A stretch of 64,000 nt of DNA from Perna viridis (GCA_037379345.1 CM074522.1:15686001-15750000); one strand, 5' to 3'; counted from the first letter of the stretch, positions 1-64,000 are shown. Numbers and translations: made by a program. The notes: generated by a model from the letters alone, not told the origin.

Positions 1-850
1 CAATATTAACCTGTCAGCTGTTCTTTCCTTGTAGAAATATTACTTCTTGTCTCATTCCAGACTACTTACATATGTACATGTACTTGTTAAATAAATGACT
101 ATATTTAGGGGATCTGAATTAGTACCAGTTCATTTTGCTGAACTACATTTTGCACACTGTTTGCAGTGAAATCTTGCAAAAAAAATATATAATCTGAACT
201 CTGCCATGCAATTTCAATTAACTGTTTTTGTCCTACTTGGATCAAATTATTCTTTAGTTGAACTTTTGACTTGGTTAATTTATGATATCTCATTGCTAAG
301 CCTTGTAGTACAAGCCTCGTTAGAAGTTCGACCACGTGGACTCTAATAGAGCTATTTCCATTTATAAAGGAACATTCATTGATTTTTTCCTAGCTTCTGT
401 AGATAAATATGGTAATTTAGCATTTTCTAAGCTCTTAATAAAGGAACGATATGTCTTCTACCCCAGTAGTTATGAATTCCGCCAAAGGCAATTAAGCCTG
501 GAGTAGAAAATCAATTTGACTGCATCAGGAATTTTTTTGCCAATGTGAAAATTTATTGCCATTGATTTTCCTTTCTTGTTCATTCAATTTACTGTAAAAT
601 CAACAGTACACTACAGCTGTCGAATATTAAAATGTCTTTTTATAGTTCTGATCATTTCCCTTTTTTGGCAACTGTTTGTGTGAACATGTGTTAATGAAGA
701 TGAAAACCATGTATGAATATTTCAACATTTTTTCGATGTTTTCTTTGCCAAATTGGTATAACAAGTCCTCTGTGATCTAATCCTTTCAGTCTATCTGTAT
801 AAGAAATGCTGTAAGTGTTGATTACTTCCACGAAACTTTTTCTATGTTAA

Positions 851-1530
851 TTTTTATGTCCCCGCAGAGATAAATGGGGGGTATATTGTTTTACCCCTGT
901 CCGTCCGTCCGTAATTCCGTCCGTCTGTAATTTTGTCTGTAATTCTGTCTGTCCCACAAGTTTTCCGCACTTTTTTTTCTAAATCCTTGAAGATATTGAA
1001 CTGATTTTTTGTATGTGAGTCTTTCATGATTACTGGTAGTTGGAGATCGAGGTAAGGTTTTGTTGTGCTATGCTGAGTTTTACCATTATTATGGACCCTG
1101 GACTTAAAAAATTCCATGGAAATAACAGTTTTCTGCACTTTTTTTGTAAACCCTTGAAGATATTGAACTGCTTTTTGGTAAGTGAGTCTGTCATGATTAG
1201 TTACAAATCAAGTGTAAGTTTCATTCTTCTACGCTGAGTTTTACCAAAATAATGGGTCCTGCACTTTAAAAATTTGTATTGAAATAATAGTTTTTTCACT
1301 TTTTTTTTGTAAAGGCTTGAAGATATTTTACTGGTTTTTGGTATGTGAGTCTCTCATGATTAGTTACAGATTGAGTTTAAGTTTCGTTCATCTATGCTGA
1401 AAACCACATGTGGGGGCATCATTTATGTCTCACAGACACAATAACACATTTGACAAAGTGCTTTTTACAATTATGAGTTCTGATATAGCTGTATGAAGGT
1501 TAAATGCGGGGGCATCACTTTATCTAGTTT
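851..1530 (+). mobile_element. Non-autonomous Helentron/HINE (DINE-1/pearl-like) element with about 2.7 internal tandem core repeats
   Basis: Starts tttttatgtccccgc, followed by a (GTCC/GTCT)n microsatellite, about 162-168-bp core repeats at about 961, 1129 and 1291, and ends gcgggggcat...ctagtt, complementary to the 5' subterminal motif. Confidence 0.75.
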
Positions 1531-2953
1531 TTATTTAGTTCCTCATTTGTCTTAAGGCTTGCAATATATGTTAATTTTTATACAGTCAGTGAAATTGGTT
1601 TATTTAAAAGGCTTTTCGGATTTTGTGTTTTTTTTGGTTTAGTTTTTTTTTTTCGAAATTGTTGTAGAAATTGAACAAATTTCTGGAAAGATACATTATA
1701 GATGTACATGTAAATAGAGTAATAGCTTTTCCATATTTTGAAATGAAGTCTGTTCCTAAGTATTGTGTTAGAAAGGTTTACAAGTATAGTGAATATTTTC
1801 ACTCCAGAATTTTTAATGTGCAATGAAGAAATTTGCTTCTTATGAAACAACATTTTACTGTCTACATTTAAGATGACAATTCTAAAAACCAAAAAAATCC
1901 TGATGAGGGAAAATTAACTCGGGCACAAAGAAAGAATAATGATTTTGGAGTAGTAGAAATTATTTAGAGACACATGGCAGCCATTATGGAAGGTTTTTGT
2001 AGAGTACAAAGTCTTTATTGGTAGCATCTGTCTAATTCATCTTGAACATCTGTTCCTATTTCAAAGACAAGAATCTCCATCAGTAAGTTTCAATGGAATG
2101 CTGAAATAATGTTCTGATAATGCAGATCTACAAAGGGATGCCTTATTATTGCTTTTGGTTCCTGTTACCAACATACAGTGTGCTTGTGCCAAGTATGAAA
2201 TCATAAAATCTGGCAATCTGTTACCTTTGGTCAGGCTAAAATAAAGTTGTTTTGTGTTTCTCATCTTTTGGTTTCAGTTATTGTTAAAAATGTTTAGGTT
2301 AGCCTTGCCCAGTCTCTGCTAACCATTTATCAAGTTTTTTTTATAAAGAAAAAAAATTCTGTTAAGTACTAATAATTCTTTATCAGCTTCTGTCAATCTG
2401 TGCATCTAATTAAGTAGGATGCCCTTGAATTACATGTCAGATCGGGCTTCACTGTTTCAATCAGTTATTCTTTCATCTCATCTGATTACTTTTTCAGCTT
2501 AAAATGTAGGACTTTTCCTTGACAATGGTACATTGTTACTAGTGAACCACACTTTAAATTGTTTGGCCTCAACATATCTTTGGCAAATTTTTCAGTATAT
2601 ACACCCTTGTAATGGCTAATGACCTTCTGTTTTGTGCCAAGAAAAACCAAAATAGATGAAGATAATAATAAAAGCGAAGCAGGAAGTTAATGTTGTATGC
2701 AAACACATGCTAACCTGAGTGTACCATGTGCATTTTTGCACTAATTACTCAAAATGGAGGCTTATCATTTCCAGTCTGTGCCTTTAGCTTCTAGCCCAAA
2801 GCCTGAAACTAGTGAAAAATGATATGGGGTAGTGAAAAATCTGAGAATTTCAGTTGCGCTCTTTTAGCAGCTGGAAAAGTTTATTGCACAGCCTGCATTT
2901 CTCTGTGTAGGAAATAAAGGTTTACAATGAAGTAGCAGTATGTATCCATCTGA

Positions 2954-3213
2954 AAACAAGGTGTTATTTGAATTTGGAATTATTTTGGAATTTAGAAAAT
3001 GATAAAAAAAATAATTTGTAAAACTACTCCTTACTAAGGGAGTTAGTCATGCCGGCATTGGCTAAGGGTTATAGTTAGTTAGATAACAAAAAATAAGAAA
3101 AACTTACTAACCCCCTTAGCCATGACTAACCCTCTTAGTAGGGTAAATTTTATAATTTTTTTACTTATTTTCTCAAACTGAAAATAATTCCATATTCAAG
3201 TAAAACCTTGTTT
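2954..3213. mobile_element. Foldback/MITE-like long imperfect palindrome
   Basis: aaacaaggtgttatttgaatttggaattatttt pairs with aaaataattccatattcaagtaaaaccttgttt; inner tactaagggagttagtcatg pairs with catgactaaccctcttagta. Confidence 0.75.
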
Positions 3214-6200
3214 GAAAATGTTACTGTTGGGAATGTAGTGTATATCGTGTCCATTACTTTTGGTGCTTTCAGTAACAACAATTTTGAAGAATAAATATGT
3301 CAAGAGTTTTCTTTGCATAATAGAATATTTCCCCTTGAGATAAAACCAATGTACTGTACAATCTTCCATTTGAAATGTAGCACTTGAAATATTTAGAACA
3401 GTACATGTTGGTTAAATCCTGAAATTTCATTCTTTTGAAACGGTTTCAGAAATGGTCTTAAATTATTCTTTAACATTGTCCTTCGGTGTGCTTAAGATAT
3501 TTTGTTTATTATTAAGCCAATATAATATTTTTTTTCAAGCTTTTGTTAGCCTTATGCAATCTTTGGTACATGTACGTGTATCTACATTTGTAATAAAAAA
3601 TTAACAGATTTTTTTTTTATTATCTCAGATATAATTTGGTTGAATACTAATTGGGTTGGAACGTTTTGATGTATATATTTTATGCATTTTGGCTTTAATT
3701 ATTCTTGTAGTGGTCACAAAAAGGTTAGAAATTTATTTTTCAGAAAAATACATATGTGCATGCATGCATTTATGATTAAAATGATTATTTTGTTAGTAGC
3801 ATGTTAAATTATACTTCTCTAACATACATGTACAACACCTGTCTGTTCATTTAGTGCTCTTGCTCCAATTGGTACCAAGTAAAATTTTGACGGGGCAAGT
3901 GGGATGTGAATTAGGTGAAGTTCCAATGAGCCAAGATAAAATTGTTCCAAATCAGATATATACAAATCAAATATGCACATGACGTGCATGTCTGATTCAA
4001 TAAAGTTTATAGTATTTTTAGAAGTATTTTCCTTAAAATATTCAAAACAAAAACAAAAAAAAACTTACACAACTTTTTGAGGAGTTCTTTAAAAAATTGA
4101 CAATGAATGTATTGGAGATTCATTTTGATAAAAAAAGGGGGGTTTCTCAGTTCTGACACAATATACACGATATACAAATCCTGTCAGAATATCAGTAAAG
4201 GAAGTTTCTGCAAATATGTTCATTAAATCATTATGCCTGACGCCTTCATCCCAGACAGTGCGGCCAGGGCTGAAAGCCAGAATTGTTGTAGCTTCATGAA
4301 ACTGGATAATTTCAGTAGGCATACAAATTATACAGATTTTATGAATGTACCAATTTCTTTGGAGACATTTGTCAAATTTAGATTAATGATGTAAAACATT
4401 TCCTCAAGCATAAAAATATTCATAAACACCTGAAGGTATACAATATTCGTGACAGCCCCTGTGTTTTAACTTGTTGTCATCCAGTGAAGGACTACAAAAA
4501 TATGTTAATTCATTTTGTTTCAGTTTAGTACATTTTGTACATGTACATTTGTATAATTTTAACATGGAGGGAAAACCCAAAAACTCATCAATTTTTGTAA
4601 CATGATTTTTTTTTCTGTTGGAAGTGCATTTTAAGAAAGAAATATACACATTTGGAACACATAAAGTCATTTAAAGGAGCTTTCACATTTGTTATATATT
4701 TACTATGGAGGGTTTGTTGTGTTTTTGAGACATTTTTCAAGTAGATGTTTCTTGTCAGGTTTAGGAGACGAGAAACTGTACAAAATATTAGTTAATACTT
4801 ATATGAAAGTCAGCCACCATAATAAATCTAATTTTATGCTTCTTCCATTTGTTCTACAATTTTTTTTCTGTTTTTAAAGGGAATTCCACTTGATTCATTT
4901 CGGGTTTTACAGTTAATACATTTTGGTAATGTATTCAACATTCAAGAATATTTTTTTGTCAGCTGAGTAAAATCATGTCTGGCCATAGCTCTTACTGATA
5001 CTTGTTGATATAAAAAGTATGTTTAATCTAATAACAGACATAAACTTTACATGGCTTTTAAATTTATAAATGTTCCTAATTCAGATGTTATTTCAAAACA
5101 TTTTAGTTTACTGAACTTTTTACATACAGGTACATGTACACATATATCTGGCTGTGAAATTTACTGAAAGATAAGAGATATCTCATGTTTAATCTGATTT
5201 TGATTGTGAGCCAAGTACAGGTTTTACAGACTTAATTTATCACTTCCATTCTATGCTTTTATAATTGTCTCAAATCTAGGACAATTCTACAGTGTAATTT
5301 CTTCCATGTCTAATTCTGGTATTCTTGTTGATGATTTGCATACAGATTAATTTCATGCTTTGATAAATGTGTTTTTAGACCTGAAATTAGAAGTAATAAG
5401 TTAACATTAAAGAATAGGTGTACTTATAAATGGACTGGTAATTTTTCCCCCTCATGGTTATGCAAGTACAGAGATACTTGAAGTGGTCGAAGTCCAATAT
5501 GGTTTGACCTACATTGATAAATTTTTTGTACCCTTGTACATTCAATGTAAAGACCCATGACTTGCTAGATTACTTATTAGGAGAATGATATGGTAACTAT
5601 GTTTAAAAGACAACAACTTCATTGGGATGAAAAATGTCAGCTCTAGGCCTTTTGCTTGATTCATGTACAATATACATTTGTATGGAGTACTGTAGCTAGA
5701 ATATTTTGTGACCCCTTTCATTCAAGAAATCAGTATTTGATGTATTGGTTATTAAATGTTTTATGAAAAATAGGGGTTAATGGGCAAGGGTTAGGAAGGT
5801 GAAGGGCCATAGGCTGTTTGCCTTTTCTGACTGGAAATGGCCCTTTCATCTAAAAGAAAACTATATGGTTTCTTAACAAATGACCCCATCAGATTGTAAA
5901 TATCTTTGAAAACTCCTGAAAATGGCCCCTTCTCAAAATTTCCTTTCAAGCCACTGGGTTGGTGATATACATGTATGTACAATGTATCTTGAATATATGT
6001 TCTCTGCATCATGGTTTCAATATCTCAGATATATTACTATTTGTAAAAAGTACTTTTATGAGTAGTCAGGAACATGAGAAACACCATTTTCAAAAATTGC
6101 TATCTAGTCTTTTAGATAATTTTCCCTTAAATGGTGTAAAAAATTTATTTCAATTCTTTTTCTTAGTGTTGTTATTGTTAGAAATGGCGGATAATTTTTT

Positions 6201-8545
6201 GGTAGGCTTATTTCTGATAGGTGATTGTCAATAAAAGAAATATTAGATTTTTTTCTTAGAATCCAAATAAAATTTTGCTTCAAGTTACATGGATTTTATA
6301 TGTCTTTGAGAAAATTTAGGAGCAATAAACTGCAGAAATGCCAATATAATCTTCTATCCTTTGAGAAAGTTATTGCCATTTGTATAAAACAGCATTGTTA
6401 TTTACTAGATGGTGGAAATCACAGATTTTTCTGTGTCAAGTCAGTGAACTTCACCATCATGATATAATGTTATATTGTGATGTTTCAGCTCCCTAGAGCA
6501 AATTCAAGAATAGGAAAGAATTATCTGAAATCAATTCTACGATTAATGAGTCACCATAAAATTCAAATAGTAGGGTAAATTGAGCAAGCGGTGAGATTGA
6601 TTTTACCATAGGGGAATGAAGGATTTGTCATTGATTTTCCTGTAATAATACTCCATATCAAGTCAGTATTGATTTTCGTCAGTTTTATCTCATTTCCTAG
6701 GACTTCCTGATCGATCTAGTCGTGAAATAGACAATTCTTTTCTCTTTTATTGTTGTCATTTCAGTTCCTACGCTTTTTGTTGTCATGGCAACTCAATCAA
6801 TATGTTGCTTTTAATGTCTGAGGGTTTAGCACAGCAGTGATTAGATCAAAATGGTGAAAGCAGATTTGACCTTCTAGACTGTTTATTCATTTTAAACTAA
6901 AACTTGCCACAGCATGATAAAATTATCTTGTTGATTTTTATGCCATTTTTATTAGGTTTTCTGTGGGGATACTTTGAAGAAGAATTTCTTTGATACTAAG
7001 GGAGTCTCTTATTGTATAACTTGAAATAAAATAAGTGACTGATTATCTACCGGTACATTGTACATGATATTGTACCTAACTATCACTGTCTGATTTGGGT
7101 TTTGTCCAAGTGCATGTTCTAATGTTCTACACACAGACATGTATATGTACAATGTGTATGTATATATAAACTGTATTTCAAAATGTTAAATATTTGTTAT
7201 TTCCCTCCACTCTTAAAATGATACAGACAAATTTATTAATTTCCTTGAAAAAAAAAAAGAACTGAATGGATGTGTTATATGAATCTTTGTGATGTTATTC
7301 AATGTATCAGATTAAATTTTATGATAATTTGTCTTTGAAAGAGAATACTACAAAGTGAAGCAAACACCCACTAGTTTATAATGTTGCCAAAAAATGTATT
7401 CTTATTCAATTTTAAAGAAGGATTTCAAATGATTTTTAGTCAAGTCATAAGAATTACAGTTAGTTGGAAGAAACATTTTTCACATATTTGAGTTGCATCA
7501 TTAACTGTGTAATTGGGAGTACCTCAGTTTACTGGAGATAAAACATTAAAATTTCACTTCTGGTTTGATAAGATGGAAAAACAACACACCTTCTATATGT
7601 TTCCTAGTTAAAATAAAATATAAAAAAAAACAGGTGACCCAGACATGTACAATTTTACATTTTACATTAGTCAGGTATTGGCCCTGTGCCAAGACCAATA
7701 CACAATTTGAGGTTCCTATATGGGAGATTTTGTTAATCAAGTATTATTTAAAGTTTTTACCTGTAAATATAGATTTATGATTATGGATATGGAATATTAA
7801 ATGGTTATGTATTTTAGAAGATTAAATATCTGTTTAATTAAATGTCCTGTAGAAACCAGTTCTGTTGGTATTGACAAATATATTAGCCTTTCATAAAGTT
7901 TAATCCCCTTCATGTCATGTAGAGTCTTGCCACAAGAATTGACATTTTGGGGACTTTCTCAAAGCACTGGTTGATAAAAATGAGAGGAAATTCAAAAATA
8001 CAAAAATGTAGAGAATGATAATGATTAACTGAATGAACTAATTAATTTATGTTTTCCTACTTGTTAATTGAAAAAAAACCCATTTTACCTTGATTTCAAT
8101 GCATGTAGTTTATAAACTTGTGAAAAACTATGTCTTACATAAAATACCCTAATATTCTTTCCTAACTATTAAATCATCTGAGGAACTGATTAAGTGAAAT
8201 TTCCACTCCTAATTAACACATGATTATCACCAAGTAGCAGGTGTTGTTCCAAAAACAATTTGAACATGAGCTAATTTTCACAGTTCCCTCAATCTGTCTG
8301 CTTGTTGTCATGGTAACTTAACTTGATACAAGGTTTATCCTTTTGTGGTAATTTCACAATATACAGCTGTTCTTGGAAAGTGTTTTTGTTCTGTCTCTTT
8401 TCCCTATTATTTTATTAATCTGTCAATCGATAGATCTCACAAAATTTATATTAAATACAAATGTGTCAGAAGTTTAATTTAGATTTTCATGTACATGTAC
8501 CGTACATTTTGAAGATTAGATTTTGCTTGACCTTTGAAAGAATTA

Positions 8546-8695
8546 CAGTGAACCCTGAACCTGTCTAAACCAGACACTTTTTATAGTCTTTTCCCATCAA
8601 TTATATATATTTTAAAACCTGTGTAAACCGAACACCTATCTAATCCGAACCAATTTTTATGTTCGAAAGGTGTTTGGTTTTGACAAGCTTCACTG
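8546..8695. mobile_element. MITE, Tc1/mariner-type (TA|CAGTG...CACTG|TA)
   Basis: Terminal inverted repeats with TA flanks; related copies at about 11285-11447, 49456-49639 and 63175-63309. Confidence 0.7.
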
Positions 8696-10816
8696 TAGTT
8701 TGATCAACAGATTGCCAACCAGCAATGTTATAGTCTGCTTCATTTATTGAATATTTAAACAGCTTGGCTGGCTCATTGAAGTTTCTAAACAATATAAATC
8801 AAGAATAATATTCTGGTACCAGAAGCCATGTAAATAAATAGGCATGATTTTTTTTTCCAATCAAATATTTATTTTGTTATGATACTTGGAATGTGTAGGA
8901 TGGACTGTCGTCACCACTGATATAATAATATTGATATCATATCCTTGTTTCCTGACATTACATGAGACTAGAGAGATTTTAGTATTTTAGTTTTGTAATT
9001 TTAATCATCAAAGGGATTGTCAATATAACATGTTGTGTCCAATGAATAGATGTACCTACATCTGTCAAATACTTATCTAACTGGAGATTTAAGCAGTTTC
9101 CTTGCACTATTTAAGGGGACAACCATGTGATGTTTATCGGTTGAAGATTTTTTTTTATTTATCAACAGTGTTAAGATATTGATTTTTCACATACATTGTA
9201 CATGTATATCAGATCACATGTAGAAGCATAATGTTTCAGATCAGAGTGATTTGAAAGGATCTAAATATATTTTGTCCATTTTCAAGATCAAATTATCTAT
9301 TTTCAAAATTCTGCAAAATCCACTTTTCATAATCAATTGGTTCTCCATTGTAAGTACCGAGGGCCAAACAGAATAGAATTCTCTTATGGAAAGTCCATAA
9401 TAGGTCTATAGTATTATGGGGGCACATCAATGAATGATGATGATCTTGAAAGGTTGAAAATAAGTTCAGACAAAACCAACTGACTCATCTTTAATACAGT
9501 GCAAAAAAACATGTAACAGAATGGAGAGTTAAGAACACTATTTTATGTACACGTATACCTAACAGTTATCCATAAATAACTTTGTGAAATAATCCCACTT
9601 TCATTACTTGTTACTTTCATGCCTTCAAATTCTTCTATGACCCTGGACTTACTTTTAGAAGAATGAACGGAAATGCCTCCATACATATATCTTCGAATTA
9701 GTGATTAAACATTAAACCTGTTGTTCTTTAATTTCTTTTATTGATTTAGTGTGACTGTTAAATATTCAGTGCAAATTGAATACTTCATTCAAATAGTTGC
9801 CATGGTGAAAAGGTTAAATACACAAATTCTTTATCAATATTCAGACAGTGTTTTGTGTGTTCATTAACAAAGAAATTTGATAAGGCAAGATTGAAATGGA
9901 GGTCTCAAAATATCTTTTCAACAAGGAAGTTTACCTGGATTGAATATGTATCTTAACTTGTGTTAGTTTTCCTATTAAATGGTTGAATAAACACATGGAA
10001 GCATTCTATACATATTTGGATTATAAACATCTGAATATTTTGTATGTGCATGTATGGGAGAGAAACATACATACATGGTTGTGTACATGTAGAATATTCA
10101 AGTAAAGATTAAGCACTCAGTGCCAAAAGCTTGAAGTTTAAATCCTTTTGTCCTTTTGATGGATTACTATATTCATTTGAGCTATTAAATTAAATATGGT
10201 GTGTGGTTCCCATGGTTTACAATGACCTTTTCTGCTGTAGGACAAAGTTTTTTAATTGCTCATGAACACCTGACCTTTTTGATCTAGAGGGTTTAATGTT
10301 GAAAATGAACTCTCCCTGACATTTGTATAGTCATAGTATCATTTATCCTTTTCCTGTGTAGTTGCATGAAGATTTTAGGATAAAGAGCAAAATGATTATA
10401 CATGTACATTTACAAAAAAACAAAAGCTTTTTTCTTCATTATTTGTAATAGCGTTAATTAAAAGCTTGTACAAAGTTTTTAAACAGTACAACTTTTTCTT
10501 AGTGATTCTTGTGCATTATGTAACCAAATGTAAACAGAAATAAAAAAAAAGTCCTTATTTCTCACCAGATACATCATTTGTAACAAAATTAATATGTGAA
10601 TTGGTTTTGAAGGTTTCATAGCTAGTACAAATAAAGTGCAGGTAATGCACCCCCCCTTTTTTAATATAAACAAAAAAACAAAAAAAAACCCATTTACTAA
10701 AGAAGTGTTTTCATCGCACAAGAAAAATACAGTTTTATCAAGCCAATTTGCAACAAAAACATAGGCATTATAGAGTGTTTTTCTGACATTAATAATTTCT
10801 TTTTATCTCTTTTTAG

Positions 10817-10945
10817 GGCAGAAGATGGGGAGGTTTACGAAGGGAGGGATTACTACTCCGCTCAGTATCCTGGTTACACAGAAGAATATCAAAGGGGAAG
10901 GCCACGAGATCGCTTTCCCCGTGGTGGATTTAAACATATAGATAG
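10817..10945 (+). CDS. SPEN: SPEN exon A (AEDGEVYEGRDYYSAQYPGYTEEYQRGRPRDRFPRGGFKHID), Tyr/Arg/Gly-rich
   Basis: Acceptor tttatctctttttag, donor AG|gtaag; 129 nt, open frame, phase 2 matches exon B. Confidence 0.8.
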
Positions 10946-13036
10946 GTAAGAATAGGATTTAGAGACATATTACTTGGTTTCCTTTGCTGGATATTTTTCA
11001 TTGCAAGGTTCTGTCATGGTTTTAGATAAATATCAGCAATTACAAATCAATGTGATGGCATTGCGTAATTGAAAGGGTCAGTATATTTCCATCTTGCCCA
11101 AGATATCTGCCTTAGGGCTGGAAAAATTTTGTGTTTGACTTTCAAAAATTTATACCATTTTGACTGTTTTGAAAGTTTGAGATACATGTACTTTATAGTA
11201 CATGTACATGTAAAAGGAATTAATTAACCATAAATATATATATATTCTGACACTACTCCTAAATCACAGAAGTAGCAATAATTGCAGTCAAACCTGAGAT
11301 AGCTGGCCCCTGAATAATCCAAAAACCTGTCTGTACCATACAGTTTTTATAGTCCCATTAAATCAATTTAAATGTAAACCAAGCACATGTTTAAAAAGAA
11401 CCAATTTTAAAGTTCAAAAAGAGGTGGGCCTAGACAGTTTTCTCTGCATTCTAATTTCACATGATTAAGAAATAGTATTACTGTAGGGACAAACAAGTGA
11501 AAATCTTTCGACATGACATCATAAAAACTAATATGGTTGGAAGGAATTTTTAACTTTGACCAAGATCCTAAAACCAGTTCATAATAATTAGCAAATACCC
11601 CCTTAATTTTCCATGTTCTATGATAAATGGAAAGAGAAGAACTGCCTAACTGTAGTATAGATTTCCAATAGAGAATAGTGATGTCTGTATGACGAATAGG
11701 TCAGTGTGAATTATTCTGCCTATGTGTGATAAAAAGATGGAATTTATTCTGGTTATCTTGGAGTAAATAATCAGCATGATTCACAGGTGTTTTTTTGATC
11801 CTGAAGGTTTTCTAAGAATCTATGAATCAATCTTAGTATTGTGGATGATTTCCTAAAAGTGAGAAAAATTCAATCACAAGAGCTGATAAGAAGAATGGAA
11901 AAATTATACAGTTGAGTAGAAAATTAGATCTGATAGAACTCTGTGTGACTTATTTTGCTGTATGTGGAGAACGAAAATCTTCTATGGTGTTATTGATTGG
12001 AAGCCAGTGCTGAACAGGAAATTCGCCAAACTGCCAAACCGCAATGTGTGAATAGATCAGTTCATGGATTGTTGGAGTATTGCTTCCAATTAGCTGAAAA
12101 TGTGAAAATGAATTTTATGTTGTGGCTCTCCAATGAATAAGATGTATTTACTTTGCTATTAATGGATGATTTGTAACCCAACACACAATAAGTTAGAAAT
12201 TTTTCATTGAAGAACCTTTTGTGTTCTGGGAACAATTGATCTGAGCTTTGACTTGCCCTAATTACAGTCTGGAGATGATGGAGTAACCATTGCAGCTATT
12301 TAGACTTCAGAATTGACCAACGTTCTACATGTATGAGACACATTTGTACATATAGATTTATATATGCTTAGTGTTAAAGAGGATTTTAAAAACAAGCTTT
12401 CTGATCAGGCCATTTTAGTCATGCTCTATTTGTTTTCAAAAGATTTTTCAATCTATATTAGGGTTTCCCTATCCTATTCAATTTTGACATTTTTAGTTTT
12501 AAGTTTTATCCACCAAGTTTAGGTTTGCTTTAAGTGGAACTGTGTTGAAACCATTCAATTGAATTAAAGCTACTTTAGAATTCGATCTGTTCATAACAAG
12601 CCACAGTGTAAACAGGTTTTTACTCTAAGCATAGGAGGCTTTATTAATTCTGAGAGCTTAAATCTACCATTGAAAGCTATCGAACCATGGACTTAACATT
12701 CTTTCAGAAGGTCTTGTTCGGTCACATGTTGGATATTTTTATCAACATTAAAGGATGACACTTCAGTTTGAATGATTGACAGATGCACACTGAACATGGA
12801 AGGAATTTAGTTGGATAAAAAATAACAGAAATTATTGTGTAATGATGTACATTTGTTTGAATCGAATGGATTTTATGTGATATTATAGAATATTAGAATA
12901 TGTCAGTTGCTGTTGGTGTATACGAGTAGGTATATTCTGTGCTTTGTGGATATATATTGAAAGAAAAATAGGAAAATCGATGTGTAAAACAAACTTCTGC
13001 ACAAAACATCTGAATGCTGATTTAGTTGATTGTATG

Positions 13037-13254
13037 CAGGGATTGAATTTCAGATTTTTTTCCACTTGATAAATTTAGCAAGTACTGAAAATATACACTC
13101 GCTAAATTTGAAGTTTTTTGGATTATTTCTGGACTTTACCTATAAGAGATATAGAATTCCACTAGCAAATTTTAGCAAGTGGAAATAATTTCTACTAGCA
13201 AAATTGAATTTTAACTTGCAATTAGCAAGTATTTCCCCTTAAATTCAATCACTG
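13037..13254. mobile_element. MITE with 14-bp TIR (cagggattgaattt/aaattcaatcactg)
   Basis: TIR with one mismatch; gtatg on both flanks; internal repeated tagcaa motifs. Confidence 0.65.
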
Positions 13255-13432
13255 GTATGGCGGTCAAGTATTATTGAAGGATGTGAATGTCTGTTGAATG
13301 AAGATTAATGTGCAGCTTGTAATTTAAAAGTGACATTGGTTTGTTAGAAATATATACAAGGGGTAGAATTTCCTATTTTTATTTGAAATTTTTGCAGTGA
13401 TAGTAAGCATTTTTTTAATTGTTTTCTTCCAG

Positions 13433-13705
13433 GGGAGGTCATCATCAGTGGACTGCTGGACAGAGAAGGTTTGGTGAGGGTCATAGGTCAAATTCATCCA
13501 GTGATCGTGATGCCTTTGAGAAACCTCGAGCTCCACTCTCCCCAGCTAGATCAACATCTCAGACCAGTAGAAAAAGTCCTAAAATGAAGCGGAAACAATC
13601 AAACTCAACTAGTCGATCAAGGTCAGGGTCATCTGATTCAAGTTCCAGTAGTAGCTATAGTGATACATCATCAGACAGCAGCAGGTCAAGGTCAAGATCT
13701 GTAAG
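13433..13705 (+). CDS. SPEN: SPEN exon B, Ser/Arg-rich region upstream of RRM2
   Basis: Acceptor ttttcttccag, donor AAG|gtaaga; frame of ORF 13419..13709 (SRSRSGSSDSSSSSS...RSRSRS). Confidence 0.9.
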
Positions 13706-13900
13706 GTAAGAGCTTTTACATGCATTCATCAACTATCATAGATTTATATAGTGTGGAGAATATTTTGACTAGATTACCATATGGAATGGTCTTTTTAAAA
13801 AAAATGAAAATAAATATTACTAATAGGTTCTTATACTCATTTATCTATTGGCATATTGTGTATATCAAATTATTTCACAGTTATCAATTTTCTTTTGCAG

Positions 13901-14064
13901 CAGTCATAGGGCTAGTCGTTCTAAGTTACCATCCTCAGGGTCACAGGTCAAATCTGGAAGGTCAAGGTCACAAGGGTCTGTAGGCAGTGAGAACACAGAA
14001 ACAACTGAGGGTGGAAACCACCCTCATGGTATTAGAATCACCAATCTACCTGCAAGATCTAGTG
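13901..14064 (+). CDS. SPEN: SPEN exon C, start of RRM2 (GIRITNLPARSS)
   Basis: Acceptor ttttgcag, donor G|gtatgt; frame of ORF 13848..14084. Confidence 0.92.
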
Positions 14065-14745
14065 GTATGTGTAAATTTTCTTGACCTTTGGTCATATCTA
14101 GATTTCAGACATGATTTTCTTCATATTTGAAATTTTCGATTTTACCCTTATGTTTCCCTTTTACTGTACATTTATTTCCAATTTCGTGTATTTCTGCTTT
14201 TTTGTGTTTGCTTCGTATAATAATGTCTGAAAATCAGTGTCCAAAGAAATATTTGAAAAAATAATAAATAAGTCTTGTAACAGTCCTTTAAAATTTTTAA
14301 AATGTTATTTTATAAATTTTTATTCATTCCAAACTGATGTGACAGACATTTTAAGAAGTCAGATTTTGTAAGAAGTGATGATTTTGATAAGATATCAAGA
14401 CCTTGGCTAAAATTTTTTTTGTTTTCATTGGAAGAATAGAAGAAGCCTTGACAAAATTTCTAATTTGATATTTAGTGTATCAACACATCAATATATCTTA
14501 ATATATGTACTCTGAAGCTACAATTATAAGCTTTTCAGAATTGAGATAAGGAGATTACTAAATGGAGGATTTATCATTAGACTTTGAAAGGATTGTATTG
14601 ATAATGAGATAATTTGAAATTAATCTGAAAAAAAAAAATCAATACAGATTTAATAGTGTTTACATGTACTATGAAACATGGTGATAAATAAAAAGGGTCA
14701 AGTTTTTATTCAATACAATTGTATTGTAAATATTAATGCTGGATA

Positions 14746-14961
14746 TTAGGCAAAAAAAATTATAATTTTGTTTCCTGCTCCAGCTAGAAAAAAATGGGTA
14801 TTTAGGTGGGGAAATTATATCAAAAACATTTTACATTGAGTTTATGGGGAAATAATCTAGACATTAACAGTGCTTGAGCCAAAATGGTCATCATATGTTT
14901 ATGGCACATAAAACCAGGGTAGGTAGAGTAGCAGGAAACAGGCATATTATTTTTTGGCCTT
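14746..14961. mobile_element. MITE (tAGGC-A-rich...T-rich-GGCCTT family)
   Basis: Imperfect TIR including tgtttcctgct/agcaggaaaca; a copy with related ends lies at about 28734-29061. Confidence 0.55.
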
Positions 14962-17826
14962 GTAATATTGGTTCATTTAAATGTTTTCTGTGCCTGTTAT
15001 GTATAATAGTCATTTAAAAGTGAGTTAAAAATAAAAGTTTTGGCATTTGATAAATTTTTAGGTATAATTCAGTGTGGTTCTTGACAAATTTGAAAAGAAG
15101 AACTTTCGGTCTATTTTGACTTGCAATTTTTAAATTTTTCACCCTAGGTAAAGTTATTACTGACATAATTTTTCCTTTTGATACTGACATTGATTACCAG
15201 TAAATCCATAGAAACCTTAGTGAAAAAACAATGGCTATAAATATTCAGTGTTAAGTATTCAATTTAAGTGGAAACTTTTGTAAAGATATAAGTTTCAGGT
15301 GTCCTCAACTTTAAGACATGTATTTTTATTCTCACAATTGAAAGAGTCATCAACAAGGTCTGGGATAAATGATGTTTTTTTTCTGATTTCAGACAGGTAT
15401 AATTATTAACTCCCAGTTCCCTTGAAAGGCATTTCTTAAAGCCAAACACAAACTTGAGCACAAATGTATTCATCTTGCTGATTAAATTCTTCATAGCCTG
15501 GTCAGAATTATTTCATTTCCTGTAATATATGTTCATGAAATTGAATGTTTTTAAAATTCCTATAAAGAGACCTAGATAATTACTTTGATGGCAAGTTATA
15601 GAATTTGTTCCACACCAACAATTTGTGTGATTTATTTAGAAGGTTTCCTCCATTAAGGTTAGAATCTTTGATATTATGCTAACTGCTGGTACATACAATA
15701 TATGTTAAAACAAGACTGATTTCAAGGCTGATATAGGGGGATTTGAAATGTAAAAATTCTCTATCTTCTTAGGTTGTATTAAGAGGCGCAGAAAGGGATA
15801 TTTTGTTAACAGAGATAGGAAGCTTAATTTTAATGTTAATGACTTATTTAGAACCCCACTTTGCCCCTCAATTAACATACTATTAGGGATATTGGACTCT
15901 GGTTGATCAAGTTCGATAGATATGTATTCATTTTGATGTAAACATTTAAGGAATAATCTCAATCATGTGGTGCTATGCAGATTATTTTAAAGTGTGCACC
16001 ATGGGCATTGAGGTTATTTCAAATGACCAAAAAAATGTAATAGTCATTAATTTAAGTTACAAAATTCAACGAGTAAATCATTGAAAAAGAATAACAGTAA
16101 TAACTGGTCAGTTAGTATAATGAGATGATCGAAATTTTTTATCCAATCAGTAGCTATGATACTTCTGAAATTAAATTATAAGAAAATAACAAAATGTGCC
16201 ATGATGTACAACCCAACTCCTTTAGAAGTTGTAATTCCATTGTGGTGGGTAACTAATGGTATTAAAGGAGGAGGGTTGTAAATATGAAAGCTGCTGATGT
16301 TCAATTACTTGAACATGAAATGTATTAAATGCTAGAAATATCTCAATATACATGTAGAACATTAAGATTTGAGAAAGAAAAGTTAATTACTCATCATACA
16401 CAAAGTTGAAAGGCTCAAATATGGTTAATTTTGTTTTATCATGAAAAAAAAAAACAACCTAATTGCTGAATATTATTTTGGGATTCTATAAGAATTTTGT
16501 TGAAATAATTCCCACCTTTTATCTGATTTGTGTATGGTAATCAGATATCTTGAGGTATCTTTTTTTAACCAGTTGTATTTTATTCAAACTTAGAAACATT
16601 GCCAAATGACTTTATAATGAGTTTTTTAGGCTCCCATGGTAAGACTTTTATCAACAACACAGGCAGGAGATATCATCATCTCTCTAGGCTTAATGTGAAA
16701 AAAATATCTGCCAACAAAATTGTTTCTATGCAGTTTATTATTTGCCCTTTCTAATTTTTAAGTGTAAGTGTTTGTAAGAATTAGGCAAAATGGGGGAAAT
16801 CAGAAACATGCATGTCAAAACCCCACCAATCTGACCGTATACTTTCACTAGAGGATGCTTTCTCACTTTGAAAAGACCATTATTTGATCTATGCATCACT
16901 GAATTTGATCAGAAAATTTTCTATAGTATGTTAGAAAAATGAGGTTCTTGACAGAGTTAACTGTTCTTGAAATGTTCATTTTCAGTGCATTTCATTGAAC
17001 TCAATGCACCAGCATGATATGGAAAAATCTTCTGTTTTTTCCTTGATTCTGATGGTGCAAATAGTCAAATCAAACTTTCAAAATTGTAGGTTTTTCCATG
17101 TCATGTTTCACCCACTGCCTGATTCTTACAGAGACTGACACTCAATTTGAAACGTACATGAAAATATCAAGGGAAATATTCATGCTGCATTCTCATAGTC
17201 ATGGTCTCAGTAAGATACTAATTGCATCTTTATTTAAAGAATCCAGCCTTGCATGTCCAGTGAATAGTTCAAAATTCATCACCTCACATGAATTTTGCTG
17301 TTTGTATTTTTGAGTCACAGGAAATCAGAAGTGGAATTTGTGCATTTTGATTAAATCTGATATGTTGCATTGTCCTTAGATTTTGGCTAGCAATCTTTGG
17401 AATTAGATACTTACTGCATACTCATTTTGAAATTTCACCAACAAGCGAATGATACTAAATATAGCCTCTCAGTAAGATGCCTTATTTATCCTAATTTTGT
17501 TGTTAAAGCCATCCAAAAATCAGTTTTTGAGTTTCAGGAAATAGAAATTGGAATTTGTGCATTTGAGATTATTGAAGTAATCAGGTTGCCCTTACATTTA
17601 GCCATGAATGAGGCAAAACCATACTTAGTATTAAGTCGTCAATCATTATGTAAGAAAAATAATTATTAGATGTATTGTAACTAAAACAGACTTGTTTGTA
17701 CAAGTACATAATTGTTATAAGTATTTCCTTAACTATGTATTGTTCTAATTACATGTACATTGCTTTGTTTTACTTGTGTGACTTTAATGTGTACATGTAT
17801 CAAAATGGCTTCATTGATTTTTACAG

Positions 17827-17938
17827 ATACAAGTTTGCGGGATGGGCTTTTTCATGAGTACAAGAAATATGGTAAAGTAAATGCAGTCCAAGTGTCTGGC
17901 AATGGGGATGGTAGATTTGCCATTGTTAGTTTCAAAAA
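17827..17938 (+). CDS. SPEN: SPEN exon D, RRM2 (DTSLRDGLFHEYKKYGKVNAVQVSGNGDGRFAIVSFK)
   Basis: Acceptor ttttacag, donor AA|gtaagt; recognisable SPEN RRM2 sequence. Confidence 0.95.
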
Positions 17939-17958
17939 GTAAGTACACATATATTGGT

Positions 17959-18010
17959 TTCACCAAATGCAGCATGATACAATGGCCTCCAGTTGAACTC
18001 TGTCCACTTG
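17959..18010 (+). repeat. Left arm of a perfect 52-bp dispersed inverted repeat
   Basis: Exact reverse complement of 24926-24977. Confidence 0.95.
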
Positions 18011-19116
18011 GTTAAATAGAACAAGAATAGGTATGATGCATATACTGTACAATGCCATGTGAACGAAATAATTTAAGCCCAAGGCCACTCATAGGTTTTC
18101 AGTGAAAAACAAAGAAACTTATACCTCAGGGCAGACTGCAGCTGGCCACTAAACATCATTATACACAGGTACAGTGAAAAAAGTTGCCCCTATATACTCA
18201 AGTAACATAAAAATAAACTAAAGGAGAAAAGAAAAAAGACATACAGAGGCCAGGAATTCCTGACTTGGGACATCTGCAAAAATGTGGAGGGGTTAAAGCA
18301 TTTTGGCGTGGTCGCAACTCTCCACCTTTAAAATCTGCCCACTGTACAAAGTATGTGTATCCTGGTGTAATGTATTTGAGGCAGGCAAGTATTGGAAAGC
18401 TAATTGCAAGAGAGATTTTCTGAATTTAAAAAACTGACGGACAAAAGGAAATAGTGAGAAATTTGGCTTCAGTTTACTGGGACTCACACGGGTTGCCAGA
18501 AAGTGTAAGACTTGCAGTCCTATTCTTTAATTTAGTAATCTGTCATTGAGATGTACTTGGGATAGAAAAATCTCACCATTGAAATATTCATATTTAAAAT
18601 TGGTATTCTAGACTCCAAGTTGCATATACTATTGTGTATTGGCTTTATTCTTTATGCATGGATACATTTTAAAAATTACATGTATGTAACACCTGTTACA
18701 TATAACTAGTGATTTGCACTTTATGATTACTAATATTGATCGAACCAGAAAACATATTTGTAATATTTTTATAAAGTGTGTTATCTTAAAGATGAGAAAA
18801 AAAACATTTAATAAAAAACCAAGAACACGCAGTTTCAAAACTTAAAATTCCCTACAAGAAGAATCAAAGTGTATTTGGATTTTCACAAGCTCATTGTGAG
18901 TCAACAGGTTAATGCCTACATCTGGCCTCATATGAAGTAGGGAAGTCTTTCGCTGTTTTAACCAGTCAGACAAGAATGGTTTGACTGATAGTTTAGTAAC
19001 TTAGTAAACTGATGTATCATTTGTGTAAGTAGATGGTCATTCGCTTTACTGTGAATTAGATGTGTACCTCATTGTGTACCACGATCTTGAAATTCTTGAT
19101 TATTTTCATATATCAG

Positions 19117-19205
19117 GTCTGAAGATGCTCGTAAAGCCCTCGCTGCCTCCCAGGAAAAGCGGTTTTTTGGAACCAACATTCGAGTAGTGGAACATGAAGG
19201 GATTG
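19117..19205 (+). CDS. SPEN: SPEN exon E, end of RRM2 (SEDARKALAASQEKRFFGTNIRVVEHEGI)
   Basis: Acceptor tatcag, donor G|gtaggt; 89 nt, phases 2 and 1 fit both neighbours. Confidence 0.93.
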
Positions 19206-19247
19206 GTAGGTATCAATGTGTTAGTTCTCAAAGACACATATCGTTAG

Positions 19248-19719
19248 TCATCCTCCCAAGTCAGGGTTTTGAGTCCACCCTCAAAACCTCTGACATTACT
19301 CATTCATATTTAGCGGGTATCGTCTGGCGCCATCTAGTGTTACTTAAATTTAACCCAGATCCAAAATTCAATCAAATCACTCGTAATAGAAACTCTTTGA
19401 TGTAACTTACAAAATGGCTACACATAACGTCATTTTTTTTTAAAGAGAAGACTCTAAACAGAATCTAGTTACCATTTTTGCTCATATTGCATTTGTGACA
19501 TCATACAACTTTCAGTTACTATATTGGATCGTCCATTACCTCGTATTATTGTTTACCTTTCCACAGACAATTTTATGTTAAATCGATTTTTAATGGTGCT
19601 TGGCACCCGGAGAAGCAACCAATTTGAATTGGCAGGACAATACCCACTAAATATTAATGAGTGATGTCAGGGGTTTTAGGGAGCGAGGGTGGACTCAAAA
19701 CCCTGACTTTGGAGGATGA
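19248..19719. mobile_element. MITE with long (about 90 bp) terminal inverted repeats
   Basis: tcatcctcccaagtcagggttttgagtccaccctc pairs with gagggtggactcaaaaccctgactttggaggatga, and pairing continues inward; flanks tcgttag/ttgttag resemble a target-site duplication. Confidence 0.85.
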
Positions 19720-21057
19720 TTGTTAGTCTGTGTCTGTCTTGTCAGATTTAAGAGTTAGAAGCTTTGTTCTTATAGCATTGTCTTTGTTGTGTATTAAATC
19801 TGCTTTAATCTGGTAATTTGTCAAATTTTTACAATCTTTTAAAGACTTGCAATTGAGATCATGTATTCACCACATTCTTGGATTCACCTTCAGTTCAGTA
19901 ATCTCTGTCTTTAATTTCACCTTTCACATACATTGTACTCTGGTGTCATTACCAGTCTTCCTTTTCAAGCCTAATCTTTTCATTTTGATGTTAGAATTTT
20001 ATCAATTAGAAATCTTCATAGTACTTGATGTCTATAGAATCACTTAAGAAAATTCATTAAAGAGCCTTTTCATTTCATAGACAATACTGATTCAGTGCTT
20101 TGACAAAGACTATTGAAACTTTATATGAATATTCCCATTCTGTGTAAAAATCTTGCTCCTTTGAAGGTGCACCTCTAATGATTAAATTCAGATAAAGATT
20201 GTCAGCTGAATGGCTGACTTGAATAGGAGCTATATTCAATGAATCTCTCAATCGATGATGGTAGATTCTACAGAATTCTATATAATTGTATTCTATGCAT
20301 TTCTGGCAGCTCTTAGGAGAAAAAAATGTTGATTAATTTGAGCTTGATGTGTGACTAACGAGAGATATAATCTAGCATAGAGAGATATAGATGAATTATG
20401 TATAAACTTTGTTTATGGAAATAAGGCATAGGTCAAATTCAAGGTAGTGGGCATTACATTGAATTCATTGCATTTAGCCTTGTAATTAATTCAAATGAAC
20501 ATAGAATTAGAATTGAATTATTTAACAGATGCAATGCTGGAAAAAAGGGCTGGGTTTGGTCATGATCTGTATGAGGAAGGATTCTATATTTAGAATATGA
20601 CATTAGGGAAAATCCTTATTGAACTTTGACTCATTGGTCATTTAGGTAGAAAGCTGGACATTCAGAATTGAATGTTTTGAACAGATATTAAATAATACTA
20701 ATAAATAATATGTCTAAAAAGTTTAGTTGACATAACTTAGCAAATACTGATATAAACTGTGCAAAAGATCAGTATATTGTATATGGTTTTACATTAAAGG
20801 AACTAATAATGCCAAAAAACTTTTTTGAAATGCCTTCCCAGTCTCTATTACTCCCAAAGAAACAAATCACTTAATTCTTGCTAGTTAACAATGTGTACCT
20901 TTGATCATATTTGAAAAAAATAAGGCTTAAATAGTTTAAAAACCTTCTGATAACCACTTCTTTTTGAAAGTTTTTAGAATGCCAGGTTCATGGTTATCTC
21001 TTAAGCATGAAACTTTAAAAAAATGCTGTATGTTGTACCGCATATTCTTGTTTTCAG

Positions 21058-21206
21058 ATGTAGATGATGCTGAATTCCGTCCTCCAGAGGCTGAGCTTGA
21101 TGAACATCACCCTAAAGCAACGAGAACTCTGTTTGTTGGTAACTTAGAGAAAGAAATTACCATGGAAGAATTAAAGGTCATGTTCTCAAAGTTCGGTGAA
21201 ATCTTG
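21058..21206 (+). CDS. SPEN: SPEN exon F, RRM3 first half (EFRPPEAELDEHHPKATRTLFVGNLEK...FGEIL)
   Basis: Acceptor ttttcag, donor TTG|gtaagt; RNP2 motif LFVGNL. Confidence 0.95.
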
Positions 21207-22711
21207 GTAAGTATATTGAAAAATTGAATGCCACAAGTCTGAGCTAATACTTTAATTGTCTGTCTGTATGTCTACATTTTCTATTAATAGCCCTTATTGT
21301 GGTAAGTCGATGAGCATGTTCAGTATGCACTTCCACAAGGTAGGGCTTGTGTAGAATAAAAAGAATTTTCTAAGAAGAAGTATTGACTATCCCACTGTTA
21401 GCACAAAAGGGACTATTATATCTCTTACTACCTGGTGTTACATTCTGAAATGACTAAAGTATTACAATGGGAAAGAAAGGCCCTAAAAAAATATTCTTAA
21501 ACTTGTATAGAAAATAATATCAGTAGCTATTCAGTAATGATTTCATGACTGTAATTCCAGTCTGGAAAGCCTGGGTCACTTCTTTAACTTTTTTCTTCAT
21601 GCCTGTCCAATACTGGTAGGGGGCTTCTTCGTGAAATTCATCACTCAAAAAGTATTTTAACATATCAGTCAAATATTGTTCTAGAAATTAAACTCATATT
21701 TGTTAATTAAGAATCATTAAATACATATGTTTTTATTTTAAATCGTCTAATCTCCATCAATTTTTTTTTAAGTCCTCTAATCTCACATTAGTAGATTTTC
21801 TATACTTCCTTCTATACATAACAGTTTTAAGATATTTGAATACTTAAGATTGTGGGTGGTCAAATCTGTTAGTAAAAATTGTATCTTGATCAAATTTGCC
21901 TTTAAGGATGATATTTGTATAGATTATAGGATTATGATTTATATGCTTGTCATTTTACATATTTTTATAAGGATCTGGCAGTGATATGGTACTAAAAGTG
22001 TACATACATGTTATAGCTGATCATGACGTCATTAGATACATGTAAATGTACTGTTAAGTTTTGAACTAGCTTGTACATGTAGTAAACAAGGAAGAGAGAT
22101 GCCTTTTTTGGGAGTATAAAATTTCAATTTGAGCGTCTTATTTTTTTTTCAAAAAAAGCTACAATTTAAACAAATAAAAAAAGTTACAAGTTATAGATAT
22201 GTACATTGAAAAGTGAACCAAAATCTTGAATATGGTAAAATGTGGTTTAGAATTAATTTTGGTTGGTTACTGACTTATAATGTGCAAAAAATAAAGGTTT
22301 AGTAGACATGAAGTAAAAGCATGACTCTATTTTAATGCTCACACAAAGGGTTAGAATATCATTTGGTCAAAATTGAAGGAAGAAATTTCTACACAGACTC
22401 ATATGTCTACTATCAAGCAGTAATGTGTTCACGATTTGAATTAGATAGTCTGTCATATGTGAAGTAATTCCTACATGGGCTTGAATGTCAAAAAGTCATT
22501 TGTCGTGACAATACCACTTTATCTTGTTTGTTTTCTGACATGGTAAAATTCTAGTCCTTATTTATTTATGGTCTATTTCCACACTATTATACTGTCATGT
22601 CTAGAATTTCTGCTTCATTAAATGTATTGGTATGAATAGTGTAAAATTACACATCAGGTGTACATGGAATATCTTACGTATCAGTTTAGTGTTGAATCGT
22701 GTAAAAATAAA

Positions 22712-23250
22712 ATTTATATGTAGGTTTTTGGGTAATCTGAGAGCAGGTCTTGGTAGGGAGATTTATATGTAGGTTTTTGGGTAGTTTGAGAGCAGGTCTT
22801 GGTAGGGAGATTTATATGTAGGTTTATAGGTGGTCGGAGAGCAGGTCTTGGTAGGGAGATGTATATGTAGGTTTTTGGGTGGTCGAAGAGCAGGTCTTGG
22901 TAAGGAGATTTAAATGTAGGTTTTTAGGTAGTCTGAGAGCAGGTCTTGGTAGGGAGATGTATATGTAGGTTTTTGGGTAGTCAGAGAGCAGGTCTTGGTA
23001 GGGAGATTTATGTGTAGGTTTTTGGGTAGTCAAAGAGCAGGTCTTGGTAGGGAGATGTATATGTAGGTTTTTGGGTAGTCGGAGAGCAGGTCTTGGTAGG
23101 GAGATTTATGTGTAGGTTTTTGGGTAGTCAAAGAGCAGGTCTTGGTAGGGAGATGTATATGTAGGTTTTTGGGTAGTCGGAGAGCAGGTCTTGGTAGAGA
23201 GATTTATATGTAGGTTTTTAGGTAGTCAGAGAGCAGGTCTTGGTAGGGAG
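22712..23250. repeat. Intronic minisatellite, 49-bp unit x11
   Basis: Unit atttatatgtaggtttttgggtagtcngagagcaggtcttggtagggag; 539 bp = 11 x 49. Confidence 0.95.
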
Positions 23251-23544
23251 ATTCATTGATTAGTTGTTGATTTCTACTTGAATAAAATGAACTCATGATG
23301 TTCTGAAAAAAAAAAAAAAAAAATTGTGGTTGTAATGATTCACAAGTTTCCCATATTACCTGTGTAAGTACACCAACCCCTGCAAAAAAAAATCATGCAT
23401 CATAAGATCTAAGACTTCCAACTGCCAGAGCCCCCACTTTTGAATATATCATTGTTTAAGATGTCAGAGCTTCGTGATTTCCATTCATTAAGAAATTAAG
23501 AACCTTTTTTAAATACTTGGTACATGAATTTTTTGTCTTTACAG

Positions 23545-23670
23545 GACATAGATGTAAAAAGACAAGGTGCTATATCAGCCTACAGTTTTATCCAGTTCAC
23601 TGATATCCGTAGCGTTGTCAAAGCTCTGCGAGCTCTCGATGGTGAAACTATGGGTGGAATGAAACTGAAG
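23545..23670 (+). CDS. SPEN: SPEN exon G, RRM3 second half (DIDVKRQGAISAYSFIQFTDIRSVVKAL...KLK)
   Basis: Acceptor ctttacag, donor AAG|gtatgt; RNP1-like AYSFIQF; 126 nt, phase 0-0. Confidence 0.95.
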
Positions 23671-24925
23671 GTATGTAGACCCACCCCAAATAAAACATGT
23701 AAGACTCCTATATTAACTGTGGGTATATTTAGTACCTTTAAATAGGCTGTCAATGACAAAAGATGGTAGGTATAAATATTGTAGTTTTTCTAATTTGCTT
23801 GTTTATGCTCTTAATTTTTGACACTTTGAAATTTTCAACAGTATGAATTAATTATGATGTAGTCAGTAAGTTCTTTTTTCTGCTATGGTTCAGCAAGGAC
23901 ATTGTGCTAAAGACTCGTAATATTTCCATCTATATTAGGAATCTTATGAATTATGCACTCTCTGTCTTTTTATGGTCTCCAATAATCAGGTTCTCGTCTG
24001 GGATATAAGTCAAGTCTTCTTACTTGTCGCTCATGTATGTTTAGTTCATGTTTAATTTGATGGTAAGGGCATCTCATTGTCTGGTATGAAAAAAGAACAT
24101 TTGATATTATTATCTTTATCGTTACACCAAAGCAGATATGTTAGTAAGGGAATATGTTTATATGCCAGTGACTTTTAAGCAGGAAAGCTTTCATAGAAAT
24201 TCTGCAAGAGGTCTCTCTCTTGCTCACTATATGTAGTAGGTTTTGCATTAGTTTGCAGATTCTTTGTAGGTTCTATAAAAAATGAACAAAAACCAATGTA
24301 CAGAAATAGCCATTACACAAAATAACAGCTGTTTAGAACAGTTCTCTTTTCATGCTCTCACAAGGCTATAACTCGTGTCTTAAAATAACTTTGGATCAAT
24401 GCTGTACTGACATTTCTTATATCTTATACAGTGTTTTGTAGGTTCAAGGAACTAGACTAGACAATTTCTTTATAAAGGTGAAATTATCAGTCGATGTAGT
24501 TTTCTACTTAAAAATTGCTATTTACTACATTTATACCACACCAAATACTAAAATACATGTACTTTTATATAGGTTAAAATATCTGTTTGATACAGGAATG
24601 AATGAATTATTTATTTTTATTTGACTGAATAAATTTCAGGTCCAATTTTGAATTTTTCCATAGGATTCCTTATGGAAATCCTTACATGTACCTGCATTTT
24701 TCAATCATTATTGGAATATTTCTCACTGTTTTTGAATAACATAAGGTTAAAGGGACTATAACGGTCTTTTTTTTCGGGAGTTTTTTTTTTTTTTTTAAAC
24801 TTTTTTACTTCATTTGAATATCTAAATAGTATGCAATGCTGTATCCAAACCAGTTGTTGTGTCCACAATGAACTGTATGTCCCTATGTTGAAGTGTGTAA
24901 AAACTAATATTTTGTCCACACGTCT

Positions 24926-24977
24926 CAAGTGGACAGAGTTCAACTGGAGGCCATTGTATCATGCTGCATTTGGTGAA
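24926..24977 (-). repeat. Right arm of a perfect 52-bp dispersed inverted repeat
   Basis: Exact reverse complement of 17959-18010. Confidence 0.95.
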
Positions 24978-26027
24978 GTAATGTATTAATATCTACCTAC
25001 TGTAAAGTGTGGTGTCATAAATATTTTTACATTACATCTTATTTATAATGTATCATTTTAAAATTGTACAATTAAAGCATGGTGGTTTAGGATTGATGTT
25101 TGTTTAGAGTGTGAAAGTCAGGAAGGATTTAATTATGATATTTAATAAGACGGACATAAAAATGCATTGTATGTTTAATTCAGGATGTCAAAACAATTCT
25201 GATTGATCAGGGGTCAAAAGTGTATTTACTTCCTGTTCGTAAACTGTTTGTTGGAAACATTTCAAGTTCGATGTGGTAATCGACTGACATAGGGAAAGTT
25301 TGTGTATGGGAATGTAATTAGCGAGCTATGCAATTGTTATTTAAGTAATGATTATTGATTTGTAGATCTGAATAAGAATCCGTCATAAGATTTCAAATTC
25401 TGTGGTATACTTAATCATTTAGAATTCAATATTATACACTACCGACAGGATTTTATTTGGTTGTGGGTTTCTGTTTTTGTGCTTTATTTAGAACTAGTGA
25501 GATTTTATAAACAATGACAGGAATTCATTTCTCCGAAGTTTTAAAAGCATATAAAGAAGTGTATGCTGATATATAGCGAAATAGACAAGGTTTAAATCAA
25601 TACCAGTGTTTTGAGGTTTGGATGTTGTTATGCAATTTTTAACCTACTGCAAATTAATGAAAGAGAATTTATTTTTCATGAAATGAAGTTATACCATTTA
25701 GAATAAGATTTGGGTTGAATTAAGTGGAGAAATATAAAAATGTACTATGTCAAATATTAATGTTTAATTATCATAGGTGGCTGTTTAGGGTGTACAGCTG
25801 ATGATAGACTTGTATTTTACAGTTTTTCTACGCTAATGACGTATGTTATTGTCATGGTGTGAATTGTAGAATCAATAAACTGACAGTTGTGAAGATGTGA
25901 TACATGTAGCTGGACTAAACCATTTCTAATCGACAGAAAAGTATTTCGTATCATGTGTACTGACGAAGTTAGTGTGTAGAGAACAACTTGGTGGTTTATT
26001 TTCGAACAGTTGTTTTGTTCTTTTCAG

Positions 26028-26255
26028 CTTGGATTTGGGAAGAGCATGCCAACCAACTGTGTCTGGGTGGACAATTTAGCCGATAGTGTTCAGGAAAATT
26101 TTCTTTTCCGACAATTCGCTAGATATGGCCCCTTGACCAACATGGTTATAGACCGGGAAAGAGGGAAAGCTCTTGTCTTCTACAGTAGTCTGGAGAATGC
26201 TCAGTTTGCCCTTGGTGAAATGAGGAATCGCATCTTAAATGGACAGAAAATACAG
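26028..26255 (+). CDS. SPEN: SPEN exon H, RRM4 (LGFGKSMPTNCVWVDNL...KIQ)
   Basis: Acceptor ttttcag, donor CAG|gtagtg; 228 nt, phase 0-0. Confidence 0.95.
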
Positions 26256-29200
26256 GTAGTGTTATTACTTATAAATATGTTACTTTTTGTGAGATTTTAG
26301 ATGAACTTTTAAAAATTAGTGTTTGTTTTTTTTTTTAATACTAATGATACTCCAGACTTGAATCAATGTAAAAAGTTCTGTGTTGTGATTGTTAGATTAT
26401 TGCAGAAATGTCTAAATTCAACCCTTGCTTCAATGATATAGTGCAGGAAAGGAGTTGACAATTTTGCTGCTATAACCTTTTCAACATTTTAAAATCTATT
26501 AAGATGCTTCCAAAGGAAGTTTATTGGTAGAGAATCCTTAAATATTTAAATTAAGATTAGGGATCTGATAAACTATGGGTCTAAAATTATTTCTGCAAGA
26601 CAGGGGTTCAGACTTAATTTCAAGAGTAAACAACCCTGAAGTGTTTTTGGCATCCTAAATGAAAGGTCCACCACAAGAAAGTGAAAGGTCCATATAAAAG
26701 TTTATGTAAAGAATGGTAAGTCCAGCACCAACATGAATGGTGTATCAATGGTCTTACATCAGAAATTAAGGGTTGGGCACCTCTGACCTGACCTAATTTG
26801 AATCTTTGCAATATGGCAGAAAAGGGATTTCTTGTGCTTGAATTAACTCTGCAATTTAATGGTATCACAATGAAACATGTGACAAGTTTTACTAAAATTT
26901 GATCAAACCCATGAACTTGCAGTGTTTAAAGTTTCACCATTCCTATACTATTTTATATGCCAAATCATTAATTTCATGTCGGATATCACCTTTCACCCTT
27001 TTCTCTGCAATAGATAAAGCAATATATGTGGTGTTCTTATCACTCCCATTTGAAATGCACTGTCTGAAGCATAAAAGGAATGGAATCTAACTTAAGTTTA
27101 CAAGAACTGGATCAAGGTGTGATAAATACTGACATAAGAAAAGAGATATTATATATTAAGGTGATTGTTGATTCACTTTTTGTCTTTTGTAGAAAGTTAT
27201 GCCTTGTTTCCATGTAAACATTGACCAATTCAGAGTATTTTTATCTCTAAATACAGAGCTGTACGTCATTGCACTTTAGGTGGCATTTCGGATCATCTCA
27301 CACTACAAGTTAAAAACAAAATAAAATGAAAATACAAATACTGCTGTTAATTAAGGCTAGGTTATGTTTCTTGAAAGTAAGTTTTTCATTTTGAAATTTT
27401 TCTTATATGAGAGAGGAGGTTTTATATCCTTCCCGAAGAAACTTACCGGAAAATTTCTTAAAAAAGCTGCATATTCTGATGTTGAGTATGCCACTTGGAG
27501 AACGAATAAAATGGTTATGCCCCTTGTTTTAATAAAAATTGTAATTTAAACTGAAAATAATCACTCAAAATTTGAGTCAGAGTTGACAGAATTTTTGAAA
27601 TAACCTTGAAAAAGAGAAACTTGACCTGTCCCAGTAATCTCCTTCCAGCCCAAGTGTTAGTGAATTATGGCCAAGGATGGTTAAGGATTCCAATAAATTC
27701 TATTCAGAAAACCTCTCTTTAATTGTAGATCATGAAAAAAATAAGATAGCGTGGGAATTGGATTGGGTTTTCTATGATATCCACAGCTACATAACAACCA
27801 AATGATTTATGAATTTATTGTTTATGATGTAATCTTATGAACATGAACCATACAGTAAATATGTGATAATTTAGTTAGAAAAGCCAGGAGGCACGATTGG
27901 AAATAAAAAATAAGAATCTCCAATATCTATGGATGTTTCAGTAACAGAGAGAGCTGGAATGATTTAGCAATTATTTCCAAAGGTCTAAATTAAGGTCTTA
28001 ATTATCGTAATTCAGAAGGGACTTCTGTTGTTAATGGCCAAACTGTTGAATTCCTAGTTATAGTAAGCACTTGAAATTGATTTATATATAATATTGGAAA
28101 AAAAATGTGTGTCAAAATTCTTGATCGTAGTTTTCCCTTGGAGCCATCTTGAATCCAAAAATTCTATTTAGCAATGTTCATGTTAATTTTAGCAGTCTTG
28201 TATCTGATAACCAGATTACAAAAAATGTATTGATAATTTACATTACCCACTCTCCTTCCTCTTTTATGACTTGATTTACATTTTGACCATATACTACAGT
28301 TGGTGTGGGTACATTAGCCGACAGATATCTGGTTGGTAATCATGAAGTGGGATCAAAAATAAATATCTCAAATTTCATCTTTTTTAAAAGAAAACCATGG
28401 GTGGATACAGTCAAATCTGTCTTAATAACAACCTGTACTCAGCAATACCTGGTCTTAAAAGTTTATTATTAAAACATCCCTGTGAAGTGCATTCTGTGAA
28501 AAATTAACCTCCCTATATATATGACCCATGATTTCTCTCTCCTATGAAAGGTTATTCTGTGTTGTCAAACGGTGCAGTTAGACCAATTCTTCATTTTACT
28601 ACCATGTCATTGCCTATGTAATAGTGAAGAGAGAAAAATAACTAAAAACAATGAAAAGTCAAATACTTGTACAAAGAATTTGTCACTTTTATGGTACTAG
28701 GTGTATTGATTTTGTAGAAAGGAAGTGTCATTTTAGGCCAAAGATAATTAGTATAAGGTTAGAAGAATACTTTATTTTGCCAATTTTATTTCCTACAACT
28801 TAGATTATTGAAATAGCTTAGCCTATAACTTTTACATATGTCCTAATTGATGGACAAAATGCTTTTAATTTATATTAATTTTTTTAATTTATAACTGATA
28901 CTAACAAAAAAAACAACATAGAAAAGCCCTAATTTTTTTTGGTTGCCATTAAATTTGAGAGATATCCTTTAAAAGTTCATTATTTTGGTGACGTATTATA
29001 TATTGTATTGCAGAAAAAAACAACGTGCACGAACAACAGATATTTTTTTTCTTTGGCCTTATCAATATCAATATGTAGTTTGGTGTTATATTCCACATAG
29101 GTTATATTGCTAAGGTATTGATTGAGCTGAGGGATTTAGGAGTTTTTGTTCTCATTAATTTTGTCTATATTAGAAGTTTGTGACAAGTTTTGTCTTTCTA

Positions 29201-29871
29201 ATGACATTTGTGTTCCTTCTTGAAAGACAGTTACTTGACCTGTCAGAAGTTTGTATCAGTCTATTCTTATAAGATTTCTATGTGATTAGAATTTAGTGTT
29301 TATGGATTTTGTTTCATGTGTACTTGTGATGTTTATCCCCCTTTCTCTGTAGGAGAGGGGGGTACATGGTATTACCTAAGTCTGTCATACCATAACACAT
29401 TTTTTTCTAATCAATTTTCTCAGCTTCTGTTAATCATGATTATAGTACTTCTTTGTGACAATATATTTTTGCGATTTTTATTGTTTTTGAAATAAGTTCG
29501 TAAAAAGACGTATATTAACAGTATTTAAGTAAGTAGGTCTTGTTCATGTAACAGAAATTTGAATTAGTTAACACCTTTTGATGTACAATATGTTGAGAAT
29601 AGGCTCAGGAATATTCCTCTTATAAGGATTTGCTTGTAGCTAAATTTCTGTTATCAAAATAAATTTAATGCCTGCTAATTTTCACTGTCTGTCAAGTGGA
29701 CACTTTGAAAATTAATATGGAGCAAAAGCTATTACCTTTACATCATTTTAATCTGATGGTTTTTTTTTTTTTTTAACTTTTGTTATGATTGGAATAGTTA
29801 TGTGTTTGCTAATGGGAAATTAAAAAAATGCATTTTCAACATTAAATTTATTCTGTTTTTTTTTCCTACAG

Positions 29872-30005
29872 ATTGACTTTGCCAGTAGAGATTGTCAGAG
29901 TGACTTTTATGAGAAAATGGAAAAATCTGGTCAGTTGAAGCCAGGTCAGAGGTCAAACTACACATATCAGAGACAAAGCAGTGATGGCCAGTGGACTGAA
30001 AGGGG
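29872..30005 (+). CDS. SPEN: SPEN exon I, end of RRM4 and following helix (IDFASRDCQSDFYEKMEKSGQ...)
   Basis: Long pyrimidine tract plus cctacag acceptor, donor GG|gtaaat; the DFA..CQ..FY..MEKSG segment follows RRM4 as expected for SPEN. Confidence 0.92.
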
Positions 30006-30755
30006 GTAAATATATATTATATTACAATAATTAAATTATTTGTGATGGAAAAATAACCCATGCAAGGACTTTAGGTAAATTAAAATTTGAAATCATTTGT
30101 CAAAACTTATTTCAAGCAATAGAAAAAAAAAGAAGAAAAAACAGATATGGTGCAAGCAAGTCAGTCATAATGTAGTAACATACAGATTACTGATGTATTA
30201 TGAAGCAGGGATGATTTTTTATCTGATTTTTAGTGGAATTCCGCTAATTTAAATCCCAATTTTACTGTTATGATTTTTTTTTTACTGTTCATTTTTCAAT
30301 TTTACCAATTTCTGCTTTGTTTGATGACATCGTAATATCATCTCTGATGAAAACACAACACCATTAAAAAATTTTCAAAAACAATATAAAATGAAATGAT
30401 AGTATTGGATTTCAAGAAAAAAAATGTTAGTGAATCTTTTTAAAAACAGAAAATGACGTTACGATGCTATGCATCATTACTGGCAACCATTTTTGCACCT
30501 CATGTGAAATCCACTACAGGTGCTTAATAAATGTAAAGAAGTAAAGAGGTTTTAAGATGTAGTATTTTAAGGCTGAGGTGTACATTTTTTGCATAATGAA
30601 TTTAAATGCACAGGAAAATTACAAAAAATGGTATCCATGAAAAAAAAGTTTATTTGCAATAGTTTATTTGAGAAACTTGATTAACTATTTGTTTTTCGTA
30701 CTATTGAAAACTTATTTTGTATAGACATGCATGAAGATCTATGTTTTATTTACAG

Positions 30756-30887
30756 GGGACGTGGAAAGTTTCCTTATGCCCGTGGAACCAGAGGCTTTGT
30801 ACGGGGTAGTCGCAGTCAGCGTTATGTTGCTGGTGGTGGGCGTGGTTACAGCAAAGAGTATACATCTGAGGAATATAGAAGGCAAAG
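30756..30887 (+). CDS. SPEN: SPEN exon J, RG/RGG-like low-complexity exon (GRGKFPYARGTRGFVRGSRSQRYVAGGGRGYS...)
   Basis: Acceptor tttacag, donor AG|gtaaga; 132 nt, phase 2-2, open in frame. Confidence 0.85.
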
Positions 30888-31759
30888 GTAAGATCGATTA
30901 CTGTTAGAGTATTAGTTATAGTAGTGTACTCATTTTCGTTATTTTTCCAGTGAATCTAAAATCACAAAAAAAAAAAAAGAAACAACCATGGAATTGACTT
31001 TTTAACACTATGATAACACTTTTTTTGAAACTCTGAAAATTGATACCTTTCAGTGTTCTAGGATTTTTCAGAAATTGAGGTTTCCCCAGGAAAAATCCAT
31101 ATAAAACCAACTTTCCCGCAGTCAGTGACTGCTTTCCTTACAAAACAAATCGTTACAGCATATGAAGTTTTCAACTTCCCACAGGAAACTGTACCTAACT
31201 TTCCCTGGGTAACGGGAAATAGGAATCCTGGAACACTGCCTTTGAATATTTTCAGTTTGAAGAATACGCCCAAATTAATACATTGTTAGTAAGCTATCTT
31301 TGTTATCATTGGTGTTGATTGGAATTTCGTAATTAAAGAAACACAGAGTCATAATATTTTCCACTTTTTATCAGAATTTTGTTTTTTCAAATCCAGATTT
31401 TACCATATCATTTCATTCTTTTTTTTTACTGTATGTATACTACCAATTTCTGCTTTTTAATTGGTTTTGCGAAATCATATCTGAATGAAAAATAAAGCTG
31501 AAGTAGTAACAAAATAAAATAGCTTGAAATAAAATAAGGATCGAAGGTGGAATAAATGCAAAAAGAAATATGTGATGTGCGTCTAAATTTCAGAATGATT
31601 GAATTATCTTTTTTAAAGATGCATGTTTGCATTAATTATCATCATTTATATGCCTACTGAACTATAAGGTTAAGCACAATACAGGAGACTGTTCACTGTA
31701 TAAAGAGTTTATTGATAGTAAGGACATACTTATTTCTTAGTGTTTATATTTCATTTTAG

Positions 31760-34700
31760 GTCATATGATGAATACAGTCAAGGAGGTGGAACCCCATACA
31801 GTGAAGGTGACTTTGAATCAGACCTACATGCTTATCGTACACAGCGGGAACGACAACGCAGCTGTAGTCCAGATCAGTATAGTGATGATGTGTACAGTGA
31901 ATCGTATCGTGAATATAAAGCAGCACGCTATGCTGAATACCCAGCTGGAAGTCCTGGAAGTGAGCCTGAGGATGGGTATTACGAACCTAGGGATAAAATG
32001 TACTACAAAGAACGCTATGTAGCAGGTTCAAGGGAAGCAAGTCCCGAGGAAACTTTTCCAAGTCGTAGAAGTTGGAGTCATTCACCATCACGGAGTCGTG
32101 TGAAGGATCCAGAAAGAAATACACCACCAACTCCTCTTGGTGGTGAGGACACTCAGGATTTCTCTTCACAGGAACATAGTCCGTCAGAAATGGATGGAAC
32201 ATATAGTGACTATAAACGTTCAGGAAAAGATGACTTTGATATCACTGAGGAGGATATTAAGGAATTACGAACTTCTAAACATAGTGCTCATAGAAAGGAA
32301 GCTTTGAATCGATCAGAGGAACGGTATGCTAGGAAACGTTCTTATGAAGATTCATTTACTCGAGACTCTATATCAAAGGAGGATGCTAATGTTCGTAAAA
32401 TAGACAGACAATTATCTCATGGGAGCTTATCAGACTCTAAAAGGGAATTATTTAATAGAATGAAAAAGTTACAAACTGAAGGTGTCAAAAGTGAAGGTCA
32501 GTTAAGCTCTGGAAGTAGTGATTCTGGGTCATTAACAGGAGGTGATTTGTCAAAGTTGAAACATGAGCGACAAATGTTGTTGGAAAAAATTAAACAGTGT
32601 GAAGACACAAACAATAGTGATGCTGATAATTTGGATTTAGAACATTTGAAAAAATCTAAACGATCGAGGCTAGATCCTTGGTCAAAAGGTCAAGGGTCTC
32701 AAAGGTTACAAAGTGAACTAGGAAATGTGACTCTAGGAGCTAAAAAGGACAAAACTTACGATGTGTCACAAAGTTATCGTAAACAAATGGAAGCTTTGAG
32801 AAAAAATGAAGAAAGAACTGTGAAAGAGGACTCTGTGAAATCTAAGAAAAATGACATTTTTGGTTACGAGGAACAAGACAAGGATGATTTATTACCACAA
32901 GGACTTGTGTCACCAAAGGACTTACCCCTTGGATTTGTTAAAAAACGTCGGAAGACAGATCTTTCTGAGGACATTAAAAGCCGTACCTATAGACACAAAC
33001 GTGAGAATGAGGACGAACGTATGTCTAGTGATAACGATGAAAGTGCTAAAACAGTGTTACGAACTGATTCCGTTGGATCTATGGGAAGTATACGGCATCT
33101 ATCTAGTGCACATTCTTCACCACGGACACCAATTGCAGGGCATCTGTCTCTAGAAAACTTGGAACATAAACTAAGTGAATCAGAACAATCTAACCCTGAA
33201 TCAGGGTCATTGACGTTTAAGAAAATTGATTCTAGTAAGAGAAGGAGTAAAGATGATTTACATTCTAGTCCTTTGATAATTCCGTTAGGAGAAGATGTAT
33301 TAGTGACTGATTTACATGATCCTCGCGTGCCAAAGGATAGTCATGAAGAAGAAATTAGTCTTCCATTACCTAAATTTGCAGAATATACTCCACCGATAAA
33401 ATTCAATTCACCACGTTCAGACAATTCTGGAAATGTAAAGGAAGATTCACCATGTTTTTCACCACCGAGTAGTGGAAGTAAGAATGAATCACCGCACTCG
33501 TCACCGAATGATACTATTTCCGAAGGATCTGGATCTCAAACTAACAGTAACCCAGAACAAGCTTACATACCACCAGAAGATACGTCAAATAATTCTAATG
33601 AACCAACTTTAGAGCCTCCCGAGGATAATGCTGAAATGGAAGTGAATAAAAATCCTCAAGATGGAGAAGTTGATGATGTGTTATCTGATAGTAGTGAACA
33701 TGATGACTTTTCACTTGCTGAACGTATTCGACAACTAGATGAAAAACTTAAACAGCTTCCAACAACCCAATCTTCTAAATTAGTAACAGATAACATTCCC
33801 GGTGCTAGTTCTATAGGCATTGGAATAACTTCTACTGCAACTCCACCAAGTAACATTTATAAATCTAAATATAAGATTAAAAAGAAACAAGATTCTATTG
33901 GCATTATGCCTGAAGAGACTGAAAAGGGTGAAAAACCTTCATCTGAAATTGTGAAAACTATGTTGAGTAGGAGTAGCATATTTGATCTGGATTCTAAGAG
34001 ACTAGAACAAATTAATGAGAAGTATTCTCCAAATGTTAAATCGGTTGTGTCAGGTTCTGAAGACTTGTCCAAAAATATGACATTACGGACTAAGGCTGAG
34101 GCTAAAGAAATGCCTCTGTCAACCTTACCAGGTTCCTTGGCAGGACGATTAGGGAATGGTGGATCATCATTCCCTACATTGTCTATAAATACTCAACCTT
34201 TAAATGTGAAAGTGGACGATAAGAATTCACCGCCGCTATCTCAGGAACAAAAAGCTGCTGACATGTGTTCATTCAATAATGACAATAGGATTTATAACGT
34301 AACTGATCGAATGGATTTATCTAATTCTGTTACATCTAATTATTCACCTAGGTTTAATTCAATAGACAATGGCTTAAATAAAATGAACTCCTCTACAAGA
34401 ACAATTGCTGAATCTGTAATCGAATCTACTGAAAAATCAGACAGTCATTTGGTAGGTGATTCTGCCATAAAATCAGATCCTCGGTTAAATTCCAAAAATA
34501 CAGTTTACAAATTGGACAAAACTGCTGATGAAAATATGGATTTAAATAATAGAAAACTGGACAATTGCTTAGAAAATAAACTTCGGCATCCTTCACCAAA
34601 ATTGACTGAAAATTCTAAAAGTGATGTTTTGGATCTTAATCATGGTAACACTTCAGGGAATAAAGTAATAAAGAGTGATTCAACTACCGAAAATATGGAT

Positions 34701-37700
34701 ACTTCTGCCCCAGTGTCGCTAGGGAAACGTAAATCTGAATTAAATTTGAAGAAGGATAAAGTGAAATCTATAGACAATAATTCTCCTACTGATTCTGAGA
34801 AGGATTTACTCAAGTCAAATGTTAAAAGTGGTTCTGAAAGTCCAGACACTAAAAAAGCTAAATTGTCGACTCCTGAAAAAGAGAAATCTGATAAATCTGA
34901 AACTGACTCTCCCACGCATAGTGATAGTGCTAAAACTGACAAAATGAAAAAAGACGGTGAGAAGAAAACTAAAGAGAGTAAGAAGAAGGAAAAATCAGAA
35001 TGTGATTCAATGAATAAGGACAAAGGATTTAATGATAGGAAAGACAAAGATCATGATGGTGACAAGGGAAAAAGTTCGGGAAAAGCGAGTGATAGTGATA
35101 ATAAAGTTGATGAAAAATTGGGGAAAGTGTCACCTGATGTTTTGAAGAAAGATTTGTCAGCCAGTAAACCAGAGAATGAAAAACCTGAACCACAAACTCC
35201 TTCTAAGAAAGATAATGATAAGAAAACTGAGCACTCTTCTTCAAAGAAGGAGAAGAAATCTGATAGTTCTAAAAATAAATCTGAGAGCAAGTCTGATAGC
35301 TCTCATAAAAAAGACAGTAAGGGTTCTAGTGAAAATAAAGTGAAAGATAAGTCAAAATCTAGTCATAAAACTAAAGAATCTAGTAAAAACAAAGATGATA
35401 AAACAGGAACTAGAGATGGGAAGTCAGCATCATCAAAGGTCACAAAGACAGGTTCAACTGAGAAGGTTGATCAGTCTAAAAATTCTGATGGGAAAGATCC
35501 AAAATCTTCAGAAAGTGGCGAGAAGAAAGAGGCTGAAAGTAAAACTGCTGAAAAGACCCATGATGTTTCAAAAGAATCGACTAGTGACTCAACTAAAGAG
35601 AAATCAGCTGAAACCACCAAGAAGAGCAGCTCATCAAGCAGTGAGAAGACAAAGTCAGGTGTTGATAAGTCAAAGTCAGATGGCTCTAAGGGCACTGATA
35701 CCAAACACAAGAAGAAACCAGAGAGCTCAGATCAACGCAAGAGCAAGACTGAAAGTTCTAAAAAAGATAAACTCACTGACAAGACAAAGCACTCAAAACC
35801 TAAAGAAAAATTAGCAGAGTCAAGTAAAGCCAAAGAGAAGATGGCTGATTCCAAGCCCACTTCAACTGAGAAAATAGCTGAGACTGAGGGTAATGAAATG
35901 AAAAGCCTTGAAGGTGTAGAAAAGACCAAATCAACAGATGATTCTACCAAGGTGAAAGAGAAATCAGATAATGGGAAACAAAAAGACAAGTCTGGAAATG
36001 GAAACTCCCAGAATTCCAAGGAGAAGTCTGAATATGAGAAATCCAAGTCAAGTGATACTGCTGTTAAGTCCAAGACAAAGCACTCTGACGGCAACCACAG
36101 CAAATCCAAGGTAAAGGAGGAGAAACTCAAGTCATCCTCACTTCATGGTGATAAGACCAAAGATAAATCCCACAAAGATTCTGGGAAAAAGGATGATGAC
36201 CAATCGAAGGCTGAGTCTAAAAAGGAGAACAATGGGGAAAACAAGAGCTCCAATGCAAACTCGAGCTCGACCTCTAGTTCAAATACAAATTCCAGTAAGC
36301 AGCCTTCAGAAACCAGTAATGCATCTGAAAAGAAAGAATCCAATTCCAATGGCAGTGAAAGCAAATCTGACTCGAAGAGTGAGAATAAATCTGAAAACAA
36401 GAATGACTCAAAAAGCGAAGGTTCATCTGGCAACACTGATTCCATTGTAAAGAAGTCAGACATGAAGAAAGATTCCTCCAAATCATCAAGTAAGACCAGC
36501 AGTAAAAAATCAACCAAATCAGAAAGTAGGTCAAGTGAGAAGAAAAAGAAAGATAAAGATAGAGAGGCGAAAAAGGAAGACAAAACATCACCGAAAGAAA
36601 AAGAGTCAAAAAAGCAACAACAACCCAAGAAAGAGGTTGAATTTGATTGGTCAGCTTGGATGGATGAACCTTACACATCAATGTATGATAGAGTCAAGAG
36701 GAAGTCAAGTGAGAAGGATAAAGAACGGGAAATGCAGGTTATGCAGAAGAAGTTTACTACCTTGTCAAAAAGTCGAGGCAACAAGAAACACTCTAAGTTC
36801 TCTGACTCGGATGATTCAGACTTCAGCCATGATAGTGCAGAGGAAACTGATGCATTTGAAGAAGAGAAGGTTGCCAAGCCAAGTAAAGAGGTATCATCAA
36901 CTCATGACTCTGCTCACAAAAGGAAGAGGTGTGTAATTGATACCTCCACCTCATCTGATGATGATGACAGTCAATTTTACAAGTCATTCCATAAAAATGC
37001 ATTTGGTACAAAAGATAAAGACAAGAGTAATGGGAAAACGAATAAGCACTCTGTCAATGACATCTACTCTTCAGACTCCTCTGAGACAGACATTGACTTC
37101 CCACCAATATCGCCGGCCAAGAAAAAGACAAAGAAGACCAAGAAAACAAAGAAGCCTGTTATTAACCATGATAGCGATAGCGAGGATGAACACACAAAGG
37201 AGAAACAACAGAAGAGAAAAGCAGTAACAACAAAACCTAAGTCCAAAAACACCCCCAAGAAGAAGTCAGAGGCAAAAACACCACAAACTGTCATTACTAC
37301 TGACACTCATGAGTCTGACTTGTATGATATTGACAGTGATATGGATCGGTTTGACAGGATCAAACTGAAAAACCAGAAGAAACTAACTCAGCAGAGAACA
37401 CCAAAACGAGGTGGAAGGTTAGAAACAACAACTGATGATTCTGATGTGAATTTCTCACCATCCAGGAAAAGCTTGCCAATTAAGAAGGAGGCTAAGCCTG
37501 TCAAGAAAAACATTTTGACTGATCCTCTGTTTGATATTGACTCAGACTCTAGTTTCCCTGACCTATCTCCTGTCAAGAATTCTATCGTTAAGAAGAATCA
37601 CACAGTAGAGACCAAGAAGCCAACTGTTACTGTTGGAACAGGTGTCATTGCCCAAACTATCCGAAATGAGGATCTTGGAGAAAAACGAGATGAAGGTAGG

Positions 37701-40700
37701 AAAAAGGACAAGGTCAAGAAGAAGCCAAAGAAATCAGAGTTGAAGTCTGACACTGAGAAGAAAGGAGATGGCTCTTCCAAAAGTCTGTTCAATAAGGTTG
37801 AGAACTTTGTCCTGGAGCCTAAAGATAAAGCAGCTAAACATAGCAAGAAGGAGGGTAAATCTTCTAAAGATCTGGACTATTTGGACGAGGAAGAGATCAG
37901 TCAGGCCGAGAAGTTGGTCAACAACATGAGCAAGTTAGAGAAACCATCGAAGCCTGAGTCTACAAAACTAAACAAGAGCACAAAACATGACAGTGAGAAG
38001 TCCAGTAATAAAGGAAAGAGTCCTAAATTTGAACCCACCTTCTCCAGTGAAGCAGAAACCGACAAGGATGTAAAGGGCACTTCTACTTTGACTAATCATG
38101 TGACCAAATCGACTAATAATCACAAGAAGGAAGTCGAAGAGAAGAAACCAGAAGATACCAAGACCAAGACCAGTAAACCTAAAAAGAAGAAAGATAGTAG
38201 TGCTTCCATTGAGAAGATTGTTAATGATATTGTTGACAAGAAAGACATTACAGAAGCTAATAAGAAGCTGAACAATAAAATGGAGGCTCATGATATTCAA
38301 ACAAAGAAGAAGTCTAATAAGACTGAAATGGAAGAAGTGGTTGTTAAGAAACCTACCAGCAAGCTTGACATGGACGATTGCTTCATGAAGAAACACACAA
38401 ATAGGACAGAAAAGGAAGAGGCTTACAAACTAGGCTTTGGATTTTTCAATGATTTCCCAATTCTTGAAGATTCCAAATTAGATGAGATCAACAAAAAGAA
38501 TGATAAAAAGAAGAAGAAAGAAAAAGAAGAAGAGAGTAAGCCAACAAAGAAAGAACCCATAAAACAAGAAGTGAGGACACCTAAAAAGAAGGACAAGAAA
38601 AAGAAAGATGAGTTTGTAATAAAGGAAAATGGACCTAAGCTTGAAGACCTTGTTGGAAAACTAACAAGTGTTGCTCACAACTCTGATGTGTTTGACTTCC
38701 AAGATGAGGAAGATGACAACAAACCATTGTTTGCCGATTTCTTCAAGAAGAAGGAAGAATTGAATAAAATTGCTGGTGGAAAGAAGGGGGATGGTAAAAA
38801 TTCAGAGAAGCGGCTTTCATCTGAAGAGAAGTCTGATGATGCAAGCTCTGAATCTCATGAAGAGAATGAAGAAGGTCATAAAGGAGGACACAAAGGCAAG
38901 GTTGAGAAACCAAAATGTGAAGACAAGAAGATTGATACTGACAAGCCAGAAGATTCCATCAAGAACAGCTTTTTCAGTCCAACATCTGACAGTAAATTGG
39001 AGGATCCAAGTATCTCAAGCATGTTTAGTCCAAAACATGTTAAAGAGGCATGTAAAGATGAGACCAAGAATATCTTGGCTTTTGCAAGTCCAAAAGGCAT
39101 TGACATGATAAAGTCTGATGATGAAGGTTCTAAAACTGGTCTTCTAAGTCCAAGCAAGATGGACTTGCTGATTCCTAAGGATAGATTTAAGAAAGACATC
39201 ATTGTAGGACATGCTGAAGTAGAACTTAAAGGTCCTGATATTAAATCAAAAGCTGACGAGAAATTGGACGGAGTGATGAAAGGCAATGAAAAGAAAGTAG
39301 AAGTCTTTGATGACAAGACCAAACCAAAACTTGACCAGAAAGAAACCCAGATAAATGACAAGAAGAAAGACGACAAACAAGAAAAACCTGAAGTACCTGA
39401 GAAATCAAGAGAAGAAATTGTTGAAGAGGCTGTCTCAGCGCTGCAGAAAATATCTGAGCATTCCACTCCTAAGGCTCAAGAAGGTGATACATACTCAGAA
39501 GGGGATCTTGTCATTGATGAAACCAATGTTGCTGTTGAGACGGTTACTGAAGAACCTGTCCTTGCAGAGCAGGCTCAGAATGAAACGGATCTTGCTATTT
39601 TGTCTATCCTTCCCATGGATGGAGACAGTCATCAGTACACTGAGCCTATCCAGGAACAGTCAGCTGTTGTACAAGCATCTGAACAAGCCCCTGATCAACA
39701 GGAGAATGTAGTGATAGATTCAGACCAGATCACAGTAGATACCAATCCATTGGATTCTAGTTTGGGGGAGAATGATTTGGTCATTGACACATCAGCTCCA
39801 TCAGACAATGAAACACCAAAGGAGGAAGTAGTTGTACCCCTACCTGTGGAAAAACCAGTAGAACAGAAAGAGAAACAACCTAAAGGCAGGAGAAATCAGA
39901 AGGCAAAGGACCAGGCTGATGCAAATGTTCAGAAAGAGGCTAAAAGTACCGAGGTCAAAGATAAGCAGGCTTTTAACTCTCATCCTGAGGTTCAACCTGG
40001 ACTTTCTCAACCAGTTGTTCAACAAGGCTTCATGTATGGACAAGTGACTGATCCAAAACAGGCAATAGGCAAGATTGTCCAAGACAGTCAGAAGAATGAA
40101 CCGTACAAGAAGACCAGAAAGCAGAAGGCTGCTTCCAAGGCTAACCATCAGGTAGAGGTTCCTGGGACATTTTATCCACCAGTGTACAATTCCATCGATC
40201 ACGGTGGTAGTATGGTGAACAATATACAGGGAGGAGATGCCAGTGAGAAGGAAAATGAAGAGAAGATGGCTCAGCCTTACAACTCTGACGTAGACAAACA
40301 TGAAGACCTGGACAATCTTCGTATCTCTGGAGATGAGGGAAGCAACAGTGCTGACAAGAGGACGAGAAGAGGGCGCAAACAGCAGAACTACAAGGAGCTG
40401 AATTCTGGAGTTCATGGTAGAAACACTTCACCTAGGTCAAGGTCATCACCTAGGTCACCAAGAACTGGTATGTCACCGAGACAGGCTCTATCACCGCTGA
40501 GTTCACCAAAGTCTGACCTTTCATCAGCTCCATTTGTGAAGATAGAACGTCTGCCATTTGGATGTAATAAGAACATTAGAAATGATGGAGAACTATCAAA
40601 TGAGGCATTAGAAGGCAAGATAGCTGAAACTGTTGAGAACTTAGCTGAACAACACAATCTGGCTAACACCAAGAAACTGGTAGAAGATCTAGTAAAACCA

Positions 40701-41628
40701 ATTAAAGAGGGTACCAGTGTTTTTGACTTCGATGACACAGAACCAGAGCTGAAAATTGACACGACATTGAAACCAACCAGACAAAAGAAGGGCAGGAGAA
40801 ACACCCAAGATAATAACCTTACTGGGAAAGTCATGACCCCAGAGGTGAAGACCCCTTGTAGCCAGAATCATATGATTTCACCTCTTGAGAGCCGTTGGCA
40901 GTGTAAGAAAGATAATGAGTCTGAGAAGCCTGGTAACCACCCACCATTGAAGCTGACTATAGCCTTGGCTCACTCCAGTAGCCTTACAACATCCAGTACC
41001 AACACTACATCAAATGTTATCAACTCTGCTACTATCATTGATAGTACAATACCTAGTATCAAAAACAAGAAAGAGCCAGAAACTATTACCAAACCTACTA
41101 TGCCCTCAGTAACTAGTTTTGTTGATTCTATTGTTTCCATGGTAAACAAGACAGTACCGCCAACAACAACAATGGCTCCATCTGTTGTCAGTAAATCTAT
41201 GAGCAATGTGGATAAGATCATTGATGATGTGTCCAAGGGTATTTTTGACTTTGCCAAACCACCACAACAAGTTGAAATAAATAAGGAGCACTTGGTTCAT
41301 GAAATGATCCATGGCTTTAATCTTAAGCCTGTTGATATGGGAGGCATACCTATGTCCATGCAACCATCAAAGAAACGGCATGCTGCTCAACACAATGGGG
41401 AACAGGAAATGATGCCACCTCCTCAGATAACACCTCCACCTAGTCACGAGTTCGTTCCTCCACCAAGGTCATCACCAAACCAGATCCAACCTGCTGTGTC
41501 ATCACCATTTGGCTCTGTTGTGATGTCCTTACCACAGGCTCAGCCAATCCACACGGTACCAGTAACAACAGTAACCAGTTCATCAGTGTTACCTGTTGGA
41601 ACAACTTCAATTAGCACTGCTGGTCTAG
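31760..41628 (+). CDS. SPEN: SPEN giant exon K (9,869 nt, about 3,290 aa), charged intrinsically disordered central region
   Basis: ORF 31740..41669; acceptor ttttag at 31758-59 and donor G|gtaatt at 41629; phases fit exons J and L. Confidence 0.93.
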
Positions 41629-42120
41629 GTAATTATAACATGCTAAGTTATTTCGTTTTAAATCTGTAAATTTTGGTTATTTTATGTTAGATTTTGTTAT
41701 CAAAAAGTTCTAAAACAAGACTTTTATCATGCTACTTTTAGACCCTGCATAAAAAACAAGAAAAAGGTAATAAAACCAACCATATTTGATATATTTTAAA
41801 ATCTTTAAAATTTGGTTTTGTAATATTTGTTCAATTATTAATAGTAAGCAGCTTGTTGACATCTGTGGAACTCCTATCTAAAAAACAACAGGTGTTGAAT
41901 ATATAAGATCTACATCTACTTAGTATTGAATTGATTCCTACGTCACTTTTAATTTTAAGGGCATTACCTTTGTGACATATTTTCTAGAAATATTTTCTTA
42001 CGTTAATATTATAGAGAATAGGGAGAAAAAGTGATTACTATTTTATCTGTTAATATTTTGTGATTTCTTATAAGGATGAAATTATCATTTTAATGATACA
42101 CGTCTTTATCTTTTTTCCAG

Positions 42121-43457
42121 GACAAATTGGTGAACCACAAGTTATGTCTTTCAGCCAAGCACCAAGAGTAGTAGCCCAAATGACATCACCAAAGCACAAA
42201 CCACTGGATATGGCTCTCAATATGACCTCCAAAGCAGATTCAGTCATGTCAGCTCCACACTCCTTGTCCACAGCTGCTGTTGTTACCCAGACAACTACTA
42301 CCACCATGGCACAACAGAGTCCTGGACCATCTGTTGTCATGTCAACACAGAAACCCATGGTTACCAGTAGTGGAGGAAACACCACGGTCTTGGCTGGCAG
42401 AACTGTGACAGTGAAACCTCCGAACACCGAGGCGTATCTACATCAGATTGGCATTCCACCAGGAGTCATACCATCACAGGCCCATCAACCTGTGCCCAGA
42501 ATGCCAGACAACAAACCAGGCTTTCCAGCTGGTTTTATGCCCAACCCGGCATTTTCACGCCCTGAAATACCCCAGGAACACAACAGGCCATCACAAGGAG
42601 CACCCACAGACAAACAAATGGCAGTTACTTCATCTGCACCAACTTGTGTGGTACATCCAATTACTTCATCTAAAGGTGGAGTGGACCCCAAACTGATCCA
42701 TCAACAGATGATGCAGGCTATTAGTGGACGTCCTGGTACAATATCAACAACCAGCAGCGGTCAACCAATTCCACCAGCTCACATGCAGCCTAGTCAGGCC
42801 CAAATGTTGGAAAAAGAACAGTTTAGGAATATGACAGCAATGCAATGTCAACCCATGATGCATTTGATGGGCCAGCCTCCTCATGGCATGCCAAACCACA
42901 TTCAACACAAGGCAGAAAAGCCAACCAAGGGTAGACAATCTCAGAAGTCTGAAATGCAACAGTCAAATGAGCCCATGCAGAGACCACCTAGTGCACACAG
43001 TCAGAAACCATCAATCAGTGAATCACCTCGACCACACAGTGCACACAATAACATGGAGAATCATTTCAGAGAGATGTTTGCCAAGGGGCTTATACCACAA
43101 GAAATGCTGGCTAAAGGACTTATTCCACAGGAACTCCTAGCTAAAGGTCTAATCCCACAAGACCTTTTGGCTAAGGGCATGATCCAACATCCTCCTGCCA
43201 TTCTTCAAATATATCATCAACAGCAGCTGGCTGCGGCAAAAATGGAGGAGAAGAAAGGCCATAAGATCCACCAGCCAAAAGAAATGGTGTCACCAGGAAT
43301 TGCCCATCAGCCTTCAAGTATGATTCCAGCATCATCACAGTCCTCTAATCCTCAGATTAAGTCTCCAGCTTTGGCTCAAACAGCACCTAGTCCTCATCCA
43401 GTGTTCTCGCAGCCCTCAACATCACAGACAAGACCTAACAGTCCTGGACATAAAAAG
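42121..43457 (+). CDS. SPEN: SPEN exon L, Pro/Gln/Thr-rich region
   Basis: ORF 42060..43502; acceptor ttttttccag, donor AAG|gtaggc; 1,337 nt. Confidence 0.92.
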
Positions 43458-43634
43458 GTAGGCCAAATTATCTGTACTTACAATGTGGAATGTTACTTGT
43501 GACATGCACTTGCAAGTTGCCACTTTCATTTTAATAACTTGACCTTAACATGTAAATTTTCTTCAATTTTGAAAGGTTATTATGTCAAATTGAGATATTT
43601 TCTTGTACTGTGATGTAAGTTTGAAAGAAGTTGT

Positions 43635-43845
43635 TACTGTGAAAGTACTTTCATTTGTGTGTACCAATATTTGTGGTTTAGGGAAAAATTATCAATTCAT
43701 AGATTCAATAATTCGTGGATTTGACATCTCTACCATACAAATGAATTGGAAAGTTCCTTTTCGTCTGGAACCAAATTTCATGGTTTGCCTATTCCATGAA
43801 AACCACAAAAATTGGTACTCCTTGAATAATAATACTTTCACAGTA
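43635..43845. mobile_element. MITE (TACTGTGAAAGTA...TACTTTCACAGTA)
   Basis: 13-bp perfect terminal inverted repeat; a diverged family member lies in opposite orientation at 46135-46345. Confidence 0.75.
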
Positions 43846-44323
43846 TTCGTAGGCTGCAAATTTTTTTGTTTGCTTCATCTTGTTAGGAATGTGATACCAT
43901 TCTGAATAAATGATAAAGGTCAATTTTGAAAGATTTAGACTTGTATATGAATATGTATTTCCTAACAGCTATGACATGATCATGCTACAACACATCAGTG
44001 CAAGTTTAACAACTCATGGTTTTATCTTCCATTCAAGAAGTTAATTAAGACTAGCAATAAATATGTCATATTGCACAGGTTAAATCTGTGTTATTAATAG
44101 AAAGAAGTTTCATAATGTCAGTGTGAAATTCAGCAGTTTGTAATAGAAACTTCTGTCTTTATAGTCTTACGTGTCCTTGCTTGAATGAATGCTTTATATA
44201 AAGTTCAGAAATCATACAGATACAACACACTTCAGAGTAGTTATGGTAAATTAGTGTCTGTACCATTGTATTTTGGAGAAATATATATATATATATATAT
44301 AATTATTTCATGCCTATTTTTAG

Positions 44324-44441
44324 ATGAATGATAAGATAATGTCCACCCAATGGACAAATGAAAGTCCAGTTGATGCCCGAAATGAAGCCCAGAGGTCCAG
44401 ACCAACTTCAGTTGAGCCAGCACCTTCACCTAAACACTGGG
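44324..44441 (+). CDS. SPEN: SPEN exon M (MNDKIMSTQWTNESPVDARNEAQRSRPTSVEPAPSPKHW)
   Basis: Acceptor ttttag, donor G|gtaagt; required to bridge the phase 0 end of L and the phase 1 start of N. Confidence 0.85.
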
Positions 44442-45163
44442 GTAAGTTGTTGTCTTTACTGAAAAAAGTATACTGTAAATGTATACTGTAAATGTACCAA
44501 TTTTCACTATTTTCAGGGAGGACAGAATACCACAAAAAATAGTACCTGCGAAATTATTTTAAACACAATATATAATGGTTAACCTTTTTTGAAATCATGA
44601 AAGTTGATACCTGCGAGAATTTTCAGTTGACAGAATCTGGGAAAAATGATTGAAGTTTACAGGAATTCAAAGGTTTAAGATTTTTATTTTTTTTTGTTTT
44701 ATTGTAATTATTATGAGTATTAGAAGAAGAAAAAAAAATTCTTGCTCTTCAAACAATTATCAGTGCTGTTTGAATGATAAGTTTTTGAAAAAAGTAAAAC
44801 TTAAATCAGATGTCTGTAGTCTGATAGGACTACACAAACATAAGAGAAAACAACAAACCAATTTATTGGCCAAATTTCACTTATGAAAATCAGGTTACAG
44901 TATGTTAAATGGTGGGTGGGAGGAGAAAATATTTTTATAACATTTTTTTCTGCAACTACTAATTGCAGCCCCTTAGTATTTGGTATCCATCATCAGGTGT
45001 GGGTCCCATACCGGGTGGTCCGATTTCAGACATGTTTAATGAAATTCCGCCATTTCTTTCTTTGACCAATCTGTTTATAGTCTTAGTTGACATTTCATTA
45101 CTATACTAGTGAACAATTCCATTTCATTGACTTGGTTTTCATTTTATTATTTTTACATTGTAG

Positions 45164-45918
45164 GATATAGTGGCAATCAGCAGCCAAAACCAGCTCACCA
45201 GCCTAACCTGGATTCAAACAGCAAGACTCATCAGGAGGCTATACGTCTGATAGAACAGCACAAACAACAGGAGATGATGAGAATGCAAGAACAGGAGAGA
45301 GCCAAGATTCAGGAAATTCAGCGTCAAGAAATTCAGAGGCGTGAAGAAATCTTACGACAACAGGGAATTAAATCTCGGGAGAATGTACCATCTACGTCGA
45401 CAAACTCCTCCCAGCAAGCTGAGCGTGATCGACAGACGGCATCAGTACCGGGTAAACCAAGGTCGAATCATATGCCATCACATACAGAGAGTGGACCAAG
45501 TGTCATTGATCCAAGAATGCACCATCTTCAAGATCTAAGAGCTGGAGCTCGTGGGCCTGGAGCTTTCCCAGCTCCTGGTAGTGATATGTTGCAGGGTATT
45601 CCAGAGCACTTGTATCGTGATCCTGCATTCCAGCAGAGGCTTGCAGCACTTAGAATGCCTCCACATCTCCTTGATCCACATCTGTTACCCCAAGGTTACC
45701 CTCTTGGCTTGCCACACCCATACCTTGGTGCTTTGCCTTTGGACCATCCTCACATGGCTGATGCTCGTCCCCCCTCTAGAGGAAGCAACCAGGGTATGAG
45801 GACCCCTCCCCCACGCCAGGCACATCAGGCTGTGGTAAAGAGTCCAGCTGTACCTGCCCAGAACAGACAGATGCCTGACCCACCACCTGGTGAAGGAAGT
45901 CTTGTCAGCCTCTTACAG
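45164..45918 (+). CDS. SPEN: SPEN exon N, Gln-rich helix and Pro-rich linker up to SLVSLLQ
   Basis: ORF 45109..45948; acceptor ttgtag, donor CAG|gtatgt. Confidence 0.92.
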
Positions 45919-46134
45919 GTATGTACATTAGTTTTTAAGTCAGCATAATTTGTGTGGTTCGGTGCTTTCATGTCTTGGTATTTTAAAGAAATATGAACGT
46001 CTTAGTGTGCACAAAGAGAAGGGAAAAAAAACAGGGAAAAATATCCCTTCTAAAATGATTATCATAATAAAAGCAATGCTTACAACATTTAGCATGAATA
46101 AGCAATCGGAATGTTTAGAATAAAAGCATTAATA

Positions 46135-46345
46135 TACTGTGAAAGTATTATTGTTCGTTGGGTACTAATTTTCATGGAATTTGTGGGTTTGGTAAACTAT
46201 GAAATTAAGTTCACAAAGAAAACGACATTTTTCATTCGTTTGTATGATTGAGTTTTCAAATACCCGGAATCAAGAATCCACGAAATGATCATTTTTCCTT
46301 AAACCAAGAAAATTGGTACCTACTATTAAATGTACTTTTACAGCA
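46135..46345. mobile_element. MITE, same family as 43635-43845, inverted orientation
   Basis: Its 3' end reverse-complements to the 5' part of the 43635 copy (ggtttagggaaaaattatca versus tgatcatttttccttaaacc). Confidence 0.7.
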
Positions 46346-46464
46346 TATGATATATATTAAAATAGATATACTCATGTATGAAACAGATACCAATGAAAGT
46401 AAAATATAAAAAAGCAAATGTCACTGTAACCAGCAAATGTTAATGTAACCAGTTTATTTTACAG

Positions 46465-46668
46465 AGATATCCAGTGATGTGGCAGGGTACTTTAGCTCTG
46501 AAGAATGACAGCTGTGCTGTGCAGATGCATGTGATATCTGGGTATAATGCCCTTGTCCAGACTGCCCTGCCTCAGCAGATAATTGAGGGCACCTGCCAAC
46601 CTCTGAGAATTGCCCAGAGGATGAGACTTGAAGCAGCACAGCTAGATGGAGTTATCAAGAGAATGCAG
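46465..46668 (+). CDS. SPEN: SPEN exon O, SPOC domain part 1 (RYPVMWQGTLALKND...LRIAQRMRLE)
   Basis: Acceptor ttttacag, donor CAG|gtatgt; SPOC signature sequence. Confidence 0.96.
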
Positions 46669-47039
46669 GTATGTAATCTACATGTGTCCTTGATTAAGGA
46701 TGTGGTTTGTTTACAAAGCTGTATTTTACTGATTATGTATTTCTGATTGTGCCAATTTTCACACGGTCTTCACACAGTCACACACCTTTTTAAAGGAATT
46801 GTCTGTATTTCTGTATCTTATATTTTACTTTTCTTAAGATACTATTAAATCTCTGTTGCTTTTGATGATACATTGGTTTTTTTGTTGTTTTTTTTGGTTT
46901 GGTTTTGTTTTGTTTTTTTTATGAATGTTTTGTCTTTTTTAATTTTTTTTCTTAAAATATTTAAATATTCTCAGCATCCTTGACCATCTGATATAGATTT
47001 ATACAAAACAATGTAATATAATTTTTCTATCTTCCACAG

Positions 47040-47198
47040 TATGACAAGGATTACTGCATGCTGTTAGCATTACCATGTGGAAGTGACCATGATGACATCA
47101 TTTTCCAAACTCGACAGATGTCAACAGGATTTATACAGTACCTACAACAGAAGCAGGCTGCTGGAATTGTTAACGTGGCTGATCCTAGATCTCAACAG
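47040..47198 (+). CDS. SPEN: SPEN exon P, SPOC domain part 2 (DYCMLLALPCG...FIQYLQQKQAAGIVNV)
   Basis: Acceptor cttccacag, donor CAG|gtagtt; SPOC signature YLxxKQAAGI. Confidence 0.96.
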
Positions 47199-47609
47199 GT
47201 AGTTTATTTATCTTACTCCTTCAGTGAAACCTGCCTATCCTAAAATAATTTTTGTCACTCAAAAGGAGTTTCATAATATTCATATCTTGTTCAGTAAAAA
47301 AAAAAAATAGAAAAAAAAGGCGAACTGCAACAAATACACCATTGTATAACCTTTATAAAAATAGTAAATACTTACAGAGCTTAGTCTGTGTTTTTGGATT
47401 ATGATTTAAATGTTGAATCTTACAAACAGGTCATTGATTAATATTTTTTTTAAGCCTAAATAATGTGCCTTTTAATTAAAGAGGTTCTTCTTATTTGTAA
47501 TAAAAAACTACAAATTAGTGATCTTAAAGAATATACCCCAAAATTAAGGCACAAAAGACATGGCTGTTTTTTATGTTGTTGGTTAATATAAATTTTGTTT
47601 TGTTTTCAG

Positions 47610-47741
47610 CCTGCCTATGTGGTTCACATATTTCCACCATGTGAATTTTCTCATGAAACACTTGGAAGACTAGGATTTGAGCTCTTACATCAAGTTCGTA
47701 ATCTCAGCCACTTACTTGTGATTATAACAACTGTTGCTTAG
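47610..47741 (+). CDS. SPEN: SPEN last coding exon Q, SPOC C-terminus (PAYVVHIFPPCEFS...HLLVIITTVA*)
   Basis: Acceptor ttttcag; in-frame TAG at 47739-47741. Confidence 0.95.
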   Translation, partial: PAYVVHIFPPCEFSHETLGRLGFELLHQVRNLSHLLVIITTVA

Positions 47742-50700
47742 AAGAGAGTTATTAAGATTTATATATAGAATGTACTAGTTACGTGGATATTATGTTTCTT
47801 AGACATGACTTTTACCTCGAATTTGACTTGATTTCACCGGACATGACAAAAACACAGGATATGACAGTAGGTCTCTTGGAGTTACATTCAAAAGGGAGAC
47901 AACCATGTATGCTACAAAACAAATGAAATGCAAAAAATCAGAATTAGTTTAGCTTGTTGGATTTACCAAAAGTCTTAACATCATTTCTATGAGGAATTAT
48001 GTGTTGTATGTCACAATTATGGAGTTACATAATATTAGAACTGGTTAGTCATGCCAAGATATTATCATAAATCTGATTAATCAATTCAAGATAGATGTTG
48101 AATGTGGATTATTTATATACTTGTGGAATATATATCTTATCTGATGTATGGAGATTTGACTTGATAGATTTTTGTGGAAGTGTTCATTACATGTTATAAC
48201 AGACATCTGTATCATGTATTGAATTATGTTATGCACATTAATATTTGTTCCCAATGTATATTATTGTGGATTTTAATTTTAAAAGTGCTAGTTTTTTTCA
48301 CTTGGATTTATCCTTGTTAATTGTACATGTATACTTGGATTAACTTCTGTTATTGTTCAGTACTTATTCCTTAGGATATCATCATTTTATGAAAAAAAAA
48401 TGAGTTTGTAACCTCAGAAATGGCTGGCTACTTCTACAATTTGTAATGGATCATTCAAATATAAAACTATCATTGTGTGAATATTGTAGCAGAGATTCTG
48501 GATATTCAATTTAACCAAGATGATGTCAGTTTCTTTCAATCTGTGTCCTGGTTGTTAGTTTTTATTTTTAAGCTGTTATGTTTAGCATTTTCTCTCAGCT
48601 TAGTATGTCAGCCCATTGTTTGGGAGATTAATGCTTAGTAATCTCAGGAGTAAAGACATAACACTGGTTTAGGATTATTTTTGCCGGGATGCTGCTCTTG
48701 TTTCTAATTGACTAAATGATGTGGTGTTTTTGTTTTTCATTGTGAGCTTAGGGAAATGTACAAATGACGTCATCAAGAGACCAGATCGGGCTTATTGACC
48801 TTGTAACCTTACGTTGTAGAGCGTAGAATCTATGCTTATGACTTGAAATCCAATGATTTGACTTAGGCCATGCGCTGACAAGCAGCGTCAATGCTGTACT
48901 TTTGACGTGCATGTAACTTTTCATGTTAGCGTCGTTTTTTATGATCTCAAGACATTATATTACTTGGTGAAGTTTGTCATAGGGCAGTGTATTTTTTTTT
49001 CATCGTATGATTTTCATTTTCATTGTCTAATTGTGCATGTCATCAAATAGTCATTGTGTCCTAAGCAGTTTAAAATTTGGCAGCTTTTTCACATCTCTGT
49101 TCAATTTAGGTGGAGTATTAAGGTTTTTCTTTTACAAAAAGTGCAGGCTCACTTTGTTTCTTAGTATATTTTATTGTTGCACAGAACAAATTTTAGATTT
49201 TCTTGTTTTGCATATTGTGTAATGCTTTGACAAAGGTGTTTGAGTTAACTTAATAAAAAAGTTCACTTCTTTTTAGTTAGAACTTCATTCATTAAACCAC
49301 TTTTAATCTTATATGAGCACTTTTAAGTGTATATTTAGATAGAAATTCTTGTATTGTTTACAGGTTGACTAATTTCTAAATTTACTTGATTTACAAATTT
49401 CTACTTTCGGAAAATAGCTTATTTATAAATGTTATGGAGTTAAGAGACTCATTTACAGTGAAACCTGTCTATACCACACCCCTTATGGTTTAGAAAGGTG
49501 TTTGGTTTACCCAGGTTTAAATTTTTTTAATGGATTTTTTTATAAAAGTGTCTGGTTTGGAAGGGTTTCCAGTTATTTGAGGGTTCAGTTTAGACAGGTT
49601 TATAGTTAATGGAGTGTTTAGTTTAGGCAGGTTACACTGTAGTATATTGATGTAGTGATCAGTACAGGAGTGGGAAGGGTTGGTTATCATTGTTTGTGTA
49701 GATGCATTGTTTTCATTCTCTTTTTTGCAGAAAGGCAGCAAATTTATTTTGATGGACTAGACCATTTCATGAACATTTTACATTTGAGAACATTTCATCA
49801 TTTGATACATTACAGTACAGAGTTTCTACAACTGGAAATAAAATTATCAGAAATTATGAAAACCTTTTAATAAATTGCACTCTGATACACTTTGGTAAAG
49901 TTTATTAATAAAGTTTTTATCATCATTGTCTTGATATATTTGGAATTTTATTATTTTAGGTGTGTTTAAAAGCTTAGTGTGCGAATTTGTGTACTATTCA
50001 ATCTCAATTTGATTTTTCGGCATTCAATGCAAAAGTTATTCCCAGAAAACAACTTGCATTGTGATCACAATACACATATTTTATCATAACCATTAGTCAA
50101 TGTAACATATCTAACCTCAACTTACTTTGTTCACTGTATCACTAATCCTACAGGCCAAAGATTGTGTGTGGAACGTCGATGAATGGGAACACTATTTATT
50201 GGAATGCAAGAGTTCTTTTTGTTAATCCCCATTGTGTATATTATACAATCTTGTAGATAGACAGAACTTTGTTGTGTACAGTTGTTGTTAGGTTTTTGTT
50301 ATTTACCCCTCCTTGTACATAATGTAAATCTTGCTGTATGTAAATAGTAACTCCCCTTTTTCTTAAAAGGGAGGTAATTCTGTGTATAAGTGTAAAATCT
50401 TAGTGTATGTATATAGTTACTTCCCTTTTGTTTTAAGGGGAAATAATTAGCGACCAATGGACATATGTTGTTAAAGATATTTGTGTGTTTTATGTAGAAG
50501 TTGACTTTGCAGTGCACAACTTAGAATTTTTTTTAAATATTTTTTTCTTAGATAAATCACAAGAATATTGATTATGGATCAATTTAAGATTGAAAAATTT
50601 TCTCGGTTCATAGTTTGAACAGCATTTTACTTGTCTTTCATAATTATTTAAACTTGCTGCTTTGGATTTTGCTAAAATAATATTTTTTTTGTAATTTCTT

Positions 50701-51045
50701 GAAGCTTTTTTAAATAATTTTTCTTGCAATTAATAAATGTTTTCAGGTTTTTATTTCTTGAGCTTTGTGTTTGAAACAGAATATAACCTCTGAGTCAACT
50801 ACTGAAATAAAAGTGCTTGGATGTACAATGGAGCTATTGAGAATTGTGTATATGTGTATGTTTCTGCGTGTGGATGTTGTACATGAACTGTGATATTGTT
50901 TAGAGTCAGTTATAAAGAGTTTTATTTTTGTAAATTATTTTGTACATTATCTTGGCTCAATATTTCTGTATAATACTTGTCCCACGTCATTTGGTCATTA
51001 AGAAGAACTTCCGCTTTAAACAAAATAAATAATGAATTAAAAAAT
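47742..51045 (+). promoter_or_regulatory. Probable long SPEN 3'UTR with candidate polyadenylation signals
   Basis: T/TG-rich sequence after the stop; AATAAA at 49869, 49907 and 51024, the last followed by a GT/T-rich tract. The end point is inferred. Confidence 0.5.
49456..49639. mobile_element. Tc1/mariner-type MITE inside the putative 3'UTR
   Basis: TA|cagtgaaacctgtcta ... taggcaggttacactg|TA. Confidence 0.7.
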
Positions 51046-51096
51046 TGTTTTTTGTTTTTTCATATTTACAAATTACCTGTCTGAAGTAGCTCTTAC

Positions 51097-51304
51097 GGAG
51101 GTAGACCTAGGGTAAGGGACATAAGTCTTGAAATCAGTGATATGTTTGTATCATATTCAAATTCACCAAAGCCTATCAAGCTTTCCTTTGAAACAGAAGG
51201 AAATCAGTCCAAGTTACTTTGATGCATGAGATAGATGTAAAATGCTGAATACAAACATTCTAATGATTTTTAAGAGTTGTGTCCCTTACCCTAGGTCTAC
51301 CTCC
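51097..51304. mobile_element. MITE with about 40-bp TIR and TTAA-like flanks (Kolobok-like termini GG...CC)
   Basis: ggaggtagacctagggtaagggaca pairs with tgtcccttaccctaggtctacctcc; flanks ttac/ttaa; second copy inverted at 61461-61671. Confidence 0.8.
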
Positions 51305-53205
51305 TTAAGATGTACAAGCAACTTGAAATATGTCGGTCTAAAAATGTCAATCTGTCCTGGTGTAAAACAAATGTCAGTCTATCAGTCCTGGTCTTAAAAA
51401 CACCAATCTTGGTATAAAAAATGTCAGTTGAAAGTCATGATCTAAAAATGTGTGTCAGTCATGGTATAAAAAATGTCAATCTGTCAGTCCTTTCCTAAAT
51501 TATGGCAATCTGTCAGTTCTGGTTTCAAAAATAATAATCTCATTCCTGGTGAAAAAAACCTAGTTCCACATCTCAAATTGCAAACATCTGATAGAAAATT
51601 TCAAATTAAAAAAATATTAAAATTAGGACCCTGTCACATTGAGTGTCTGGTAGATTGTTTGCATGTTTAAGGTCTGTCTGACAAACAATACCTGTGATCC
51701 ATGTATATTTTTCTTCCTAATGTGAATTGTGCAGACCAGTGGGGATAATACATACACTGCAGTGAAGCTTATCTACCATTCATACAACCCTGACAGATTC
51801 CAACATTAACACTTTTTTTCTAATTAAACATATCCACCGTTAGAGAGTTTCAGATCCTCACCAAGATACAAAAAAATAAATTTTTCTGATAGTGCCACAT
51901 ACCTTCATGAAGTTTACATTGGAGTCTTATCTGACAGGTTCGTGTGATGTACGAGACAGTTTTCACTGAAACTTTAGTCATTTGGTTCACTACAGCTTAA
52001 GTATATGTAAATAGAGTCTTCAACATTTTTTACTGGTATTCTCTGTATCATGTGAATGTAGGTACCAGTAGTTGATTTCACAAAAAGTTTTAAGTGTAAA
52101 ATAAGTCGAAAGTAATGGAGTCACAGTGTACTCGCTCAACACAGTGGAGTCATAGTGTCTTCACACAATTCGGTGGAGGTGCAGTTGAATGGAGTCTCAG
52201 TGCCAAAATACATGCCGTGTCAACCCTCGACCTATATCAGCCCTGGTGCCTTTGGGGTGATAAATGAGTCTCGGGTAGATACCGTTTGTGATACAGATTT
52301 TGACATGTAATATTCAGTATGTTAGGAATATATTCCTTATTGGAAAGACTTCTGTGTTTTTGCATCGATATCTACAATGAGCTTTCGCTTTTCATTATCA
52401 GCCAACTACAAACTTGCATATTACATGAAAGTCGGTTTTCATTTAAAACTAATGTCTAACTGATTGTGATGTCTACATAACCATGTATTTCCATTTGACA
52501 ACAAAATGTCGCTGACTGGTTTCTGTCTCCAAATATGTATGTAAATAAAGCAAGTTCAGAAGGTCTTAAAAGTAACTATAGGGCTTGTGGTAATTTCTGT
52601 CTCAACCACCAAATCTTTATTATTATTTAAAAGTATGAAAATCGTGTCATGTCAAGGTGTACAACACTTAAAATAAATTCATCCCTCTGGAGCAAATAGA
52701 AATGTCACAACAAATCATGAACAATTTGGAGATATTATTGTCAACATTTGCGGTCAAGAAAAAGAACCATATTATAATAATTATGTGTTTAGTGAATAAG
52801 TTTTGTGTAGTATTGTAACAGTCGATCCTGTTTTGATAGAGCGCAAAATAAAAGAGGTCATAGGTCGTATCTCAGAAGAGCTTGACCATCGAGCCCTTGG
52901 TAAAACGCGTTTAGGGGATGACCATTTGATTCCAGGGGGAAGGGGGCTGGCAGTCTTGGTCGGGGCAGAATATTTTTTGTTTAAATTTGTAAATCAGAAT
53001 ATTTATTTTCAAATGCTATTAAATGTCTTGAATGTTTTCATCATATAAAACAGTTATATATATATAGGCTTATTTTGTTTTAAGTAGTGCACACCAGAAT
53101 ATTTACTTCACAATTTTTCCAGGTCATGATATTTGTTTACAACCCTACCCCGAATCAAATTGTCGTTCTATTATCTATCATACATGTGACCAATTACATC
53201 TTTTG

Positions 53206-53488
53206 TATGGTAGAATACGATACACCACCAGCAGAATCATTTATGGTAGAATACGATACACCACCAGCACAATCATTTATGGTAGAATACGATACACCAC
53301 CAGCAGAATTATTTATGGTAGAATACGATACACCACCAGCAGAATTATTTATGGTAGAATACTCCACCAGCAGAATTATTTATGGTAGAATACGATACAC
53401 CACCAGCAGAATTATTTATGGTAGAATACGATACACCACCAGCACAATCATTTATGGTAGAATACGATACACCACCAGCAGAATCATT
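53206..53488. repeat. Minisatellite, 36-bp unit x about 8
   Basis: Unit tatggtagaatacgatacaccaccagcagaattatt; one unit shortened to 31 bp. Confidence 0.95.
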
Positions 53489-53944
53489 TGGCTTAATATA
53501 ACTTTGTGTATTAATGACTTCAGGAATTGATTGAGTAGTAAACCTGTATTTATAAAAAAAAAAACCGTGGTTGTGTTTGAAAGGACCCAAGCTTTGACTT
53601 GTTCATACGAGTCTGTAATTACATGAGCTTGTCTGTAGCTGTAAGTGGTACTCTTTGACGCTCAATTATAGATCACAATAATTGGTGTGAGGTATGTAAT
53701 GAATATTATTTATGTGCATGTATTTTTCACATAAGTTATTAAGAAATCCTTGACCTTGAAACTTGTGCAATAAATCCCCTAAAAATATAATAAGTCTGAC
53801 ACCAGGAGGTATCGTTTATCTTGAAGTAATAGAAAATATATGTTGCACGATTCAATTAGACGTACAAATTACATGACGTATACATGCTTGATATTTAATA
53901 ATTTGTAAAGAATACTTGTACTTGCTGAGGGTGTTTTTAACTGC

Positions 53945-56330
53945 TTTGTCTGTCAGTCCACTCACTATAAACTATGTTTTTGTCTTGATACAATCATGTT
54001 TGTCAGTCCACTCATGATCACCGTTCACTATGTTGTCTTGATACAGTCAACTTTGTCTGTCAGTCCATTCACACTTCACTGTGTTGTTGTCTTGATACAG
54101 TCAGCTTTGTCTGTCAGTCCACTCACCATTCACTATGTGGTTGTCTCGATACAGTCATGTTTATCTGTCAGTCCACTCACCATTCACTATGTGGTTGTCT
54201 CGATACAGTCATGTTTGTCTGTCAGTCCACTCACCATTCACTATGTGGTTGTCTCGATACAGTCATGTTTGTCTGTCAGTCCACTCACCATTCACTATGT
54301 GGTTGTCTCGATACAGTCATGTTTATCTGTCAGTCCACTCACCATTCACTATGTGGTTGTCTCGATACAGTCATGTTTGTCTGTCAGTCCACTCACCATT
54401 CACTATGTGGTTGTCTCGATACAGTCATGTTTGTCTGTCAGTCCACTCACCATTCACTATATTGTTGTCTTGATACAGTCAATTTTGTCAGTTCTTTTAC
54501 ACTTCGCTGCCTTGTTGTCCTGATTTAGTCATGTTTGTCAGTCTACTGACCATTCACTATATTTTTGTCTTTATACAGCCATGTTTGTCTGTCAGCCCAC
54601 TCACCATTCACTATATTGTTGTCTCGATACAGCTATGTTTGACAGTCCACTCACCATTCGCTATGTTTGTTATCTTGATACTGCCAAGTTTATCTGTCAG
54701 TCCATTCACCATTCACTATATTTTGTCTCGATACAATCATGTTTGTCTGTCAGTCCACTCACCATTCACTATATTTTGTCTTGACAAAGTCATGTTTGTC
54801 TGTCAGTCCACTCACCATTCACTACGTTTTTGTCTTGACACAGTCATGCTTATCTGTCAGTCCACTCACCATTCACTATGTGGTTGTCTCGATACAGTCA
54901 TGTTTGTCTGTCAGTCCACTCACCATTCACTATGTGGTTGTCTCGATACAGTCATGTTTATCTGTCAGTCCACTCACCATTCACTATGTGGTTGTCTCGA
55001 TACAGTCATGTTTGTCTGTCAGTCCACTCACCATTCACTATGTGGTTGTCTCGATACAGTCATGTTTGTCTGTCAGTCCACTCACCATTCACTATATTGT
55101 TGTCTTGATACAGTCAATTTTGTCAGTTCTTTTACACTTCGCTGCCTTGTTGTCCTGATTTAGTCATGTTTGTCAGTCTACTGACCATTCACTATATTTT
55201 TGTCTTTATACAGCCATGTTTGTCTGTCAGCCCACTCACCATTCACTATATTGTTGTCTTGATACAGCTATGTTTGACAGTCCACTCACCATTCGCTATG
55301 TTTGTTATCTTGATACTGCCAAGTTTATCTGTCAGTCCATTCACCATTCACTATATTTTGTCTCGATACAATCATGTTTGTCTGTCAGTCCACTCACCAT
55401 TCACTATATTTTGTCTTGACAAAGTCATGTTTGTCTGTCAGTCCACTCACCATTCACTACGTTTTTGTCTTGACACAGTCATGCTTATCTGTCAGTCCAC
55501 TCACCATTCACTATGTGGTTGTCTCGATACAGTCATGTTTGTCTGTCAGTCCACTCACCATTCACTATGTGGTTGTCTCGATACAGTCATGTTTATCTGT
55601 CAGTCCACTCACCATTCACTATGTGGTTGTCTCGATACAGTCATGTTTGTCTGTCAGTCCACTCACCATTCACTATGTGGTTGTCTCGATACAGTCATGT
55701 TTGTCTGTCAGTCCACTCACCATTCACTATGTGGTTGTCTCGATACAGTCATGTTTGTCTGTCAGTCCACTCACCATTCACTATATTGTTGTCTTGATAC
55801 AGTCAATTTTGTCAGTTCTTTTACACTTCGCTGCCTTGTTGTCTTGATTTAGTCATGTTTGTCAGTCTACTGACCATTCACTATATTTTTGTCTTTATAC
55901 AGCCATGTTTGTCTGTCAGCCCACTCACCATTCACTATATTGTTGTCTCGATACAGCTATGTTTGACAGTCCACTCACCATTCGCTATGTTTGTTATCTT
56001 GATACTGCCAAGTTTATCTGTCAGTCCATTCACCATTCACTATATTTTGTCTCGATACAATCATGTTTGTCTGTCAGTCCACTCACCATTCACTATATTT
56101 TGTCTTGACAAAGTCATGTTTGTCTGTCAGTCCACTCACCATTCACTACGTTTTTGTCTTGACACAGTCATGCTTATCTGTCAGTCCACTCACCATTCAC
56201 TATGTGGTTGTCTCGATACAGTCATGTTTGTCAGTCAGTCCACTCACCATTCACTATATTGTTGTCTTGATACAGTCATGTTCGTCTGTCAGTCCACTCA
56301 TCATTCAAAATGTGGTTGTCTTGATATAGT
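53945..56330. repeat. 54-bp satellite array (about 44 monomers) with higher-order structure
   Basis: Unit tgtttgtctgtcagtccactcaccattcactatgtggttgtctcgatacagtca; a variant block recurs at 635- and 689-bp spacing. Confidence 0.95.
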
Positions 56331-56841
56331 CAGGCCTTCTCAGATTCCCTACGATTTCAATAGTGTTGGTAACTAAAAAGTTTGAATTGGTGAATTTGAT
56401 CAAATGTGATTTCACATTTGACAACGTTCTTGGACTGCATATCCAATATGAGGGTGCATGGTTTTGGGTGCCCTCTCGGTAAGATTGTTACATTTGCATG
56501 AAACCTGGAGTACATGCCCAATTCCCCGCAAAATGTCCACCTAGCTCAGCCCAGGTATCGTCATTTTTCGTACCCTCATTTAATCTGAAATCCTGGATCA
56601 ACCTCTTAACATTACTCCATGTGAATCATGTGTTATTTAAAATTTGTTTGACCTGCTATTATGCACATGTAGTATGCATGCCATGGATCCCACTGCATTT
56701 GCATTGAAACTTTTGCATATGATTGTAGATTTACGTAAAAACATGTTTATCATACTACATATTTATATATCTGCCCTAAAAGTATTTGTGGATTGGTTGT
56801 GCTACCCTATTTGCGTGTTCAACTTAAATATTAAAAGCTAC

Positions 56842-57047
56842 CATGGGTGGATCCAGGTGACGGGAAGCTGTATAGGCCAACACTTACAAAATCAGGGGTT
56901 GGCACCCCTTCTTTTTATTGGAAATTCTATCATTTTCATGCGTAAAATCGACAGAAAAATGGCTAACAATATTCTAACACATCGCCTTTTTTATGATGAT
57001 CCCCGACTGACACCCCTCATTTTTCAAAGTGTTTGGATCCACCCCTG
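56842..57047. mobile_element. hAT-like MITE (ca.gggtggatcca...tggatccacccctg)
   Basis: 14-bp imperfect TIR ending in cccctg. Confidence 0.6.
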
Positions 57048-57425
57048 TAAAATGCTATATTTTCATGCCAAAAAGATCAAGTAAATTCCTTTATAAAGCA
57101 TTGTATAATTCATACAAGTTAATACAATTCACATTTCCCATTTTTCTTAATGAAAAAAATGAGGCCCTGCTGGGTTTGCTTCCCTCTCTTTTGTAAATCT
57201 CCGGATTCACCACTGGCTTGCCCTAGACATATAGTGTTCATCTACTGTTTAAATAAGATCAAAATTTACTGGAGGGATTGTAGTCTGATGGACATTATTT
57301 TCTCTACATACTTTCTTCCTTGTAGAATACATGATCGTCCAAAACGATATCATTAGACAAAGGGGAGTAACTCAAAAGCAAACCACGTTAAATTGGTAAG
57401 ATTTATCATAGACGTGTGACTAACT

Positions 57426-57881
57426 GGTCTCAGTATCGTATTAATTTTCCCATAGACTTCTGTAGTGAAGTGCATATTTTTAGGATTTTTTAAAAAATAT
57501 GTAAATTGATTCAATAAAACTTTCACTTATGTAGCATTTCTAAGGACATGTGAAAAAATAATTTCCCGCAAAGAAAATAGGAAGATCGGACAGAAAAGTA
57601 GTCTCGAACTATAAATAGCCATTTTCCCTACTTTCACTTTCGTTTTGCACTCACCAAACCAACCTTTTCAGTGGAACATTTTTATGATATTATGTTAGAT
57701 TTTCTTTTAAAAAAGTTCTTCATCTTACAGTGTGATGTTTGCTCTATTTTATAAGTCATTGTTCATATCTTTTGACAAAATATTAGTTTGTAGAGAGGCA
57801 GAAAGAAAATGCACTATATTTTTATAGCATCCATGTTTTGACGTACACCTGCTCAGGGATATGCAATATGATACTGGTACC
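57426..57881 (+). mobile_element. 456-bp TIR-bearing repeat, copy 1
   Basis: ggtctcagtatcgtatt ... aatatgatactggtacc (17-bp imperfect TIR); near-identical to 59136-59602. Confidence 0.8.
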
Positions 57882-59135
57882 TATTACTAATAAACATTTC
57901 AATATAATCATAAAAGTTGTTGTTTTTCTGCTAGAGTATTCATTTTCATACTGAAAATTCAGAACATCATTGCCCTGCTATAAACATGAGTTTTCTATTA
58001 AAATTTTTATATAGGTACCCTATTCCAGGCATGAGACTAATATCTCAGTGTTAGCCAGAAAATATTACTTTTGATAAAAAGCTGCTTCATTAGTCAAACT
58101 AAGCAAATTTGTGGTTTATTCTGACATGGTAGATACATGAGCTGTACTATGAGTTCCAAATCATTATTTAATCCCCACTTGTGACTTCCATATATGGAAA
58201 TATTAATATTCGAACCTCTGTTTTTGTCTTTAACTCAAGGGAGCCTCTTGTTTAAAGTAAAGTATAATGACTGGTACAACCAACTGTTTTAAACTATAGA
58301 TATGGTCATTTCAATTATAATAAATCCAAAAAAAATTATACCAATATCATAGTTTTAAAAAAATATAGCTTTTCATATGCAGAAAATACAGATTTTAAGC
58401 CATTTTGGTACCCCAGGCAGATACAAAAGGACCTCAATATGACAGGAAAAGGACTTTTTCTTTAAAACAGATAGCTATGATGCAAGAAAAATAGTTTATT
58501 GGTATAAATATTATAATAACAACTGTCTGCTTTAGATACTTTTTGAAAAAATTCAGTTTTTATATGAAAAAACACCTTTATTTTTCTTGCCGCATTAGAA
58601 TCTGTCCATTTGAACCACTAAAAAAAGTCCACTAAATAATTGGCTGTTGACTTTTGTGACATTTCTGTGTTTAAATCAACCACACAGTTATATGGCAACT
58701 CATTTTAGCTATTTATTTGAAAGAAAAACAAAAAATAAAAAAAATATTCATTTTTTCATATATAAGAGGCAATGTATGGAAAATGACTATTTTCAAGTCC
58801 TAACCACATACTTAAAATGTGTTGTAACTTGAAAACTATCCTTTATGCAGGAGTATTACTTGCTTTAGGTTACATGAATATAGATATGCTCATCATAAAC
58901 AGTCAAGATAATAATTTTATTGAACTGATATTATACAAATTCATGAAAACAAAATGCATTTCCAAATTTGGTAAAGATTAACCATAAATGCAAAAAACCA
59001 GAGCTACCATAAAAAATCAGGTTCAAAAGTTGGCTAATTCATCTTAAAAGTGTTACCTGCATTGGGGTACTACTTTTTCAGCTGGTATAGACCACTTGCT
59101 GAATATCCAACTTTACTTGAAAAACTGGCTTACTA

Positions 59136-59602
59136 GGTCTCAGTATCGTATTAATTTTCCCATAGACTTCTATAGTGAAGTGCATATTTTTAGGATTTTT
59201 AAAAAAATATGTAAATTGATTCAATAAAACTTTCACTTATGTAGCCTTTCTAAGGACATGTGAAAAAATAATTTCCCGCAAAGAAAATAGGGTGAGTCCA
59301 CGAAGATCGGACAGAAAAGTAGTCTCGAACTATAAATAGCCATTTTCCCTACTTTCACTTTCGTTTTGCACTCACCAAACCAACCTTTTCAGTGGAACAT
59401 TTTTATGATATTATGTTAGATTTTCTTTTAAAAAAGTTCTTCATCTTACAGTGTGATGTTTGCTCTATTTTATAAGTCATTGTTCATATCTTTTGACAAA
59501 ATATTAGTTTGTAGAGAGGCAGAAAGAAAATGCACTATATTTTTATAGCATCCATGTTTTGACGTACACCTGCTCAGGGATATGCAATATGATACTGGTA
59601 CC
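59136..59602 (+). mobile_element. 467-bp TIR-bearing repeat, copy 2
   Basis: Direct repeat of 57426-57881 with an extra 11 bp (ggtgagtccac) and about 3 substitutions seen by eye. Confidence 0.8.
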
Positions 59603-60454
59603 AACTATAGAATAGGTACCCCTCCCCCCAATTATATGGAAGTATAATTTCATTACATTTATGTGATATGATACATATTTCTCAGAGTGTATTTGAAGTA
59701 CATGTAATATTTAAAAAGCTTTTCTGAACAAAGTAACAGGGACTTTATATTACTTTATATATTAAAAAAAACACAAACACCAGTATAACATTTTTCCTTT
59801 AGGACCTGTTAAAAATGAAAATTCTTTATTTTTCGTGTATGTAAGTATCAGTCTGAAAGGTGTCATTGTATGTCAAAAATCTACAAAATGCACTTTAAAT
59901 TCTGCTTCAGAAACAGTTCACACCCCATAACCAGTCTTAGTTTGTCAATAAGTTGTAGCACTTTGAGGAGAAAATATTAAAGATAGTGAAATATGAACTT
60001 TGAAAGAGTTATTGTTCTTGCTTTGGTTGATTTAATTTGGAGATAAATGAATGAAATAAAGATCTGTTTACAAAAATGTCTACAGTTACATGTATATAAC
60101 AATATGGTGCATGTAGACAGAAAAAAACATTATTTGTTTGGTGGTTTTTTTTTCTGCAAAAATGAATCAATTCTATCATTGGCAGTGGCTAATTTTTATA
60201 TGGACTGGTACTTAGTAAAGAAAATAATTCATATTCTCCAGTTTGGCAATTTATTAGCAACAATATCATAATGGTTCTGCAAAAAAAAACAAACTATACA
60301 AATAAATGGCAAAATTTACACTCCCATTTGATTTATGTGAGATAAATGTAACTATTGGTAAACATTAGACTTACAGTAAAACCTGCAAATCAGAACCTTC
60401 ATAGGCCTGAAAATTGATTGAATATTGTTTAACTTTCTATGGCAAGAGCGACTG

Positions 60455-60730
60455 ACCAATTGAACAGACCTTGCTTTGTTTTAGTCAGACATGCTGAGCC
60501 AATCAAACAGACCCTGCTTTGTATTAGTCAGACATGCTGAGCCAGGTATTTATTGTGCTAGTTCACAGAAATTAAAGCCTGCAGGCATGCATGCCCCAAT
60601 TTGGACACATTATTCTGAATCTGAGCCAACCAGACGACACTCTATCCCATTAAATACAGTGTGCATGGAGAAAAACCAGTGACTATCAATTTTAAAGTGT
60701 TGAACCCATGACCTCCCACACTTGAGACCA
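60455..60730 (-). mobile_element. Degenerate SINE-like remnant with a 43-bp tandem duplication at one end
   Basis: ggacacattattctgaatctgagccaaccag and gaacccatgacctcccacacttgag resemble, from memory, the reverse complement of tRNA-derived bivalve SINEs; cagacc.tgctttgt.ttagtcagacatgctgagcca is duplicated. Confidence 0.5.
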
Positions 60731-61460
60731 CAGAGACATAAAGGTTCAGATAAGGTAGATGTTTGGTTAACACTGGTTCAAAAATACATTGAAATAACCA
60801 ACTGTACAAAAGAATATAAGGAATAATGAAAAATAAAATCTATACTAGAAAACACAGGAATAAAAAGAAGATACATTGTACCTTAAGCTAGAAAATGACA
60901 TTGATTATAGAAAAATCCTTGAGATTATGATACACTTTGACATAATGCTACATTACCCTGAACCCATAATTAACTTCCTGGTTATGATTAGACTTTTTAC
61001 CTATATATATGTGATTTTTTTTTTATTTCCTTCCTGGTCTTTCTTTAAAAAAAATCAAAAGTTTTTATATTTGTAAAAGAAGCAATTAATTTATCAAAAA
61101 ATGCAATCCTGTCTTTGAATTTGATCCTAAACCAACCATAGTACAACTAAACGACTGAACTAGTAATCAACATAGTATAAATCTATATTTAAAAAAAACT
61201 AATTATTTTTGTTAATGGATTATGATGATCTTTCTTTTCCTATCCACAAAATCCACACAATATTTTACCACATTCATAACTAGGTGACTCTATTTCATTC
61301 AAAATAATGAACACAAAATTTTGGCAGTTCTTCTCTATCACGGCATCATATAAAACATTTAAAAGTGAATAATTGGCATTTTTATAATTAAGGTGTGAGA
61401 TATGCAAAGTACTAAAATACATCACAATTTCTACCACATTAAAAGTCTGGTACTACTAAA

Positions 61461-61671
61461 GGAAGTAAACCTAAGGAAAGGGAAACAACTCTTACAAATC
61501 ATTGGAACGTTCATATTCAGCATTTTACATCAATCTCATGTAAGCATCAAAGTAACTTGGACTGATTTCATTCTGTTTCAAATGAAAGCTTGATAGACTT
61601 GTTGAAATTCAATATGATACAAACATATTATTGATTTCAAGAGTTATGTCCCTTACCCTAGGTCTACCTCC
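61461..61671. mobile_element. Second, inverted copy of the 51097-51304 MITE
   Basis: Shares the TIR tgtcccttaccctaggtctacctcc|ttaa; internal catcaaagtaacttggactgatttc is the reverse complement of the first copy. Confidence 0.75.
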
Positions 61672-63174
61672 TTAAGCCAAGCCAGAGATTTTGGAAAAGG
61701 GAGGGGGTTTAAAGGCAATTACCTACTCATTTTTTAATTGGTTAATTCTGAAATGACAGCAATAATATAATACAAAATTGGTGATAAAATACAACTTAAA
61801 ATAAAAAATAAACAAAACATGTAAATATATAGAAAAAATATTTAATATAAACAGTGCTGGATCCAAAGAGGTTCTGGGGGTTCAGATCTACCACCTTTCT
61901 GTAGGAAAATTTGTGAATTTTGTGGATAATATGGGCAAAAAAGGAGCAAATAATAGTCTTGAACCCCACTTTTTCTAATACCTCTCTAGGACCCTCTTTA
62001 TATCATCTCTGGAGTTTTAAACATGTTTCTTTTGAAATAACAATCATTATTTTGTCTTCTGATTCACAGAACTACGAAATAAATTAAAGCATAATTTCAT
62101 TGCTAGTTATGCACTGGACACAATGTTCTATACATATGTTACACGGTAAAATGAATGTTTGATTAGCTGATGCTTGATATGATGAAATTTAAAACGCTAA
62201 CAATTGTGGCCATCAAAAAAAAGTACACTGTCAAAAATGCCACACGTGAGAATTGTTTCAAATGAAACAAATAATTACCATATAAATCAAACATGATATG
62301 ATTAAGATATGTTTACACATGATTATCATATGATTGTCACAGAATAATCATGTTTTTTCACATATAATAATCAAGTGTTAGCAAGCCAATATTTACATAT
62401 GAGAATCATATGATTATTGTATGTGGCACATAAGGCTGTGTAGAGGCAGATGTTAACATTTGAGTTACAGTCTTTCTAAATATCAGGCAACAAGTAAACA
62501 GAAAGAATATTGCATATATATATTAAGTTTAGTTAAAATCAGTAGGCCTTAAGTAGCCTTAAGTAGCAGTAAGAGTTTACAGACGTTAGACGTAGAACAC
62601 TAAGTGAGGGCAGCGTATTACTAAAAATACAAATATATTCATATTTAAAGCTGAAAACATTAGAAAAAAAATGAGGTAGTACTTGTCACCTACTCAGAAA
62701 TTATTGTAACATGTTTTGAAAACACATGAAAAACATTCGTTTCTCATATATCTCCATATGGTAAGAACTAACACTTAATTCATGAAAAAAAAAGTAAAAA
62801 CAAAGTAATTCTATGTCATCTATAGAACTTATTGTATAAAAAAGTATGATTTTCATACAATTTTGAAAAACAATTGATTTCATGTGATTTTTATTATCTT
62901 ATTTTAAAACATATGGAAACATATGTAACATATACTGCATTTTTTCTGGTGTGTAAAAAGATATTCTGAAAGATTTTTAAAATACAAGCATTGTGTAATA
63001 ACTTTTAACCTCCTTGAACCACTAAGTGGGAGGCCTCTTGAGTTGAAGGGGATGTTTTTCATGATATAATTTTTCACTTCATATTTTGAATAGAGAAATG
63101 ATATAAAGCAATTTACTCCATGTTTACAGTGAAATCTCCATACTGAAGGTTCCATTTAAGTTGCTTTGATTTTA

Positions 63175-63309
63175 CAGTGAAATCTCTCTAAACCAAACCA
63201 ATTGTGGACTGCAGAATTTGTTTAGTTAAGACCAATGTTTGGTTTAGTCAGGTTCATCTTAATTGATACTAAGGGATTCAAAAAGTGTCTGATTAGATAG
63301 GTTTCACTG
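63175..63309. mobile_element. Tc1/mariner-type MITE
   Basis: TA|cagtgaaatctctctaa ... tagataggtttcactg|TA. Confidence 0.65.
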
Positions 63310-64000
63310 TATTGAAATAGAGTATTAGCAAATTTTAGTGTGATCTCACATTCCTTGGAGTTTACAATTCAATTACCTTCCAGTTCCACTCCAAATTTAA
63401 GAATGGAGCTTAGATCTTTACATTACTAGTAATTATCTTTGGGATTATAGATTTGAACCTGAATGGTGAACTAATCCCTGATTACAGTCCAAAAACCCAT
63501 CCGCACAACTATTTGATGGATTGATAACTGCTGACCGAATGCTCACTGATTGATCTATAACCAATATACCAGTGACCAATCAACAGTTTTGTTACATAAC
63601 ATGATGGATGATCAGTTGATGTAAATTTTGGAATTTCCCACTGGAACAAATCCAATATAATACCCTATCTAATTTATCTTAAATTTTAGATATTAAATCC
63701 AAATATTGTATTTTGTTACAAATAAAACAAAGGTAAAATATAAGTAATTAATTGATGTTTACATCTATTGCTTTGAGTAAAAATGTGTAAAAATTGACGA
63801 ATGGAACAACGGAATCCGTAAAATATATTTACCGCTCAGTGGTCAAGTGATGTGATCACCAGTTTAACAGATCAGTGCGTGGGATCCATGACTAATCTAA
63901 AACTGATTGGTGATCAATCACCCATTGCCATTATAGAATGGATTTGTTCCTGTACAGTACCGAAATAACCTTGCCTGCCCAAGGAAAACTGATCAACCAG

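What the first reader, a model, noticed from the sequence alone, without database searches (positions are those of the whole stretch)
17959..24977. Perfect 52-bp inverted repeat pair, 7 kb apart, bracketing three RRM exons: candidate RNA loop-out / NMD switch or circRNA element in SPEN
Seen: ttcaccaaatgcagcatgatacaatggcctccagttgaactctgtccacttg (17959-18010) is the exact reverse complement of 24926-24977. The arms are complex sequence with no TIR/TSD hallmarks, and I saw no third copy, whereas most other intronic repeat copies in the gene are visibly diverged. The left arm starts 20 nt after the exon D donor; the right arm is in the G-H intron about 1 kb before exon H. The enclosed exons E+F+G total 364 nt, not a multiple of 3, and joining D to H reads ...aac ttg gat...aca att TAG, a stop about 16 codons into exon H. 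Established: long-range intronic base pairing can drive multi-exon skipping and back-splicing, and RNA-binding-protein genes often self-regulate through unproductive splicing. Inference: the duplex could loop out RRM2-end/RRM3 exons to give an NMD isoform and/or a 364-nt circRNA, a dosage-control device for SPEN. A local hairpin tgtccac-acgtctcaa-gtggaca (24913-24935) overlaps the right arm; it could compete with the long-range duplex, or it could mark an origin by replication template switching.
Basis: partly seen in the sequence, partly recalled or inferred. Interest (0 to 1): 0.78.

Follow-up and report, generated by a model that had tools for sequence, protein, structure and literature searches.

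The report
Repeat-derived inverted duplicate in mussel SPEN
A perfect 52-base inverted repeat really does bracket three exons of a mussel SPEN gene, but one arm is a recent copied scrap of an old, very abundant dispersed repeat, so it looks like a young by-product of DNA repair that might disturb splicing, with no sign that it is a conserved regulatory switch.

Summary
The right arm lies inside a full, old copy of a SINE-like dispersed repeat ("family A", at least 1257 candidate copies, about 80% identity between copies). The left arm is an isolated 52-bp internal fragment of that family. It sits between the exon D donor and an old copy of a second repeat ("family B"). Both arms share 8-9 differences from the family majority, five of them rare, and no third copy exceeds about 87-90% identity. 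So the left arm is a late local copy of the right-hand element, not an independent insertion. Perfect identity is what a young copy would show and does not call for selection.

Four annotated bivalve SPEN loci and one 12.9-kb mollusc contig have no exon-bracketing inverted repeat. Mytilus californianus lacks the D-E intron altogether.

The duplex is predicted to be stable (-102 kcal/mol, and present in the global fold). Published work shows that 30-40-nt intronic inverted repeats can drive back-splicing and exon skipping, so an effect on splicing is plausible. Low to moderate interest.

The parts
17959..18010 (+). Left arm. An isolated 52-bp fragment of repeat family A, in family sense orientation, starting at intron position +21 of the D-E intron.
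   Evidence: Exact match to the reverse complement of the right arm. There is no further family-A similarity on either flank or anywhere else in the window. It shares all 8-9 departures of the right arm from the family majority.
24926..24977 (-). Right arm. An internal segment of a full family-A copy in the G-H intron.
   Evidence: Family similarity continues on both sides of the arm.
24630..24992 (-). Full copy of dispersed repeat family A. It is SINE-like, with an internal A-run at 24781-24800, and is the donor of the 52-mer.
   Evidence: At least 1257 first-look candidates genome-wide; 40 scored at 72-85% identity. It is 11-16% diverged from the majority of 23 copies.
18016..18355 (+). Copy of dispersed repeat family B. 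It starts at the family's canonical 5' end about 5 nt after the left arm and is truncated at its 3' side.
   Evidence: At least 4033 first-look candidates; 40 scored at 77-85% identity. Copies elsewhere have unrelated upstream flanks. It is 10-14% diverged from the family majority.
24913..24935 (-). Local hairpin TGTCCAC-N9-GTGGACA. The 3' breakpoint of the duplicated 52-mer falls in its loop.
   Evidence: Read directly from the sequence. The same stem is present in the family-A majority sequence.
17827..17938 (+). SPEN exon D (part of the second RRM), 112 nt, ending two bases into a codon.
   Evidence: It is 94% identical at protein level to Mytilus californianus.
19117..19205 (+). SPEN exon E, 89 nt.
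21058..21206 (+). SPEN exon F, 149 nt (first half of an RRM).
   Evidence: Pfam RRM_1 positions 1-25, E 7e-6.
23545..23670 (+). SPEN exon G, 126 nt (second half of the same RRM).
   Evidence: Pfam RRM_1 positions 29-70, E 2e-5.
26028..26255 (+). SPEN exon H, 228 nt (the next RRM).
   Evidence: Matches human Msx2-interacting protein (PDB 4P6Q) residues 174-248, E 3.6e-27. Pfam RRM_1, E 1e-7.

Best explanation
The pair is a young, repeat-derived local duplication.

The donor is an old copy of a very abundant SINE-like repeat (family A). It lies on the minus strand of the G-H intron of a mussel SPEN gene. The organism is very probably Perna viridis.

Late in that copy's life, 52 bp from its interior were copied, or captured as a fragment, and placed in inverted orientation 7 kb upstream. 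The landing site is 20 nt inside the D-E intron, right beside the end of another old repeat (family B).

The most likely process is repair of a DNA break, or a replication template switch, that used nearby sequence. This step is inferred. One breakpoint lies in the loop of a hairpin within the donor.

The perfect identity reflects youth, not selection.

As a side effect, the pre-mRNA can now form a 52-bp duplex that loops out exons E-G. By the known inverted-repeat mechanism this may cause some back-splicing (a 364-nt circle) or skipping (a frameshifted transcript that would be degraded) in the fraction of transcripts whose D-E intron is still present when the right arm is made. That effect is predicted, not shown, and nothing indicates that it is a selected regulator.
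For: - The right arm is embedded in a full family-A copy. Family similarity runs through both arm boundaries.
- The left arm has no family similarity beyond 52 nt, and no other family-A piece exists in the window.
- The 52-mer differs from the majority of 23-26 family copies at 8-9 positions, five of them rare or unique. Both arms share all of them. The best other copy matches 45 of 52 positions.
- Within the right copy, the arm is as diverged from the family majority (16%) as the rest of the copy (11.4%). So the copy was made after most of that divergence had accumulated. Zero differences over 104 nt place the event within roughly the last quarter of the element's residence under neutrality.
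- The adjoining family-B copy is also old (10-14%), so the two were not inserted together.
- No equivalent architecture exists in Mytilus, Saccostrea, Pinctada or Mactra, or in the 12.9-kb Logan contig L047. The short contigs L043-L045 show only a short D-E intron with no similarity to the window's.
- Duplex energy is -101.7 kcal/mol, and all 52 pairs appear in the global minimum-energy fold.
- The mechanistic precedent comes from PMC4201285 and PMC8330042.
Against: - No reads could be examined. Neither the presence of the left arm in other individuals nor any splice product was checked.
- No close relative (same genus) was reachable, so youth is inferred from sequence identity alone.
- There is no microhomology at either junction. 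That does not favour microhomology-mediated template switching and leaves the DNA-level mechanism open.
- A perfect 52-bp match would also be seen if both arms were under strong constraint.
Confidence: 0.7

Rival explanations
1. The pair is a selected, lineage-specific splicing device. The duplex loops out exons E-G to give a degraded frameshifted isoform and/or a 364-nt circular RNA that tunes SPEN dosage.
For: - The geometry and frame arithmetic are correct.
- The duplex is strongly predicted.
- It is the only significant cross-exon inverted repeat in the RRM region.
- With the duplex formed, the D donor lies about 1.07 kb from the H acceptor, comparable with the normal 1.18-kb D-E intron.
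- There is a mechanistic precedent.
Against: - The arms are fragments of an abundant repeat.
- Perfect identity with sharp edges is what a recent copy gives. The arm shows no early 'freezing' relative to the rest of the donor.
- No counterpart exists in five other mollusc SPEN loci that span D to H, and the D-E intron is absent in Mytilus.
- The arms lie 1.1-1.25 kb from the E acceptor and G donor.
- The D-E intron may be spliced out before the right arm, 7 kb downstream, is transcribed. Liang and Wilusz note that the upstream intron must be slow to splice.
Confidence: 0.07
2. The left arm is an assembly or polishing artefact: 52 bp wrongly introduced into the D-E intron of a long-read assembly.
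For: - There is no independent sequence of this spot.
- If this is the published P. viridis genome, the assembly was built from noisy long reads polished with short reads.
Against: - Known assembly errors do not typically insert a clean 52-bp inverted internal fragment from 7 kb away with both flanks intact.
- The surrounding exon, splice site and family-B copy are all colinear and undisturbed.
Confidence: 0.05
3. Two old, independent family-A insertions were homogenised over 52 bp by gene conversion, and the rest of the left copy was lost.
For: Gene conversion between nearby inverted repeats is well known (established knowledge). It would explain the shared private variants.
Against: - No residual family-A similarity flanks the left arm on either side, even at relaxed settings.
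- The 3' flank is the canonical 5' end of family B, and the 5' flank is the splice-donor region.
- This idea needs two deletions that coincide exactly with the ends of the conversion tract.
Confidence: 0.05
4. The left arm is a chimeric retroposition product. It was added at the 5' end of the family-B element when the reverse transcriptase switched template to a family-A transcript.
For: The 52-mer abuts the canonical 5' terminus of the family-B copy, about 5 nt away, and lies on the same strand.
Against: - The family-B copy is 10-14% diverged from its family, yet the 52-mer has zero differences from the right arm. About 10 differences would be expected if they were the same age.
- The fragment does not start at the family-A 5' end, because family similarity continues about 10-15 nt further upstream in other copies.
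- The SPEN pre-mRNA carries the wrong strand to serve as the template.
Confidence: 0.03

Closest known systems
Intronic inverted repeats (Alu-type, 'reverse complementary matches') that drive back-splicing and skipping of the bracketed exons
   Same: Transposon-derived complementary sequences lie in the introns on either side of a block of exons with normal splice sites. The arm length (52 nt, perfect) exceeds the 30-40 nt shown to be sufficient (PMC4201285). The same matches are known to promote both the circle and the skipped linear RNA (PMC8330042).
   Different: - One arm here is a 52-bp secondary fragment rather than a second full repeat insertion.
- The arms are 1.1-1.25 kb from the back-splice sites and 6.9 kb apart.
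- No circular or skipped transcript has been observed.
Autoregulatory unproductive splicing (alternative splicing coupled to nonsense-mediated decay) in RNA-binding-protein genes
   Same: The gene encodes an RNA-binding protein. Skipping E-G would shift the frame and create an early stop upstream of many exon junctions.
   Different: - Known cases rest on deeply conserved elements. Here there is no conservation in five other mollusc loci that span D to H.
- There is no evidence that the isoform exists or responds to SPEN protein.
Templated or captured-fragment insertions at repaired DNA breaks, and replication template switches that create local inverted duplications
   Same: A short stretch is copied from a nearby donor on the same chromosome, in inverted orientation, with sharp edges. 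One breakpoint lies in a hairpin loop of the donor.
   Different: - Polymerase-theta templated insertions are usually shorter and copied from within tens of bases of the break.
- No junction microhomology is seen here.
- The mechanism is inferred from a single event.

Membership tests
Inverted-repeat-driven circRNA / exon-skipping architecture | Complementary sequences in the two introns flanking the affected exons | tested here: met
   The arms lie in the D-E and G-H introns.
Inverted-repeat-driven circRNA / exon-skipping architecture | Pairing of at least about 30-40 nt that is predicted to form | tested here: met
   52 perfect pairs, -101.7 kcal/mol, all present in the global minimum-energy fold of 8.4 kb. 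The length threshold comes from PMC4201285.
Inverted-repeat-driven circRNA / exon-skipping architecture | Back-splice (G donor to E acceptor) or skipping (D to H) junctions present in RNA | not testable with these tools
Inverted-repeat-driven circRNA / exon-skipping architecture | Loss of the product when an arm is mutated, and rescue by a compensatory change | not testable with these tools
   This is a bench experiment.
Autoregulatory unproductive splicing in RNA-binding-protein genes | The alternative isoform carries a premature stop upstream of later exon junctions | tested here: met
   In silico only. The D-H join gives TAG as the 18th codon, and E+F+G = 364 nt.
Autoregulatory unproductive splicing in RNA-binding-protein genes | The regulatory element is conserved among related species | tested here: not met
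   There is no exon-bracketing inverted repeat in Mytilus californianus, Saccostrea echinata, Pinctada imbricata or Mactra antiquata, or in the 12.9-kb contig L047. The short contigs L043-L045 do not reach exon H. Mytilus has no D-E intron. No congener was available.
Autoregulatory unproductive splicing in RNA-binding-protein genes | Isoform level responds to the protein's own abundance | not testable with these tools
   This is a bench experiment.
Dispersed repeat family A (SINE-like) as an ordinary independent insertion | The copy extends over the family's length, or to one of its ends, with family-level divergence | tested here: met
   This holds for the right arm's element only: about 24992 to 24630, 11-16% from the majority.
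Dispersed repeat family A (SINE-like) as an ordinary independent insertion | The left arm is an independent insertion of the family | tested here: not met
   It is a 52-bp internal fragment with no family flanks. It shares all private variants of the right copy.
Microhomology-mediated template switch or templated insertion | Donor nearby on the same chromosome and sharp copy boundaries | tested here: met
   The donor is 6.9 kb away, and identity drops from 100% to none at both edges.
Microhomology-mediated template switch or templated insertion | Short microhomology at the junctions | tested here: not met
   The bases next to both junctions differ between target and donor: T versus C at the 5' side and G versus A at the 3' side. 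This favours fragment capture or a blunt join, or later change.
SPEN / SHARP / split ends gene family | N-terminal RRMs, a very large central exon and a C-terminal SPOC domain | tested here: met
   RRM hits on exons F, G and H. Exon H matches PDB 4P6Q at E 3.6e-27. There is a 3309-aa open frame at 31740-41669. SPOC lies at window 46462-46743. The best relatives are named msx2-interacting protein / split ends of Mytilus.

The most novel reading that the evidence does not exclude
A chance 52-bp scrap of a repeat, captured next to a splice donor, has been recruited in the Perna lineage as a new switch. The switch would loop out the exons E-G (end of RRM2 and RRM3) of SPEN, yielding a 364-nt circular RNA and/or a degraded isoform that sets SPEN dosage. 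That would be a very young regulatory element caught at birth.
Probability: 0.06. Interest if true: 0.6.

Novelty: new member of a known kind. Interest (0 to 1): 0.25.

Why it matters
If the duplex acts in vivo, this would be a clean natural example outside vertebrates, flies and worms of a minimal inverted repeat creating a circular RNA or a skipped isoform. It is clean because one arm is only 52 bp and has no competing partners in the gene. It would also show how short fragments copied during DNA repair, not only whole transposon insertions, can create such architecture.

As it stands, the value is mostly corrective. The sequence is repeat-derived and young, and it is not conserved in the relatives available, so it should not be read as a conserved SPEN control element.

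Other first readers flagged similar exon-bracketing inverted repeats elsewhere in this repeat-rich genome (s1-759863, s1-751583, s1-755897, all unchecked). That suggests such pairs are a recurrent feature of the genome rather than something special to SPEN.

Tried and rejected
1. Sequencing-run search for DNA and RNA reads over 17800-23799. 
2. Sampling 800 kb of the genome to estimate a background rate of perfect local repeats. The only baseline is the 64-kb window, which holds one perfect inverted pair of 28 nt or more.
3. Exact-protein look-ups of small open frames across each arm, to find independent contigs. Nothing was on record.
4. A word search with the exon D open frame, to find same-species or congener contigs. 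It returned only distant molluscs at 56-79% identity.
5. A metagenome scan for a 30-nt core of the arm. No match.
6. An Rfam scan of 17000-26500. Nothing meaningful.
7. The idea that the left arm is the remnant of a full family-A copy split by the family-B insertion. Rejected, because no family-A sequence follows the family-B copy.
8. The idea of co-insertion with family B. Rejected on age.
9. The idea that the D-E intron is a recent gain. Rejected, because it is present in oysters, a pearl oyster, a clam and two other contigs, so Mytilus lost it.
10. A search with a joined (spliced) D-to-H protein model was left out. Exons were searched one by one by reference.
Full report
**Observation**

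The pair is real. Window 17959-18010 on the plus strand is the exact reverse complement of 24926-24977: 52 nt, 100% identity, 6915 nt between the arms. Identity stops abruptly at both edges. A 30-nt core occurs exactly twice in the window, against none in 100 shuffles. It is the only perfect inverted match of 28 nt or more in the 64-kb window.

**Gene and organism**

The gene is a SPEN (SHARP / split ends) orthologue.
- Exons F and G together, and exon H alone, hit the RRM_1 model.
- Exon H matches human Msx2-interacting protein (PDB 4P6Q) residues 174-248 at E 3.6e-27.
- A 3309-aa open frame lies at 31740-41669.
- A SPOC domain lies at window 46462-46743.
- The nearest named proteins are Mytilus 'msx2-interacting protein-like / split ends-like', at 58-60% identity over the giant exon.

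The genome has 723.1 Mb in 46 sequences and the window is about 34% G+C. The published Perna viridis assembly has 723.5 Mb, 15 chromosomes plus 31 contigs, and 32.9% G+C (PMC11358141). The species assignment is my inference from this match.

**Exon arithmetic**

| Exon | Coordinates | Length |
|---|---|---|
| D | 17827-17938 | 112 nt |
| E | 19117-19205 | 89 nt |
| F | 21058-21206 | 149 nt |
| G | 23545-23670 | 126 nt |
| H | 26028-26255 | 228 nt |

All five have AG/GT boundaries. E+F+G = 364 nt. A D-H join reads AAC TTG GAT ... ACA ATT TAG.

**What the arms are**

It is not.

- A 501-bp query around the right arm found at least 1257 first-look candidates in the genome. The 40 scored were 72-85% identical.
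- The family ("A") runs on the minus strand from about 24992 to about 24630, with an internal A-run at 24781-24800.
- Aligned copies show that family similarity continues on both sides of the right arm. A conserved AATAAAAAGC lies upstream, and the hairpin and the rest of the element lie downstream. The right arm is therefore an internal segment of an ordinary full copy.

The left arm has no family-A similarity beyond its 52 nt.
- Its 5' flank is the splice-donor region.
- About 5 nt after its 3' end begins the canonical 5' terminus of a second abundant repeat ("B"), at about 18016-18355. Family B has at least 4033 candidates at 77-85% identity. Its copies elsewhere have unrelated upstream flanks.
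- A relaxed search found no other family-A piece anywhere in the window.

**Direction and age of the copy**

- Against the majority of 23-26 family copies, the 52-mer differs at 8-9 positions. Five of these are rare or unique in the sample, and both arms share every one.
- The best other genomic copy is 87-90% identical, or 45 of 52 positions in the alignment. Family copies differ from the majority by a mean of 8.2 of 52 positions.
- Two independent insertions cannot give this pattern. One arm was copied from the other. Because only the right arm has its family context, the right-hand element is the donor.
- Within that element, the arm is 16% diverged from the majority and the rest is 11.4% diverged. 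The arm was therefore not frozen early.
- With zero differences over 104 nt, a neutral copy would have to date from roughly the last quarter of the element's residence.
- The family-B copy is itself 10-14% diverged, so the 52-mer did not arrive together with it.

**Mechanism of origin (inferred)**

The pattern is a short piece from a donor 7 kb away on the same chromosome, inserted in inverted orientation with sharp edges. This points to break repair with a captured or templated fragment, or to a replication template switch.
- The 3' breakpoint lies 3 nt into the loop of the donor's 7-bp hairpin. This is suggestive of a stall or a cut there.
- There is no microhomology at either junction. This does not favour microhomology-mediated models.

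I cannot resolve this further from one event.

**RNA consequences (predicted)**

- The two arms pair with -101.7 kcal/mol. In a minimum-energy fold of the whole 8429-nt D-to-H pre-mRNA, all 52 pairs form.
- No other family-A head segment exists in the window to compete.
- The only other inverted pair in the D-to-H region lies within a single intron.
- Published mutagenesis shows that 30-40-nt inverted repeats in flanking introns suffice for circularisation. The same work notes that the upstream intron must be slow to splice (PMC4201285).
- In C. elegans, such matches promote both the circle and the skipped linear RNA (PMC8330042).
- With the duplex formed, the D donor is about 1.07 kb from the H acceptor. 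The G donor and E acceptor are joined through about 2.4 kb.

Some back-splicing or skipping is therefore plausible. One consideration against efficiency is my own inference: the 1.18-kb D-E intron, which carries the left arm, may often be removed before the right arm, 7 kb downstream, is transcribed.

**Comparative evidence**

I located exons D-H in four annotated bivalve SPEN loci, and in a fifth locus on a Logan contig.
- Mytilus californianus (L039) has exons D and E fused with no intron.
- Saccostrea echinata (L040), Pinctada imbricata (L041) and Mactra antiquata (L042) keep a short D-E intron.
- Contigs from two further unidentified molluscs also keep a short D-E intron that is unrelated in sequence to the window's intron. 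They are L043-L045, which are near-identical to each other and reach only exons D and E, and L047, which spans D to H.
- None of the four annotated loci, nor L047, has an inverted repeat bracketing these exons. In Saccostrea the G-H intron is only about 94 nt.

These species are all distant from the window's species. They show that the architecture is not an ancestral SPEN feature. They cannot date it within Perna.

**What could not be done**

No DNA reads (artefact, polymorphism) or RNA reads (junctions, editing) were examined, and read laying was not used.
- Exact look-ups and a metagenome scan found no independent copy of either arm.
- A search with a joined, spliced protein model was left out.

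**Verdict**

The structural potential is real and fits a well-known mechanism. The element is a young, repeat-derived secondary duplication, with no sign of conservation or selection.

Three other first-reader notes report exon-bracketing inverted repeats elsewhere in this genome (unchecked). They hint that such pairs recur in this 45%-repeat genome.

I rate the 'young by-product' reading at about 0.7, a selected switch at about 0.07, and an assembly artefact at about 0.05.

Noticed in passing
window 17939-19116; L039:32161-32361: The D-E intron of SPEN (1178 nt here) is absent in Mytilus californianus, where exons D and E are one exon. It is present but short (about 250-800 nt) in Saccostrea, Pinctada, Mactra and contigs from two unidentified molluscs. 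This is a lineage-specific intron loss in Mytilus.
   Followed up: partly
window 22614-23367: A tandem array with a 49-bp period and about 15 units lies in the F-G intron. The central units are 90-92% alike.
   Followed up: no
window 19232-19324 and 19636-19735: An 84% inverted repeat of about 85-90 nt, with arms about 400 nt apart, lies inside the E-F intron. It looks like the two ends of a small non-autonomous transposon.
   Followed up: no
window 53923-56453: A higher-order repeat. Blocks of 54-bp units recur every 635 bp or so, up to 100% identical between blocks. A run of plus-strand open frames of 157-228 aa overlaps it (53996-56376).
   Followed up: no
window 57426-57881 and 59136-59602: Two direct repeats of about 460 bp, 98-100% identical and 1.7 kb apart. 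The layout resembles a small element with long terminal repeats, or a recent local duplication.
   Followed up: no
window 51057-51344 and 61544-61676: Inverted repeats of 57-78 nt at 91-95% identity, 10.3-10.4 kb apart, downstream of SPEN. There is a further local copy at 51268-51344.
   Followed up: no
window 18016-18355: Repeat family B is very abundant (at least 4033 candidates) and has a sharply defined 5' end (ATATAACAAGAATAGG). Copies elsewhere extend at least 120 nt further 3' than the window's copy. The family was not classified.
   Followed up: partly
L038 versus window 31677-41687: A Logan contig from run SRR26215654 covers the giant SPEN exon colinearly at 99.78% identity (19 mismatches, 1 gap). 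It is presumably from another individual of the same species.
   Followed up: partly
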